The notes under the pieces were generated by a model. The model worked only from the letters and a program-made list of their open reading frames with translations. It made no database searches and had not been told where the DNA came from. A stretch of 42,356 nucleotides of DNA, taken from positions 1 through 42,356 of the forward strand of contig JAHBXU010000001.1 in the NCBI GenBank assembly GCA_019636315.1, read 5' to 3'. The DNA comes from Planctomycetaceae bacterium (GTDB lineage Bacteria > Planctomycetota > Planctomycetia > Planctomycetales > Planctomycetaceae). This document shows positions 1 through 42,356 of this stretch, piece after piece. The number at the start of each line of letters is the position of its first letter. The first letter of the stretch is position 1. The translations under genes and the position numbers were made by a program.

Positions 1-6
1 AACGCA

Positions 7-690
7 TCAGGCGTAGGCCACCCAACCGCGGAAGGTGAACCCGGCGTAAAACAAGCTGACGTTCGAAAATCCGGCTTCACTCAGGATCGCTTCGTCCTGC
101 TCGGGCGTGAGAATGGTTAATTGCGTGTCAATCGCCGCGCGGGCGTTCGCCGCCTTGTCGATCTCGATCCCAGAAGCGGCCAGGAAGGCAGCGTATCGAG
201 ACAGCCAGAGCGCGCGATCGCCCTCATCCTGTGGAATGCTGAAGTGGGCCACTACAAATGGCGCGCCGGGCTTGAGGCGGCGGCGGACTTCGGCAACCGT
301 GCACCGCCGCTCTTGCAAAGCCACAAAGTGCAGAGTCAACAGACACGCCGCCGCATCGAACAGTCCTTCCGGTGCATCATCGATGTAGCCTTGCTGCAGA
401 CACGCGCGCGAGGCAAGCGGGCCCAAAGTCCGTTGCGCCAGTTGTAACATCTCGGCACTCGGATCGACGCCATGGAAGGTCCAGTCCGGATGGGTCTGTG
501 CAAATGCCTTCAACTCCAGCCCACCCCCAGCTCCAAGAACCAACACTCCGGCATGTTCCCCGACACGCTCGGCAATCAGCAGGGTCGTCATGGCTTGCAA
601 GGCGTTGTAGCCGGGCACGAATCGAGGCGGCCCTTCGACGTATCGGGCCACGGCCTGGGGATTGGAAAAGTGGTCCATGTGCTCATTCAT
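7..690 (-). CDS. class I SAM-dependent methyltransferase
   Basis: 227-aa ORF. It has the glycine-rich SAM-binding motif I (VLVLGAGGGLEL) followed by an acidic loop (HGVDPSAEML), the usual Rossmann-fold methyltransferase layout. A GAGG Shine-Dalgarno lies about 8 nt upstream of the ATG at 690. Confidence 0.8.
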   Translation of the reverse strand: MNEHMDHFSNPQAVARYVEGPPRFVPGYNALQAMTTLLIAERVGEHAGVLVLGAGGGLELKAFAQTHPDWTFHGVDPSAEMLQLAQRTLGPLASRACLQQGYIDDAPEGLFDAAACLLTLHFVALQERRCTVAEVRRRLKPGAPFVVAHFSIPQDEGDRALWLSRYAAFLAASGIEIDKAANARAAIDTQLTILTPEQDEAILSEAGFSNVSLFYAGFTFRGWVAYA

Positions 691-819
691 GACGTGACCT
701 CGAGTGGTTCCAGGCCGGACTGGCGCAAGGTGTCTGAGCGTCCGTGGAAGGCACGCGGCTTTACCGGCGCGACGTTCTCGGCCAGTGGGAGATGTGGTCC
801 AGTGTCACGACTGCAGCGG

Positions 820-1299
820 TCAGTGCTTTGTGCGTCTGGATGCATGAACATGCTCCAACTTCTGATGGCCGCCACGGGCAACCAAGCGGTCATGAAGGTC
901 GGCGCTCAGCATCGCCAGCGTCACGTCGCCAAGGCGCGACAGGAGCAGCTCCTCCACCTCGTGGAAGGCGGGGGTGAGGGCGGCATTCACGGCTTGTTCG
1001 ACGAGGCAGCCGGGCGACTCCGTTCGGTTGCCGATCGCGAGCAGTGAGGGGCAGCTCAGCGCGGTGTAGATATCGCGCAATGTCATCCGTGCCAGGTCGC
1101 GAGCCAGCGTCCATCCGCCGCCATGCCCCTTTTCAGATCGCACATAGCCTTGGTCCCGGAGGCCAGCCATGATCCGTCGGATCACGACGGGGTTGGTGTC
1201 CATCAGCTTTGCCAACCTCTCGGACGTCATGGGACCATCCTGCTCGGCCATGTGCAGCAGGAGGTGGAGCATTCCTGATAATCGACTGCCACGCTTCAT
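820..1299 (-). CDS. Rrf2-family transcriptional regulator (no CX5CX5C cluster-binding triad visible)
   Basis: 159-aa ORF. The N-terminal winged helix ([44 protein letters not shown]) is typical of Rrf2/IscR/NsrR-family proteins. Only two Cys are present (LSCPS, PGCLVE). Confidence 0.85.
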
Positions 1300-1755
1300 G
1301 TCACCTACTATGTTACATGATCACGTCACTGTCAAGAGGCGGACATCCACGCCTGGACCAGTGAAAAACAACGCCGTGTCGTCGTGGGTGGCTATGCGGG
1401 CCGAATCGGGAGTCAGTGGTCAGGCACATTCCTCATACCCTGTGTTGAACACCCGCGCTGCGCCATGACATTAACGTAAGACTCAACCGAATGTTCTCCT
1501 CGGGGCTGAGAGGTCTGTACGACTTCAAAGCCGAGCACGGCTCGATAGGACCTGACCGAAGTTGGCATGGCGAAGACCTGAAGCCATACAAGGCATGGGT
1601 AGAGTAACTCAGCCGAGCCTCAGTAAAGAAAATTACTGCTAGCCGCACCGCTGTTAGCGGAATTAGTTTCTGCTAGGATTTAGACAAGGACAGTCAAACA
1701 ACGTAGAAACAGCCGTTTTTGCAATGCCTTATGCGCCCACACTTGTACGCAGGAA

Positions 1756-2320
1756 TTACTTCCTCGGACAGCTACGGCGTGCGATCAAGTACGTATCTAT
1801 TAGCCCTGCGCGTCGCAATTCCTCATATTCCTGGGAGCCCGGTTCAAAATTGAAATCGCCCCCCACGATCGCTCTCAGATAGGTTTCCTCAGCTTGAAGT
1901 CTCGACAATTCCTTTACCAGCACGCGAATCTCATCAAGCCGCCTATTTTGGCTCTCTTCCAAAGCGGCAACGAAGTCTTGCAAGTCCTCACGCCGTAGTG
2001 TCCCCTGTTCCACGGCTTCGGTCACTTTCTGAATAAAATAGGCAGTTCGTTCGATACCGGAGTGCCAGTGCAGGCTCACCGCGAGGAATTTGTTCCCGGA
2101 GGCAGGAGTTTCAATCTCCGCGATGAGCGCATACCGAAGCTCGCTCAACTGCAGGCCAAAGAAGCCCGTGCGGCACGTTGTAGGTCAAAACCCTGAACTG
2201 CTCCCTGTGCGTAGAGCTTGAAGCAGGCTTACCAAAGGCTTGAGGGTCGGAATGCGTGCAGGCTGCCGAGAACCAGCAAACACAAATCATCGCAAAACCG
2301 ATATGTACCCGTCGCTTCAT
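1756..2320 (-). pseudogene. degraded endonuclease/exonuclease/phosphatase (EEP)-family lipoprotein gene, frameshifted and apparently truncated
   Basis: The ATG at 2320 opens a signal/lipobox-like leader (MKRRVHIGFAMICVCWFSAAC) followed by the EEP N-terminal motif FRVLTYNV. That frame stops at 2111. A second frame (track ORF 1756..2148, TTG-initiated) carries the EEP motif IVGGDFNFEP. The C-terminal SDH-type motif is absent, and the combined length of about 185 aa is too short for the fold. Confidence 0.45.
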
Positions 2321-2516
2321 GCTGCACCAGCTGGCAAGACCACACACATCATGATGATGAACAGACCGGTCGGTACGAGCTTGGCACCGTTTGGCTTCTT
2401 CCCGTTCATAACCATGTCGTTCACTGTTGTTGCGACAATGCCACGCGGCGACTATGCAGTATCGGCGCGGCTCGTCGCAAAGGCGATACAGCGAAGACGG
2501 TATTTTGCGAAGAACA

Positions 2517-3140
2517 TTAAGGTTGCCGATGCGGGAGTCCTTTGTAGAGATCGTCGACAAGCCCGTCGAAAATAGATCGGAGAGCGGTATTCCAACCCTG
2601 GACCAGTGCCTCCGGAGATCTATCGGCTATTGGGATGTCGCTGCGGTAATCGCGCTGCAACACGATGGCCGGAGGATTTTTCGCGGGGTCGATCAGAAGC
2701 ACGTGAAGGCCCAGCGCGGCTTTCGCCGGAGTCGCGCGGTAATCTCCATAGAGAGCCGTCACGGTTCCTTCCAGAAGGTGGGTGGCGGGTAACGGTCCTG
2801 ACGAATCCATCACATATTGGAACAGGCCGGTCGATGTCAACCAGTTCTGGAGCTGCTGGGTGAGCATGGCATTGGGCGGGACAAACCACTCATTGTAAAA
2901 GTCCCTTTCGTACCGTGCGTCGCTCGTGCGATACACCAACTCCTTCCCTTCAAAATCCGGAGAGGCTCGCAATTTCCGAATCTTCAGGACTGTTCCTGGA
3001 ATAGAGGCATGCGTCTTGCCCTGGCGAATCGCCTCCAGAGCATAGGAATGTTTTTCCGGGTAGCTCTTGGTGAGATTGATGCAACCGCCGAGCGCGAGAA
3101 GGGCAAGGCAGAAGCTCATGAAAAGGGGGCGCGCCGTCAT
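2517..3140 (-). CDS. ABC-type transport auxiliary lipoprotein (PqiC/YmbA-like, DUF330-type)
   Basis: The internal ATG at 3140 lies 10 nt after the upstream gene's stop and gives MTARPLFMSFCLALLALGGC, a lipobox. The segment VYRTSDARYERDFYNEWFVPPNAMLTQQLQNWLTS resembles E. coli YmbA/PqiC as I remember it. It is the last gene of an MCE/Mla-type cluster. Confidence 0.75.
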   Translation of the reverse strand: MTARPLFMSFCLALLALGGCINLTKSYPEKHSYALEAIRQGKTHASIPGTVLKIRKLRASPDFEGKELVYRTSDARYERDFYNEWFVPPNAMLTQQLQNWLTSTGLFQYVMDSSGPLPATHLLEGTVTALYGDYRATPAKAALGLHVLLIDPAKNPPAIVLQRDYRSDIPIADRSPEALVQGWNTALRSIFDGLVDDLYKGLPHRQP

Positions 3141-3150
3141 CCCGGACGTC

Positions 3151-4182
3151 TCACCGCTCCGTCGCCCCGGTCCGCGGCGGAGGTTCGCCCAAGAATATTT
3201 GAGCGGGATATCGTTTCGCATTGTCGGTCAACTCCCGAAGGTTCTCCGACATCACTCGCAGATTCTCTACCGTGTCCTCGATGTCTTGACCCTTATTCGA
3301 GACGAGCCTGTCTATTCGCTGCATCGTACGTTCCAACCGGGCGACAGCGCCGGGGAATTGTTCGGATGCGATTTTGATTTGTTTCGATGCCTCTGACAAA
3401 TCAGCGATGAGCTGTCTCGTTCCTTGCATCGTGCCGGCCGCATCGGAAACAATGGCTCTGAGCTCAGGGCTCTCCACAAGCCGGCGCGTTTGTCGTGCCG
3501 TCTCTTGAAACTCGGCCAGCACTTGTCCCGTCCGGCTACTCAATGCCTGCGCATTTGTGTCTTTGACCAATTTCGTCACTTCCAGCACAAGGTTATCGAG
3601 ATTTCTGGTTATTGAGTGGATGTCGGCCTTTTCCAGATCTCTGGCAATGGTATGGAGAGCGGCGCCCAATACACTCACCGTGCTCGGAGCGGAAGGCAGG
3701 TACGCAGCTTGAGGTTTCCACGGCACGTCTAATGCCGGATACTGCTGCGCGTCCAGGTAATCCGCTTCCAGGTACACCACTCCTGTCACGCCCTGTGACG
3801 CCAGCCGGATCCGAAGTCCCGCTGTAATCATGCCGCCGCGCTCCACTTCTTTTTCTTCCTGCGTGAGATGAGGCGTCAGATCAGCAGCAGACCCACGGAC
3901 GAGGATATAGCGCCCATAGCGCAGCAAGTCTTCTTTGCCGAGTTCTGCCCCATAGATATCGCCCACGAAACCGATCGCTTCCACCGTTCCGACCTGCACG
4001 CCGCGATACTTGATCGGCGATCCGACAGCGAGGCCTTGGACGGATTCGTCAAAATAGCTTTCCCAATACACGACCTTCTTGAACCACTTCCCTCCGCTCA
4101 GCGCGACGATCGCGATGATCAGTGTGACCGATCCGAGCACGATAAAGACGCCGATCTTATGATAGTTGGCCTTGGCGCTCAT
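3151..4182 (-). CDS. MlaD/MCE-domain substrate-binding protein with a long C-terminal helical extension
   Basis: 343 aa. It has an N-terminal TM helix (IGVFIVLGSVTLIIAIVALS) and an MCE core (VQGLAVGSPIKYRGVQVGTVEAIGF). About 170 aa of helix-prone, heptad-like C-terminus follow. The start overlaps the ATPase gene's stop (ATGA, 4179..4182). Confidence 0.85.
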   Translation of the reverse strand: MSAKANYHKIGVFIVLGSVTLIIAIVALSGGKWFKKVVYWESYFDESVQGLAVGSPIKYRGVQVGTVEAIGFVGDIYGAELGKEDLLRYGRYILVRGSAADLTPHLTQEEKEVERGGMITAGLRIRLASQGVTGVVYLEADYLDAQQYPALDVPWKPQAAYLPSAPSTVSVLGAALHTIARDLEKADIHSITRNLDNLVLEVTKLVKDTNAQALSSRTGQVLAEFQETARQTRRLVESPELRAIVSDAAGTMQGTRQLIADLSEASKQIKIASEQFPGAVARLERTMQRIDRLVSNKGQDIEDTVENLRVMSENLRELTDNAKRYPAQIFLGEPPPRTGATER

Positions 4183-4985
4183 CGCTCTCCACCTGTGCCT
4201 TTTCCAGCAGTCTCGGCCGACACGCCAGGATTGAGAAATTGACGCACCCAGGGATTGGTGGCATGCTCGCGTAACTCTTGAGGCCGTCCTGTCGCCACGA
4301 TCTTTTTGACCACCTTGTCCAACATGATCACCCGATCGGCGATGGTGTCAATGCTCGACAGCTCATGTGTGACGATGACGAACGTGATCGCGAGATTGCG
4401 GGCGAGGTCGAGAATCAGTCGGTCGAGTTCTGCCGAGGTAATCGGGTCGAGTCCCGCAGAGGGCTCATCCAGAAAGAGAATGTGCGGGTCAAGCGCCATG
4501 GCGCGCGCGATGGCCGCGCGTTTCTGCATGCCCCCGCTGAGTTCGGACGGCATATAATCCAGGAACGGTTCGAGCCCTACCAGTTTGAGTTTCATGCGAG
4601 CGATCAGATCCATGGCATCAGATGGAAGGGCCGTGTATTCTTCCAGGGGCAGCCGGACATTTTCCAACAGGGTCATGGAACCGAACAGCGCGCCCATCTG
4701 ATACGTGACCCCAATGCTCTTGAGAATACCGGTGCGCTCATCTCCCTCGGCCGTCACGATGTCCTTCCCGCCGATGAAGATACGCCCGGTCATGGGTTGG
4801 TAGAGGCCGATCATGTGCTTCAGCAAGGTGCTCTTTCCGCTGCCGGATCCGCCGAGAATGGCAAACACCTCGCCACGATAAATCTCAAAAGAAATGTCGT
4901 CGATCACCACTGAGCCATCGTAACCGGCGGTGAAGTGTTGCACTTGAATAATCGGCCTGTTTTCTATTGGCAGCATGGCGTGCAC
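4179..4985 (-). CDS. MlaF-like ABC transporter ATP-binding protein
   Basis: Walker A is GGSGSGKSTLLK, the ABC signature is LSGGMQKRAAIARA and Walker B is ILFLDEPSAGLDP. It lies between the MlaE-like and MlaD-like genes. Confidence 0.9.
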   Translation of the reverse strand: MHAMLPIENRPIIQVQHFTAGYDGSVVIDDISFEIYRGEVFAILGGSGSGKSTLLKHMIGLYQPMTGRIFIGGKDIVTAEGDERTGILKSIGVTYQMGALFGSMTLLENVRLPLEEYTALPSDAMDLIARMKLKLVGLEPFLDYMPSELSGGMQKRAAIARAMALDPHILFLDEPSAGLDPITSAELDRLILDLARNLAITFVIVTHELSSIDTIADRVIMLDKVVKKIVATGRPQELREHATNPWVRQFLNPGVSAETAGKGTGGER

Positions 4986-4988
4986 CGG

Positions 4989-6134
4989 TTACAAGCCTAA
5001 GGCATAGAACACCACTGCAAAGAGGCCATCCACAATCGCAATGAGCACGATGCCGCTGACGACCGCGCTGGTGGTCGATTGGCCGACCGCGCTGGCGCCT
5101 GTTTTGGTTTCCAAACCGCGCAGGCAGCCGACTGCGGCTACCACAATACCGTAGACGAATGATTTCAGCAGTCCACCCATGAGGTCTCCCACTGTCACGG
5201 CAGACAGGACTTGGTTCACATACGTGACGAGCGGATACCCCAGCGACCGCATCACGATCGCTCCTCCCATCAAACCGAACAGGTTGGCGAACACCGTCAA
5301 GACCGGGGTCATCGCCACCGCCGCGATGACACGTGGCACAACGAGAAATCGGACCGGTTCAAGCCCCATCGTACGCAGCGCGTCAATTTCTTCCCTGACT
5401 TTCATGGTTCCCAGTTCTGCGGCAAACGCCGAACCGGACCGGCCGGCCAGGATAATGGCAGTGATCAAAGGCCCCATCTCGCGGAGCATCGCTATTCCCA
5501 GGAGATCGGCGACGAAAATGTCCGCCCCAAACCGGCGCATCGGAATGGCAGACTGAAACGCCAAGATAAGTCCGAGCAGCACCCCGATCAGCGCAATGAT
5601 GGGGAGCGCATCAACTCCAGACTGCTCCGCCACAAGCCAAGCATCTTTCCATCGCACAAGACGAGGATGGCGAGCAGCACGGAGCAACGTCAGCGCCAGT
5701 TCTCCGACGAAAGTTAGAAGGGCCTGAAGATCCCGCCACAGTTCGACCGCCGCTTTTCCAACCTGCTCAATGATCGACAGCGGCTCACGGCGGCGTCCCG
5801 GTGGACGATTTATTGAGATATCCCCATAGATATCCAGAAGGCGCCGGAATTCCTCCTGCAGCCCTTGAATTGTCGCATCACCGCCGGTGCGGATCTGCAA
5901 CTGCTGAAGGTCAATCAGGAATGCAACCCCAGCGCCGTCACAATAGCTCACCCCCGACGCATCGATCACGAGCCGGCGTGGTTTTCCTTGTGTCAGCATC
6001 TGTTGGCCTCGCTGCCACCACTTCCCGGTCGTGTCCGAATCCCACCGCCCCGTCATGATGAGCGTGAGCGTGCCGCCATCGCTCGAGCGGCGCGCATCCA
6101 GCGAATTGAGAGACGCCTCTGCTGCTTGAGTCAT
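4989..6134 (-). CDS. MlaE-family ABC permease with an N-terminal STAS (MlaB-like) domain fusion
   Basis: 381 aa. The N-terminal ~110 aa look like a STAS domain (TLIMTGRWDSDTTG...RLVIDASGVSYCDGAGVAFLIDLQ...IQGLQEEFRRLL). The C-terminal ~260 aa are a multi-TM MlaE-type permease (AFAAELGTMKVREEIDALRTMG). Confidence 0.85.
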   Translation of the reverse strand: MTQAAEASLNSLDARRSSDGGTLTLIMTGRWDSDTTGKWWQRGQQMLTQGKPRRLVIDASGVSYCDGAGVAFLIDLQQLQIRTGGDATIQGLQEEFRRLLDIYGDISINRPPGRRREPLSIIEQVGKAAVELWRDLQALLTFVGELALTLLRAARHPRLVRWKDAWLVAEQSGVDALPIIALIGVLLGLILAFQSAIPMRRFGADIFVADLLGIAMLREMGPLITAIILAGRSGSAFAAELGTMKVREEIDALRTMGLEPVRFLVVPRVIAAVAMTPVLTVFANLFGLMGGAIVMRSLGYPLVTYVNQVLSAVTVGDLMGGLLKSFVYGIVVAAVGCLRGLETKTGASAVGQSTTSAVVSGIVLIAIVDGLFAVVFYALGL

Positions 6135-6207
6135 GATTCGATAACCGTGTTATGGAGACTCCTCATCTCCCTTCAGCATCTCCCTCGTCTTCCGTTCCCC
6201 CTACAAC

Positions 6208-9200
6208 TCACGTCGGTGAGTCAAGCTTGAACACGAGCGTACTGCTGCCTGCGAACTCGTACACCTCGTTCTTGATTCCCAGTTTGATCGGCGCCGCGCC
6301 GCCATTGTGTCCGCGCACGGTGAGCGCATCGCGCGTGAGTCGTAGATCGAGCGAATGTCCGCGATAGCGAAGGTACATGTCGAGGCGTTCCACTTCCAGA
6401 GGCAATGTCGGGTTGAGACGGAGAACGTCTGCCGTGACTTCGATCCCCATCGTTCCGCGCTGCACGAGATCGACCGTTCCCGCCATGGCGCCGAGATGGA
6501 CGCCCTCGGCTGTGGTGCCCCGCTGAATATCGTTCACATCGCTCTGAAGCGCTTCCGCGAAGTAGCGGGTCGCCCGCGGCCGGTCGGAACGCGCCAGCAC
6601 CCAGGCATGGACCACGCGGGACAGGGTCGAGCCGTGGGACGAGCGGGAGTCGTAGTAGTCGACGTGTCTCGGAATCGTTGCCGGGTCGAACGGATAGCTC
6701 AGACGCTCAAACAGTTCGCCGAGCTCTTCGGAGGAAAATAGATAAAACAACATCAGGACATCCGCCTGTTTCGATGCCTTGTAGCGGTTGGCGCTGTCGT
6801 TCTCCGCCTCGAGAATCAGTTCGAGGCGGCCGATGTTGCCGTACCGCATGCGATAATTCTCCCAATCCAACTCGGCGAGCTTTTCGTAGCCTTCGAACTG
6901 ACTGATGATTCCGTCGTCATGAAACGGCACATACATCCTGCGGCTGATCTCGTCCCAGCGGACGATCTCTTCCTCCGACAATGCCAGCCGCGCCATGAGC
7001 GCCTCGCGACGCATGTCTGGGAGCAAGTCGAGCACCTCCAGCGCCCGCCACAGCACCCATACGGCCATGATGTTGGTATAGGCGTTGTTCTTCAGGCCGG
7101 GCGCCGGTGAGTCGGGATATCCCTCGTGAAACTCGTCTGGCCCCATGACGCCGTGAATCTCATAACGTCCTCGCTGATCGTTGAAATGGGCGATGCTGGA
7201 CCAGAACCGCGCGATCTCGAGAATCAGTTCGGCGCCGTGAAACCGCAAAAACTCGATGTCGTGAGTGACTTGAAAGTACTGCCAGACGTTATAGGCGACG
7301 GCGCTCCCCACGTGGCGCTGCAAGTACGAGTTGTCCGGCACCCAGCGTTGCGAGCGCGGGTTCAGATTGAGCTCCTGCGTTTCTTCCTGCCCGTCGCTTC
7401 CGCTTTGCCAGGGGAACATGGCACCTTGAAACCCCGCGCGCCTAGCCGCGGCCCGCGCCTCACCCAGACGCCGGTAGCGATAGAGCAGAAGAGACCGGGT
7501 GATCTCAGGCATTCGATAATTGAGAAACGGGAAGATAAACAGTTCATCCCAAAAGATGTGGCCCTGATAGGCCTCGCCGGTCCAGCCGCGCGCCGGCACG
7601 CCGATATCGAGGCCGATCGAGTTGGGCGAGACCGCTTGCAGCAGATGAAACATGTTCAACCGAAGCAGCATCGAGACGTTCAGCTTGAACGGGGCGTCGG
7701 CCGGCTGCATATGCACGTCGAAGCGGCGCCACACCTGCTTCCAGACGAGGACATGCTTCTCCATGATCGCGTCGAAGCGACCCGCGCCCGCGATCGCCTT
7801 CCGGGCCGCCAATCCGCATTCGGAAATAGCGTGATCGCGCGAGGTATAGAGCGAGACAAGCTTTTCAAGCCTCACTGTCTCGCCCTGTCTCAGTTCGAGG
7901 TCGAATTCCTGTCCGATGTAGCCCGGTTCGTCGATGACCCGACGCGGACTGTTCAATGAGTTGCCGTTGGCGAACGCCTGCGTTCGCGCCACCTGTGCAA
8001 TCTGAATATGGGATTGGCAGGTGCGGGCGAGCAACGAGACGCTGTCTTCGCCGACTACCTCGCCTGCCGGCGGCTCTAGATGTCGATTGTTGAATGTGCG
8101 ATAAAGCTTGGCGCCCGCATTGACGACACGCCCGTCGATCGCCGAACGCACCACGACGCGCGCGGACCAGTTTTCGGCGGTGAGCGCCAGTTCGAGCGCG
8201 CCCAAGTGTATGTCGCTCATCGATACTAAACGGCGTTCCTTCAACGTACTGCGCCGGCCCTGGCCGTCATCGAAACGCACGGCGCGGACCAGCATGCCGA
8301 GCCGGAGATCGACCTCCTGGCGATAGGAGAGGATTGTGACTCTTCTCAGGTCGAACCAGTCCCCGTCGGCGATGCGAAACTCGAGCGCAAGCCAATTGGG
8401 AAGGTTCACGAGGTCCTCGTTCTCGACCGTCCGACCGGCAATGTCGGTGCGCAGTCGGTTGTAGCCGCCGGCGAGGTAGGTGCCGGGATAGTGGATCCCG
8501 TCCGCCCGCGCCCAAGTTACTGCCCCGCGCGTCGAGAAATAGCCGTTGCCGAGCGTGCACAATGCTTCGCGGGTTCCCTCGCTCGCCGGGTCGAACCCTT
8601 CGTACACCAGTGACCACTCAGAAGGTGACTCCGTCGTCACTTGGACCTGCGCGAGACTGGTCACCACCACATCGGCGCCCGCCTCGCGCAGCGCCTGAGA
8701 TTGCCCGCTGCGATCAATTCCGATGACCAAATCAAATCCGCCGGTGCGCCCCGCCTCGACGCCGGCGAGGGCGTCTTCGACGACGACGGCCCGCGAGGGG
8801 TCGGCCCTGACGCGCCGCGCCGCTTCCAGAAACCCATCGGGCGCCGGCTTGCCGTTGAGGGCCAGCCTGGTTATGTCCAGTCCGTCCACCCGTGCGTCGA
8901 AGAGGCCCGATATCCCCGCGGCCTCGAGTACTGCCGCGCAGTTGTTGCTGGAGGACACGACGGCCGTCTTGACCTTCTGAGTGCGAAGTGTTTCGACGAG
9001 CGCGATCGTGGCTTCATAGGGCTCGACGCCGTGCTGCTCCAGCTGTTGCAGAAAATAGTGGTCCTTCATGTTGCCCAACGCATGCGCGGTCTGCATGCCG
9101 GGGGCGTCGTCGGGCGTACCGGAAGGCAGGGCAATGCCGCGCGAGTCAAGAAACGAGGCCACGCCGTCGTACCGGGGCTTGCCGTCGACGTAGCGCCGGT

Positions 9201-9393
9201 AGTCGCTCTCGATGTCGAAGGGGATGAACGCTTCGCCTGTGGCTGCGGCCCGCTGTTCGAGAAACCCGTCGAACAGTCTTTTCCACGCCGCTGCATGCAC
9301 GCTCGCTGTTTTGGTCAGCACGCCGTCGAGATCGAACAAAACGGCGTCGTAATCACGAGGAGACAACGTGACAATGGGAACCGTCTTTTTCAT
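6208..9393 (-). CDS. fusion protein: beta-phosphoglucomutase-type HAD hydrolase (N-terminal) plus glycoside hydrolase family 65 alpha-glucoside phosphorylase (C-terminal)
   Basis: 1061 aa. HAD motif I is AVLFDLDGVLTKT and a late HAD motif is VVEDALAGVEAGRTGGF (beta-PGM-like). The remainder carries a GH65 hallmark around the catalytic acid (GWTGEAYQGHIFWDELFIFPF) and has the length of maltose/trehalose/kojibiose phosphorylases. Confidence 0.85.
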   Translation of the reverse strand: MKKTVPIVTLSPRDYDAVLFDLDGVLTKTASVHAAAWKRLFDGFLEQRAAATGEAFIPFDIESDYRRYVDGKPRYDGVASFLDSRGIALPSGTPDDAPGMQTAHALGNMKDHYFLQQLEQHGVEPYEATIALVETLRTQKVKTAVVSSSNNCAAVLEAAGISGLFDARVDGLDITRLALNGKPAPDGFLEAARRVRADPSRAVVVEDALAGVEAGRTGGFDLVIGIDRSGQSQALREAGADVVVTSLAQVQVTTESPSEWSLVYEGFDPASEGTREALCTLGNGYFSTRGAVTWARADGIHYPGTYLAGGYNRLRTDIAGRTVENEDLVNLPNWLALEFRIADGDWFDLRRVTILSYRQEVDLRLGMLVRAVRFDDGQGRRSTLKERRLVSMSDIHLGALELALTAENWSARVVVRSAIDGRVVNAGAKLYRTFNNRHLEPPAGEVVGEDSVSLLARTCQSHIQIAQVARTQAFANGNSLNSPRRVIDEPGYIGQEFDLELRQGETVRLEKLVSLYTSRDHAISECGLAARKAIAGAGRFDAIMEKHVLVWKQVWRRFDVHMQPADAPFKLNVSMLLRLNMFHLLQAVSPNSIGLDIGVPARGWTGEAYQGHIFWDELFIFPFLNYRMPEITRSLLLYRYRRLGEARAAARRAGFQGAMFPWQSGSDGQEETQELNLNPRSQRWVPDNSYLQRHVGSAVAYNVWQYFQVTHDIEFLRFHGAELILEIARFWSSIAHFNDQRGRYEIHGVMGPDEFHEGYPDSPAPGLKNNAYTNIMAVWVLWRALEVLDLLPDMRREALMARLALSEEEIVRWDEISRRMYVPFHDDGIISQFEGYEKLAELDWENYRMRYGNIGRLELILEAENDSANRYKASKQADVLMLFYLFSSEELGELFERLSYPFDPATIPRHVDYYDSRSSHGSTLSRVVHAWVLARSDRPRATRYFAEALQSDVNDIQRGTTAEGVHLGAMAGTVDLVQRGTMGIEVTADVLRLNPTLPLEVERLDMYLRYRGHSLDLRLTRDALTVRGHNGGAAPIKLGIKNEVYEFAGSSTLVFKLDSPT

Positions 9394-9618
9394 TGGAGAT
9401 CGTACCTCAGGTACCGCATTGGATCATGGCAACGTCCGTTTGAAGGCAGCTCCCAGCTTTTTCAGGCCCCGTATGAATGTCCTTGTCAAGATTGATACGT
9501 ATGGCCAGGCGGCCGCCTCCTGCGCCAGCGAGCGCCAGGAGCAAGGCATACAAATCGGCCCCATCTCCGTGAATCTCCTGAGCGCCAAGTCGTGCCGCCA
9601 ACTCCGTTTGACGGACTC

Positions 9619-12090
9619 CTAGGAGACAGGACATGGTGTCACTCTCCAAATGTCCCGAGCATATTCCGCAATCGTGCGGTCGCTGGAAAACTTGCCCGAG
9701 CTGGCGACATTCAGAATAGCTTTGTTCGCCCAGCCCTGCGGGTCAGCGTAGAGGTGCCCCAGCCTCTCCTGCGTCTCGCTGTACGACTTGAGGTCCGCCA
9801 GGTGCATGTAATAGTCGCCGTGCGTCAACAGGGCCTCGCGAATGGGATTGAAGACCCCCGGCTCATTGCGGCTGAAATGGTCGGAAAAGATCAGGTCCAG
9901 CGCCCGGCGCGTTTCCGGCTCGTTCTCATAGTGCCACTGCGGATTGTACCAACCGCGGCTATCGGCAACCTCCTCGGCTGTGAGACCGAACAGAAAGAGA
10001 TTCTCTTCCCCGGCTGCCTCAGCCATCTCGATCGTCGCGCCGTCGCGTGTGCCGATCGTCAGCGCACCGTTCATCATGAACTTCATGTTGCCCGTCCCGC
10101 TGGCTTCATAGCCGGCCGTCGAGATCTGTTCGGACAAATCGCTGGCCGGAATCAGGCGCTCGGCCACCGAGACACAATAATCCGGCACAAACACGACTCT
10201 CAGATGCCTGCCCACGGCGGGATCTCCCTTGATGGTGCCGGCCAGATTGTTGATGAACTTGATGATGAGCTTAGCGAGCGCGTAGGCCGGCGCCGCCTTG
10301 CCGGCGAAGAAGAATGTGCGCGGTGCGAACTCGAGGTGTGGATTCTCGCGCAGACGATTGTAGAGCACCACGATGTGCAGGACGTTGAGCAGTTGCCGCT
10401 TATATTCGTGAATGCGTTTGATCTGGCTATCAAAGATTGTGTCGGGGTCTACCACCTCACCGGTTGTCGCCTTGAACCACTCCACAAATCGCATCTTGGC
10501 TTCGCGTTTGGCCTTGCGAAAGCCTTCCTGAAACCCCTTGTCCCTGGCGAGCGGCTTCAATCTGGCTAATTGGCTGAGGTCGGTAATCCAGCCATCGCCG
10601 ATCGCATCAGTAATAAGCTGTGTCAATCCGGGATTGCAGAGCAGCAACCACCGGCGGGGCGTGACGCCGTTGGTTTTGTTGTTGAAACGTGTCGGAAATA
10701 TCTCGGCAAGATCCGGCACAACCCGCGTCCGCAACAGTGTGGAGTGAATGGCGCTGACACCGTTCGTGCTGTGTGAGCCGACGATGGCGAGATTGGCCAT
10801 GCGAACTTTCCGGTCTGTGCCGTCCTCGATGAGACTGACACGGTCAAGGCGTGAACGGTCGTTGGGGACCTGCGTCCGTAGCGAGTCGAGAAAACGCCGG
10901 TTGATCTCGCACATAATCTCCGCCAACCGCGGGAGCAAGACTTCAAACCATCTGAGCGGCCATTTCTCCAATGCTTCAGGCAAGAGGGTATGGTTCGTGT
11001 ACGCGAGCGAGCGCTGCGTCAGGTCCCAGGCTTGCTCCCAGCCGAGGTGCGCCTCATCGAGCAGGATCCGCATGAGCTCGGGCACGGCCATCGCCGGGTG
11101 CGTATCGTTCAGTTGGATCGCGATCTTTTCTGGCAATGCGCTCCAGTCGTTGTTCGTATGCCGGAAGCGGTGGATCAGATCGGCGAGCGAGCAGGCGACG
11201 AGGAAATATTCCTGCAGGAAGCGCAGCCCCTGTCCCATGGACGTCGAATCATCGGGATAGAGTACCCGCGTGAGCGATTCGGCGGTAAGCGTTTCTGCCA
11301 ACGCCCCCGCGAAGTCGCCACGGCTGAATTGTTGAAAGTCAAAGTAGTCCGGACTGGCGGCGGCCCAGAGACGAAGCGTATTGATGGTCTTCCCTCCGTA
11401 GCCGATCACCGGCCGGTCGAACGGGATGCCGAGGAGAATCGACGGTCGGCCGATGATAGGATGCAATTCCCCCGCGCGGAGTTCGAATGAACAGTTGAGC
11501 TTCACTTCAACCGCTTCCTCCAATCGTGCCACTTCCCAGGGATCAGGACGCCGCAGCCAATTGTCGGGCTGCTCGAATTGCCAGCCGTCCTTGATTGTTT
11601 GCTTGAACATGCCGTATTCGTAGCGGAGACCGTAACCCATACCCGGAATCTCAAGCGTTGCCATAGAGTCCAGAAAGCAGGCCGCCAGACGGCCAAGACC
11701 GCCATTCCCGAGTCCGGCATCGGGCTCCATCTCGACCAGGGCCGGATCCACATGGCTCTTCTTCTTCATGATTTCGAGCGAGATCTCCGCCAGTTGCGCA
11801 TTGACGATATTGTTGGCCAGTGAACGCCCCAAAAGGAACTCCATGGAGAGGTAGTAGACCCGCTTCGGATTCTCTCGCTCGTAGGTCTTCTCCGTCAGGA
11901 GCCAGCGCTGCGAAATGACGTCTCGGAGGGTCCGTGCCACTGCCTCAAACTGCTCGCGCGGGCCGGCCTTCTCGGGAACAATGACATTGTCGAACACAAG
12001 ATGCCGGTCGTAGAGTGCATCATCTGTCCCATAGAACTGGACCGGCCCGCATCCATATTGTTCACGAAGCTCGTTGAGGCGCTCGTTCAT
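9619..12090 (-). CDS. glgP: glycogen/alpha-glucan phosphorylase
   Basis: 823 aa. It has the PLP-lysine motif EASGTGNMKFMMNGALTIGTRDGA, the N-terminal YYLSMEFLLGRSL motif and the GLGNGGLGRLAACFLDS motif. Confidence 0.95.
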   Translation of the reverse strand: MNERLNELREQYGCGPVQFYGTDDALYDRHLVFDNVIVPEKAGPREQFEAVARTLRDVISQRWLLTEKTYERENPKRVYYLSMEFLLGRSLANNIVNAQLAEISLEIMKKKSHVDPALVEMEPDAGLGNGGLGRLAACFLDSMATLEIPGMGYGLRYEYGMFKQTIKDGWQFEQPDNWLRRPDPWEVARLEEAVEVKLNCSFELRAGELHPIIGRPSILLGIPFDRPVIGYGGKTINTLRLWAAASPDYFDFQQFSRGDFAGALAETLTAESLTRVLYPDDSTSMGQGLRFLQEYFLVACSLADLIHRFRHTNNDWSALPEKIAIQLNDTHPAMAVPELMRILLDEAHLGWEQAWDLTQRSLAYTNHTLLPEALEKWPLRWFEVLLPRLAEIMCEINRRFLDSLRTQVPNDRSRLDRVSLIEDGTDRKVRMANLAIVGSHSTNGVSAIHSTLLRTRVVPDLAEIFPTRFNNKTNGVTPRRWLLLCNPGLTQLITDAIGDGWITDLSQLARLKPLARDKGFQEGFRKAKREAKMRFVEWFKATTGEVVDPDTIFDSQIKRIHEYKRQLLNVLHIVVLYNRLRENPHLEFAPRTFFFAGKAAPAYALAKLIIKFINNLAGTIKGDPAVGRHLRVVFVPDYCVSVAERLIPASDLSEQISTAGYEASGTGNMKFMMNGALTIGTRDGATIEMAEAAGEENLFLFGLTAEEVADSRGWYNPQWHYENEPETRRALDLIFSDHFSRNEPGVFNPIREALLTHGDYYMHLADLKSYSETQERLGHLYADPQGWANKAILNVASSGKFSSDRTIAEYARDIWRVTPCPVS

Positions 12091-12142
12091 AAGACCTCCG
12101 TCGAAGAACTCAAGAGTGAAGGTCGTCCAGGGAAAAAGTGTC

Positions 12143-14227
12143 TCACTTGGCGTCGCTTGCTCTCAGCGCGAACAAGGCCACCATCGACCGGGGTTGCACC
12201 AGATAGTTGTCACCCGGAACGAACGGCGCATCGGGCCCGTCACAGATGTCATCCGGCGAGTCCAGACAGGTGTCGATCAGGCGACGCCAGCCCTGCTCTG
12301 ACTTCGCCGCGCCCGGCAGTTCGAATGCCAGGGGCTCCCAGTAGGCATTCACGATGACATGGACGAGGAACCGCCCGTCAAGAGTGCCGGCCGTCAAGGC
12401 CAGGCTGTGGGATTCGTCGTTCCAGTCCGGCCGATTGAGCACGATTCCATGCCAGTCGATCCTTGCCCGGCAAAGGATCTCATTCAGAGTCAGACTGCTC
12501 GCCTCTCGCGCCAGTGTACTCCTCAAGCGCAACAAGAGGAGGAACCTCACGAAGCGATGAATGTCGGCATGCTTTCCGAGTCTCGTCCAGTCGAACCAAC
12601 TGATGTCATTGTCCTGGCAATAGGCGTTGTTGTTCCCGCGCTGTGTACGCCGGACTTCGTCGCCCATAAGCAAGATCGGCGCGCCGACGGACAGAAGCGT
12701 CAGCGCCAGGAAGTTTTTCACCTGCCGGTTGCGCAAGCGCTCGATGGACGGGTCGTCGGCCGGACCTTCCACTCCGCAATTCCAGCTCAGGTTGAAGTCG
12801 GTCCCGTCCCGGTTGTCCTCTCCGTTCGCTTCATTGTGTTTCTGGTTGTAGGACACCAGGTCGTTGAGCGTGAATCCGTCGTGACAGGTCACGAAATTGA
12901 GGCTCTGCTCGGGTTCTCGCTCCTTGTGCCCATAGAGGTCAGGACTGCCTAACAATCGTCGGGCCACCCGCCTCACCGTGCCGTTGTCTCCCTTCATGAA
13001 GCTGCGGACGTCATCCCTGAATTGGCCGTTCCACTCTTTCCAACTGTCTCCAATAAACGAGCCAACCTGGTACAGGCCCGCCGCGTCCCAGGCCTCCGCG
13101 ATCAGCTTCGTTCCGGCTAGGCACGGATCCGATTCGATGTCCCACAGGATGGGGGGATTCTTCAACGGCCGGCCATCCTCGTCGCGGGAGAGGATCGAGG
13201 CCAAATCGAAGCGAAAGCCGTCTACGTGCATCGACTCCACCCAGTAGCGCAGGCTGTCGAGGATCAACCGGCGGACAATCGGTTGATTCGCGTTCAAGGT
13301 GTTCCCGGTGCCGGTATAGTCGGCATAGCGTGACCGGTCCTCCTCCAGCATGTAATACGCCGCGTTTTCCAGGCCGCGATAGCAGAGCGTCGGGCCTGCG
13401 TGGTCTCCTTCCGCCGTATGGTTGAACACGACATCGAGGATGATCTCGATGCCCGCCCGATGAAGCGCCTTGACCATGTCGCGAAACTCGTCCATCGGGC
13501 CCAAGTGATCTTTGCGGGAACTATACCCGTGGTGCGGCACGAAGAATGAGATGGGGCTGTAGCCCCAGTAATTGACGAGACCCCTCGGAGCGTCCTGTTC
13601 GTCGAACTGGAACAGGGGCAGCAACTCCACTGCGGTGACGCCGAGATCCTGCAGGTACGGAATCTTGTCGATCAATCCTCGATACGTACCGCGCGTTTCG
13701 TGAGAGAGACCGGAACTGGGATGGCGGGTAAACCCGCGCACGTGCAACTCATAGATCACAGTCTTGGCAAACGGCCGTTTCAGCGGGATATCTCCCTCCC
13801 AGTCATATCTGGTGGGATCGACGACTATGCTCTTCATCGCAGTTGCGCAATTGTCACCCGGTACGGACGCGTTGACGCGGCTGTAGCAGGCCGGCATAGC
13901 CAGCGCCTTCCCGTATGGGTCAAGCAACAGCTTGCGTGAGTCAAACCGCAATCCATGTTGCGGCTCGGAAGGTCCGAACGCCCGATAGCCATAGATCTGG
14001 CCGGCCTGAATACCGGGCACGAAGATATGCCAATAGTGGTATGTCCGGTTCCACCGGGGATTGAGGGCCATCACTGTCGCTGGCTTCGCATCGTCCGTGT
14101 GATCGAACAGCAGCAGTTCCACAAGGGTGCTGTTCTTTGAGAACAGGCTGAAATTGACCCCGTCGGGGCAGACCGTCGAGCCGAGAGGAAAACTTTCACC
14201 CTGTTGGATCACCCGTTTCTGCTCCAT
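12143..14227 (-). CDS. glgX: glycogen debranching enzyme (isoamylase-type, GH13)
   Basis: GH13 conserved regions are present: [24 protein letters not shown] and [16 protein letters not shown]. The track ORF starts with TTG at 14233. The first ATG is at 14227 and overlaps the phosphoketolase 3' end by 19 nt. Confidence 0.9.
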
Positions 14228-16584
14228 TTCCAATCACGCACCTCAGGCATATCGTCGCCGTGCGTTGCGATGTACTGTTTGTGTTCAAGCAGCTTCTCGC
14301 GGATCGCCTGTTTGGCGTAGGCCGCCCGTGACCCGAGCTGCGGCAGCCGATCGATCACATCCCCGACTAGATGGAACCGATCGAGGTCGTTCATCACGAC
14401 CATATCGAACGGGGTCGAGGTCGTCCCTTCTTCCTTGTAGCCGCGCACGTGCAAATGCGGGTGATTGGTCCGCCGATAGGTCAGTCGGTGAATCAGCCAC
14501 GGGTATCCATGGAAGGCGAAGATGATCGGTTTGTCGGTCGTGAAGAGCGCATCGAATTCTTTGTCGCTCAATCCATGGGGATGCTCCTTTGGCGGCTGGA
14601 GTTTCATGAGGTTCACCACATTGATGACGCGAATTTTCAGTTGCGGCAGATGGCGGCGGAGCAGGTCTGTTGCGGCCAGTGTTTCGAGCGTCGGCACGTC
14701 ACCGCAACAGGCCATCACCACGTCGGGCTCGCTTCCCCTGTCGTTGCTGGCCCATTCCCAGATCCCGAGGCCGGCGGAGCAATGTTTGACGGCGGCGTCC
14801 ATCGTGAGCCACTGCGGAGCCGGTTGCTTCCCCGCGACGACCACGTTGACGTAGTTGCGGCTGCGGAGGCAGTGATCGGTGACCGACAACAGGCAGTTGG
14901 CGTCGGGGGGGAAATAGACCCGGATAACCTCCGCCTTCTTGTTGACGACATGGTCGATGAACCCGGGGTCCTGGTGACTGAATCCATTGTGATCCTGCCG
15001 CCAGACATGGGAGGACAACAGATAATTGAGCGAAGCAATCGGTCGCCGCCATGGAATGTGGTTGCAGACCTTCAGCCACTTGGCATGTTGATTGAACATC
15101 GAATCCACGATGTGAATGAAGGCTTCGTAGCAGGAGAAGAACCCGTGCCGGCCGGTCAGGAGGTACCCCTCCAGCCATCCCTGGCACTGGTGTTCGCTCA
15201 AGATCTCCATCACCCGACCATCCGGCGCCAGGTGGTCGTCGTAGGGATAGCGATCCGCCATCCAGGTGCGGTTGGTGACCTCCAAGACGTCTTGCCAGCG
15301 GTTCGAGTTGTTCTCGTCCGGGCTGAAGAGGCGGAAGTTTCGACCTTCCATATTCAGCTTCATCGTGTCCCGCAGGAATTTCCCCATCAGGCGGGTGGAC
15401 TCGGCCACGATCGCACCCGGTTTTGTCACCTTCACGGCATAGTCACGAAAATCCGGCAGACATAAGTCCCTGAGCAGCAGTCCGCCGTTCGCGTGCGGAT
15501 TTGCGCTCATCCGCCGCGTTCCCTTGGGAGCCAGTTCGCTGAGTTCTGGCTTGAGTCGTCCGGTCTTATCGAACAGTTCCTTCGGCTTGTAACTCTTCAT
15601 CCATTTTTCGAGGGTCTTGATGTGCGATGGTTTGTCCATGTCCCCCATCGGGACTTGGTGAGAACGCCAGTAATCCTCGGTCCGCTTGCCGTCGATCTGT
15701 TTCGGACCGGTCCAGCCTTTCGGCGTCCGGAGCACGATCATGGGCCAGAGCGGACGTGCGTGGGCGCCCCCTCGGCGCGCGCGGGCCTTGATGCGCCGAA
15801 TGTCCTCCAGAACGGCGTCGAGCGCGGCGGCCATGAGCTGATGCATCGTCCTGGGATCACGCCCTTCGACGAAATAGGGGGTGTAGCCGTACCCGCGAAA
15901 CAGGTGATCCAGTTCGTCGTGACTGATACGGGCCAGCACGGTGGGATTCGCGATCTTGTATCCGTTTAGATGGAGAATGGGAAGGACGACCCCGTCGGTG
16001 ACCGGATTCAGAAACTTGTTGGAATGCCAACTCGTCGCGAGCGGACCGGTTTCCGCTTCACCGTCGCCCACCACGGCGGCGACGATCAAATCCGGATTGT
16101 CGAACGCGGCCCCATACGCATGCGAGAGGGAGTAACCCAGCTCGCCGCCCTCGTGAATGGAGCCGGGGGTTTCCGGCGCGACGTGACTCGGAATTCCACC
16201 GGGGAACGAGAACTGGGTGAACAGCCGCTTCATGCCGTCCTCATCCTGTGAGATGTTCGGGTACACCTCGCTATATGTCCCTTCAAGGTAGGCGTTGGCC
16301 ACCAGCCCCGGTCCGCCATGTCCTGGGCCGGCGATATAGATGACGTTCAGGTCCTGTTCCTTGATGAGGCGGTTGAGATGCACATAGATGAGGTTCAGAC
16401 CCGGGGTCGTGCCCCAATGACCCAGCAACCGCGGTTTGATGTGCGTGCGCTTCAGCGGCTGTTTCAGCAACGGATTGTCGTACAGGTAAATCTGACCGAC
16501 GGAGAGATAATTGGCCGCGCGCCAGTACGCGTCTATCTTCCGCAGCATCTCAGGGCTCAGTGGACTTTGCGACGCTCTGCTCAT
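14209..16584 (-). CDS. xfp: xylulose-5-phosphate/fructose-6-phosphate phosphoketolase
   Basis: 791 aa. It has the characteristic N-terminus ([24 protein letters not shown]), the TPP-binding region ([15 protein letters not shown]) and [24 protein letters not shown] Shine-Dalgarno lies upstream. Confidence 0.95.
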
Positions 16585-16620
16585 AGGCTTGACTCCTTCC
16601 CCTCTTTCTTCCCCTCTGGC

Positions 16621-16965
16621 TTATTGAGAGAGAGACCGCAGATACGCGAGCACTTCACGGGCCTCCTCATCGGAAAGGACGTACTTCCACCTTCCCATCG
16701 CCGTATTCCGTCGCCCCTCATGAATGGTCCTGAGCAAGGCGGCGTCAAGTTTTTCCTGAACCGCGGGGGAGGTCAGGTCGGCCGGTGGTGGATTGAACAG
16801 ACGATAGCCATCCCCCTTGCCTCCCTGGCCATGACACACCATACAGTGCTCCTCGAACAGCCGCTTTCCTTTGGAGGCACCGCCTTCGGCAGCCCACAGG
16901 CCGCATCCCTGGACTGCCCCAATGAGTGTGAGTAGGATAAACAGCGCACGAGCCAACGCATTCAT
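16621..16965 (-). CDS. secreted monoheme class I c-type cytochrome
   Basis: 114 aa. It has an N-terminal signal peptide (MNALARALFILLTLIGAVQG), a single CMVCH heme-binding motif and a candidate distal Met in NTAMGRW. Confidence 0.8.
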   Translation of the reverse strand: MNALARALFILLTLIGAVQGCGLWAAEGGASKGKRLFEEHCMVCHGQGGKGDGYRLFNPPPADLTSPAVQEKLDAALLRTIHEGRRNTAMGRWKYVLSDEEAREVLAYLRSLSQ

Positions 16966-17051
16966 GTCTTATTCCATTTCGCCGATCGTCCGTGATATCG
17001 GCAATCGTTTTCTCTCATACATGTTCGCTTATTTGGACGAGCGGCTCTCGA

Positions 17052-17969
17052 TCACAGCTGCAGGTAGAACCCAAATCCCACCGTCTCGACTTTCTGCGCG
17101 AAGAACTGCCCATAGGGATTGAAGCCGTGATAGTAATTCACCAGGAAGCGGAAGCGGCGACTCGATCCCTGTCTCGACCACTCGATCCCGCCGACGACAT
17201 TGGCATTGATCACCCAGTTCAACTCCTCGAATGACTTGAAGTCCGCCCCGAGCACCGGCGTGACGAGAAACCCTGCCAGCGCCCGTCCAAGGATCGGTGA
17301 TGGAATGGTGGGGCCGCGCAACTCGACTCCCCACTGCACGCGATTCCGGTCGAGCGAGGCCGGTTCGCGATGGACCAAATACCCTCCGCCCGCGTACAAC
17401 CTCCCCCACCGGTAGTCGTAGGAAACCAGCGCTTCCAGTTCTTCAAAACTCAGATTCAACCGGTTGAACCCCGGCCGGCCCAGCAGGAACTCATCGCCGA
17501 GGTGACTGCTTTGGTGATAGAGACGGACTCTCGTCGACCAGCCCCCGGATCGCCAGGACAGGGGAACGCCCACGACATAGTCGGTGTTGATGAGATCCGA
17601 CGAGGGCGCGCTCAGGTCGAATTGGGAAAACACCCCGGCGAGAAGACCGACTTGCCATCCGTTACAACCCTCTCGCCTCGTATAGAACCCGAAGTTTTCC
17701 CCGAACCCCACTGACCCGATATTGGCATGGGTCCCATCCGTCCTCGCGCGGGCAGCCAGGTAGCTGGCAAAGAACTGCGGTTGTTTCGGATCGGCCATCA
17801 AGGGTCGAAAGACGTCGTCTGTGGGAAATGCCGCGCCGGTCACGCCTTCGGTCGCATACTCATAACGGCAATCGACGGCTTGCCCGGCCGGCGGTTCGTC
17901 CGCGAGAACCGGCCCCGCCGTGGCCACCGCCAGCGCCAGTATCCCCACAGCCCATCGTCCTTGTCTCAT
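17052..17969 (-). CDS. outer-membrane beta-barrel-like protein, DUF1207-like
   Basis: The internal ATG at 17969 has a GAGGTG Shine-Dalgarno and gives a signal peptide (MRQGRWAVGILALAVATAGPVLA). The FRPLMADPKQPQFFASY motif resembles the F-x-P-L-x-A-D-P-x-x-P hallmark I recall for DUF1207. The protein shows an alternating beta-strand pattern and a C-terminal aromatic residue (YLQL). Confidence 0.55.
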   Translation of the reverse strand: MRQGRWAVGILALAVATAGPVLADEPPAGQAVDCRYEYATEGVTGAAFPTDDVFRPLMADPKQPQFFASYLAARARTDGTHANIGSVGFGENFGFYTRREGCNGWQVGLLAGVFSQFDLSAPSSDLINTDYVVGVPLSWRSGGWSTRVRLYHQSSHLGDEFLLGRPGFNRLNLSFEELEALVSYDYRWGRLYAGGGYLVHREPASLDRNRVQWGVELRGPTIPSPILGRALAGFLVTPVLGADFKSFEELNWVINANVVGGIEWSRQGSSRRFRFLVNYYHGFNPYGQFFAQKVETVGFGFYLQL

Positions 17970-18041
17970 GTTCGAAACACCTCGCATCGCGCGACTCATT
18001 GGAACTGGCGCCCAAAGCGCCACATGTCGAAGCCGAACAAC

Positions 18042-18063
18042 GAACCGCCCAGGAACCGCCCAG
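18042..18063. repeat. perfect tandem duplication of an 11-bp unit (gaaccgcccag x2)
   Basis: Read directly: 18042..18052 equals 18053..18063. It lies in the intergenic spacer between the ABC-2 permease and the DUF1207-like gene. Confidence 0.9.
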
Positions 18064-18116
18064 CAGCGCCATGGCAGGTATGAAGTCCCACAAGGTATGT
18101 CGAGGCCACCTCTCCC

Positions 18117-19247
18117 TCAACTCTGCGAGGCAAGGCTCGCCCGAAAGCGCAGCAGAGCGCCGACAAAAAACGCCGTTCCTATACCCATAATGGCGGTCAA
18201 CTGTGGCCACACCACGTCCACACCGGCGCCCCGGTACAGGATCGCCTGCGCCAAAGCTGTAAAATGCGTGGTCGGCGCGGCCAGCATGATGTTCTGTACG
18301 ATCTCCGGCATGCTCTCGCGTGGCGTGATCCCGCCGGACAACATTTGCAACGGCAGGACCACGAGAATCATCAGCAATCCGAACTGCGGCATGGAGCGGG
18401 CGACCGTAGCCATGAGAATGCCCATCGAGGTCGTGGAAAACAGATGGAGCATGGCGCCGAACAGGAACAAGGGGACGGAACCGACGATGGGAACGCCCAA
18501 AGCCCCTTGCACGACAAACCGCAAGGACAGCGCGGCACAGACGAGCACGACGAGGCCGTTCGCCCACACCTTGGCCGCCATGACCTCAAACGGGATGAGC
18601 GGCATGACCAGCAGGTGCTCGAGTGTGCCGTGTTCACGCTCACGAATCAGGGCGGCGCCGGTCAGGATGATCGACAGCATGGTCACCTGGCTGATGATCT
18701 CCATCACGCCGCCGAACCAGATGCCGTTCAGGTTGGGATTGAACTTCACACGTGTCGCGAGCGTAATTGGCAGCACGGTCCCGGTCCGATGGCGCTGGGC
18801 AAACTCGGTGATTTCCCCCGTCACAATGCTTTGGATGTAATTCGCGCCGATGAAGGCCTGCGTCATCCGCGTGGCATCGATGTTGACCTGGATCGAAGGC
18901 TGCTTGCCGGCGAGCACGTCTCTCTGAAAGTCCGGAGGGATATCGAGGACAAATGTGTATTCCCCGGCATCCAGGCCCCGGTCGATCTCATCCATCGAGA
19001 TCACCCGGGGTGGTTTGAAATAGGGACCATAAAAAGCGCTGATGATGCGAGCCGAGAGCGGCGACTGATCCTCGTCGACGATACCGATCGGTGCGTTATG
19101 CAACTCTCGGGATTGCGCCGTCGCAGCCGAATAAATCATGATCGAGAAACTCGAGAGGATGAAGAAGACCAGAATCTTGTCATGCCACAGGCTGCGCAAC
19201 TCTTTAAGCCCCAGTTGGATGATATTGGATAAGTGCTTCATCTTCAT
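18117..19247 (-). CDS. ABC-2 type transporter permease (YhhJ-like)
   Basis: 376 aa. It has an N-terminal TM helix, a large periplasmic loop and then five or more TM helices, as in the YhhJ/YbhR/YbhS families. The start overlaps the upstream stop (ATGA at 19244..19247). Confidence 0.85.
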
Positions 19248-21991
19248 GTGCCCTGTTTTTTCAGCAATGCCAAGCTGAGCAGAGTCAATACCGGGATGAA
19301 AACAGCCAAGGCAATCAGGTACCCATAGAGGTCCCAGAAGTCTAGGCCCTTGGTAAAGGTCCCACGACTGATCACGAGGAAATACGTCGCGGGCCAGACC
19401 TGCCCGATGAACGCGCCGATCCCCTCAAGCGAGGACACCGGATCGGTCAACCCAGAAAACTGGACCGTGGGCATCATCGTCAAGATCGCTGTCCCGGCCA
19501 CTGCGCCGATCTGGCTACGGGTGAACGCGGACATCAGCAAGCCGATTCCCGTCGTGACGATCACATACACAACTCCTCCCAACGCCAGGGTGGCAAAGCT
19601 GCCCTTGAGGGGAACCTTGAACGCGACCACGGCCAGCGCGACGAGACCGAAGAAGCTGATCATGCTGAGAGCAATGTACGGCAGTTGTTTCCCCAGCAGG
19701 AACTCCAGGCGTGTGACCGGCGTCACATACAGATTCGTGATGGAGCCGAGCTCTTTCTCCCGCACCACGCCGAGGGCCGTCATGAGAGCCGGAATGAAGA
19801 CCAATAACAGCGGAATCACCGCCGGAACCATCGATTCCAGACTCTTGAAGTCCTGGTTGTAGCGGTAGCGCATCTCGAGATCGGCGAGGCCGGTCTGTGG
19901 CTGAGCGCCGTAGGTGCGACGAGCCAGGTCGGCGAGGTACTGGTAGTGCATGCCTTGCACGTACCCCTTGATGGTCTCGCCCCGGAACGGACTGGCGCCG
20001 TCGACCCACACGCCGACCTCGGTCTGGCGCCCTCGCTTCAAATCCCGGCCGAAACCCGCAGGGATCTCGATCGCCACGCTCAACTCGGCGCTGCGCATCC
20101 GCCGGTCCAGTTCCGCATCATCGGTGATGAACGGACGCTCGATGAAGTAGCGTGAGCCGGCGAGATTCTGAATATAGTCCCGGCTCTGCGGCGTTCGGTC
20201 ACGATCCAGGGCGGCGAAGCGCAGGTCTTCCACGTCCATGGTAATGCCATACCCGAGAATGAACATCAGCAGCACCGATCCCAGCAGCGCGAATGTGAGC
20301 CGGATGGGGTCCCGTCTCAGCTCCAGGGCTTCGCGGTGGGCATAGGCGAACAGCCGCATGGGGCTGAACGCCCTGCCACGATCAGCTTTTGAGGTTCCCG
20401 CTGCGGAAGGCATTGTCTCGGCGGCTTCCTCGACAACCTCTTTCTGCGTCGCCTCTCCGCTTGCTTCTTCGAGGTAGCCGATGAAGGCCTCTTCGAGGTT
20501 CGCAGCGCCACGGGTACGGATCAAGCCTTCGGGCGTATCGCTCACCAGCACTCGCCCCGCGTGCATCAGCGAGATGCGGTCGCAACGTTCCCCCTCGTTC
20601 ATGAAATGGGTGGAGATGAAGATCGTCACGCGGTCCTTGCGGGAGAGCTCGATCAAGAGCTCCCAAAATCCGTCGCGGGCCACCGGGTCGACACCGGACG
20701 TCGGCTCGTCCAGGATCAATATCTCCGGCTGATGGACGACGGCGACCGCCAGGGAGAGACGTTGGCGGATTCCGAGCGGCAGAGCCTCCGCCAGGTCATC
20801 CAGATAGTCTTCCAGCTTGAACCGTTTGGTCAGCTCAGCCACACGCCCGGGGATCTTCTCCGGCTGGAGGTGGAAGAGGCGCGCATGCAGCTCCAGGTTT
20901 TGCCGCACCGTGAGTTCACCATAGAGGGAGAACGCCTGGGACATGAAGCCGACACGCTTGCGTGTCTCCATATCCTGGGCGTTCACCGGCCGGTCGAACA
21001 GCCTGGCGTCTCCTTCCGATGCGGGCAACAGACCGGTGAGCATCTTCATGGTCGTGGTCTTGCCGCAGCCGTTCGAGCCGAGAAAACCGAAAATTTCTCC
21101 CCGCTCGATGCGAAAGCTCACATGATCGACTGCCGTAAAACTGCCGAACCGCATCGTGAGGCCATGCGCTTCGATCGCCGGCGGGCCCTCGTGTGTCCGG
21201 CGGGGAGGGATTGCGATGGCGCTGTGGCCTCGACGTTTCTCTTCGGGGAGCAATGAGACAAAGGCGTCTTCCAACGTCCGTACGTTCATGCGACCCTTCA
21301 GTTCCGCCGGGCTCCCTGTCGCAAGCACCTTGCCCGCGTCCATGGCCACCAGCCAGTCGAACTGCTCAGCCTCCTCCATGTAGGCGGTGGCCACGAGCAC
21401 GCTCATCCCCGCGCGCCGCTTCCGGATCCGATCAACGAGGTCCCAGAACTGCCTGCGCGACAACGGATCAACCCCGGTGGTCGGTTCATCCAGAATCAAC
21501 AGATCGGGATCGTGGATCAGCGAGCAACATAAGCCGAGTTTCTGCTTCATGCCGCCCGATAACTTCCCCGCGGGGCGGTCCCGAAACGGCGTCAACCCCG
21601 TGCTTCGCAGCAGGTCTGTGATCCGCCATTCGCGCTCCTCACGGTTCTGTCCGAACAGGCGGCCAAAGAAATCCACGTTCTCGAAGACCGATAAGGTCAG
21701 ATAGAGGTTGCCTCCCAGTCCTTGGGGCATATAGGCGATCCGTGGGTAGACCTCGTTACGATGCCGCACAGCCGCCATATCGCCGCCGAGGACTTCAACC
21801 CGGCCGACCTGGATTTTTTTTGCGCCGGCAATCAGGGCCAGCAAACTGGATTTGCCGACCCCGTCCGGACCGATGAACCCCACCATGCGGCCGGCCGGAA
21901 TGTCCAAGGTCACCGCATCAAGGGCAGTCGTATCTCCATAGCGATGGGTTACGCCGGTGACACGAGCGACTGATGGAGGTGATTCACTCAT
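19244..21991 (-). CDS. fused ABC transporter (two ATP-binding domains plus a C-terminal ABC-2 permease domain; RbbA/YhiH-like)
   Basis: NBD1 has [22 protein letters not shown] and [16 protein letters not shown]2 has [23 protein letters not shown] and [14 protein letters not shown] multi-TM C-terminus follows. The likely start is the ATG at 21991, which overlaps the HlyD-like stop (ATGA). The track's longer start at 22024 is less likely. Confidence 0.9.
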
Positions 21992-22977
21992 GGCATGGAC
22001 TTGGTTTGAAGAGATGAGGGCCACTGAACAGCCTTATCGAGCTGTACGTACGCCACGCCCGGGAGGCCCGGTTTGACCTGAGCCTCATGACCTTTAACCA
22101 ACTCGGGATCGATTTTGACCTTGATCCGGAACATCAGCTTCTCGCGCTCCGTCCTGGTTTCCACTTCTTTAGGCGTGAACTGCGCCTTGTCGGCGACAAA
22201 CGAGACTGCGGCCGGGATGACGAGATCCGGCGCGGCATCGAGCACGATCCGCGCCTCCGCCCCCAGCGCGACTCTCCCCGCCTCGGCGGCCGGCAGGAAC
22301 ACCGTCATGTAGACATCGGTCGGATCGATAAGCGTCAGGACCTTTCCTCCTGCTGCCAGCACTTCGCCGGGCTCCGCCAACCGAAACTGTACCCGGCCGC
22401 TCCGAGGCGCAGTCAGCACGCTATCCTTGAGATCAACCTGAATCCGTTCCTTTTGCGCGAGGGACGCCGCGATCGTCGCGTCCGCTTCCGCCAATTGAGC
22501 TTCAGCCTGTGTGGTCGCGGCCTTCGCCGTGTCCATCGTGGACCGCGTACGATCGTAGTCTTTCGCGGAGATATTGGCGTTGACGTAGAGAGCACGAGCC
22601 CGCTCAAAATCCCGTTCGGCTAATAAGGTTTCACTCCGCCGTTGCGCAATCAGTGCCTTGGCCGTGATCTGGCCCTGCCTGGAGCGCAGGACTTGCGCCT
22701 CCGCTTCTCGCACCTGTGCGTTCAACGAACTCGTATCCATGCGGGCGACGACTTGTCCGACTTGGACGCTATCGCCCTCATCAACCAGCACCTCCGCAAT
22801 ACGGCCTGGGAATTTGGTGGCGACGTCGATCTCCTGCACCTCGAGTCGTCCGTTGCCGCTGGCAAATCCAACGAGCGGTGGGATTCGAAAATAGAACCAC
22901 CAGACGGACGCTCCTGCCACAATCAATAGAAGCGCAATTCCTATAACAGTGGGGCGAGCGATCTTTGGGGTCGGCAT
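21988..22977 (-). CDS. HlyD-family periplasmic adaptor (YhiI-like)
   Basis: It has an N-terminal TM helix ([22 protein letters not shown]), a lipoyl-like segment ([11 protein letters not shown]), a long coiled-coil region and a beta-barrel segment ([26 protein letters not shown]). The ATG at 22977 has a GGAG Shine-Dalgarno. The track start at 22995 is TTG and directly abuts the TolC stop. Confidence 0.85.
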
Positions 22978-22995
22978 GGAGTCACTCCGTGTCAA

Positions 22996-25416
22996 TCAGT
23001 TCCGTGGGTCATCGCGCAGAACCGGCGAGACGCCGGCATTCACAAAATGCGTTTTCAGTCGTTCGAACCAGGCGGCTCGCTCTTCGGAGCTTCGAAAGAA
23101 ACTCATCTGCCCCACCGCCCGCTGTACCTTCGCCAGATCGATCAGAAATTCATAGACCGCATTGGCGGCGGCCTGATTCGCGGTCAGCGCGGCATTCTGC
23201 GAATTCAGAAGCTTGATGATGTCCACCGCCCCTCTGGAATATTGATCCACCACCAAATCCAGGGTCTTGCGGGCCGACTCGGCCGCTTTCCGCGAGAGTC
23301 TGATGCTGGGAAAGGAAGCGCCGGTTTGATACAGCGTAGTGCGGACCCGTTCTTCAACCTGTTGCGCGACGGCGGCCCGCTCGAACTGCACCTGACGCAG
23401 TTCTTCACGCGCCTTAAGGGCCGTGGCATCTTTGTATCCGCCCTGGAACAGGGGGAACGTCAACCCGATACTCGCCACGTAGAAATTGTTCTGGGTCTGC
23501 GCAAAGCCGACCGGGCCAAGAGGAACTGTCAGGCTCCCGGCTCCTCCTCCTCCTTGGGCATATTGCTGAAACCCGGCTCCCTGTATGGCGACTTCCGGAA
23601 GCCAATAGGCTCGCTGGGCATTTGTGACGGTGCGCTCCTGAGCCGCACTCAAGGCGTCAAGCCGCCGCAATTCGGGAGCCGCCTGGATTCCTTCTTCGAC
23701 TTCGAAGTCCCGGAATACTTGAAATCCCCGTGGATTCTCGACATAGGCAAACAGCTGACGCGTATCGCCCAGTAACCCCGGGTCCTCCAGGGTTTGCTCC
23801 ACGGTTTGAAACTTCTCTTCCAGCGGACGATTCAAGATCCGGTTCAGGTCCACTTCAGCCTGCCGTTCTTGAGCCTCGGCGGAGACCACGGCTTTTTGCC
23901 CATTGGCCACCTCTGCTTCCCATCGAAAGACTTCATCCCGGAGGGCATAGCCGACAGCCTCACGGGCCGTAGCCAAGTCAAGATTGGAGCGCGTCAGTTT
24001 GAGGTTGTCTTTCTGAATACGTCGCGCGGTCTTGGTCCGAAGGACGGTCAGATAGGCGACGGCCGCATCCTGCCCGATATCCAACCGCAGCTGGTTCCAC
24101 TCTTCCTCTCGAGACAGTTGCGTCTTCTGTTGCACCGTGTACTTGGTCCAGGCGTCGTCCGAGTACAGGAGTTGCCGGAATCCGCCGAGGGCAACTGCGG
24201 CTTGGCCGGGTGTTCCACCGGTGCCGAACGTATCCGGCCCTCGGCCATTCAAGACGCCTGACGTGCCGACGAACACCTGAGGGAGCAGACCGGATCGTGC
24301 CTGGCCCACCTGGCCGATGCCCGCCGCGACCTTGCGGCTCGCTGCGACCAGATCCAGGTTCGCGTCCGCAGATTCACGAACCGCATCGAAGAGCGACAGG
24401 CGGCGTGAGGCGCCGGCTGCATCCTCGTTCACCAACTCTGCCTCGCTCAGCACTTGGAAGCTCGGCCATTTGTCGATCGCGCGCACCGTCGCCATATTGA
24501 TCGCGAGCTGCTCGCCCCGGACAAAGGCCACTTCAAGCCGTCCGGCGTCGGTTCCTGAAAGAATACGCTGCACATTCGCCGCGATCGTTCGCGCGAATCG
24601 CCCCAGATCCAATTCAGGCGACAGAGCGACAGTGATCCCTCGTTGCACGTCCCGCTGTCCGACTGCCGAAAAGCTGGGCAGTTTTCGTCGGTTGAGGGCC
24701 AACACCAGACGATCGAATTCACCGGCGAGCAGGCGCGGGAGAGGCGAGAGATAGACGGCCTCTGTGTCGGCAGGGATCGAGCCGACGGCCGCCTCGGCAG
24801 AGGTCTCGACCGGCACGAATGTGAGCTTCACACCGTGCGTCTCGGCGATCTTTCGCGCGCGGTCCTTAAATGGCGGAAAGGCCTCCAGTAAGACCCGATC
24901 TGCCAAGAGGGTTAACCGGGTAAAGGGAAACACCTCTTTGAAGGCCTCGAGATCACGCTCGAAGCCCTTGCCGGTGACGAGGTAGCTGAGGTTCTTCATC
25001 CCGCTCGTGCCCTTCTTGAACGGCAGCCCCTGCAAGTGCGGATCGAGGATCAACGGCGCGATCACAGGCTTGGGTAGTTGCCTTCTTTGACTGACCTCCT
25101 GGGAAGCTAGAATCCCGAGTGCGATGACGAGATTGACACGGGGCTGAGCCAGCACATGATCGATCGCCTGTTTCACCCCTTGCACCGACCATCCTCCATC
25201 AAACTGCAAATCATTGGGGAACCGCACCTCGAATTCCCCTCTGGTGAGCTCGAGAATTTCCTTCTGAATGAGATCACGGAGCTCGGGGACAAGCTCCGAG
25301 GGTCCGTCGCGCACGATCCCGACCTGGACCACCGGTAACGACTTGGCCTCCACGTTAGATCTCCAGGACAGAAGGAAGATGACGCTGATGATGCAAAAGA
25401 ACGTTTTGGTATGCAT
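22996..25416 (-). CDS. TolC/OEP-family outer-membrane factor with an N-terminal ~310-aa periplasmic-binding-protein-like domain
   Basis: 806 aa with a signal peptide (MHTKTFFCIISVIFLLSWRSNVEA). Residues ~25-335 show an alternating beta/alpha pattern resembling ABC_sub_bind-type binding proteins (VQVGIVRDG..., NLVIALGILASQ, PVIAPLILDP, LAINMATVRAIDKWPSFQVL). Residues ~336-806 show a typical OEP start (LSLFDAVRESADANLDLVAASRKVAAG...SGLLPQV) and two TolC repeats. Confidence 0.8.
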   Translation of the reverse strand: MHTKTFFCIISVIFLLSWRSNVEAKSLPVVQVGIVRDGPSELVPELRDLIQKEILELTRGEFEVRFPNDLQFDGGWSVQGVKQAIDHVLAQPRVNLVIALGILASQEVSQRRQLPKPVIAPLILDPHLQGLPFKKGTSGMKNLSYLVTGKGFERDLEAFKEVFPFTRLTLLADRVLLEAFPPFKDRARKIAETHGVKLTFVPVETSAEAAVGSIPADTEAVYLSPLPRLLAGEFDRLVLALNRRKLPSFSAVGQRDVQRGITVALSPELDLGRFARTIAANVQRILSGTDAGRLEVAFVRGEQLAINMATVRAIDKWPSFQVLSEAELVNEDAAGASRRLSLFDAVRESADANLDLVAASRKVAAGIGQVGQARSGLLPQVFVGTSGVLNGRGPDTFGTGGTPGQAAVALGGFRQLLYSDDAWTKYTVQQKTQLSREEEWNQLRLDIGQDAAVAYLTVLRTKTARRIQKDNLKLTRSNLDLATAREAVGYALRDEVFRWEAEVANGQKAVVSAEAQERQAEVDLNRILNRPLEEKFQTVEQTLEDPGLLGDTRQLFAYVENPRGFQVFRDFEVEEGIQAAPELRRLDALSAAQERTVTNAQRAYWLPEVAIQGAGFQQYAQGGGGAGSLTVPLGPVGFAQTQNNFYVASIGLTFPLFQGGYKDATALKAREELRQVQFERAAVAQQVEERVRTTLYQTGASFPSIRLSRKAAESARKTLDLVVDQYSRGAVDIIKLLNSQNAALTANQAAANAVYEFLIDLAKVQRAVGQMSFFRSSEERAAWFERLKTHFVNAGVSPVLRDDPRN

Positions 25417-25514
25417 GAGCCATCACTCCCCGACAAGGTTACTTCTCCGTGGCGATGCAATTCTGGACTACTGCCTCCGTAAGTGTCTTCTACCTTACCT
25501 CACGATATGTCAAG

Positions 25515-25751
25515 TCAAGCTGGCACTAAACAGTCAATTGAGATCACGCACCATTGGTACGGTTGGTGCGCACGACCGAGAATCTCTCGTTCCGCATCGA
25601 GCCAGTCGTCGAGCGCATGGTCTTCTCGGTAGCCCTTTTGCGCATACAATTCATAGGCGCACTTGATGATCAACTCGTGCACCTCCATCAATAGAATCTC
25701 GGGAGAGGACGCCACGCAAGTCTTGCCGTGAGACCTCCGATTCAAACGCAC
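25515..25751 (-). CDS. DUF2934-like small protein
   Basis: The segment IIKCAYELYAQKGYREDHALDDWLDAEREI matches the DUF2934 signature (A-Y-x-x-W/Y...G...DW-x-x-AE). The start is uncertain: either the GTG at 25751, which has an upstream GGAGAAGGA, or the ATG at 25688. Confidence 0.6.
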   Translation of the reverse strand: MRLNRRSHGKTCVASSPEILLMEVHELIIKCAYELYAQKGYREDHALDDWLDAEREILGRAHQPYQWCVISIDCLVPA

Positions 25752-25893
25752 GGTCCTCGCTTGTCCTTCTCCTTCTGCTTCCTGAGCATCAGACGTCGCT
25801 CTACTCCTTTGTCACCACGTGCCACCGGCGTCGTGGGTTGGATTATGGATTGATCCTCCTGGTGATTTCCGGTGCCTGTTATGAAACCGCTCT

Positions 25894-26958
25894 TCACATA
25901 AACGTGATGAGCGGCTTCAATATGCCGTCTGCCTTCGTTCTCATCAGGTCGAAGGCCTTTTCGATGTCATTGAATCGGAACCGATGCGTCGTCAGTGGGA
26001 GTGGATTGACCCGGCCGGTTTCCAAGAGTCGCATCAGCCGCTTCATCCGTTCGGCTCCCCCGGGGCAGAGACCCGTCCTGATCACCTTATCGCCCATCCC
26101 GACCCCCCACTCCTTGCGAGGCATCTGCACATAATCTCCTTCGCCATGGTATCCAATATTCGAGATCGTCCCGCCCGGACGCGTGGCCTTGACGCAGGCC
26201 TCGAAGGTCTCCTGAGCCCCCAAGGCCTCGATGGACGAGTCCACCCCCTGTCCGCCGGTCAAATCCAGAATGGCCCTGACCGGATCCTGTTCCTTGAAGT
26301 CCAGCACGACATCGGCCCCGAACTCTTTCGCTAGCTTCTTGCGCTGCGGGACCACCTCCACCGCAATGACCAAGCCGGCCCCCAATAACCGGGCCCCCAC
26401 GGTGGCCATCAGTCCGACTGGTCCCTGCGCGAAGACAGCCACTGCGCCCCCAACGGGAATGTTCGCATGCTCAGCTCCCATGAACCCGGTCGACATCATG
26501 TCCGTGCAGTAAGCCACCTGCTCATCTGTGAGACTCGGAGGAATCGTCGCCAGGTTCGCTTGCGCGCTGTTTACATGGAAATATTCGGCGAGATTCCCAT
26601 CCTTCACGTTCGCGAACTTCCACCCGCCGAGCATCTCGGTACATTGAGAGGTGTAACCGCGCAAACAGTTCTCGCACTGATAACAGGGCGTGATGGCGTT
26701 GACTGCGACTCGATCTCCCTCACGAAATCCCTTCACGGCGCTGCCCAATTTGTAAATGACCCCCACGGCCTCATGGCCCAGGGTCAGGTTGGTGCGTTCA
26801 CCGATCGCCCCGCCGACCGTATGGACATCGGACGTACAGACGAGTGCGGCGGTCGTCTTGACAACGGCATCGTTTGGTCCGGGATCAGGAATTGGCTTCT
26901 CCATCATCCCCACCGAGCCGAGCTTCTTCATGACAAATGCTTTCATGGTCTGGGCCAT
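25894..26958 (-). CDS. NADP-dependent zinc-type secondary alcohol dehydrogenase (TbADH/CbADH family)
   Basis: 354 aa, and collinear with my recollection of Thermoanaerobacter brockii secondary ADH. Matching segments are CTSDVHTV, GHEAVG, AITPC...GWKFANVKDG, GPVGLMA, PGGTISN and LCPGG...IEKAF. An AAGGAGGAG Shine-Dalgarno lies upstream. Confidence 0.9.
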   Translation of the reverse strand: MAQTMKAFVMKKLGSVGMMEKPIPDPGPNDAVVKTTAALVCTSDVHTVGGAIGERTNLTLGHEAVGVIYKLGSAVKGFREGDRVAVNAITPCYQCENCLRGYTSQCTEMLGGWKFANVKDGNLAEYFHVNSAQANLATIPPSLTDEQVAYCTDMMSTGFMGAEHANIPVGGAVAVFAQGPVGLMATVGARLLGAGLVIAVEVVPQRKKLAKEFGADVVLDFKEQDPVRAILDLTGGQGVDSSIEALGAQETFEACVKATRPGGTISNIGYHGEGDYVQMPRKEWGVGMGDKVIRTGLCPGGAERMKRLMRLLETGRVNPLPLTTHRFRFNDIEKAFDLMRTKADGILKPLITFM

Positions 26959-27090
26959 GGTTTGCTCCTCCTTATATCTGGATTGAGTTGGGGCTTCCTC
27001 CGCGCGATCTGACTTCTCAGACGCATCGATCTGTCAGCTTCGGCTTCCGAAAGCCCCGGTCTCATGCCTGCATGCCTCCTGAGGCTACGC

Positions 27091-28149
27091 TTATGCCATC
27101 AACACGTGTTCGCTACTTCTCAGAAATTCTTTGGCGATCCCCAAGGCCTGATCGGTTTTCTGAATCGACCGCTCTGCCTGTGACTCCAGTCCCGTCAGGG
27201 CCCGAATGGCATCAATAGTCTCCGGAACGACGATGGCTTGGTTAAACACTTGGTAGGTGTAGTAGGCCTCGTTCCCGTTCACCGTGAGCACATCTTCCCA
27301 CAGCGCCACTTCCCACAGATCTCCGCGTCGACGTCCCAAGTCGCTCATCAGCTCGATCGTGCTATTCAGCGCCGCCACCCCCTCGTGCATGCGAATGAAG
27401 GCGATCCGTGGTGCCAGGCGGAATGCGGCCAACAATTCCTCTTTGCTCGCCGAACGGGTCAGCTCCACCCACCAGGTGTGAAGATGGCTGCTGTTATGAG
27501 ACGCTTTGGCCGCGATCGTCACGACATCCAACTCCGGATCGACGGTCTTCGCATCCGGTCCCTGGTGGCTCGGTATGGTCTTTTCCGGAATGACGGTGTT
27601 CATGATGCCGTCCAGATGCGCTTCCCATGGATCCGATGCTCGACGGATCAGCGTGCCTCGCGCGCGTTTGAGGAGTCCGGCCTTCTTCAGGGCACCGAGC
27701 GTTCGCACGATCGAGGTCGTGTTGCATGAAACGACCCTGGTGCTGGAACGACCGATGGCCGTTTCATAATTGGCCTGGGCCACGAAGGAATGCCCAGTCA
27801 GCGCATGTGATTCGCCCCCCTGGTAGATTGCCTTCACACCTAACCGCTCATAGAGTATCTTGTTGGCAGCTCCGATTTTTTTGGGCGTGCAATCCGCCAC
27901 CACGTCGACCTTCCGGAGCAAGTCATCCAAGGTGCCAGCGACTGGGATGTCGGCTGCGCGCATCGCCTCGGCCTTGTCCGGCAGCGCAGCATAGATATCC
28001 AGCCCAAGGACCGCTGCCGTCTTGATCCGGTAGTCAGTCACGACATCGGCCACGCCGACTAATTCCATATCCTCCTGTTGCTTCACCGCATCGGCCACGC
28101 GCTTGCCGATCACCCCATAGCCATTGACTGCGACTTTGACCTTTCTCAT
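27091..28149 (-). CDS. gap: class II (archaeal-type) phosphorylating glyceraldehyde-3-phosphate dehydrogenase
   Basis: 352 aa. The N-terminus is VAVNGYGVIGKRVADAV. The active-site context is VVSCNTTS, which is the class II SCNTT motif rather than the bacterial class I SCTTNC. The length and overall layout match archaeal GAPDH. Confidence 0.88.
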   Translation of the reverse strand: MRKVKVAVNGYGVIGKRVADAVKQQEDMELVGVADVVTDYRIKTAAVLGLDIYAALPDKAEAMRAADIPVAGTLDDLLRKVDVVADCTPKKIGAANKILYERLGVKAIYQGGESHALTGHSFVAQANYETAIGRSSTRVVSCNTTSIVRTLGALKKAGLLKRARGTLIRRASDPWEAHLDGIMNTVIPEKTIPSHQGPDAKTVDPELDVVTIAAKASHNSSHLHTWWVELTRSASKEELLAAFRLAPRIAFIRMHEGVAALNSTIELMSDLGRRRGDLWEVALWEDVLTVNGNEAYYTYQVFNQAIVVPETIDAIRALTGLESQAERSIQKTDQALGIAKEFLRSSEHVLMA

Positions 28150-28167
28150 GGGTTCTCTCCTTCTCCA

Positions 28168-29370
28168 TTACTGGGATTGCTCGCTGAGCACGGCGATCCC
28201 AGGTAGTTCTTCACCGCCAATGAATTTCAACGATGCCCCTCCGCCTGTTGACACATGGCTGATCTCCGTCTCCAGTACTTCCGCTTTTCGCACCGCCGCC
28301 ACGGTGTCGCCGCCTCCCACCACCGTGAAGGCGCCACGCCAATGGGCCAGTGCCATGGCCCGCGCGATGTCGACTGTCCCGTCGGCACATTCATCGACTT
28401 CGAACGCGCCGAGGGGACCGTTCCAGAAGATGGTCCCGGTTCCTTGCAGCAACTCGTGCGCGAATGCCAGGGACGTATCGCGGCCGATATCCAATCCCAT
28501 AAAGCCTGCAGGGATCTCTCGATGGACGAGTTGCAGTCTGTCCCGCTGCTCCGCGTTAGCGGCAATGACGTGGTCCTCCGGCAGCAGAATGTGCTTTCGA
28601 TACTGCGCCAGCACGTCTTTGGCCCAGGGAATGAATTCAGGCTCGACCGGCGAATCACCCGTCGCCACGCCTTGGGCAGCCAGGAACGTATAGGCGATTC
28701 CGCCGCCCAGAAGGATGGTATCGGCCTTCGGCAGCAGCGCCTTCAACGCCGACAGCTTGTCCTTGATCTTGATCCCACCGACCACCACCCTGAAGGGACG
28801 AACGGGGCGATCGCGCACCTGACTCAGGACATCCATTTCCTTACGCACGAGAAAACCGGCCAGGCGGTCTGCGAAGAGTTGTGCTGCTCCGTACGTCGAA
28901 GCATGGGCCCGGTGCATCGTGCCGAAGGCATCGTTCACATAGAGCTCCGCCAGTGCGGCGAGTTGCTTGGCAAAGACCGGATCATTTGCCTCCTCGCCCG
29001 GTTCGAACCGCAGATTCTCGAGCAGCAGAACCTCTCCAGGCTTCAACGTGGTGAGCGCTTGTTTCACCGACTCGCCAACCGCCGCCTCGACGAACTTTAC
29101 TGTTGAGACTCTCAGAATCTGTCCAAGGCGATCAGCAACCGGTTTCAGCGACAGTGCTGGCACCACTTTCCCCTTGGGCTTTCCCAGATGGGAGGCGAGG
29201 ATCACTTTCGCGCCACGCTGGGAGAGGTATTCAATCGTCGGGATGGCTTGCCGAAGGCGGTAGTCCTCACGAATCCGACCGTGATCGAGAGGCACGTTGA
29301 AGTCCACACGAACCAAGACCGTTCGTTCTCGATAGCGATCATGGGGTAGATCAGAGATGATTCGTTTCAT
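28168..29370 (-). CDS. pgk: phosphoglycerate kinase
   Basis: 400 aa. It has RVDFNVPL near the N-terminus, FWNGPLGAFE, and GGGDTVAAV near the C-terminus. Confidence 0.95.
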   Translation of the reverse strand: MKRIISDLPHDRYRERTVLVRVDFNVPLDHGRIREDYRLRQAIPTIEYLSQRGAKVILASHLGKPKGKVVPALSLKPVADRLGQILRVSTVKFVEAAVGESVKQALTTLKPGEVLLLENLRFEPGEEANDPVFAKQLAALAELYVNDAFGTMHRAHASTYGAAQLFADRLAGFLVRKEMDVLSQVRDRPVRPFRVVVGGIKIKDKLSALKALLPKADTILLGGGIAYTFLAAQGVATGDSPVEPEFIPWAKDVLAQYRKHILLPEDHVIAANAEQRDRLQLVHREIPAGFMGLDIGRDTSLAFAHELLQGTGTIFWNGPLGAFEVDECADGTVDIARAMALAHWRGAFTVVGGGDTVAAVRKAEVLETEISHVSTGGGASLKFIGGEELPGIAVLSEQSQ

Positions 29371-29392
29371 CGGTCCGTCCTCCCTGTGAGTC

Positions 29393-31834
29393 TCAGTCAG
29401 TGGGTTGTGCGGCCCCCCGCTGTAAACCCTGTTCCAGTTTCAGAATGGCCATCGTGGTCTTCAGGACCGCGTCAGGGTTGAGCGAGATGCTGTCGATGCC
29501 TTGCTCGACCAAGAACGAGGCCACGTCTGGATAGTCGCTCGGGGCCTGTCCGCAGATGCCGATCTTCTTCCCCTTCTTCCGGGCCGTCGTAATCACCGAC
29601 GCCATCATTGATGTCACCGCCTGGTTACGCTCATCGAACAGATGGGCGATGATCTCGGAATCTCGATCCACCCCAAGCGTCAATTGGGTAAGATCGTTGG
29701 ACCCGATGGAGAATCCGTCAAAGACCTCAGCGAACTGATCCGCCAACACGACATTGCTCGGAACTTCGCACATGACGTAGATCTCGAGCCCGTTCTCACC
29801 GCGCGTAAGCCCATGCTTCGCCATTTCAGCCTGGACCAGTCGCCCTTCTTCGACGGTGCGGCAGAACGGGATCATGAGCTTCACGTTGGTGAGTCCCATC
29901 TCGCCACGGACTTTCTTCATCGCACGGCACTCCAAGGCAAACCCGGCCTGATAGCGTGAATCGTAGTAGCGAGACGCACCGCGGAAGCCGATCATAGGAT
30001 TTTCCTCTGTCGGCTCATAGCCCCTTCCGCCGATGAGGTTCGCGTATTCGTTGGATTTGAAGTCACTGAGTCGGACGATGACGTCCTTGGGATAGAAGGC
30101 TGCCGCAATCATCGCAACCCCTTGGGCCAGCTTGTCCACGAAGAACTGGGCCTTGTCGGCGTAGCCCACTGTCAGTCGGTCGATCTCAGCCTTGACCGCG
30201 GCATCGTCCAACCGGTCATAGTTGAGGAGTGCGAGGGGATGTACCTTTATATAGGTGGAGATGATGAACTCCTCTCTCGCCAGCCCGACGCCGTCATTGG
30301 GGATGAAGGACAACGCGAAGGCCTCTTCCGGATTTCCGACGTTCATCATGATCTTGGTCCTCGGTCTTGTGAGGTCGCTGAGCTCAACGCGCTGCACGGT
30401 GAAGGGGAGTGCCTCTTCATAGACAAATCCCGTATCACCCTCGGCACAGGACAGCGTGACCATCTGGCCGTCCCGCAGCACCTCCGTGGCATTGCCCGTT
30501 CCGACGATAGCCGGAACGCCGAGTTCTCGACTCACAATGGCGGCATGGCATGTTCTGCCGCCGCGATTCGTGATGATGCCTGACGCCTTCTTCATCACCG
30601 GCTCCCAATCCGGATCCGTCTTGTCCGTGACCAGCACGTCGCCGTCAGTGAAGTCGCGCAACTGCTGGAGGTGTTTGACGACGCGAACCGGCCCAAGGCT
30701 GATTTTGCTGCCGACACTTCGGCCGGTGAGCAGCACCTTGCCTTTCCGACCTAAGCGATACAGTTCGAGCGAGTCTTGGCGCTTTTGCGACTGCACGGTT
30801 TCCGGCCTGGCCTGGACGATAAAGAGTTCGCCCGTATGCCCGTCTTTCGCCCATTCCATATCCATGGGGCTGGTCCGACCCTTCTTGGCACTGTAATGGT
30901 CTTCGATCACGCAGGCCCATCGTGCCAACGTGAGAATCTCGTCGTCTGTGATCGCAAATCTGGCGCGATCATCGGGTGGAACCGGCACATTCTTGACCAA
31001 CTTGCTTCCGCCGACATCGTACACGAGCTTGAACTCTTTGCTGCCCAGTATCTTCTGGAGGATCGGCCGGAATCCCTGCCTGAGGGTGGGCTTGAAGACA
31101 TAGTATTCATCGGGATTCACGGCCCCTTGCACGACGTTTTCTCCTAATCCATAGGAGGCATTGATCAGCACGGCATCGCGAAAGCCGGTCTCCGTATCGA
31201 TCGAAAACATGATGCCGGATGCGCTCAGATCCGACCGCACCATGCGTTGGACACCGATCGACAGCGCAATCTTGAGGTGATCAAACCTCTTATCAACCCG
31301 ATAGGAGATCGCACGGTCCGTGAAGAGTGAGGCAAAACACCGCTTGCAGGCATCGAGCAGCGCCTGATGGCCCTGCACGTTGAGATACGTTTCCTGCTGG
31401 CCGGCAAAGCTGGCATCCGGAAGATCTTCTGCGGTTGCGCTGCTCCGGACCGCAACATCCACGAGATCAACATGCCCATCACTCAGCCGGTCATAGGCCT
31501 CTACGATGGCTTGTTCGAGATCCTGCTGGAGACTGGCCGCCAGCATGGCCTGACGGATCTGTCTCCCCCGCTGACGGAGATTGTCCAGGTCGCGCGTGTC
31601 CAGCCCATGGAGTATCTGTGTGATCCGCTGATCCAACCCGGTCTCGCGAAGAAACGAGCGATAGGCCTCGGCCGTAATGGCAAACCCATTGGGAACCTTC
31701 ACACCCCGTGAGGCCAATTCCCGGTACATCTCGCCCAGCGAGGCATTCTTACCCCCAACCAACGGGATATCGTCGATTCCAATGTCCTCAAACCAGCGGA
31801 TCCTGGCTTGGGTAGTGGTAGCGGTATACGACAT
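29393..31834 (-). CDS. ppsA: phosphoenolpyruvate synthase (pyruvate, water dikinase)
   Basis: 813 aa. It has an N-terminal ATP-grasp region (VGGKNASLGEM), a phosphohistidine motif (GGRTCHAAIVSRELGVPAIVG) and C-terminal PEP-utilising motifs (MCEVPSN, GSNDLTQLTLGVDRDS). Confidence 0.95.
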   Translation of the reverse strand: MSYTATTTQARIRWFEDIGIDDIPLVGGKNASLGEMYRELASRGVKVPNGFAITAEAYRSFLRETGLDQRITQILHGLDTRDLDNLRQRGRQIRQAMLAASLQQDLEQAIVEAYDRLSDGHVDLVDVAVRSSATAEDLPDASFAGQQETYLNVQGHQALLDACKRCFASLFTDRAISYRVDKRFDHLKIALSIGVQRMVRSDLSASGIMFSIDTETGFRDAVLINASYGLGENVVQGAVNPDEYYVFKPTLRQGFRPILQKILGSKEFKLVYDVGGSKLVKNVPVPPDDRARFAITDDEILTLARWACVIEDHYSAKKGRTSPMDMEWAKDGHTGELFIVQARPETVQSQKRQDSLELYRLGRKGKVLLTGRSVGSKISLGPVRVVKHLQQLRDFTDGDVLVTDKTDPDWEPVMKKASGIITNRGGRTCHAAIVSRELGVPAIVGTGNATEVLRDGQMVTLSCAEGDTGFVYEEALPFTVQRVELSDLTRPRTKIMMNVGNPEEAFALSFIPNDGVGLAREEFIISTYIKVHPLALLNYDRLDDAAVKAEIDRLTVGYADKAQFFVDKLAQGVAMIAAAFYPKDVIVRLSDFKSNEYANLIGGRGYEPTEENPMIGFRGASRYYDSRYQAGFALECRAMKKVRGEMGLTNVKLMIPFCRTVEEGRLVQAEMAKHGLTRGENGLEIYVMCEVPSNVVLADQFAEVFDGFSIGSNDLTQLTLGVDRDSEIIAHLFDERNQAVTSMMASVITTARKKGKKIGICGQAPSDYPDVASFLVEQGIDSISLNPDAVLKTTMAILKLEQGLQRGAAQPTD

Positions 31835-31867
31835 GTCTCAACTCCTTCTGCCACTTTTCTCGTGGCG

Positions 31868-32359
31868 CTATTTTTCAATGACGAAGCCCGCAGCCTTCCA
31901 GCCGTCCAATCCACCGTAGAGGCTCAGCACGTTCGCGTAACCGAGCATCCTCAGTACGGCTAACGCGATAGCACCCCGATGTCCGGTTTTGCAGTAGACA
32001 ATCAATGACGCCGCTTTGTCGCCCGGGAGGTCGTCGATGGCTGTCATGAGACTGCGGAGCGGGACGTTTTTGGCGCCCGGAATATGCTCAACCGCAAACT
32101 CGTTTGGTTCGCGTACATCGAGCACGTGGGGTACGCCGGTGGCGATCGCCTTCTCGGCCGCGACGCCCTTGATGCTGTAGTAGTCGTCGGGCATCGCGGC
32201 AAGCATCTGTTCTGCGGCGGTTCGCACCGGTGTTGACATCCACTCATGTGTCGCGGCGGCATCACTGACCTTCGCCGCATGTACCGGGCCGACCAGAACA
32301 GCGCACAGAACCAATGCGGTGCCGCTGCATGCTCGTTGTGCTAAGGCCATGGCTGCCAT
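31868..32359 (-). CDS. secreted single-domain rhodanese-like sulfurtransferase
   Basis: 163 aa. The Sec-type signal peptide (MAAMALAQRACSGTALVLCAVLVGPVHA) ends in VHA-AK. The rhodanese active-site loop is VYCKTGHRGAIA, followed by a C-terminal GGLDGW motif. Confidence 0.8.
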   Translation of the reverse strand: MAAMALAQRACSGTALVLCAVLVGPVHAAKVSDAAATHEWMSTPVRTAAEQMLAAMPDDYYSIKGVAAEKAIATGVPHVLDVREPNEFAVEHIPGAKNVPLRSLMTAIDDLPGDKAASLIVYCKTGHRGAIALAVLRMLGYANVLSLYGGLDGWKAAGFVIEK

Positions 32360-32435
32360 CCTCTCTCATCGATTGTGCGAGTTCTGTCGGCAGAAGAGCT
32401 GCCACCCCAGCATCACATACACGGGTCGGTCCCCT

Positions 32436-34064
32436 CTATTTCACTTCTCTCACCATGTCGATGGCGCCGCAGGGACATTCCTCCGCGCAGAGCCCGCATC
32501 CTTTACAGTAGTCGTAGTTGATCGCATACCGCTTCCCAGGTCCGAGCTTGATCACGGCGCTGTCGGGACACACCGCATAGCAGTTGTCACAGTTGAAGCA
32601 GTTGCCGCAGGACAGACAGCGGCGTGCCTCCAAGAGCGCGGTGTCCGCATCAAGGCCGCCGACGATCTCATCAAAACTCGACCGACGCCGCACCAGATTC
32701 AGTAACGGCTGCTTCGAGGCGTCTGCGTCGGTGTAGTACCAGGTGTTCAAACGGCTGAAGGTCGCCGGCTCATGAGCTTCCGGTTTGACGTACGCGGAGC
32801 CGCGCAAATAGGCATCGATGTGGCGGGCGGCCTTCTTCCCCTGGCCGGTGGCCACCGTGACGGATTGCTCGCCTGGCACCATGTCTCCGCCGGCGAAGAT
32901 ACCGGGACGGCCAGTCATCATCGTCCCATCCACTTCGATGGTTCCGTCCTCCCGTACACGCAACCCGGATACCCGACGAAGAAAACCGGTATCGGCCCGT
33001 TGCCCCAACGCCAGAATCACGCTATCGGCTTCGATCCTTTCGAAGCGACCGGTCGGTTGTGGTTTCCCTTGTTCATCGAGTGCCATTTCCTCGACTGTCA
33101 ATGTCGATTCGTCACCTTGCGCGATCCTTCGTAGCCATTGGAACTGCACGCCTTCGTCCTGGGCTTCCGTGATTTCGCTGGCAAACGCCGGCGCATGGCC
33201 CAAATCTCGACGGTAAATAATGATGACCGGTTCCATCCCCAACCGCTCGACACTGCGTGCCACGTCGATGGCCGTGTTGCCTCCACCGTAGATCGCGACG
33301 CGGCGTCCTAGCTTGGGGCGAGCCGCCCCTTCCATGTCGCGCAAGAACGTGACGGCATCGAGAACCCGCTTGGCATCGACCCCCGGAATTTCGACGCGCC
33401 GGGCTAGATGCGCGCCAAGCGCGAGAAAGGCGGCGTCGAATCGTCCTTCCGCCATGGTCGCCTCAAGATCGTCGACTCGGCTGTTCAGCCTAATCGTGAC
33501 ACCCATGGATTGAATTCTTGCGACTTCGGCATCCACGATCTCACGCGGCAGTCGGTACTTGGGGATGCCGTACCGCATCATGCCGCCAGCTTGTGGACCG
33601 GCTTCATGAATGGTGACCTGATGCCCCATCCGAGCCAAGTGATAGGCCGTGGAGAGTCCGCCTGGACCGGCGCCGATGACCAACACGTTCTTCCCCGTCC
33701 GTGGAGCGCACGCCACCCGCCACCCTTGCGCGATCGCCTGATCACCCAGGAACCGTTCCACCGCGTGAATGCTGACGGCCTCATCGATATGCCCACGATT
33801 ACAGGCGCTTTCACAGGGGTGATAACAGACGCGGCCGTGGATCGCGGGCATCGGGTTGTCCTGCATGAGCTGTTGCCATGCTTCTTCGTAGGCCCCTTCT
33901 TCAGCATGATAGAGCCAGGCCTGAATGTTCTCGCCGGCCGGGCAGGCGTGGTTGCACGGTGGCAAGCGATCGACATAGATCGGTTTCATCGTGCGCCAGT
34001 TTCCCGTGTGGTTGGCCAGGCTCGTGTTCGGATCGAGCGTGATGGCAAATGGTGTGCGTTCCAT
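32436..34064 (-). CDS. GltD/NfnB-like NAD(P)H-dependent flavoprotein with a C-terminal 2x[4Fe-4S] ferredoxin (OFOR-delta-like) domain
   Basis: 542 aa. GltD-type N-terminal Cys motifs are PPCNHACPAGENIQ and GRVCYHPCESACNRG. Two dinucleotide-binding motifs are present (VLVIGAGPGGLSTA, VAIYGGGNTAID), plus GIFAGGD. Two CxxCxxCxxxCP motifs occur (CFNCDNCYAVCP, CKGCGLCAEECP). The gene starts 8 nt after the OFOR beta gene. Confidence 0.85.
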   Translation of the reverse strand: MERTPFAITLDPNTSLANHTGNWRTMKPIYVDRLPPCNHACPAGENIQAWLYHAEEGAYEEAWQQLMQDNPMPAIHGRVCYHPCESACNRGHIDEAVSIHAVERFLGDQAIAQGWRVACAPRTGKNVLVIGAGPGGLSTAYHLARMGHQVTIHEAGPQAGGMMRYGIPKYRLPREIVDAEVARIQSMGVTIRLNSRVDDLEATMAEGRFDAAFLALGAHLARRVEIPGVDAKRVLDAVTFLRDMEGAARPKLGRRVAIYGGGNTAIDVARSVERLGMEPVIIIYRRDLGHAPAFASEITEAQDEGVQFQWLRRIAQGDESTLTVEEMALDEQGKPQPTGRFERIEADSVILALGQRADTGFLRRVSGLRVREDGTIEVDGTMMTGRPGIFAGGDMVPGEQSVTVATGQGKKAARHIDAYLRGSAYVKPEAHEPATFSRLNTWYYTDADASKQPLLNLVRRRSSFDEIVGGLDADTALLEARRCLSCGNCFNCDNCYAVCPDSAVIKLGPGKRYAINYDYCKGCGLCAEECPCGAIDMVREVK

Positions 34065-34072
34065 AGGTGCCT

Positions 34073-35074
34073 CTATTCCATCAGTCCATAAACAGCGATG
34101 TTGTCATCTGCCATTGCTTGGATCGCGGCGAGGGCTTCCGTGTCCTGCGGCGGACCGAACAGATGCTTGAATCGAGTCTGTAGCTCCAGATAGCGTTCGA
34201 CAGGAACTTTGCGGCGAATCGGCGTGGAGCAGATGACTTTTCCGAATTCGGCCTCGAACAGAGGGAACAGCCCGGATTCCACCGCCAGGCGCGCCACCTT
34301 CATCGTGTGTGCGGGGTCCGAGCCCCACCCCAGCGGACAAGGCACGTGCACATGGATATACCGAGCCCCGCGAACACCGATCGCCTTCGTGACTTTTCGT
34401 TCCAGGTCATGGAGATCGGCCACAGAGGCCGTCGCGACATAGGGGATCCCATGCGCGAGGGCAATCCGTGGCACGTTCTTCCCGTTCCCAATCGGGTTGC
34501 CGGGATGCTCACCCACGGCTTGCGTCGTGTTGGTTCGGGCGAACGGAGGGGTCGCCCCCGAGCGTTGGATGCCGGTGTTCATGTAGGCTTCGTTGTCGTA
34601 ACAGAGATACAGGACGTCATCGTTTCGCTCAAACATCCCGGACAGACAACCGAACCCAATGTCGACCGTCGCTCCGTCACCCCCTTGCGCGATCACCGTC
34701 ACGTCGTCACGCCTCTTGGCACGAAGCGCCGCGGCGATCCCGCTCGCCACCGCCGGTGCATTGCCGAACAGCGAATGCATCCAGGGAATTTGCCAAGCGC
34801 TTTCGGGATAGGGGCTGGAAAAGACCTCCAGACAGCCGGTTGCATTCACGGCAATCAATTGATTGTGGCTGGCACGCATGGCGGCATCGAGCGCGTAACG
34901 CGCCCCCAGCGCTTCGCCGCAACCTTGGCAGGCTCGGTGACCGGAGTTGAGCGAATTGGTCCGATCCAACCGGGATTGGACGGTCCGCGTCGCTTCATCG
35001 AGCAAACGGTTCCCAGCCGTGAAGGTGCCGGTCTGATAAAACTTTATGCGTTCCGTCGTCATCGCCTCGTCCAT
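34073..35074 (-). CDS. 2-oxoacid:ferredoxin oxidoreductase beta (TPP-binding) subunit
   Basis: The real start is judged to be the internal ATG at 35074 (MDEAMTTERIKF), which overlaps the alpha stop by 1 nt (TGATG). It has an ACQGCGE Cys motif and a TPP motif (AQGGDGATVDIGFGCLS). The 125-aa N-terminal extension in the track ORF is Arg/Cys-rich and overlaps the alpha gene. Confidence 0.9.
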   Translation of the reverse strand: MDEAMTTERIKFYQTGTFTAGNRLLDEATRTVQSRLDRTNSLNSGHRACQGCGEALGARYALDAAMRASHNQLIAVNATGCLEVFSSPYPESAWQIPWMHSLFGNAPAVASGIAAALRAKRRDDVTVIAQGGDGATVDIGFGCLSGMFERNDDVLYLCYDNEAYMNTGIQRSGATPPFARTNTTQAVGEHPGNPIGNGKNVPRIALAHGIPYVATASVADLHDLERKVTKAIGVRGARYIHVHVPCPLGWGSDPAHTMKVARLAVESGLFPLFEAEFGKVICSTPIRRKVPVERYLELQTRFKHLFGPPQDTEALAAIQAMADDNIAVYGLME

Positions 35075-36327
35075 CAACTCACTTTCGTTCCGATCACATT
35101 CATGGTTTGCAGCATATGCTCCGCGACTGGACCAGCCCGTCGGATGTCGCGCCGTCGAGCGAGCTCCTGCTCGATCACTGTCTTGTTGAGGTCCAAGAAG
35201 TACGGTTCTGTCAGACGTTCTGCACGAGCTTCCAGGATCATGTGCTTCAACGAAGATGTGGAGATGGAACGTCCTCCCAATCCTGCAATGACGGTGTGGA
35301 CGGAAATCTGCCGTCCTTGGAGCGCTGATTGGACGTCGGCAGAGACGATCCCTCCCATGCCGACGGCAAGGTCTTTCTCCACTACAATCACCCGCGTCGT
35401 CTTTTCTAGCAGTGCGCTTACCTGAAACTTCGGAAAGGGCCGATAGCATCCGATTTTGACGCAGCCGACCCGGACACCTGTGTTTCGCAGTTCGTCCACG
35501 GCGTCTTTGATCGTTCCGATGACCGACCCCATAGCAATCACCGCGATGTCGGCATCCTCCATGCGATAAGCGGAGCAGAGTCCGCCGGATCGTCGCTGAA
35601 AATGTTGCTCGAAGGCCTCCACCAATTCCGGCATGACCTCTAGCGCTCGAAGATGTTGTTGGTGCAAGAAATATTTAACTTCGGTAAACGCCTCCGGCCC
35701 CACCATGGCGCCGATGGAAACCGGACGTTCAGGATCAAGGACCTGTACCGGATCATAGGGAGGAAGATAGGCATTCACCTGAACGGCGTCCGGCACGTCC
35801 ACTGGTTCGTAGGCGTGCGTCAGCACATACCCGTCCATGCAGACCATCACCGGGCAACTCAGCGATTCGGCTAGACGGAACGCTTGAATGTGGAGATCGA
35901 CGGCGTCCTGATTATCCTCGGCAAACAACTGAATCCACCCAGCATCGCGCAACGCCATGCTGTCCGAATGATCGTTCCAAATATTGATCGGCGCGCCGAT
36001 CGCCCGGTTGGCGATGGTCATGACAATCGGGAGTCCTAGTCCGGCTACGTTGTAGACCGCCTCGGCCATAAAGAGCAGCCCCTGACTGCTCGTCGCCGTG
36101 TAGGTCCTCGCGCCGGAAGCCGAGGCGCCAATCAGGACACTCAAGGCGGCAAACTCGGATTCTACGTTCAGAAACTGGCAGCGTCCGATGTGGCCCTGCT
36201 TGGTCTTGCGTGATAACCGTTCGACAATGTGCGTCTGTGGGGAAATGGGATAGGCCGCAATGACCTCAGGTTGGCAGAGTGCAATAGCCTCAGCCACGGC
36301 TTGGGAACCCTCAATCTGCATGCGCAT
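35074..36327 (-). CDS. 2-oxoacid:ferredoxin oxidoreductase alpha subunit
   Basis: The internal ATG at 36327 gives MRMQIEGSQAVAEAIALCQPEVIAAYPISPQTHIVE, a typical PorA/VorA N-terminus. It overlaps the gamma 3' end by 17 nt. Confidence 0.9.
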   Translation of the reverse strand: MRMQIEGSQAVAEAIALCQPEVIAAYPISPQTHIVERLSRKTKQGHIGRCQFLNVESEFAALSVLIGASASGARTYTATSSQGLLFMAEAVYNVAGLGLPIVMTIANRAIGAPINIWNDHSDSMALRDAGWIQLFAEDNQDAVDLHIQAFRLAESLSCPVMVCMDGYVLTHAYEPVDVPDAVQVNAYLPPYDPVQVLDPERPVSIGAMVGPEAFTEVKYFLHQQHLRALEVMPELVEAFEQHFQRRSGGLCSAYRMEDADIAVIAMGSVIGTIKDAVDELRNTGVRVGCVKIGCYRPFPKFQVSALLEKTTRVIVVEKDLAVGMGGIVSADVQSALQGRQISVHTVIAGLGGRSISTSSLKHMILEARAERLTEPYFLDLNKTVIEQELARRRDIRRAGPVAEHMLQTMNVIGTKVS

Positions 36328-36913
36328 GGTGTACGATTCCCCTTTGTTCAGTAATAGAAGTGGTGACAACGTCAAACGCTTCCCGCGCGGCAGCCCGATT
36401 CGCCTCCCCGACCGCACCTGGGAATTTCTGCTGAATCGCTGACTCCACGGAGGCAAGCCGGATCAGTCCGGTGATCGCGGCGAACGCACCCAGCAGTGGC
36501 CCATTGGCAATGGGTCGCTTGAGGTATTTCAGCCCGAGGTCCGTGGCAGAGAACGCACACACATGGCCGAGGGGCAGCGTTGAGAGAAATTCCTCAATGT
36601 GGAGTGCATCGAGGGTCTGGGTCGAATTGATCAACACAAACCCGAGGGGGGCGAGCCCTCCGAACAAGTCGACCTGATGCAGGAGCGTCGGATCCTGAAT
36701 GATGACAACATCAGGGCGCGTCACCGTTTCGCGCGTGCGGATGGCTCCCTCAGCGACGCGGCAGAACGCCACAACCGGTGCTCCCATCCGTTCCGACCCG
36801 AAGCTCGGAAAGGCCTGGGCATATTTGCCGTCCATGAACGCCGCCATCGCGAGCAGTTCTGCCGCCGTCACGACCCCTTGCCCACCCCGCCCATGAATGC
36901 GGATTTGCCACAT
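36311..36913 (-). CDS. 2-oxoacid:ferredoxin oxidoreductase gamma subunit
   Basis: MWQIRIHGRGGQGVVTAAELLAMAAF is the gamma-subunit GRGGQG motif. The start is ambiguous among the ATGs at 36913, 36925 and 36931. The track's longer start at 37033 adds an Arg-rich, non-conserved extension. Confidence 0.85.
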   Translation of the reverse strand: MWQIRIHGRGGQGVVTAAELLAMAAFMDGKYAQAFPSFGSERMGAPVVAFCRVAEGAIRTRETVTRPDVVIIQDPTLLHQVDLFGGLAPLGFVLINSTQTLDALHIEEFLSTLPLGHVCAFSATDLGLKYLKRPIANGPLLGAFAAITGLIRLASVESAIQQKFPGAVGEANRAAAREAFDVVTTSITEQRGIVHHAHAD

Positions 36914-37565
36914 CGTGTTTCTCATCACCATCCACCGACCATGCTGATCATACGCTCGGCTCCAACGTGCTCTGGTACGCGCAGTGTGTAGATACCTGGT
37001 CGGCTCAACTGCGGTACTACACCGCCGTTTCAACTGAGAGGATCAACGGCCAGGAAGACCTAATTCCACACGAGGCCTCGGCATTCAAGAACGATCTCAT
37101 CACGCTCGCAGCTCCGAAAACGAATGACGACGCCCGCGATCCGACGGTTCCTATCCGTCTGGCTCTCCATGGACACCTCTCTTGGGTACGATGTTGGGAG
37201 ACGTCGAATCTCCGACAAGATCCACTCCGTCTCCTGCGCCAGCCGTTGAGCACTGCAATTTCACGAAGTTACTGTCACATCAACTCCGCGACTCAATGTT
37301 GGACATTGGGGAGATTGGAAACAATTTCGAGATGACGCTGTGAAGAAACTCCCCAGAAATACACCTTTCTTGATCTGACTGGATGACCTCGTGACTAAGG
37401 CGCAAGGTCCAGCAATTGCCGCAAGGGACACACGTGACCGCTGATGGAACCGATATTGGTCTTGATAATGCTCAGGGTGATGTTCTTGGCTGCACTGCCT
37501 TGTGGAGACCCTGGCTTGTCTCGACAGACAATGAATTGCTCGGCGCGTCAACGCCACGGCAAATC

Positions 37566-37814
37566 CTATTTGGTGACTGCGCGATCCAGAATGACTCGTT
37601 CTGCATCCAGCCAATCTTCGAGGTGGTAGCCATTTCGGCAGCCGCGCTCAACATACAGTTCATAGGCTCGTGCCGTGATGCGGGCGTGTAAATCGTCGAC
37701 TGCAGCTTGTGCCGAACCTGCTGCTTTGCGAGTTGACACAGGCACGTTAGGCTGCTCAACCTGCATCGTGTGCGGTTTCTTCTCCCGGAACGGTTGTGTC
37801 GTCTGAGCCTTCAT
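37566..37814 (-). CDS. DUF2934-like small protein (paralogue of 25515..25751)
   Basis: The ATG at 37814 is preceded by an AAAGGAGA Shine-Dalgarno. The C-terminal half (ITARAYELYVERGCRNGYHLEDWLDAERVIL) carries the DUF2934 signature. Confidence 0.65.
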   Translation of the reverse strand: MKAQTTQPFREKKPHTMQVEQPNVPVSTRKAAGSAQAAVDDLHARITARAYELYVERGCRNGYHLEDWLDAERVILDRAVTK

Positions 37815-38027
37815 GAGCGTCTCCTTTAACGCTAAAAAGTTTTTCCCTCCGTACGAGTCTCCTTGCTGGAAAGAACGCCAACAGCCCGTCATTCTGTGCA
37901 ACTCCGCACGCGCATGTGATGGAGTCACCCAATAGGCCCGCAGAAACGTTCCGCGCATCAGCACTGAAAACACCACCGCGAACACTGGGCCAGAAGACAT
38001 CCACGTTCAGGCCCCCGTCCTCTCACC

Positions 38028-38267
38028 TCACACTCTGGCGTACTGCCGCGCGTCGTGGAAGACATCGCTCGCGAGATGGACCGTGTAGCACCCTCGCTCT
38101 TTAGGCATCAGCCGGAGCGCCCCCTCTCGACTGAGCCGATCAATGACGATGAAGACTTGATTCCATGTGAGCTCCGGGCATTCGAGCACGATATCATCGA
38201 GAGTGCGCCCCTGTGACCGCACAATCACTTCCAGCACTCGATCATCCGTCTCATGGTGACTCATCAT
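38028..38267 (-). CDS. hypothetical small protein, winged-helix/FeoC-like pattern
   Basis: 79 aa, starting at the ATG ATG at 38267/38264, which is preceded by an AGGAGG Shine-Dalgarno. The sequence RVLEVIVRSQGRTLDDIVLECPELTWNQVFIVIDRLSREGALRL has the pattern of small wHTH proteins. I recognise no family with confidence. Confidence 0.5.
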   Translation of the reverse strand: MMSHHETDDRVLEVIVRSQGRTLDDIVLECPELTWNQVFIVIDRLSREGALRLMPKERGCYTVHLASDVFHDARQYARV

Positions 38268-38313
38268 TTCCCCTCCTGCGCAATCACATGACGTTCCTAT
38301 GGATCCCGCACAC

Positions 38314-38329
38314 TGCAGCATGGGTGCCA
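38314..38329 (-). promoter_or_regulatory. sigma-54 (-24/-12)-like promoter element, TGGCAC-N5-CTGCA
   Basis: The minus strand reads TGGCACCCATGCTGCA, against the consensus TGGCAC-N5-TTGCW. It has the correct GG/GC spacing and lies about 45 nt upstream of the 38267 start codon. Confidence 0.3.
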
Positions 38330-38495
38330 GTTACAAATTCTCGGGGCGGGTTTCTTCAGATCCTCAGAACAACGGGAGCTTACGCGGGAGGAAGAGAGGA
38401 CGGTGCGGACGGATCGCGCTGCATCATGGGGAGTTTCGGTACATTCATTCCCGCCTGGTTGTCGCAGACTTCCTCAACGATGTGGCTAAATACTT

Positions 38496-38903
38496 TTAAG
38501 AGTCTTGTTGGTGGTTTTGGATCACTGGCATGTCGCTCGCTGACGAACAACGTTCCCGAGATACAACATGTCGGTGAGTTAGGGAGATGCTGACGACCTG
38601 AGCGCCGGCGACTCTGGCATCCTGAGCCACGGTGCCGGACAGGATCACTTTGGCTCCCGCCACAATCACATCTCCGTTCACCACTCCATCGATCAGCACC
38701 TCACCACCGGCAGCATAGAGATCGCCGTTGACGATGCCGGAAATTTCCACATGCGGGCCGAAAGCGAAATAGTCCCCCTGCACAATCTGCCCCGCACGTA
38801 AAACGGCCCGCTCCTTCCACGGCGCGCGAGACAACGGTTCATCGGCCTGGGCCGTGGCAGGCAGCATGCACAGGATCAACAACATCACCATACGTGTCGT
38901 CAT
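38496..38903 (-). CDS. secreted bactofilin-like (polymer-forming repeat, DUF583-like) protein
   Basis: The ATG at 38903 has a GGAGGG Shine-Dalgarno and opens a signal peptide (MTTRMVMLLILCMLPATAQA). Repeats of the bactofilin beta-helix type follow (ISGIVNGDLYAAGGEVLIDGVVNGDVIVAGAKVILSGTVAQDARVAGAQV). The last ~30 aa look non-repetitive, so the gene may be truncated. Confidence 0.55.
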   Translation of the reverse strand: MTTRMVMLLILCMLPATAQADEPLSRAPWKERAVLRAGQIVQGDYFAFGPHVEISGIVNGDLYAAGGEVLIDGVVNGDVIVAGAKVILSGTVAQDARVAGAQVVSISLTHRHVVSRERCSSASDMPVIQNHQQDS

Positions 38904-38953
38904 GTGAGTTCCCTCCGAAAGCGCCGCAGGCCATACCCGACCTGGAACCGCGC

Positions 38954-39379
38954 TCATCGTGGCAGGACGCCGGCGCCGAATCGATAGACCAGATCCCCGC
39001 CGAAATAACTCGCAATCAACAACAACAGCCCGCCGCTCAGGCCGATGACCAGCACCAGCATCGGCTGTTCACGCATCCAACCCCAACAAGAGGCCAGACG
39101 CAGCCCGAGCAGGCCGAGAAATACCCAGAACACGGAGCCGCCCAGCTCCTCATGAATTTCGATGGCCTGTTTCGGGATGCCGCTGCGTTCCACCGCCTCC
39201 TCGGCGAAATGTCCGGTGAGCACCGCCGCTCCGGCCGCCAGGATGCCGAGCACCAGCAGAGACAAGCTGGTGTCCCGAAACTGTTGCCTCCGCCACCGAA
39301 ACGCCAACGCATCGAACAGGGTGCTCGCCAACAACAATGCAATAGGAAAATGGACGACCATGGGATGGATCGGATGCAC
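38954..39379 (-). CDS. DUF2231-like integral membrane protein
   Basis: The GTG at 39379 is preceded by AAGGAG plus a 6-nt spacer. It gives M-HPIHPMVVHFPIALLLAS, the typical DUF2231 N-terminus. Four predicted TM helices. The track start at 39439 (GTG) lacks a Shine-Dalgarno. Confidence 0.65.
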   Translation of the reverse strand: MHPIHPMVVHFPIALLLASTLFDALAFRWRRQQFRDTSLSLLVLGILAAGAAVLTGHFAEEAVERSGIPKQAIEIHEELGGSVFWVFLGLLGLRLASCWGWMREQPMLVLVIGLSGGLLLLIASYFGGDLVYRFGAGVLPR

Positions 39380-39586
39380 GCTCGCTCCTTCGCTCAATAG
39401 GGTGAATCGACCAGGTCTCATCCGGAATCGCCAAGGCACAGATGCCCTCTGAAGATCGACGCCTTCCAGATCGGAAGTGCAAGGATGGAGCCCTCCTTCT
39501 TCCCGGCGCAGAGGCAGCTGAAAGCTTACAGCAAGATCAGAGATGGAGATGCGAGAGGATGAGAAGGGGGTCGGAATCGGGGAGGA

Positions 39587-39633
39587 CTGCTACAGAGCGA
39601 ATCCTTGGCTCTGTGGCAGAATGCAACAGAGCC
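39587..39633 (-). other. three-segment alternative-pairing RNA element in the intergenic leader
   Basis: On the plus strand, ctgctacagagc (39587..39598) pairs with gctctgtggcag (39608..39619): 12 bp with one G-U. The overlapping segment ggctctgt (39607..39614) pairs perfectly with acagagcc (39626..39633). The two hairpins are mutually exclusive. Confidence 0.35.
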
Positions 39634-39694
39634 AATGGATCAAAACAAGACACAGAAGCTACCTTGGCATCGAACGGCTCATCGCTCGCTCCTC

Positions 39695-41386
39695 TCACAG
39701 CACCCGAGCTGAGGTCTGCTCCTGTACCGAAAGCAGGAATAGATGTTTGCGACCGGGTTGCCGAAACTCCTGCAGCTTCCCTACGACCAACCCTGCTTGC
39801 GACTGCAGCGCAGCGGCATGTTGTTCTTCAGTCACCACCCGGATGGCCCCATGTGTGCGCACCGCTTCACGCACCGCATCCTGACTCGGCAGATCCGGCA
39901 CCACATTGTCGCGCTTCAGATAATACAGGGCATCTTCATTCTTGGGCCACCCGGGGATATACATGAACAGGGCGGGCTGAGTTCCCAGGGCCAGGGTTTT
40001 GATTTCCTCGACGGCCTTCCGGGGCGACGCGGCCTGATCGATCGCGGGAAACACGTAGTTCACCACCAGCACCATGTAGGCGATCGCCAGGGCTCCGACC
40101 ATGCCGAGTGCCAGGCGTACGCGTGATCGAAGCACGGCATAGAGGAGCAAGCCGGCCAGTGAAACGATCGTCACGATGAACATCGGAGACACCACGGCAG
40201 TGGACACCAGCCACCGGCGGCGAAGCGGTGCTGCGCCAAAGAACATCCCGGCGGCGAACGTCACGGGCAACACACCCAGCAACAGGCGGAGCAGGGGCGC
40301 CATCGCAGCAGAGTCCTCGGCCGACGAGAACAGCCGGTGATAGTAGTACCCGATCATCAAGCCGATACCGGGCACGATCGTCGTCAAATAGGGCTCCCGT
40401 TTGAGTGTCGCCAAGCTGAACGCCGTGAAGAGGCCCAGCACCCAGACGAGCAGCAGCAGCTCCGTGGGATGAGCACGAAACGGTCGTTGGGCCCAGAGCA
40501 AGAGCAGCGCCGACGGAAGCACCGCGCACCAGGGGAAAAAGTCGGCCCACATCATCCCCAGATACCAATAGAGCGGGTGCCCGTCGATGGCCGGGCCGGC
40601 TTTGCCGATGAATCCGGTATTCCAAGTCGATTCGATGGCTTTGCCGATTCGAAAATGGTGCTGATACCCGGGCCCCAGCATCTGCGCGTATGCCCCCATC
40701 ATCGCGACAGCCACCGCCAAGCCGGCCCAGAAGTATCTATCTTTCAGCATCCGCGTATCGCGCTGAATGGCGGCATACAGCGCCATCACGAGCAACGGCA
40801 GAAAAAACCCGTGCATCTCTTTCAACATCGCACCGAGAGCCATGCTGACGAAGGCGAGCAGATACCAGCGTGAGCTTCGCCCCAGCAGTTGCACCTGAAT
40901 CCACGCGAAGAGGGCGAGTGTGACTAGAAATGTGAGGGTCGAATCGAATAGCACGCGACGCCCGTACCAAAGAAATACATGGCTGGTGGCGACGACCAGC
41001 GCCGCCCAGAATCCCGCGGTCGGAGATACCAGCTTTGCTCCAAGCACATAGGTCAGGATGATGGTGCCCACGGCGGCAAGCGAGCCGGGCAGGCGCAAGG
41101 CCACTTCGTGATCGCCCCATATTGATGTCGAGAGATTGAGCAACCAAAAGAACAGCGGCGGCTTATTGAAGTACGGCACATCGTGATAGGTCAGGTCGAA
41201 AAATTCACGCCGGCGCCCCATTTCTCCCGCAATGCCGGCATACAGTCCTTCGCTGCCTTCCAATAACGACAGATGGAGATTGGCAAAATAGGCCCAGCCG
41301 CCGACCAGCGCCAGCAGCGTCATCTCAAGACATCGACGCGCCACCGGATTCCACCACTCCATCCCATCTTCCCCTTCCCGTTTCAT
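39695..41386 (-). CDS. GT39/ArnT-like (PMT_2) polyprenyl-phosphate-dependent glycosyltransferase
   Basis: About 563 aa and multi-TM. The N-terminal loop motif is YFNKPPLFFWLLNLSTSIWGDHEVALRLPGSLAAVGTIILTY, typical of ArnT/PMT-family enzymes. The ATG at 41386 is preceded by AGGAGGAGGA. The track start at 41404 is a GTG that would translate the Shine-Dalgarno. Confidence 0.85.
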   Translation of the reverse strand: MKREGEDGMEWWNPVARRCLEMTLLALVGGWAYFANLHLSLLEGSEGLYAGIAGEMGRRREFFDLTYHDVPYFNKPPLFFWLLNLSTSIWGDHEVALRLPGSLAAVGTIILTYVLGAKLVSPTAGFWAALVVATSHVFLWYGRRVLFDSTLTFLVTLALFAWIQVQLLGRSSRWYLLAFVSMALGAMLKEMHGFFLPLLVMALYAAIQRDTRMLKDRYFWAGLAVAVAMMGAYAQMLGPGYQHHFRIGKAIESTWNTGFIGKAGPAIDGHPLYWYLGMMWADFFPWCAVLPSALLLLWAQRPFRAHPTELLLLVWVLGLFTAFSLATLKREPYLTTIVPGIGLMIGYYYHRLFSSAEDSAAMAPLLRLLLGVLPVTFAAGMFFGAAPLRRRWLVSTAVVSPMFIVTIVSLAGLLLYAVLRSRVRLALGMVGALAIAYMVLVVNYVFPAIDQAASPRKAVEEIKTLALGTQPALFMYIPGWPKNEDALYYLKRDNVVPDLPSQDAVREAVRTHGAIRVVTEEQHAAALQSQAGLVVGKLQEFRQPGRKHLFLLSVQEQTSARVL

Positions 41387-42356
41387 TCCTCCTCCTATGA
41401 ACACTCATTCGACGCTTCGCAGCATATTCAACATATCGGCAGATTTCGCATCGACATCCACGAAGTGTGTGATGGAGCCCCCAAACACACGCACTATCAA
41501 CGGCCAATTAATGGTTCAAACATGGCGGGCAACGAGATCGATCATGTTGGACAGCTTGCAAATGGGGTTTTGGCGTTCCGACGCAACTATGCTCATGGTC
41601 CCCGACCAACCCTTTTACCATCAGCCCCTTACACCCGCATGCCCCTGCGCTCTATCATACGGCTTCACGCAACAAGACCACAATTGATCGAGCCCTCACT
41701 TGGCAGCCAAGCGACCGACGAACCGGTTCTGGTCCCGTTTCGAAAAGCTTTCCCAGGCTCGGGAAGCTCGTCGATCACCCGCCTCCAGTCCGGCACCTGA
41801 CTTTCCTAGCAGGATGCGGAAAAAGTCCGCCAGCGGCATTCTCGCAAGACACTGCCGCCTCACTATCTCGACGGCGTTCACAAGCGTGGTGCGCTTTATT
41901 CAGCGCGTCGTGAACCTCAAACGCTCAACGTACGGCCACGGGAAAAGGGCTTGTCTTGGCAGGCTCGGGGTGGGCGGGTACGAATGAACGATTCGCCTCC
42001 GGGACACCGGGCGCTCACCGACTCGCGCCCGTCCACAGACGTGACGCTGCGGCCTTGCTGGACGGCCTTTTTGCGCATCCTGCGGACGATTCTGACACCG
42101 ACACGGCACGTGAGCTAATCGCGGCGTCTGACGCAACAATCGAGTTTTTCCGCAGCCTGCTGGGAGCCTGTCCGACATTAGGAAACACGAAAGTTTCGTG
42201 TGCACACATTCGGCTCAGGATCAACGATTTCAATTCGATCAATATGATTTCATCCTCCCATATCAGTCAATTTCGGCAATGTCGGACAGGCTCCTAGAAG
42301 CCCAGGTAGGGGAAACAGGCGTGCCTCCGAGATGGGCGTGCGCGGTGAACCGATGG

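Follow-up and report, generated by a model that had tools for sequence, protein, structure and literature searches.

Why does a phosphoketolase gene (xfp) stand directly before genes for glycogen breakdown? The question is raised by a window of 42,356 nt (the whole stretch of contig JAHBXU010000001.1 analysed here), in which xfp is followed by glgX, glgP and a gene fusing a beta-phosphoglucomutase (beta-PGM) domain to a GH65 domain. We judge it fairly probable that the four genes form an operon mobilising glycogen under stress or starvation in a Nitrospiraceae-like bacterium.

Layout, reproducibility and host of the cluster

The four genes are collinear on the minus strand, on the agreement of open reading frames, family matches and junction reads:

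16621..16965, minus strand: small, secreted class I cytochrome c (Pfam Cytochrom_C / Cytochrome_CBB3)
14209..16584, minus strand: xfp, xylulose-5-P/fructose-6-P phosphoketolase, 791 aa (XFP_N, XFP and XFP_C domains)
12143..14227, minus strand: glgX, glycogen debranching enzyme (CBM_48, Alpha-amylase and ISOA C-terminal domains)
9619..12090, minus strand: glgP, GT35 glycogen/maltodextrin (alpha-glucan) phosphorylase, 823 aa (PF00343, TIGR02093)
9394..9618, minus strand: glgP-fusion spacer, 225 nt (alignment of six strains and relatives)
6208-9393, minus strand: fusion of a HAD (beta-PGM-like) domain with GH65 N, m and C domains, 1061 aa (ORF and domain matches)
8644..9360, minus strand: beta-phosphoglucomutase-like HAD domain, fusion residues 12-250 (TIGR02009)
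6256..8622, minus strand: GH65 phosphorylase domain, fusion residues 258-1046 (GH65 N, m and C domains)

The layout given in the initial annotation (one strand, a 19-nt overlap, gaps of 52 and 225 nt) was borne out by the ORF and junction reads: the glgX ATG at 14227 lies 19 nt inside xfp, whose TGA stop codon occupies 14211-14209; glgX and glgP are 52 nt apart (12091-12142), and glgP and the fusion 225 nt (9394-9618). The cytochrome c gene ends 36 nt upstream of xfp and probably just adjoins the cluster without taking part in its function. No terminator-like or promoter-like site was found in any spacer of the cluster, nor any Rfam match in the glgP-fusion spacer.

At least 23 contigs, drawn from independent assemblies (Logan, ENA, NCBI GCA_019637075.1), carry the exact Xfp protein, and all eight of those inspected keep the order cyt c-xfp-glgX-glgP(-fusion-MlaE); recurring across at least eight independent assemblies, this order is not an assembly artefact. 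Near-identical copies of the cluster stretch occur in 14 DNA runs (more than eight studies) and six RNA runs. RNA-library contigs bridge every junction, each in at least two studies (the 225-nt spacer in two), and continue from cytochrome c into xfp; this RNA evidence consists of contigs only, which may reflect DNA carry-over, and a two-gene contig does not prove a single transcript. We infer that the four genes are co-transcribed as one unit. In the alignment of six strains and relatives, the glgP-fusion spacer measures 45 nt in most strains, which marks the 225-nt gap as a strain-specific insertion of ~180 nt into an ancestral 45-nt spacer; a second copy of the inserted segment was absent from all sequences compared.

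The contig is mis-binned: its owner is Nitrospiraceae-like (Nitrospira-type) and not the organism that makes up the bulk of the MAG. The MAG's ackA, pgi and pgm can therefore not be credited to the host of the cluster, and neither of its two ackA genes is of Nitrospirales type (35-42% identity). None of the host's own ackA, pgi, pgm or pta was seen in this MAG, which is mostly another organism. The linkage of glycogen genes and xfp is present in the family of the bulk organism also, whose own contig C301 reads glgX-ppk2-ackA-...-glgP. Judging by the OFOR and PpsA genes in the window, CO2 fixation in the host would follow a reverse-TCA-type pathway. This Nitrospira-like host is common in wastewater.

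Predicted activities and a proposed route from glycogen

Xfp matches NF003619 with 1530 bits (cut-off 962); its best solved relative is 8io8 (1199 bits), and it is 82-88% identical to the xfp products of Nitrospirales. The motif PWx2Hx3YRx7HxRx31R is complete (P695, W696, H699, Y703, R704, H712, R714, R746). Since it keeps the cyanobacterial ATP-inhibition motif at all eight positions, Xfp is predicted to belong to the ATP-inhibited class and would thus work only in cells short of energy. The survival role first suggested for the cluster gains from this, since the enzyme carries the full motif of a cyanobacterial phosphoketolase that serves dark, anaerobic survival. GlgX scores 719 bits against TIGR02100 (cut-off 641); glgP matches PF00343 (1004 bits) and TIGR02093 (1062 bits) and stays under the cut-offs of the GlgP and MalP equivalog models.

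In the fusion, the HAD domain passes TIGR02009 (155.3 bits, cut-off 153.35) and falls below the cut-off of TIGR01990 (91 against 189 bits). Its best solved relative is 8h5s, 'Beta-phosphoglucomutase' (219 bits), and D8, D10, T16, H20, S114, K145, E169 and D170 of L. lactis beta-PGM all have counterparts. The GH65 domain is closest to 9lb6, 'Trehalose-6-phosphate hydrolase' (485 bits), followed by kojibiose phosphorylase (362), glucosylglycerol phosphorylase (235) and maltose phosphorylase (1h54, 188 bits). Its catalytic acid (E754) and phosphate site (R602, Y609, S-T, H966) are present. The residues at its specificity positions are D, Q, G, Q, (W/D), E, to be compared with DQGQDE in T6PP, a gapped loop leaving the sixth T6PP position ambiguous. 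The domain is most likely trehalose-6-phosphate-phosphorylase-like (T6PP-like) rather than a maltose phosphorylase. In 13 related small genomes a fusion of beta-PGM to trehalose-phosphatase is followed by a GH65 protein 55-58% identical to this one, a partnership that ties this GH65 clade to trehalose-6-P. Genome G157 has the fusion next to xfp and lacks both OtsA and OtsB, which leaves trehalose-6-P there without an evident supply or outlet.

GlgX and GlgP liberate glucose-1-phosphate and maltodextrins from glycogen; GH65 enzymes phosphorolyse alpha-glucosides (maltose, trehalose, kojibiose, nigerose) to beta-glucose-1-phosphate, which beta-PGM converts to glucose-6-phosphate. In the route we favour, GlgX and GlgP would turn stored glycogen into glucose-1-phosphate by phosphorolysis, spending no ATP; alpha-PGM and PGI, encoded elsewhere, would carry it to fructose-6-phosphate. 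At low energy the phosphoketolase would then split fructose-6-phosphate or xylulose-5-phosphate to acetyl phosphate, from which acetate kinase, whose gene adjoins xfp in most relatives, would make acetate and ATP. The fusion would interconvert trehalose-6-P plus Pi and two glucose-6-P, and so link trehalose metabolism with the hexose phosphates on which this route draws. We infer the direction of flux, the GH65 substrate, the ATP inhibition and the trigger (anoxia, starvation or osmotic stress).

Linkage of xfp to glycogen genes

The initial annotation's proposal that glycogen is phosphorolysed on the way to acetyl phosphate is still the best reading, and comparison supports it well: xfp in relatives is linked to ackA and to alpha-glucan phosphorylases, with pgi, glgX, pfk and ppk2 joining the linkage in some of them. 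Among 101 Nitrospirales-type genomes, 62 encode xfp. At 40 Nitrospirales xfp loci, ackA is found in 34 (directly adjacent in 32) and a GT35 alpha-glucan phosphorylase in 18, counts that overstate the number of independent events because kin are not independent. Four loci have the order ackA-xfp-PGI-HisPhos-[glgX]-glgP-PPK2-PFK, further ones [glgX]-GT35-ackA-xfp, and one xfp-ackA-glgP. Across many phyla, glgP, glgX or GH65 lies within 10 kb in 13 of the best 80 xfp loci, where a rough estimate of chance expectation is ~1%. Genes for PGM-type mutases, a PTA_PTB enzyme and MalQ are present in the closest relatives, that for MalQ in all five checked.

In the closest genome (G117; 89-93% nucleotide identity, same flanks), glgX, glgP and the fusion stand together without xfp, and glgX follows directly on cytochrome c. 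The G117 orthologues of cytochrome c, glgX and glgP are 84%, 90% and 87% identical, and the G117 xfp is 84% identical to that of the window, where neighbouring genes reach 87-97%. The break falls exactly between cytochrome c and glgX. Gene order thus marks the window's xfp as a lineage-specific insertion at this point and its linkage to the other three genes as evolutionarily recent, with no conserved four-gene unit. Conservation of synteny holds in part: the order is kept in at least eight assemblies, but xfp is not at the locus in the closest genome.

Alternatives and known systems

Because xfp is missing from the G117 cluster, its adjacency to glgX could be a neutral rearrangement, with Xfp serving mainly as an aerobic, carbon-conserving supply of acetyl-CoA or in regulating central metabolism. 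The exact break and the lower similarity of xfp fit this, the relatives' PTA_PTB enzyme could take acetyl phosphate to acetyl-CoA, and cyanobacterial Xpk also brakes carbon fixation (PMC10365998). We nevertheless hold it unlikely: on insertion, xfp came to overlap glgX by 19 nt, a translational overlap that is retained in all strains seen, and xfp has repeatedly become linked to glycogen genes and to ackA, independently in several phyla and architectures. Less credible again is the initial annotation's idea that GH65 handles maltose or another glucobiose left from glycogen, completing a fully phosphorolytic path to glucose-6-phosphate. A GH65 enzyme with a beta-PGM partner is the classical maltose phosphorylase arrangement, the phosphorylase machinery is intact, and in both the window and G117 the fusion shares its locus with glgX and glgP. 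Yet maltose phosphorylase is the weakest phosphorylase match (188 bits against 485 for 9lb6), the specificity positions (D, Q, G, Q, -, E) are not KV[MF]NES, the partner beta-PGM is fused to trehalose-phosphatase in relatives, and MalQ, the usual bacterial recycler of short maltodextrins, is in five of five relatives. The best solved relative and specificity positions, both of T6PP type, and MalQ in relatives turn us from this idea, and we regard it as very improbable.

A biosynthetic role for glgX, glgP and the fusion is a real if lesser prospect. Glycogen would pass through glucose-1-phosphate and glucose-6-phosphate to beta-glucose-1-phosphate, which with glucose-6-phosphate would yield trehalose-6-phosphate and Pi, and then trehalose via OtsB, using neither nucleotide sugar nor ATP. 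Under stress, Xfp would do no more than draw on that glycogen for ATP, so that the fusion would run in reverse while the role of xfp stayed compatible with the favoured route. The unit shared with G117, where xfp is absent, is exactly these three genes; the stand-alone pairs of beta-PGM/trehalose-phosphatase and T6PP-like GH65 in the 13 genomes are flanked by unrelated housekeeping genes; and osmotic stress has been linked to the Synechococcus Xpk-Ack pathway. OtsA was not found in G151, which has such a pair, and the phosphatase domain there would lack a substrate unless GH65 makes trehalose-6-phosphate. OtsB is encoded in G117, G111 and G068, but OtsA lies beside it in all three, so an alternative trehalose route is not needed there, and in G157 the fusion stands beside xfp without trehalose-phosphatase. 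The beta-PGM equilibrium, moreover, favours glucose-6-phosphate. Repeated adjacency of the fusion or split pair to xfp (in the window, L131, L126 and L071) fits a hexose-phosphate feed to Xfp at least equally. In-vitro production of trehalose-6-phosphate places the T6PP step strongly toward that product (stated Keq 760; PMC13121652), whereas a 2025 review treats TrePP as degradative only (PMC12125463).

The glycogen-to-acetate reading makes the cluster resemble a starvation-survival kit, the basic idea of which is already known from the Xfp-AckA pathway of cyanobacteria. In the bifid shunt and non-oxidative glycolysis, Xfp works with transaldolase and transketolase, and in bifidobacteria this shunt is the main growth pathway, fed by external sugars; the substrate proposed here is internal glycogen and the role survival. 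Common to both is cleavage of fructose-6-phosphate and xylulose-5-phosphate to acetyl phosphate without a redox step, so that fermentation of hexose to acetate needs little or no electron sink. A cyanobacterial Xpk-AckA survival pathway was reportedly described by Chuang and Liao in 2021. For SeXPK of Synechococcus elongatus PCC 7942, the pathway has been treated by Lu et al. (2023, PMC10365998). Shared features are a glycogen-storing autotroph, a phosphoketolase about two-thirds identical with eight of eight ATP-regulatory residues, and an acetate kinase that gains ATP from acetyl phosphate when cells cannot respire. Cyanobacteria use the Calvin cycle, whereas reverse-TCA-type fixation would operate in this host; here and in relatives, xfp is clustered with glgX, glgP, GT35, pgi, pfk and ppk2, and the present cluster includes a trehalose-6-P-type phosphorylase.

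TrePP and PgmB of Lactococcus lactis interconvert trehalose-6-phosphate plus Pi with beta-glucose-1-phosphate plus glucose-6-phosphate, and beta-glucose-1-phosphate with glucose-6-phosphate (Andersson et al. 2001, as cited in PMC11442529 and PMC12125463). The present pair, a T6PP-like GH65 and a beta-PGM, keeps the catalytic and phosphate-site residues, but forms one polypeptide within a glycogen-degradation cluster; trehalose-6-phosphate in L. lactis comes from PTS uptake of trehalose, and the direction of the fusion may be reversed. For the comammox Nitrospira LK70 from wastewater, a POR-Pta-AckA 'homoacetate fermentation' was proposed (Yang et al. 2020, PMC7078480), with ackA and pta transcribed and glycogen suggested as a possible substrate for anoxic survival. 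That proposal runs via pyruvate:ferredoxin oxidoreductase, leaves the electron sink unexplained and does not mention phosphoketolase (PMC7078480); a route through Xfp would take away much of its redox problem.

Gene content and recurrence of the cluster

The cluster comprises four genes, flanked by genes for a cytochrome c and MlaE.

Genes of the cluster, with window positions
14209-16584, minus strand: xfp, phosphoketolase, three XFP domains (NF003619, 1530 bits)
12143-14227, minus strand: GlgX (TIGR02100, 719 bits, cut-off 641)
9619-12090, minus strand: glgP, GT35 alpha-glucan phosphorylase (TIGR02093, 1062 bits)
6208-9393, minus strand: fusion protein of 1061 aa, a beta-PGM-family HAD domain plus complete GH65 N, m and C domains (Pfam, NCBIfam)

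The initial annotation had placed these four ORFs on one strand, with one 19-nt overlap and gaps of 52 and 225 nt, and the sequence confirms this: the glgX ATG lies at 14227 and the xfp TGA at 14211-14209, giving the overlap, and the junction sequences leave spacers of 52 nt (glgX/glgP) and 225 nt (glgP/fusion). The phosphoketolase (EC 4.1.2.9 / 4.1.2.22) belongs to its family by XFP_N (603 bits), XFP (297) and XFP_C (333), and by NF003619 (1530.7 bits; cut-off 962). GlgX lies above its equivalog cut-off (TIGR02100, 718.9 against 640.9 bits) and carries CBM_48 and Alpha-amylase domains. GlgP is well above the cut-off of the TIGR02093 subfamily; its equivalog scores are nearly equal and both below cut-off, at 845 bits to NF011562 (GlgP, cut-off 1546) and 843 to NF011561 (MalP, cut-off 1273).

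An identical Xfp protein was found on at least 23 contigs from independent assemblies, and the order DUF1207, cytochrome c, xfp, glgX, glgP, fusion, MlaE recurred in all eight contigs inspected. The DNA runs with a near-identical stretch number 14 and span more than eight studies, on wastewater, sludge, bioreactor, biofilm, wetland and soil; six RNA runs have it too. This recurrence over independent assemblies and runs shows that the cluster is not an assembly artefact, and that the organism is widespread.

RNA contigs, from four libraries in as many studies, span almost all of the locus and cross every junction at least twice; DNA carry-over is possible in such contigs, a junction-spanning contig proves no single transcript, and their depth cannot rank expression.

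Junctions bridged by RNA contigs (X numbers are RNA-library contig sets)
cytochrome c/xfp: X15 record 8, X18 record 22
xfp/glgX: X15 record 7, X20 record 29
glgX/glgP: X17 record 13, X20 record 27
glgP/fusion: X15 record 4, X17 record 11

Rfam, promoter and terminator scans of the spacers returned no family and no promoter-like or terminator-like site. Over the cluster as a whole, Rfam, tRNA and promoter/terminator scans gave nothing relevant; terminator-like sites occur at the level of shuffled sequence and every one is intragenic. The bridged junctions and the site-free spacers are consistent with co-transcription as an operon.

Host of the contig and derivation of the arrangement

The window spans contig C1 of a 72%-complete MAG from end to end, and this contig appears, from its composition and its relatives, to be mis-binned and to stand apart from the bulk of that MAG. 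Its GC is 0.590, against 0.612 +/- 0.010 for the MAG, and its tetranucleotide composition is also outlying. The MAG's GTDB relatives, with genomes of 5-10 Mb, have only xfp, glgP, glgX and ABC genes in common with the window, at no more than 75% nucleotide identity. Nitrospiraceae-type genomes match the contig at 72-93%; relatives of a 'Nitrospiraceae bacterium' genome reach 72-83% over the OFOR, PpsA, PGK, GAPDH and ADH genes, and the closest genome, the Nitrospirales-type G117, is collinear with the window over ~17 kb at 89-93%. Another PGK and another xfp fragment are also present in the MAG.

Since the contig is foreign to the MAG, inferences for the window from its 'own genome' are unsafe. 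The initial annotation had proposed a genome check for pgm, pgi and ackA; run on this MAG, it yields two ackA genes (neither of Nitrospirales type), pgi, PGM-type genes, tal and tkt, and no pta. That inventory describes another organism and was rejected for the organism of the window, since PGK, GC and tetranucleotide composition and the relatives all mark the contig as foreign; the check needs a correctly binned genome.

Two observations concern the MAG itself. Its bulk organism carries, on the minus strand of contig C301 (1-6641), the order glgX-ppk2-ackA-two ORFs-glgP, an independent case of linkage, and an xfp fragment lies at the end of contig C271 (6368-6964).

The window PGK (28168-29370, within an OFOR-PpsA-PGK-GAPDH block) is 42-49% identical to the PGKs in every genome tested, with 42-45% to those of the MAG's relatives; a related genome, G085, has a 75% nucleotide match to it. 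We dropped it as a taxonomic marker because even against Nitrospirae PGKs its identity reaches only 45-49%; its sequence suggests a second, divergent paralogue that goes with this gluconeogenic block. Near the end of the window, a stretch of ~250 nt (41795-42049) has many matches of 80-87% identity in two Nitrospirales-type genomes (G075 and G076) and may be a repeat or the end of a mobile element; ARAGORN finds no tRNA in it.

Synteny across relatives is conserved in part: glgX-glgP-fusion is common to the window and G117, and xfp is not at the G117 locus. The G117 flanks match those of the window (RbbA-type ABC 97%, ABC-2 92%, cytochrome c 84%, MlaE 92%, MlaF 95%), as do its glgX (90%), glgP (87%) and fusion (91%) genes, with glgX directly after the cytochrome c gene; the sole xfp found in G117 is on another contig, in an ackA-pgi cluster. 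This comparison identifies glgX-glgP-fusion as the conserved core. Judged by gene order, xfp is an insertion of the window lineage, placed exactly between the cytochrome c gene and glgX and creating the 19-nt overlap.

By the same kind of comparison, the 225-nt glgP/fusion gap is a derived feature. The spacer is 45 nt in three other strains, and the window and GCA_019637075.1 share an insertion of ~180 nt (9420-9600) that G117 also lacks. The region folds strongly (MFE -72 kcal/mol over 196 nt, a single value without a shuffled control). As a candidate repeat or mobile element the insertion was rejected, no second copy being present in the sequences searched. The window has its DUF1207 gene (17052-18023) upstream of xfp; the usual place for DUF1207 at Nitrospirales xfp loci is just downstream, with Mla-type genes next in line. 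The identity of the window's DUF1207 to its G117 counterpart is 60%, against 84-97% for its neighbours.

Phosphoketolase and glycogen mobilisation in relatives

We find xfp to be widespread, in 62 of the 101 Nitrospirales-type genomes searched (mostly at 82-88% identity), with two copies in several. At the 40 Nitrospirales xfp loci fetched, which come from related genomes and are non-independent samples, ackA is present at 34 (directly adjacent in 32) and a GT35 phosphorylase lies within ~9 kb at 18. The commonest order is a short (~590 aa) GT35 gene, ackA, xfp, DUF1207 and Mla genes, sometimes with glgX ahead. Four genomes including G117 have ackA-xfp-PGI-histidine phosphatase-[glgX]-glgP-PPK2-PFK, and one Nitrospirae MAG has xfp-ackA-glgP. 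Beyond the order, 13 of the 80 best xfp loci have a glgP, glgX or GH65 gene within 10 kb, where chance would give ~1% by rough estimate; these are in Planctomycetota, Verrucomicrobiota, Alphaproteobacteria, Cyanobacteria and a 'delta proteobacterium' MAG. Because the architectures vary, this distribution argues for repeated selection of a linkage between xfp and glycogen genes.

Downstream in the ackA-xfp-pgi-glgP clusters lie genes for a PPK2 polyphosphate kinase and a PFK-family kinase (2441-3259 and 1008-2414 in L100, and likewise in L103). From this order, the mobilisation of polyphosphate and of glycogen may be organised jointly with phosphoketolase in relatives.

The closest solved relative of the window Xfp is 8io8 (1199 bits). 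Phosphoketolases of the SeXPK class carry an ATP-inhibition motif at the C-terminal dimer interface, P-W-x2-H-x3-Y-R-x7-H-x-R-x31-R (Lu et al. 2023, PMC10365998), and the numbering of 8io8 reproduces the P702, W703, H706, Y710, R711, H719, R721 and R753 of the Synechococcus enzyme in that study. Aligned to 8io8, the window Xfp has all eight (P695, W696, H699, Y703, R704, H712, R714 and R746), and so looks ATP-gated, a prediction from the motif.

The central proposal of the initial annotation, a phosphoketolase route fed by glycogen, holds, given the recurrent linkage of xfp, ackA and glycogen genes in relatives. GlgX and GlgP would free glucose 1-phosphate (G1P) from glycogen, which would pass onward through PGM-type mutases, encoded in relatives, and PGI, whose gene is beside xfp in the four loci that include that of G117. 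Xfp would then form acetyl phosphate at low ATP, and AckA, adjacent to xfp in relatives, would make ATP; alternatively a PTA_PTB enzyme, such as relatives encode, would give acetyl-CoA. Glycogen-fed phosphoketolase for survival is already known in cyanobacteria. What would be new is a clade-wide Xfp-AckA module, predicted to be ATP-gated and wired to glycogen phosphorolysis, in the rTCA-type nitrifier relatives; in the window lineage this putative module is merged with a glycogen/trehalose-6-phosphate module.

In wastewater plants and soils, nitrite oxidation is mainly the work of Nitrospira-type nitrifiers, which meet repeated anoxic or substrate-free periods, and the module bears on how they survive these. 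For Nitrospira, glycogen turnover has been described, and a POR-Pta-AckA 'homoacetate fermentation', running through pyruvate:ferredoxin oxidoreductase, was proposed with its electron sink left unsolved (PMC7078480). We found no open-access paper that links phosphoketolase with Nitrospira physiology. Non-oxidative glycolysis gives up to three acetyl phosphates per glucose unit with no net redox step. If an ATP-gated Xfp-AckA module does run on glycogen, such a yield, which we infer here, would largely lift the redox problem.

The fusion enzyme and trehalose 6-phosphate

The GH65 domain is by its residues a predicted phosphorylase, not a hydrolase, because the catalytic acid (E754) and the phosphate site (R602, Y609, the S-T of 'HGSTLS' as in 9lb6, and H966 in the 3wiq alignment) are kept. 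The -1 subsite counterparts, from the same alignment, are F614-W615-D616 and K875-Q876. The corresponding residues of the CsKP reference are E483; K/R330, Y337, S631-S632 and H675; and F342-W343-D344 and K596-Q597 (PMC11442529).

The fusion had been read as handling a residual glycogen disaccharide such as maltose, but its specificity positions and best structural match point instead to trehalose-6-phosphate phosphorylase (T6PP). Among solved relatives it scores 485 bits to 9lb6, 362 to kojibiose phosphorylase, 235 to glucosylglycerol phosphorylase and 188 to maltose phosphorylase. The entries 9lb6 and 9lb7 are deposited under the name 'trehalose-6-phosphate hydrolase'; we infer that they belong to the 2025 T6PP structural study cited in PMC13121652. 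At positions 64/392/394/402/416/585 (CsKP numbering), DQGQDE marks T6PP, KV[MF]NES maltose phosphorylase and EEAPxx kojibiose phosphorylase (De Beul et al. 2021, PMC8537180). The window has D, Q663, G665, Q673 and E864 at 64, 392, 394, 402 and 585, five of the six T6PP residues unambiguously; position 416 falls in a gapped loop, where the pairwise alignment gives W684 and D687 of 'PDNS' follows three residues on, and the loop is gap-free against 9lb6. The domain is thus T6PP-like (EC 2.4.1.216 subgroup), a placement that rests on alignments to solved structures and the published motif, with activity on trehalose 6-phosphate (Tre6P) predicted. Maltose phosphorylase (EC 2.4.1.8) was rejected, the motif reading D, Q, G, Q, (W/D), E and the L. 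brevis enzyme 1h54 reaching only those 188 bits. MalQ, the enzyme by which short maltodextrins are usually processed, is encoded in all five close relatives checked.

In 13 related small genomes (2.1-3.1 Mb), a beta-PGM/trehalose-phosphatase fusion (532-638 aa; phosphatase domain PF02358, ~175 bits) is followed directly by a T6PP-like GH65 protein (809-841 aa) that is 55-58% identical to the window's domain. This pairing of an orthologous GH65 with a beta-PGM/trehalose-phosphatase supports Tre6P as the GH65 substrate. The pair sits between unrelated housekeeping genes.

Beta-PGM/trehalose-phosphatase plus GH65 module in fetched neighbourhoods
L126: 11131-15149
L141: 6639-10657
also in L142-L146

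G151, one of these genomes, has the pair immediately behind ackA-xfp, and no OtsA was found there. From its gene content the pair looks like a self-contained route from glucose 6-phosphate (G6P) to trehalose.

The window fusion would equilibrate Tre6P with two G6P, and could work in either of two directions. Catabolically it would feed Xfp, which fits because the fusion or the split pair repeatedly adjoins xfp (in the window, L131, L126 and L071). Alternatively, and we put this forward as a tentative possibility only, it works in reverse in the cell: with GlgX, GlgP and alpha-PGM as partners it would turn glycogen-derived G6P into Tre6P and then trehalose with no nucleotide sugar or ATP, the last step falling to a trehalose-phosphatase (OtsB here, or the beta-PGM-fused phosphatase of the related small genomes). 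This biosynthetic direction agrees with glgX-glgP-fusion as the core, with the beta-PGM/phosphatase fusions, with G151, in which no OtsA was found, and with the T6PP equilibrium as reported (PMC13121652). OtsA and OtsB are both present in G117, G111 and G068, and neither was found in G157, where the fusion is next to xfp; neither direction explains every genome.

A 2025 review gives T6PP as degradative only (PMC12125463), and we found no open-access paper describing T6PP-based trehalose synthesis in nature. The T6PP-type phosphorylase offers a testable link between glycogen and trehalose. Were it synthetic, it would constitute an unrecognised natural route of trehalose biosynthesis, co-encoded with a phosphoketolase predicted to be ATP-gated, and one glycogen store would supply both a protectant and emergency ATP.

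In the beta-PGM domain of the fusion, counterparts of L. lactis D8, D10, T16, H20, S114, K145, E169 and D170 are all present, and the motifs FDLDGVLTKTASVH, VVSSS, GKPAPD and VEDA align to the L. lactis enzyme; at the distal phosphate site, K117 is replaced by N in the window and by A in 8h5s, a deposited beta-PGM and the best match of the domain (219 bits). The beta-PGM equivalog TIGR01990 scores 91.3 bits, below its cut-off of 189.4, and the broader 'beta-PGM family hydrolase' model TIGR02009 is passed at 155.3 against 153.35. Because only this broad model is passed, the HAD domain may have phosphatase activity.

Follow-up and report, generated by a model that had tools for sequence, protein, structure and literature searches.

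Introduction

In Nitrospira marina, a cluster of porCAB and a flavoprotein gene, which encodes a 2-oxoacid oxidoreductase (OFOR), was reported to be induced at low O2, with spectral counts rising from about 0–2 to 3–12, while those of the main PorA were about 115–135 (PMC8115632). The UspA adjoining this cluster was up 5.7-fold and the phosphofructokinase pfkA_1 about fourfold at low O2 alongside the OFOR unit, and the same report describes induction of a group 3b hydrogenase (PMC8115632). Bayer et al. read the cluster as a more efficient, higher-activity CO2-fixing POR (PMC8115632). Pyruvate has also been reported as a carbon source of Nitrospirales (PMC12342949).

Here we analysed a 42,356-nt stretch of DNA (the window) in which this four-gene unit is followed by a rhodanese gene, ppsA, pgk, gap2 and an alcohol dehydrogenase (ADH) gene. 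The contig is Nitrospira-like, yet it was placed in the bin of another, non-Nitrospira organism. Our preferred reading, to which we give a probability of about 0.45, is that these nine genes form an accessory island in a Nitrospira genome, variable between strains, and serve as a kit for the pyruvate node centred on NADP(H).

Results

The block lies at 36913–25894 on the minus strand, where profile searches identified nine intact ORFs matching their families end to end.

36914–37565, minus strand: presumed promoter/regulatory region 5ʹ of porC, ~650 nt, in which no credible gene was found
36311–36913, minus strand: porC, OFOR gamma subunit, 200 aa, ATG at 36913; PF01558, E 2.5e-34
35074–36327, minus strand: porA, OFOR alpha subunit, 417 aa; POR_N 226 bits, PFOR_II 99.5 bits
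34073–35074, minus strand: porB, OFOR beta (TPP-binding) subunit, 333 aa; PF02775 (TPP_enzyme_C)
32436–34064, minus strand: GltD/NfnB-like FAD/NAD(P)H iron-sulfur flavoprotein with C-terminal PorD-like 2x[4Fe-4S] domain, 542 aa; NF009410
31868–32359, minus strand: single-domain rhodanese; PF00581, E 2.5e-20
29393–31834, minus strand: ppsA, PEP synthase (pyruvate, water dikinase), 813 aa; all three domains
28168–29370, minus strand: pgk, second, divergent phosphoglycerate kinase copy, 400 aa; PF00162, 441 bits
27091–28149, minus strand: gap2, type II (archaeal-type) phosphorylating GAPDH, 352 aa; NF003251, TIGR01546
25894–26958, minus strand: Zn-dependent ADH, NADP-dependent secondary-alcohol (TbADH/CbADH) type, 354 aa; ADH_N + ADH_zinc_N

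The porC start was picked via the profile alignment. porC and porA overlap by 17 nt, the porB start overlaps the porA stop (TGATG), and from porB onward the gaps are, in order, 8, 76, 33, 22, 18 and 132 nt. The ORFs, junctions and family matches bear out the sequence-only reading, which had named the same genes in this order, all in one direction, with overlaps or gaps of at most 76 nt except for the 132 nt before the ADH gene. It had also given every gene a Shine-Dalgarno sequence, and purine-rich stretches of this kind do precede the starts; they stand out before ppsA, pgk, gap, adh and porA, and the one before porC is weak. As the minus strand holds nearly every long family-matched ORF from 2517 to 41404 of the window, the co-direction of the nine genes says little by itself. 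Internal promoters or terminators, named beforehand as signs of a split block, did not emerge: simple scans for both gave nothing beyond shuffle expectation, the terminator scan showed none on the coding strand between genes, and an Rfam search found no element.

Upstream of porC, at ~36935–37175, we found the remnant, broken by two stops, of a small ORF that other strains have ahead of porC. Its homologue of 80–81 aa is intact in three related loci (L083, L108 and L109), and the window copy carries TAG and TGA stops in frame. Homology between the window and L108 starts exactly at the porC start.

All three OFOR subunits were compared with family models. PorC scored 194.8 against TIGR02175 PorC_KorC (cut-off 81) and 201 against the PorC equivalog NF040683, under its cut-off of 270. 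PorA reached 443 against PorA_Arch NF040682, under the cut-off of 550, with pyruvate-type models beating the VOR (286), PadG (267) and oxalate (244) models, and its best solved relative was the alpha subunit of a four-subunit PFOR (9bt4_B, 362 bits; oxalate oxidoreductase, 213 bits). PorB scored 338 against PorB NF008819, under the cut-off of 405, and 281 against the VOR beta model. The OFOR is thus a putative pyruvate-type enzyme, its specificity being only putative because the subunits fall under the NCBIfam equivalog cut-offs.

The flavoprotein scored 738 against NF009410 (cut-off 516), with Fer4_20 and Pyr_redox_2 domains, and residues 483–540 form a PorD-like 2x[4Fe-4S] tail (TIGR02179 PorD_KorD 72 over residues 487–540, cut-off 60). 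Its nearest solved chains are the NfnB-type modules 9bov, 8oh5_C, 9n5u, 5jca_L and 4ylf_B and the PFOR delta subunit 9bt4_G; these relatives are NADPH-binding NfnB/GltD modules, including subunits of electron-bifurcating Nfn-type enzymes. Loci with porC, porA, porB and the flavoprotein gene span Proteobacteria, Acidobacteriota, Actinomycetota, Planctomycetota and Nitrospirota, and porCAB precedes the flavoprotein gene, with order kept, in essentially all of ~80 loci, indicating a self-contained four-gene unit. Across phyla this unit has no constant neighbours. Among ~80 OFOR loci in other phyla, a ppsA-like gene adjoins it in only one, immediately upstream of porC in an actinobacterial locus (L076), and gap in none, and pgk and adh likewise show no linkage to it there, in line with the earlier remark that such linkage is uncommon.

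The remaining genes also matched specific families. The rhodanese begins with a signal-like hydrophobic segment in its translation, MAAMALAQRACSGTALVLCAVLVGPVHA; L084 has no such gene between those for the flavoprotein and PEP synthase, the other Nitrospira loci examined have none either, and it is found only in the strain type of the window. PpsA scored 1231 against NF005057 (cut-off 598) and 1213 against TIGR01418 (cut-off 740). The block pgk gave 441 bits with PF00162, versus ~535 bits for housekeeping Nitrospira pgk. Gap2 scored 455 against NF003251 (cut-off 185) and 337 against TIGR01546 (cut-off 233); among solved structures it is closest to archaeal GAPDHs (1cf2, 2czc, 2yyy and 1b7g), and bacterial relatives with 70–78% identity are known from Cupriavidus, Methylibium, Rubrivivax, Anaerolineae and Ca. 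Manganitrophus. The ADH matched NADP-dependent isopropanol/secondary ADH structures over its full length (E about 1e-103). The three redox enzymes in the block thus all come from families that use NADP(H).

The flavoprotein was present in 4, gap2 in 2 and block-type ppsA in 20 of the 151 Nitrospiraceae species representatives, and no representative had all three. ppsA and gap2 were mostly found apart from OFOR, and most of the 20 ppsA carriers were without the OFOR unit. L083 and L109 encode flavoproteins 92–93% identical to that of the window, yet are without the ppsA–adh cassette; in L083 a DUF1207 gene directly follows the flavoprotein gene, and in the window the DUF1207 gene lies 14.4 kb further on. 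L108, from an independent assembly, reproduced the order flavoprotein 3ʹ part–rhodanese–ppsA–pgk–gap2–adh–DUF2934–TolC at about 100% nucleotide identity; L108 itself combines sequence from two strain types. The porCAB–flavoprotein unit, ppsA, pgk–gap2, adh and the rhodanese gene are separately inherited pieces. The dedicated module from acetyl-CoA to triose phosphate proposed in the sequence-only reading is not supported as a conserved unit, given this independent inheritance, the close strains without the cassette and the absence of all three genes together from any of the 151 representatives.

Synteny in relatives, which that reading had suggested comparing, gave a divided answer: ppsA and/or pgk–gap2 lie beside OFOR in four Nitrospira lineages, but gene orders differ and the cassette is missing from L083 and L109. 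ppsA directly follows the flavoprotein gene in L084, is three genes further along in two comammox genomes and follows the rhodanese gene in the window; pgk–gap2 is 3ʹ of the OFOR unit in G105/L092 and 5ʹ of it in L084, where a frameshifted adh remnant also lies beside OFOR. As the related loci are kin, the four lineages cannot be counted as independent cases. That these lineages keep ppsA and/or pgk–gap2 near OFOR despite rearrangement nevertheless suggests a functional tie between them.

Alternatively, the genes may be chance neighbours in a plastic, strand-biased region, the only real functional units being porCAB–flavoprotein and perhaps pgk–gap2. This would fit the single transcription direction across the window, close strains without the cassette, flanks of the window unlike those of L108/L109 with an efflux system in the same variable stretch, an OFOR unit without constant neighbours across phyla, ppsA and gap2 mostly apart from OFOR, and a periplasmic rhodanese in mid-block. 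However, each of these genes is rare in the family, and in 4-Mb genomes chance would hardly place ppsA and/or pgk–gap2 only a few kb from OFOR in four Nitrospira lineages that differ in gene order, and once in an actinobacterium; moreover, gaps of 8–33 nt without terminator-like hairpins suggest co-transcription of at least ppsA–pgk–gap2, probably more. We consider chance the least probable of the explanations weighed here.

Four related Nitrospira genomes (G105, G205, G062 and G180) each have, elsewhere, a class I gap adjoining a high-scoring pgk, as well as a ~1000-aa PPDK and two further OFOR alpha genes, which the literature ascribes to five-subunit POR/OGOR, and G105 has both pgk types. 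These copies indicate that the block holds spares. A role of the block as the route out of the rTCA cycle was not upheld, given these genes and the assignment of the rTCA role to the abundant five-subunit POR/OGOR (PMC8115632).

Discussion

The flavoprotein had been proposed to feed pyruvate synthesis with reducing power. NAD(P)H lies at about −320 mV and the pyruvate/acetyl-CoA + CO2 couple at about −500 mV, roughly 200 mV apart. Reductive carboxylation of acetyl-CoA with NAD(P)H as the direct donor has to climb this difference (25–40 kJ/mol), and electrons pass downhill when they go from pyruvate to NAD(P)+. The NAD(P)-linked OFORs known to us, namely phenylglyoxylate:NAD+ oxidoreductase, the 2-oxoglutarate:NADP+ oxidoreductase of Azoarcus and the pyruvate:NADP+ oxidoreductase of Euglena, are all oxidative. 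Neither the window nor most of the ~80 loci encode a high-potential partner with which electrons could be bifurcated. With this uphill step and no bifurcation partner in the block, the proposed role is questionable, pyruvate synthesis driven by NAD(P)H being doubtful on thermodynamic grounds.

These points weigh on a reading of the block as an anabolic line from acetyl-CoA + CO2 through pyruvate, PEP and 1,3-BPG to triose phosphate, a low-O2 alternative to the five-subunit POR, PPDK and class I GAPDH, with OFOR as a pyruvate synthase supplied with electrons by the flavoprotein. Gene order mirrors pathway order, and the enzymes are classically gluconeogenic: bacterial PEP synthase works towards PEP, and type II GAPDH with PGK is a gluconeogenic pair in archaea. 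A comammox locus combines ppsA with acetyl-CoA synthetase, an FBPase/IMPase-family gene, TreT and an extra GAPDH, and acetyl-CoA synthetase lies 5–9 kb from the OFOR unit there and in L085, which fits this line and counts against our preferred scheme. The kinship of the flavoprotein with Nfn NADPH subunits, together with an NfnA/PyrK-like gene (NAD_binding_1 + DHODB_Fe-S_bind) 4 kb downstream in L084, means that bifurcation could in principle give low-potential electrons. The CO2-fixing interpretation of the N. marina cluster by Bayer et al. (PMC8115632) agrees with it, but spectral counts reaching only about 5–10, against about 115–135 for the main PorA, are too low for a main carboxylase. 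Moreover, G105 is without block-type ppsA, the comammox genomes are without gap2 and N. marina has neither beside the unit, and the ADH and rhodanese are left unplaced. Overall, we regard this line as unlikely.

A catabolic or fermentative survival route would run from glycogen or trehalose to triose phosphate, through type II GAPDH (yielding NADPH) and PGK (yielding ATP) to PEP and pyruvate, and on to acetyl-CoA, CO2 and NAD(P)H, with NADP+ regenerated from NADPH by the secondary ADH or else by a group 3b hydrogenase, and PPS reversed, as in Thermococcus, or used in later recovery. The roughly fourfold rise of pfkA_1 at low O2 and the hydrogenase induction given in the N. marina report (PMC8115632) accord with it, as do the NADP(H)-using families of all three redox enzymes. 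Genes for phosphoketolase, glycogen debranching enzyme, glycogen phosphorylase and a GH65/beta-PGM fusion lie 9–20 kb downstream on the same contig and strand; pta adjoins pgk–gap2 in L084, and phosphoketolase is convergent to a 73% identical type II gap on Cupriavidus-type contigs. This proximity of phosphoketolase or pta to gap2 again counts against our preferred scheme. In L092, genes for a protoglobin-GGDEF protein, a hibernation factor and Usp are close by. On the other side, no glycolytic PEP synthase is known in bacteria, where pyruvate kinase or PPDK would suffice, type II GAPDH is anabolic in the studied archaea, the block is without acetaldehyde dehydrogenase, acetate kinase and hydrogenase, and the ADH type favours secondary alcohols or ketones. 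We know of no fermentation demonstrated for Nitrospira. This route seems less likely still.

In our preferred reading, the OFOR–flavoprotein unit, extra ppsA, extra pgk–gap2, secondary ADH and exported rhodanese would form a kit around the pyruvate node, sharing NADP(H) as redox carrier, for oxygen limitation, stress or mixotrophy. Pyruvate would most likely be the hub: OFOR would oxidise one part to acetyl-CoA and CO2, passing electrons via the Fe-S chain and FAD to NAD(P)+, and another share would go through PEP synthase, PGK and type II GAPDH to triose phosphate, using up that NADPH. Enolase and phosphoglycerate mutase would come from elsewhere, and the ADH may act as an additional NADPH valve. 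The downhill path of electrons from pyruvate, the oxidative character of the NAD(P)-linked OFORs named above, the NADPH-binding relatives of the flavoprotein, the gluconeogenic direction of bacterial PEP synthase and of the archaeal GAPDH/PGK pair, and the reported use of pyruvate by Nitrospirales (PMC12342949) speak for this scheme. This particular flux scheme is tentative, since sequence alone fixes no direction. The CO2-fixing direction proposed by Bayer et al. for the N. marina cluster is the opposite one.

The accessory, modular and low-oxygen-linked character of the block is probable. Usp genes lie 3ʹ of the OFOR unit in five Rhodoferax-type loci, UspA adjoins the N. marina cluster, and the protoglobin, hibernation and Usp genes of L092 point to the same link with low oxygen and stress. 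The block would then be an add-on kit varying by strain, not the main conserved path from fixed CO2 to sugars. Low-oxygen induction is only extrapolated to ppsA–pgk–gap2, because N. marina has the OFOR unit without these neighbours.

Gene content and junctions of the block

The block of nine genes read from the sequence alone, with its junctions and ribosome-binding sites, was reproduced by ORF, profile and start-codon analyses. The nine ORFs run on the minus strand from 36913 down to 25894, and their family matches in profile searches are essentially full length.

Table. Genes of the block in order from 36913 down to 25894, with profile scores and cut-offs.
porC, minus strand: PF01558; TIGR02175, 195 versus a cut-off of 81
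porA, minus strand: POR_N and PFOR_II domains
porB, minus strand: TPP_enzyme_C domain
flavoprotein (542 aa), minus strand: NF009410/PRK12771, 738 versus a cut-off of 516; N-terminal Fer4_20, pyridine-nucleotide-disulfide oxidoreductase core and C-terminal PorD-like dicluster
rhodanese, minus strand: single domain, signal-like N-terminus
PEP synthase (ppsA), minus strand: TIGR01418, 1213 versus a cut-off of 740
PGK (pgk), minus strand: bacterial type
type II GAPDH (gap2), minus strand: NF003251, 455 versus a cut-off of 185; nearest solved relatives archaeal
Zn-ADH (adh), minus strand: nearest solved relatives are NADP-dependent secondary ADHs of Thermoanaerobacter/Clostridium (E ~1e-103)

Start-codon analysis placed two overlaps inside porCAB, followed by gaps of 8, 76, 33, 22, 18 and 132 nt, and located purine-rich stretches suited to ribosome binding before the block genes. 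Of the two features expected of an operon, short gaps without terminators were found (overlaps, 8–76 nt and one of 132 nt), while a gene set and order conserved among relatives was found for porCAB and the flavoprotein alone. The tight spacing is compatible with co-transcription. The shared direction, which had been emphasized in the sequence-only reading, does exist but is little evidence for a unit: of the long ORFs between 2517 and 41404 that match a family, almost all are on the minus strand, so that co-direction is a property of the contig.

No regulatory element stood out. Scans of the window for sigma-70 promoters and intrinsic terminators with simple models gave nothing above shuffle expectation, and the folding of four intergenic spacers yielded no hairpin followed by a U-tract, the gap–adh spacer being somewhat structured (z = -2.7) with no U-tail. 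An Rfam scan of 25000-38500 with E up to 0.1 returned zero matches, and the FNR/CRP-type box TTGAT-N4-ATCAA, with two mismatches or fewer, occurred 13 times versus 13.9 expected, none of the matches being convincingly placed. When the regions upstream of porC at seven Nitrospira loci were searched for common k-mers, a conserved operator was not found, and the sole common stretch was a small ORF. This ORF, of 80-81 aa, is conserved upstream of porC in three Nitrospira loci (L083, at 6897-7139, L108 and L109). In the window its counterpart (36935-37175, minus strand) survives as a remnant, interrupted in frame by a TAG and a TGA stop. About 1 kb upstream of the remnant, an intact ORF of 97 aa (38028-38321, minus strand) contains a region ~70% identical in nucleotides to the small ORF and is probably its paralogue. 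Inspected by eye, the predicted product of the small ORF suggests a winged helix, and it could be a candidate dedicated regulator of the OFOR unit.

Origin of the contig

Dozens of flavoprotein relatives share 74-99% identity with that of the window, and every named closest match is labelled 'Nitrospira sp.'. The bin that holds the contig (G000) consists of 1149 contigs and is 72.5% complete; among its GTDB relatives, which have genomes of 5-10 Mb, 59 of 60 lack the flavoprotein. The second pgk of the bin (contig C562) and its class I gap (contig C429) are only ~45-60% identical to Nitrospira housekeeping genes, and none of the other OFOR alpha genes in the bin matches a Nitrospira locus. The window comprises the entire contig (C1), which is Nitrospira-like by protein identity and was most likely mis-binned. 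Counting paralogues within the bin was discarded on the same three grounds, as the bin represents another organism, and the bona fide Nitrospiraceae genomes G062, G105, G180 and G205 were therefore used as host proxies.

A metagenomic contig, L108 (ENA ERZ27296362 k141_182057), carries all nine genes in the window order, but it is mosaic: up to ~160 nt into the flavoprotein gene (locus position ~10160) its sequence agrees with that of another Nitrospira locus, L109 (100% identity), and from there with that of the window (~100%). The homology between the window and L108 starts exactly at the porC start, and the flanks upstream are unrelated. Either the assembly of L108 is chimeric, or Nitrospira strains that co-occur have very recently exchanged DNA here by homologous recombination; as a mosaic, L108 was rejected as independent proof of the whole block and independently confirms the downstream part only.

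The OFOR unit is self-contained and widely spread

The OFOR has separate alpha, beta and gamma subunits, all three of which were recognized by Pfam through their POR_N/PFOR_II, TPP_enzyme_C and POR domains. Their top matches are pyruvate-type models, which rank above the VOR, Pad and oxalate models; the NCBIfam equivalog cut-offs, taken as a proxy for pyruvate specificity, were not reached (PorA 443/550, PorB 338/405, PorC 201/270). No separate gene for a small free delta subunit is present in the unit. A PorD-like domain instead forms residues 487-540 of the 542-residue flavoprotein (TIGR02179, 72 versus a cut-off of 60) and matches the PFOR delta subunit 9bt4_G. Residues 5-540 of the flavoprotein align to positions 18-565 of the 566-position NF009410 profile, that is, over the whole protein, and its closest solved relatives are NADPH-binding NfnB/GltD modules. 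From these matches, the most fitting description of the enzyme is an OFOR of the POR type into which an NAD(P)H module of the PRK12771 family is integrated.

A scan with one genome per species yielded more than 590 relatives of the flavoprotein. Among the 80 best loci of these, porC-porA-porB precedes the flavoprotein gene wherever the flank is available, in Beta-, Alpha- and Gammaproteobacteria, Bryobacteraceae, Solirubrobacterales/Thermoleophilia, Phycisphaerales and Nitrospirota. In the same 80 loci, ppsA, pgk, gap and adh are absent beside the unit, with one exception: in L076, from an actinobacterial MAG, porC is immediately preceded by a ppsA-like gene. Other neighbours recur by lineage, such as sdhCAB in Casimicrobiaceae-type loci and Usp with a B12-type ribonucleotide reductase in Rhodoferax-type loci. 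Neighbour clustering over the 77 non-Nitrospira loci, for which a naive ORF caller was used that produced many antisense artefacts in high-GC DNA, revealed neither an NfnA-like partner nor a gluconeogenic gene among the recurrent neighbours. The OFOR is an already-known, self-contained and widely spread unit, which is rare in Nitrospiraceae (4 of 151 sampled species representatives).

The known member closest to this case is the cluster of N. marina, in which gamma, alpha and beta genes are likewise joined by a flavoprotein of ~544 aa that replaces the free delta subunit, and which adds an accessory third OFOR to two enzymes of five subunits each (Bayer et al., PMC8115632). The N. marina unit was almost undetectable in air and reached 3-12 spectral counts at ~5.6 uM O2, compared with ~115-135 counts for the main five-subunit PorA (PMC8115632). 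It is adjoined by a UspA gene, which was 5.7-fold up (PMC8115632), whereas the window has ppsA-pgk-gap2-adh at this place; the 'putative PEP synthase' annotated in N. marina is encoded elsewhere and was undetected in the proteome (PMC8115632). The 'four-subunit POR' was described as restricted to lineage IVa and marine Nitrospirales (PMC8115632). Many proteins of the unit from MAGs and metagenomic contigs are labelled 'Nitrospira sp.', and two comammox genomes carry the unit with amoC in the vicinity; this published distribution is therefore too narrow, and the actual spread is wider and patchy.

The attached genes vary among strains

The block had been taken for a dedicated module, but the synteny of its relatives does not support a conserved one: porCAB and the flavoprotein alone are kept, and the ppsA-pgk-gap2-adh cassette is either missing or rearranged. 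It is absent from L083 (flavoprotein 92% identical to that of the window), L109 (93%), L085, L086 and L089. The OFOR genes of L083 are ~83% identical in nucleotides to those of the window, and its flavoprotein gene is directly followed by DUF1207 and by genes resembling those of Tc toxins, while an integrase and ParAB are encoded upstream. Compared with L083 (11630-12400), the window (17052-32435) has ~14.4 kb of extra DNA between the flavoprotein and DUF1207 genes, reaching from rhodanese to adh and continuing with DUF2934 and a TolC (TolC-fusion)/HlyD/ABC efflux system. Unrelated small genes follow the OFOR unit in L109.

The order is rearranged in the other relatives. L084 (88%) has an NTP-transferase, pgk, gap2, pta, an adh remnant, porCAB, the flavoprotein, ppsA and a pgk fragment. 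In the Nitrospiraceae genome G105 (locus L092, 85%), porCAB and the flavoprotein are followed by pgk and gap2, with Zn-ADH, a hibernation factor and Usp downstream. Two comammox genomes (74-75%) carry an additional class I-type GAPDH, an IMPase/FBPase-family gene and acetyl-CoA synthetase, followed after further genes by porCAB, the flavoprotein, one other gene, a GalT-like gene, TreT and ppsA.

Two of these loci contain further genes of note. Past ppsA and the pgk fragment of 90 aa, L084 (14447-16462) encodes a multi-cluster Fe-S protein of 370 aa and an NfnA/PyrK-like protein of 269 aa (NAD_binding_1 and DHODB_Fe-S_bind), which is absent from the window; by its domains, the latter is a possible candidate for the high-potential partner of an Nfn-type flavoprotein. 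At L092, a protoglobin-GGDEF sensor gene (5117-6217) lies upstream of and divergent from porC, and a ribosome hibernation factor/CSD fusion and Usp (18485-21629) are found downstream at a distance of a few kb, a context that hints at control by oxygen or dormancy.

The neighbourhood might be mere chance, but each partner gene is rare in the family, which makes their proximity in four lineages and in four different orders unlikely to be fortuitous. The four lineages are kin, and the proximity therefore does not count as four independent events. We regard pure chance as quite unlikely, and take the gene neighbourhoods to be genuine, if moderate, support for a functional link at the pyruvate node.

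The cassette enzymes are spare copies

The PEP synthase has its three domains (PPDK_N, mobile His and PEP-binding) and matches NF005057 end to end (1231 versus a cut-off of 598). The GAPDH is clearly of type II (TIGR01546, 337 versus a cut-off of 233), with a score of only 19 for the class I model NF011954, and its nearest structures are 1cf2, 2czc, 2yyy and 1b7g. It belongs to a bacterial clade with 70-78% identity in Cupriavidus, Methylibium, Rubrivivax, Anaerolineae and Ca. Manganitrophus. In two contexts of this clade, the type II gap sits beside an ABC1/UbiB kinase: in Cupriavidus metallidurans-type loci (L093 and L094) and in Ca. Manganitrophus (L095), a gene 73-78% identical to that of the window directly follows the kinase, and in the former it is convergent to a phosphoketolase.

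A role of the block as the core route from the rTCA cycle to triose phosphate is not supported by the host proxies, which carry class I gap-pgk, PPDK and two other OFOR alpha genes elsewhere. G205, G062 and G180 have one pgk each (~535 bits), adjoining class I gap. G105 has this housekeeping pair and a second, window-type pgk (437-441 bits) that adjoins the type II gap in the OFOR locus. A PPDK of ~1000 aa and two further OFOR alpha genes occur in all four proxies. The rTCA function has been assigned to the abundant five-subunit POR/OGOR (PMC8115632), to which, according to the literature, the two further alpha genes belong. Window-type ppsA was found in 20 and gap2 in 2 of the 151 Nitrospiraceae representatives, mostly without the OFOR unit and not neighbouring each other; none of the 151 had the OFOR flavoprotein, window-type ppsA and gap2 together. 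Judged by these gene inventories, the genes of the block beyond the OFOR unit are spare copies. The block is neither a new pathway nor the main carbon-fixation exit, and the accepted picture of Nitrospira carbon fixation is unchanged by it. Our results show that it is an accessory, modular island, the OFOR unit of which is induced at low oxygen in a relative.

Direction of flux and significance

The acetyl-CoA + CO2/pyruvate couple has a potential of about -500 mV and NADP+/NADPH one of about -320 mV, so that pyruvate would pass electrons to NAD(P)+ downhill and the opposite transfer would be steeply uphill. To our knowledge, all NAD(P)-linked OFORs characterized so far are oxidative. PEP synthase favours PEP formation, type II GAPDH and PGK are the gluconeogenic pair of archaea, and archaeal type II GAPDH prefers NADP(H). 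Given the NfnB/GltD relatives of the flavoprotein, the archaeal GAPDH type and the NADP-type ADH, we infer NADP(H) as the probable common currency of the block. Pyruvate assimilation has been reported for Nitrospirales (PMC12342949). Considering the downhill redox step, the oxidative precedents, the PEP-forming and gluconeogenic enzymes and this assimilation together, we favour a scheme in which pyruvate is the hub, to which we assign a probability of roughly one in three. The OFOR would oxidize part of the pyruvate and charge NADPH, PEP synthase, PGK and type II GAPDH would lift the other part to triose phosphate at the expense of NADPH, and the ADH might serve as a further NADPH outlet.

The fully reductive line of the sequence-only reading, from acetyl-CoA to triose phosphate, appears doubtful. 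It accords with the gene order, with the ACS, FBPase-like and TreT neighbours and with the authors' reading of the N. marina data (PMC8115632), but it needs energy coupling such as flavin-based bifurcation, and no partner is encoded in the window. A specific form of coupling would be that the NfnB-like flavoprotein makes the OFOR a bifurcating (or otherwise energy-coupled) NADPH-dependent pyruvate synthase, feeding a private NADPH-driven gluconeogenic line of PEP synthase, the second PGK and the archaeal-type GAPDH. We consider this very improbable. If it were true, an aerobic nitrifier would carboxylate acetyl-CoA without a free low-potential ferredoxin pool, which would amount to a ferredoxin-independent bypass of that step in rTCA-based autotrophy which is most sensitive to oxygen and costly in energy. 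A line that is wholly catabolic and fermentative is unlikely as well: phosphoketolase, pta and glycogen genes are nearby and a phosphofructokinase was up in N. marina at low O2 (PMC8115632), but PEP synthase fits poorly into such a line.

The new element is the arrangement, in which some Nitrospira strains have spare lower-EMP enzymes of NADP(H)-using families attached to a low-O2 OFOR. In soils, waters and treatment plants, Nitrospira are the main nitrite oxidizers, and their ways of dealing with low oxygen, starvation and organic carbon are of practical concern. Beside the core rTCA and gluconeogenesis genes, some strains have a spare set of NADP(H)-family enzymes centred on pyruvate and triose phosphate, and this set adjoins the only OFOR for which a response to low oxygen is known. 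The block is a testable candidate for strain-level differences in mixotrophy or hypoxia tolerance, and a natural setting in which to study the direction and cofactor of the OFOR-flavoprotein enzyme.

Comparison with known systems

A literature search for biochemical studies of an OFOR-GltD fusion or of PadF-type subunits yielded nothing usable, and a preprint mentioning Nitrospira and phosphoketolase was set aside because it concerns Brocadia. With the canonical PorABCD of Pyrococcus, Thermotoga and methanogens (9bt4), the OFOR of the window shares separate alpha, beta and gamma genes, pyruvate-type best family and structure matches and a delta-type 2x[4Fe-4S] domain. However, the canonical delta subunit is a free protein of 80-100 aa, whereas here the delta module lies within a FAD/NAD(P)H flavoprotein of 542 aa, and NAD(P)+, not free ferredoxin, is predicted to accept the electrons. 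The enzyme is predicted to work like a four-subunit POR, from which it departs in the free delta subunit and in the equivalog scores.

NAD(P)-linked 2-oxoacid oxidoreductases are known in the phenylglyoxylate:NAD+ oxidoreductase PadEFGHI of Azoarcus/Aromatoleum and the pyruvate:NADP+ oxidoreductase of Euglena. The likeness lies in an OFOR core wired to a pyridine-nucleotide flavoprotein, with direct NAD(P)+ reduction from a 2-oxoacid. The Pad models match the OFOR of the window weakly (PadE 148, PadG 267 and PadI 184 bits, with cut-offs of 300-700), the Euglena enzyme has a module of the P450-reductase type in contrast to the GltD/NfnB type here, and the substrates differ.

By their family matches, the remaining block genes are ordinary members of their own families. 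The ADH matches the NADP-dependent secondary ADH of Thermoanaerobacter brockii/Clostridium beijerinckii over its full length (residues 5-352 versus 1-350, E ~1e-103); the host here is an aerobic nitrifier, and no acetone- or acetaldehyde-forming enzyme was found near adh in the window. The archaeal gluconeogenic set of PEP synthase, PGK and phosphorylating type II GAPDH (Thermoproteus, Pyrococcus/Thermococcus) is resembled in the type II GAPDH with its archaeal nearest structures, but its hosts are archaea, while the GAPDH of the window falls into a bacterial clade (Proteobacteria, Chloroflexota and Nitrospirota) and the PGK is of bacterial type. In bacteria with two GAPDHs, such as Bacillus subtilis with GapA and GapB, a second set likewise stands beside the housekeeping one, and by this analogy the second GAPDH/PGK set of the block may share the work with the first according to direction or cofactor.

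What the first reader, a model, noticed from the sequence alone, without database searches (positions are those of the whole stretch)
32436..36913. Delta-less 2-oxoacid:ferredoxin oxidoreductase coupled to a GltD-like flavoprotein carrying the missing ferredoxin module
What the sequence shows:
- The gene order is gamma, alpha, beta, then a 542-aa protein. There is no stand-alone delta (2x[4Fe-4S]) gene between gamma and alpha, where four-subunit POR/VOR operons normally have one.
- The 542-aa protein starts with HTGNWRTMKP. As far as I recall this resembles the TGxWR lead of OFOR delta subunits.
- It then has the complete GltD/NfnB-type module: PPCNHACPAGENIQ, GRVCYHPCESACNRG, and two GxGxxG dinucleotide folds.
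- It ends with two canonical CxxCxxCxxxCP motifs (nt ~32457..32618).
- The alpha and beta genes overlap by 1 nt (TGATG), and the flavoprotein gene starts 8 nt after beta. Tight co-translation is therefore likely.

Inference: the flavoprotein may dock as the delta subunit and wire the TPP/Fe-S chain directly to NAD(P)(H). That would make a 2-oxoacid:NAD(P)+ oxidoreductase, or in reverse an NAD(P)H-linked reductive carboxylase if it is coupled or bifurcating.

Possible functional precedents are the eukaryotic pyruvate:NADP+ oxidoreductase fusions and, from memory and needing verification, an NADP-reducing three-subunit 2-oxoglutarate oxidoreductase from Azoarcus. I am not aware of this gamma-alpha-beta-GltD/Fd architecture having been characterised structurally.
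Basis: partly seen in the sequence, partly recalled or inferred. Interest (0 to 1): 0.72.

Follow-up and report, generated by a model that had tools for sequence, protein, structure and literature searches.

The report
NADP-linked pyruvate oxidoreductase, split delta subunit
A Nitrospira operon encodes a pyruvate-type 2-oxoacid oxidoreductase whose missing ferredoxin (delta) subunit is built into an NADPH-binding flavoprotein, so the enzyme most likely passes electrons between pyruvate and NADP(H) directly; the module is widespread and already noticed by annotators, but this form has never been studied biochemically.

Summary
On the minus strand lie gamma, alpha, beta and a 542-aa flavoprotein, tightly packed (17-nt overlap, 1-nt overlap, 8-nt gap), with no stand-alone delta gene.

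The flavoprotein is a PorD delta subunit split in two. Residues 1-32 match the PorD N-terminal arm and residues 488-542 match its two-cluster ferredoxin domain. A circularly permuted NfnB/GltD-type NADPH/FAD/2x[4Fe-4S] module sits between them.

The same four-gene order occurs in all 82 related loci examined across Proteobacteria, Actinomycetota, Acidobacteriota and Nitrospirota. The TGxWR arm is kept in 81 of them (TGDWQ in one). It is lost where the partner is single-chain NifJ (3/3) or KorAB (1/1). Some relatives have gamma fused on.

The best reading is a pyruvate:NADP+ oxidoreductase, with the flavoprotein acting as delta subunit and NADP(H) port.

It is not a new kind of system. Azoarcus 2-oxoglutarate:NADP+ oxidoreductase is a biochemical precedent. 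NCBIfam PRK12771 and a SEED role name already cover the protein. The orthologous "four-subunit POR" of Nitrospira marina is known to be induced at low O2. The split-delta anatomy, the breadth of distribution and the NADP(H) implication for Nitrospira appear undescribed. Reaction direction and any bifurcation are untested.

The parts
36311..36913 (-). OFOR gamma subunit (200 aa)
   Evidence: PF01558, E 1.4e-34. TIGR02175 PorC_KorC scores 195.7 bits against a cut-off of 81.1. Overlaps the alpha gene by 17 nt.
35074..36327 (-). OFOR alpha subunit (417 aa), PorA-like
   Evidence: POR_N and PFOR_II domains. Best solved relative is the PFOR alpha subunit 9bt4_B, E 2.5e-107. PorA_Arch scores 443 bits, below its equivalog cut-off of 550.
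34073..35074 (-). OFOR beta subunit (333 aa), carrying TPP and the proximal [4Fe-4S]
   Evidence: TPP_enzyme_C domain. Best solved relative is 9bt4_C, E 4.1e-89, with the four cluster cysteines (C49, C52, C81, C246) conserved in the alignment. Its start shares one base with the alpha stop codon (TGATG).
32436..34064 (-). Flavoprotein (542 aa): PorD delta subunit split by an NfnB/GltD-type module; member of NCBIfam NF009410 (PRK12771)
   Evidence: NF009410 scores 738 bits against a cut-off of 516, over the whole length. Pfam finds Fer4_20, Pyr_redox_2 and Fer4_21. AF2 model has pLDDT 89.3. Starts 8 nt after the beta stop.
33969..34064 (-). Residues 1-32: PorD-type N-terminal arm (PFAITLDPNTSLANHTGNWRTMKPIYV)
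   Evidence: Aligns to residues 3-30 of delta subunit 9bt4_G. T20, G21, W23, R24 and P28 are at least 90% conserved in 46 diverse relatives. The TGxWR motif is present in 81 of the 82 gamma-alpha-beta-linked loci (TGDWQ in L083) and lost in NifJ- and KorAB-linked relatives.
32775..33968 (-). Residues 33-430: GltD/NfnB core, with two [4Fe-4S] sites (C37, C41; C80, C84, C88 + E103), an FAD fold (GAGPGG at 131) and an NADPH fold (GGGNTA at 260, YRR at 284-286)
   Evidence: Sequence matches to solved structures: 9bov_A, 8oh5_C, 9n5u_A, NfnI-L and NfnB. Foldseek TMq is 0.79 to StnC/NfnABC and 0.65-0.67 to NfnB/GltD. E103 aligns with StnC K170 and with the NfnB 'LERF' Glu.
32604..32774 (-). Residues 431-487: linker plus the relocated GltD N-terminal segment (RRSSFDEI...EARRC483LSC486G), which is the circular-permutation junction
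   Evidence: A permuted construct (residues 435-488 followed by 34-157) aligns colinearly with NfnB 4ylf_B residues 15-171, with 5vj7_A and 5jca_L, and with GltD 6s6s_G.
32439..32603 (-). Residues 488-542: PorD-type 2x[4Fe-4S] ferredoxin domain (C489/492/495/499, C520/523/526/530)
   Evidence: TIGR02179 PorD_KorD scores 72.4 bits against a cut-off of 60.05; PorD_Arch matches model positions 28-84. 9bt4_G matches at E 5e-16. All eight cysteines are invariant in alignments A2 and A3.

Best explanation
The four genes encode one enzyme complex: a pyruvate-type 2-oxoacid oxidoreductase in which the 542-aa flavoprotein replaces the delta subunit.

Its N-terminal arm and C-terminal two-cluster ferredoxin domain occupy the PorD position on alpha/beta. 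[quoted passage not shown]

The distal side runs straight into the inserted NfnB/GltD-type module. One run of six cysteines, C483-x2-C486-x2-C489-x2-C492-x2-C495-x3-C499, contributes ligands to both a GltD-type cluster and the first PorD cluster. The path then continues through the two GltD-type clusters to FAD and a NADPH site.

The inferred electron path is TPP, then the beta cluster, two PorD clusters, two GltD clusters, FAD and finally NADP+.

The net reaction is pyruvate + CoA + NADP+ -> acetyl-CoA + CO2 + NADPH. Standard potentials (about -500 mV for the pyruvate couple and -320 mV for NADP+/NADPH, roughly -35 kJ/mol) favour the oxidative direction.

In Nitrospira it would act as an O2-sensitive, low-O2-induced route from pyruvate to acetyl-CoA, for example from glycogen or sugar breakdown. 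It would yield NADPH without needing free ferredoxin.

Shown here: domain anatomy, homology, synteny and conservation. Inferred: complex formation, cluster ligation, NADP(H) specificity, substrate and direction.
For: 1. Split PorD. Residues 1-33 plus 482-542 align colinearly with delta subunit 9bt4_G over residues 3-84 of 85 (E 2.4e-21) and with the Moorella OOR gamma-delta subunit. TIGR02179 scores above its cut-off.
2. Alpha and beta are closest to the four-subunit PFOR 9bt4. In that enzyme PorD carries the medial and distal clusters (PMC12337175). A delta-less alpha/beta/gamma would therefore have no exit wire.
3. There is no other ferredoxin motif in the window, nor inside the cluster in 70 related loci.
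4. The order gamma-alpha-beta-flavoprotein is found in 80/80 loci from a species-representative genome scan, plus Magnetospirillum, Thioploca and a comammox-type Nitrospira contig.
5. TGxWR is retained in 81 of those 82 loci (TGDWQ in L083). It is lost in the 3 NifJ-adjacent relatives (55-57% identical) and in the KorAB-adjacent EbN1 protein.
6. Ten 50%-identity cluster representatives carry the POR gamma domain fused N-terminally. They come from Dehalococcoidales and Ca. Hydrothermae.
7. Fifteen cysteines and E103 are invariant or nearly so across 46 diverse relatives.
8. The closest solved relatives of the inserted module are the NADPH-entry modules of StnC/NfnABC, followed by NfnB. In StnC the FAD is non-bifurcating and feeds a linear cluster chain (PMC10482914).
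9. 'YRR...PA' follows GGGNTA, as it does in the NADPH-binding relatives in the alignments.
10. In N. marina all four orthologous proteins rise together under low O2 (PMC8115632).
11. Precedent: Azoarcus KGOR-alpha is a GltD/NfnB homologue. From my memory of Ebenau-Jehle et al. 2003, that enzyme is NADP+-specific.
Against: - No biochemical or structural data exist for this architecture. Complex formation could not be modelled because no multimer tool was available.
- NADPH rather than NADH is inferred from a motif only. A sister clade (Magnetospirillum) lacks YRR.
- The genes downstream on the same strand are PEP synthase, phosphoglycerate kinase and a type II (archaeal-type) GAPDH. These are enzymes usually read as gluconeogenic. 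PpsA recurs next to the cluster in about 9 of 83 loci. This fits pyruvate synthesis at least as well as pyruvate oxidation.
- The FAD-proximal cluster keeps the NfnB-type Glu ligand (E103) rather than the Lys of non-bifurcating StnC. A bifurcating flavin is therefore not excluded.
- Alpha, beta and gamma score below the NCBIfam equivalog cut-offs for PorA/B/C. Pyruvate is the best-supported substrate but is not proven.
Confidence: 0.6

Rival explanations
1. Same complex, opposite physiological direction: an NADPH-driven pyruvate synthase (acetyl-CoA + CO2 -> pyruvate). It would feed PEP synthase, PGK and NADP-type GAPDH for gluconeogenesis from rTCA-derived acetyl-CoA under low O2. The uphill step would be made possible either by flavin-based electron bifurcation at the NfnB-like FAD, using an unidentified high-potential co-acceptor, or by mass-action pull from PEP synthase.
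For: - PpsA, PGK and type II GAPDH lie downstream on the same strand.
- PpsA recurs next to the cluster in unrelated phyla.
- The NfnB-type Glu ligand E103 and R171 are conserved.
- Bayer et al. proposed a CO2-fixing role for the N. marina orthologue.
- OFORs are reversible in principle (PMC12337175).
Against: - The reaction is about +35 kJ/mol uphill with NADPH alone (standard potentials).
- No NfnA-like or other second-acceptor gene is conserved near the cluster in 83 loci.
- The closest solved relatives of the module are non-bifurcating NADPH ports.
- PpsA adjacency is equally explained by both enzymes consuming pyruvate.
- The characterised relative (Azoarcus KGOR) works oxidatively (from memory of Ebenau-Jehle 2003).
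Confidence: 0.2
2. A conventional ferredoxin-dependent four-subunit POR, as the Nitrospira literature assumes. The split-delta parts simply serve as delta and ferredoxin remains the main partner. The flavin module is an accessory side-port: a built-in ferredoxin:NADP+ oxidoreductase or redox-balancing or protective valve, so that both acceptors are used.
For: - The literature calls it a putative four-subunit POR.
- From memory of the Ebenau-Jehle 2003 abstract, Azoarcus KGOR could pass electrons to both ferredoxin and NADP+.
- The 55-57%-identical homologues next to NifJ, which has its own ferredoxin domain, show that the flavoprotein can also act as an add-on acceptor.
Against: - The distal PorD cluster is sequence-contiguous with a GltD cluster (C486/C489). 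Its normal ferredoxin-docking face is therefore likely occupied (inference).
- No ferredoxin gene is conserved nearby.
Confidence: 0.12
3. The flavoprotein is functionally unrelated to the OFOR and merely adjacent. It would be a stand-alone NfnB, sulfide dehydrogenase (SudA) or glutamate synthase small subunit.
For: Some sources name homologues 'glutamate synthase' or 'formate dehydrogenase beta subunit'. The GltD-family HMMs all hit the protein.
Against: - There is no NfnA/SudB or GltB partner in the window or in related loci.
- Scores are below the cut-offs of all GltD/GltA models but above that of PRK12771.
- The protein has PorD arm and domain homology.
- Synteny holds in 82/82 loci and gamma fusions exist.
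- The four proteins are co-induced in N. marina.
Confidence: 0.02
4. The architecture is as in the best explanation, but the physiological substrate is another 2-oxoacid (2-oxoglutarate, 2-oxoisovalerate, glyoxylate or oxalate-type, or an aryl-pyruvate) rather than pyruvate.
For: - Alpha, beta and gamma are below the PorA/B/C equivalog cut-offs. They also hit the VOR, oxalate oxidoreductase and phenylglyoxylate dehydrogenase models.
- The characterised NADP+-linked relative uses 2-oxoglutarate.
Against: - Por models score clearly best: alpha 443 vs 286 bits for VOR, beta 340 vs 283.
- The best solved relative is a PFOR.
- PEP synthase, a pyruvate enzyme, is the only recurrent neighbour.
- The closest flavoprotein relatives outside the gamma-alpha-beta clade pair with NifJ-type pyruvate oxidoreductase.
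Confidence: 0.1

Closest known systems
2-Oxoglutarate:NADP+ oxidoreductase (KGOR) of Azoarcus evansii (Ebenau-Jehle, Boll & Fuchs 2003); homologous cluster on Aromatoleum aromaticum EbN1 plasmid 2
   Same: - An OFOR carrying a dedicated GltD/NfnB-type FAD/Fe-S/NADPH subunit encoded next to the TPP subunits.
- The EbN1 flavoprotein has Fer4_20 + Pyr_redox_2 + a C-terminal dicluster domain and the same permuted 'RCLNC' placement.
- KGOR-alpha is listed as a GltD/NfnB homologue.
   Different: - The partner is the two-subunit KorA (gamma-alpha fusion, 622 aa) plus KorB type, with the flavoprotein gene first.
- Only 30% identity to the window protein.
- No PorD-type TGxWR arm.
- Scores below the PRK12771 cut-off, 389 vs 516 bits.
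- The substrate is 2-oxoglutarate.
- I could not read the original paper because it is not held. Enzyme properties are quoted from memory.
'Putative four-subunit POR' (alt_porGAB + alt_porD) of Nitrospira marina Nb-295 and lineage IVa or marine Nitrospirales (Bayer et al. 2021; Mueller et al. 2023)
   Same: [quoted passage not shown]
- Marine Nitrospirales homologues are 64-73% identical.
- All four proteins are induced at low O2.
   Different: - Those papers treat it as a ferredoxin-dependent, possibly more efficient CO2-fixing POR. They did not analyse the flavin module or the split delta.
- They state that it is restricted to lineage IVa. Here it occurs in other Nitrospira, including a 4.0-Mb contig with amoC nearby.
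- No enzymology has been done.
Four-subunit PFOR (alpha-beta-gamma-delta)2, e.g. Methanosarcina acetivorans (PDB 9bt4); Pyrococcus/Thermotoga POR
   Same: - Alpha, beta and gamma are the closest solved relatives (E 2.5e-107 and 4.1e-89).
- Both halves of the delta subunit are recognisably present.
   Different: - Delta is not a separate 85-aa protein. It is interrupted by about 455 residues of flavoprotein.
- The acceptor is presumably NADP+ rather than free ferredoxin.
- Beta has a roughly 32-residue N-terminal extension and alpha a roughly 30-residue C-terminal extension relative to 9bt4. Both extensions are conserved in the family.
GltD-like NADPH modules of StnC (8oh5) and NfnABC (9bov, 9n5u); NfnB/NfnL of NfnAB (4ylf, 5jca)
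   Same: - Same fold (TMq 0.79 and 0.65-0.67).
- Same permuted topology as StnC/NfnABC.
- FAD, an NADPH site and two [4Fe-4S] clusters feeding a cluster chain.
- Glu at the proximal-cluster ligand position, as in NfnB.
   Different: - No HydBC-like bifurcating module (as in Stn/NfnABC) and no NfnA partner.
- The chain leads into an OFOR instead.
Pyruvate:NADP+ oxidoreductase (PNO) of Euglena gracilis and Cryptosporidium parvum
   Same: Works alike: a PFOR core wired covalently to an NADP+-reducing flavoprotein module, making ferredoxin unnecessary (established knowledge).
   Different: - The flavoprotein is unrelated: a CPR-type FMN/FAD domain fused to single-chain PFOR.
- It is eukaryotic and not a family member.
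Phenylglyoxylate:NAD+ oxidoreductase PadEFGHI (Azoarcus evansii)
   Same: - A Por-type gamma/alpha/beta OFOR coupled to pyridine nucleotide through an extra flavoprotein subunit.
- The window alpha, beta and gamma hit the Pad models (E 1e-80, 2e-54 and 1.6e-43).
   Different: - It has a stand-alone delta and a different flavoprotein (the epsilon subunit).
- The window proteins score far below the Pad equivalog cut-offs.
NifJ-adjacent PRK12771-like flavoproteins (Phenylobacterium zucineum and Methylovirgula plasmids, Aeromonas caviae)
   Same: - 55-57% identical over the full length, with the same C-terminal ferredoxin domain.
- Encoded directly upstream of a pyruvate oxidoreductase.
   Different: - The partner is single-chain PFOR with its own domain V.
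- The TGxWR arm is degenerate.
- A DHODH-like gene follows nifJ.
- They are uncharacterised.

Membership tests
Four-subunit POR/VOR family (PorABCD type OFOR) | Gamma subunit (PF01558 / TIGR02175) | tested here: met
   PF01558 E 1.4e-34. TIGR02175 scores 195.7 bits against a cut-off of 81.1.
Four-subunit POR/VOR family (PorABCD type OFOR) | Alpha subunit with POR_N and PFOR_II domains; beta subunit with a TPP domain and four Cys for the proximal [4Fe-4S] | tested here: met
   Pfam hits. Alignment to 9bt4_C shows the CxxC, TGC and PCP cysteines conserved.
Four-subunit POR/VOR family (PorABCD type OFOR) | Stand-alone delta subunit gene (about 85-105 aa, 2x[4Fe-4S]) in the operon | tested here: not met
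   No such ORF or motif is present in the window or within the cluster in 70 related loci.
Four-subunit POR/VOR family (PorABCD type OFOR) | Delta-type sequence (TIGR02179 PorD_KorD), including the N-terminal arm | tested here: met
   Present, but embedded in the flavoprotein. TIGR02179 scores 72.4 bits against a cut-off of 60.05. The colinear match to 9bt4_G includes the arm.
Four-subunit POR/VOR family (PorABCD type OFOR) | Equivalog-level identity to pyruvate synthase PorA/PorB/PorC | tested here: not met
   Scores are 443 vs cut-off 550, 340 vs 405 and 202 vs 270 bits. Por is the best model but below cut-off.
NCBIfam NF009410 (PRK12771, 'NAD(P)-binding protein') | Full-length score above the curated cut-off | tested here: met
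   738.3 bits against a cut-off of 516, covering residues 5-540 and profile positions 18-565 of 566. The model carries no functional name.
NfnAB transhydrogenase (NfnB large subunit) | GltD-type fold with FAD, an NADPH site, two [4Fe-4S] clusters and a Glu ligand on the proximal cluster | tested here: met
   Sequence and fold matches. E103 aligns with the NfnB 'LERF' Glu. The ligation itself is inferred.
NfnAB transhydrogenase (NfnB large subunit) | NfnA (FAD/[2Fe-2S]) partner gene and canonical N-terminal RCxxC...PCxxxCP order | tested here: not met
   No NfnA-like gene is present in the window or conserved in 83 loci. The topology is circularly permuted.
Glutamate synthase small subunit (GltD) | Score above the GltD model cut-offs and an adjacent GltB large subunit | tested here: not met
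   TIGR01317 and TIGR01318 score 188 and 244 bits against cut-offs of 448 and 483. No GltB is present in the window.
Azoarcus-type NADP+-dependent 2-oxoglutarate oxidoreductase (KGOR) | GltD-like FAD/Fe-S subunit encoded with the OFOR subunits | tested here: met
   The EbN1 cluster serves for comparison.
Azoarcus-type NADP+-dependent 2-oxoglutarate oxidoreductase (KGOR) | KorA (fused gamma-alpha) plus KorB two-subunit core | tested here: not met
   The window has separate PorC-, PorA- and PorB-type genes. EbN1 has a 622-aa TIGR03710 alpha subunit.
Azoarcus-type NADP+-dependent 2-oxoglutarate oxidoreductase (KGOR) | 2-oxoacid- and CoA-dependent reduction of NADP+ (not NAD+) | not testable with these tools
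   This needs an enzyme assay. Only the YRR motif after GGGNTA supports NADPH.
Stn/NfnABC (Bfu-type) transhydrogenases | GltD-like module fused to a NuoG-like domain and associated with HydBC-like bifurcating subunits | tested here: not met
   The protein ends after the PorD domain. No HydB/HydC-like genes are present in the window.

The most novel reading that the evidence does not exclude
The NfnB-like FAD would be a bifurcating flavin. It retains the Glu-ligated proximal cluster that marks the low-potential branch of NfnB. Its low-potential branch would be hard-wired into the OFOR active site.

The complex would then be an NADPH-driven, ferredoxin-independent pyruvate synthase. Half of the electrons would be dumped on a still unknown high-potential acceptor.

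This would let aerobes and microaerophiles such as Nitrospira carboxylate acetyl-CoA without making free low-potential ferredoxin. It would feed the adjacent PEP synthase, PGK and NADP-GAPDH genes.
Probability: 0.1. Interest if true: 0.85.

Novelty: new variant of a known kind. Interest (0 to 1): 0.5.

Why it matters
- **Nitrospira physiology.** If the complex is NADP(H)-linked, the low-O2-induced 'four-subunit POR' of Nitrospira is not simply a faster ferredoxin-dependent CO2-fixing isoenzyme, as currently assumed. It would couple the pyruvate/acetyl-CoA node directly to the NADPH pool. That changes how carbon and reductant budgets of nitrite oxidisers and comammox bacteria under hypoxia should be modelled.
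- **Breadth.** The same four-gene module occurs in many largely aerobic or facultative lineages: Rhodocyclaceae, Gallionella, Azospirillum, Magnetospirillum, Solirubrobacterales, Streptomyces and Actinomycetaceae. One enzymological study would therefore annotate thousands of genes now called 'NAD(P)-binding protein' or 'glutamate synthase'.
- **Protein evolution.** The split-delta anatomy is a clean example of modular redox-protein evolution. A ferredoxin subunit has been opened to accept a circularly permuted NfnB-type module.
- **A ready experiment.** Nature supplies a control: the arm is kept with delta-less partners and lost with NifJ or KorAB partners. This makes the docking hypothesis directly testable.
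- **Engineering.** A ferredoxin-independent link between pyruvate and NADPH is also of interest for metabolic engineering.

Tried and rejected
- **First AF2 run.** The run with 21 Nitrospira-only sequences gave an unusable model (pLDDT 47). It was replaced by a 78-sequence, two-clade alignment (pLDDT 89.3). Coordinates are not exposed, so Cys-Cys and cluster distances and arm/ferredoxin-domain packing could not be measured. No multimer prediction was possible.
- **Profile search.** The word-indexed protein search with a diverse alignment returned only more Nitrospirales, so it did not widen taxonomy. The genome-contig scan and the plasmid tblastn did.
- **Azoarcus KGOR paper.** The original paper could not be read by DOI or PMC id. 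Three literature searches for a characterised bacterial Por-type NADP+ enzyme or a 'GltD-like' OFOR subunit found nothing relevant. This is absence of evidence in an open-access library only.
- **Neighbourhood clustering.** Clustering of 83 loci found no conserved partner beyond PpsA: no ferredoxin, NfnA-like or other acceptor gene. The crude ORF caller also picked up antisense ORFs in GC-rich DNA.
- **Regulatory scans.** The promoter/terminator scan and an Rfam scan of the region, including the 650-nt upstream gap, found nothing.
- **Readings rejected.** I rejected stand-alone Nfn, SudA or GltD; the idea that a separate delta lies between gamma and alpha; and membership of the Stn/NfnABC family.

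Full report
**1. Observation**

The window is from a Nitrospira: homologues up to 99% identical are named Nitrospira sp.. On the minus strand lie four tightly packed genes:
- gamma, 36311-36913, 200 aa, PF01558.
- alpha, 35074-36327, 417 aa, POR_N + PFOR_II.
- beta, 34073-35074, 333 aa, TPP_enzyme_C.
- a 542-aa flavoprotein, 32436-34064, with Fer4_20 + Pyr_redox_2 + a C-terminal dicluster domain.

Gamma and alpha overlap by 17 nt. Alpha and beta share one base (TGATG). The flavoprotein starts 8 nt after the beta stop. The two CxxCxxCxxxCP motifs (nt 32565-32600 and 32472-32507) are the only ones in any frame of the whole window.

**2. Anatomy of the flavoprotein**

Three independent alignments define it.

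(a) *Split PorD.* A chimera of residues 1-33 plus 482-542 aligns colinearly with residues 3-84 of the 85-residue delta subunit of a solved four-subunit PFOR (9bt4_G, E 2.4e-21). It also aligns with the delta part of Moorella oxalate oxidoreductase. For example, PFAITLDPNTSLANHTGNWRTMKPIYV matches PIGGTCEPGSTLANKTGGWRNFRPVYI. The C-terminus alone passes the curated PorD_KorD cut-off (72.4 vs 60.05 bits).

(b) *NfnB/GltD core.* Residues about 33-430 are an NfnB/GltD-type core. The best solved matches are the GltD-like modules of NfnABC (9bov_A, 9n5u_A) and StnC (8oh5_C), then NfnI-L, NfnB, GltD and DPD. A high-confidence AF2 model (pLDDT 89.3, pTM 0.88) gives the same ranking by fold: TMq 0.79 for the first group and 0.65-0.67 for NfnB/GltD.

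(c) *Circular permutation.* A construct of residues 435-488 followed by 34-157 aligns colinearly with the N-termini of NfnB (4ylf_B 15-171; also 5vj7_A and 5jca_L) and GltD (6s6s_G). The segment 'RRSSFDEI...EARRC483LSC486G' opens canonical NfnB/GltD. Here it lies after the flavin domains, as it does in StnC/NfnABC.

The order is therefore: PorD arm, GltD core, relocated GltD N-segment, PorD ferredoxin domain.

The last cysteine of the GltD-type motif (C486) and the first of the PorD motif (C489) are two residues apart, within one run of six evenly spaced cysteines. Across 46 relatives only 35-58% identical, 15 cysteines are invariant. E103, T20, G21, W23, R24 and P28 are at least 90% conserved. 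By homology this gives four [4Fe-4S] clusters. One of them is ligated by three Cys plus Glu103. That position is Lys170 in non-bifurcating StnC and Glu in NfnB.

**3. Does it belong to the OFOR?**

*Synteny.* A scan of one genome per species returned 80 loci with flavoproteins 56-66% identical. They come from Alpha-, Beta- and Gammaproteobacteria, Actinomycetota and Bryobacteraceae.
- In all 80, beta lies directly upstream.
- All loci with enough flank carry gamma-alpha-beta-flavoprotein in the same order.
- In the 70 complete loci, median gaps are 17, 27.5 and 32 nt, and no ferredoxin-motif ORF lies inside the cluster.
- A second clade about 41% identical (Magnetospirillum, Thioploca) and a 4.0-Mb Nitrospira contig with amoC nearby show the same order.

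*Fusions.* Ten 50%-identity cluster representatives have the gamma domain fused to the N-terminus. These come from Dehalococcoidales and Ca. Hydrothermae.

*A natural control.* The TGxWR arm is present in 81 of the 82 gamma-alpha-beta-linked loci; the exception, Thioploca (L083), reads TGDWQ. It is degenerate in three 55-57%-identical relatives encoded next to single-chain NifJ, which has its own ferredoxin domain. It is absent from the KorAB-linked protein of Aromatoleum EbN1.

*Why a delta equivalent is needed.* In the canonical enzyme PorD carries the medial and distal clusters (PMC12337175). Gamma/alpha/beta alone would therefore have no exit wire.

*Expression.* In N. marina the four orthologous proteins rise together under low O2 (PMC8115632).

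**4. Mechanism**

Best reading (confidence about 0.6): one complex in which the flavoprotein is both delta subunit and NADP(H) port. The inferred path is TPP, beta cluster, two PorD clusters, two GltD clusters, FAD, NADP+.

Support for NADPH comes from 'YRR..PA' after GGGNTA, as in the NADPH-binding relatives. It also comes from the fact that the nearest solved modules are NADPH ports. In StnC, FAD is explicitly non-bifurcating and feeds a linear cluster chain (PMC10482914).

Standard potentials make pyruvate oxidation by NADP+ exergonic by about 35 kJ/mol (about -500 mV for the pyruvate couple and -320 mV for NADP+/NADPH; textbook values). I therefore favour a pyruvate:NADP+ oxidoreductase.

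Pyruvate is the best-supported substrate but is unproven:
- Por models score best, though below equivalog cut-offs.
- The closest solved relatives are PFOR subunits.
- The only recurrent neighbour is PEP synthase.
- Sister flavoproteins pair with NifJ.

**5. Rival readings**

*Reverse direction.* The main counter-evidence on direction is context. PpsA, PGK and a bona fide type II GAPDH follow on the same strand. PpsA recurs in about 9 of 83 loci. This fits acetyl-CoA to pyruvate to PEP to triose phosphate.
- With NADPH alone that is strongly uphill.
- It would need bifurcation at the NfnB-like flavin. The conserved Glu103 keeps this open.
- However, no second-acceptor gene is conserved.
- I give the reverse or bifurcating reading about 0.2 overall, and about 0.1 for true bifurcation.

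*Other readings.*
- A conventional ferredoxin-dependent POR with the flavin module as a side-port: about 0.12.
- An unrelated neighbour (Nfn, SudA or GltD): effectively excluded.

**6. Comparison with what is known**

*Biochemical precedent.* The three-subunit, NADP+-specific KGOR of Azoarcus evansii has a flavoprotein that is a GltD/NfnB homologue (PMC10134865). Enzyme details are from my memory of Ebenau-Jehle et al. 2003, which I could not retrieve. Aromatoleum EbN1 plasmid 2 carries the matching flavoprotein-KorA-KorB cluster. That flavoprotein differs from the window protein:
- It is only 30% identical.
- It lacks the arm.
- It falls below the PRK12771 cut-off (389 vs 516 bits).

The window protein scores 738 bits on the same model.

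*Prior annotation.* The protein family is already delimited by NCBIfam (name: 'NAD(P)-binding protein'). It also has a SEED-style role name. JGI calls it a delta subunit. Nitrospira papers call the cluster a putative four-subunit POR restricted to lineage IVa. My data show it is wider than that.

*Structural gap.* No solved structure contains this architecture.

*Functional analogues that are not relatives.* Euglena and Cryptosporidium PNO and PadEFGHI work in a similar way, but their flavoproteins are unrelated to this one.

**7. Verdict**

The system is a new variant of a known kind, not a new kind.

What appears undescribed:
- the split-delta and permuted-NfnB anatomy;
- the rule linking arm retention to partner type;
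- the breadth of distribution;
- the implication that the Nitrospira low-O2 'POR' is NADP(H)-linked.

Interest is moderate, at 0.5.

Noticed in passing
window 25894-31834 (minus strand): Directly downstream on the same strand lie five genes. They are a signal-peptide rhodanese (31868-32359), PEP synthase (29393-31834), phosphoglycerate kinase (28168-29370), a bona fide type II archaeal-type GAPDH (27091-28149; 455 bits against a cut-off of 185) and a Zn-dependent alcohol dehydrogenase (25894-26958). A Zn-ADH and a type II GAPDH also flank the NifJ-paired homologue on the Phenylobacterium zucineum plasmid (L085). This suggests a recurrent hypoxia or pyruvate-node gene set.
   Followed up: partly
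window 6208-16584 (minus strand): A carbohydrate-store block: phosphoketolase (14209-16584), a GlgX-type debranching enzyme (12143-14233), glycogen phosphorylase (9619-12090), and a GH65 disaccharide phosphorylase fused to a HAD (beta-phosphoglucomutase-like) domain (6208-9393). Together with the POR cluster, this hints at glycogen or trehalose catabolism under low O2.
   Followed up: no
L085 5938-12227; L086 8953-15279; L087 7001-12207: In Phenylobacterium, Methylovirgula and Aeromonas caviae, a 55-57%-identical flavoprotein with a degenerate arm sits directly upstream of single-chain nifJ. In L085 and L086 the next gene is a dihydroorotate-dehydrogenase-like gene (not found in L087). That trio resembles the domain set of dihydropyrimidine dehydrogenase. 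Its function is unknown.
   Followed up: partly
P0137, P0158, P0168, P0197, P0203, P0211, P0235, P0247, P0248, P0266: Relatives of about 710-780 aa have the POR gamma domain fused in front of the arm-GltD-ferredoxin protein. The named ones come from Dehalococcoidales and Ca. Hydrothermae. Their gene neighbourhoods were not examined.
   Followed up: partly
window 34955-35074 (beta N-terminus) and 35074-35223 (alpha C-terminus): Relative to the solved PFOR 9bt4, beta has about 32 extra N-terminal residues and alpha about 30 extra C-terminal residues. Both extensions align across the 80 related loci. They may be contact surfaces for the large flavoprotein.
   Followed up: partly
L001 (4.0-Mb Nitrospira contig) 1-21626: A 74%-identical copy of the cluster lies near amoC, acetyl-CoA synthetase, Cu/Zn superoxide dismutase and PEP synthase. 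This contradicts published statements that this POR form is confined to lineage IVa or marine Nitrospira.
   Followed up: partly
L082 11639-14883 (Magnetospirillum sulfuroxidans): FixABC-type electron-transfer flavoprotein genes (ETF alpha, ETF beta and FixC) lie just downstream of the four-gene cluster on the opposite strand. This is a possible link to low-potential electron supply.
   Followed up: no
alignment A3, columns for residues 284-286: The Magnetospirillum/Thioploca clade replaces the YRR that follows GGGNTA with T-(A/H)-S. Pyridine-nucleotide preference may therefore differ between clades.
   Followed up: no
window 36914-38321: A gap of about 650 nt with no convincing ORF lies upstream of gamma. 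It has no sigma-70-like promoter and no Rfam hit. Beyond it lie a DUF2934 protein (37566-38000) and an unassigned 97-aa ORF (38028-38321).
   Followed up: partly
window 22996-25416 (minus strand): An 806-aa ORF combines an ABC-transporter substrate-binding-like domain (PF04392) with TolC-type outer-membrane efflux repeats (PF02321). It lies next to HlyD and ABC-2 transporter genes. This is an unusual fusion.
   Followed up: no
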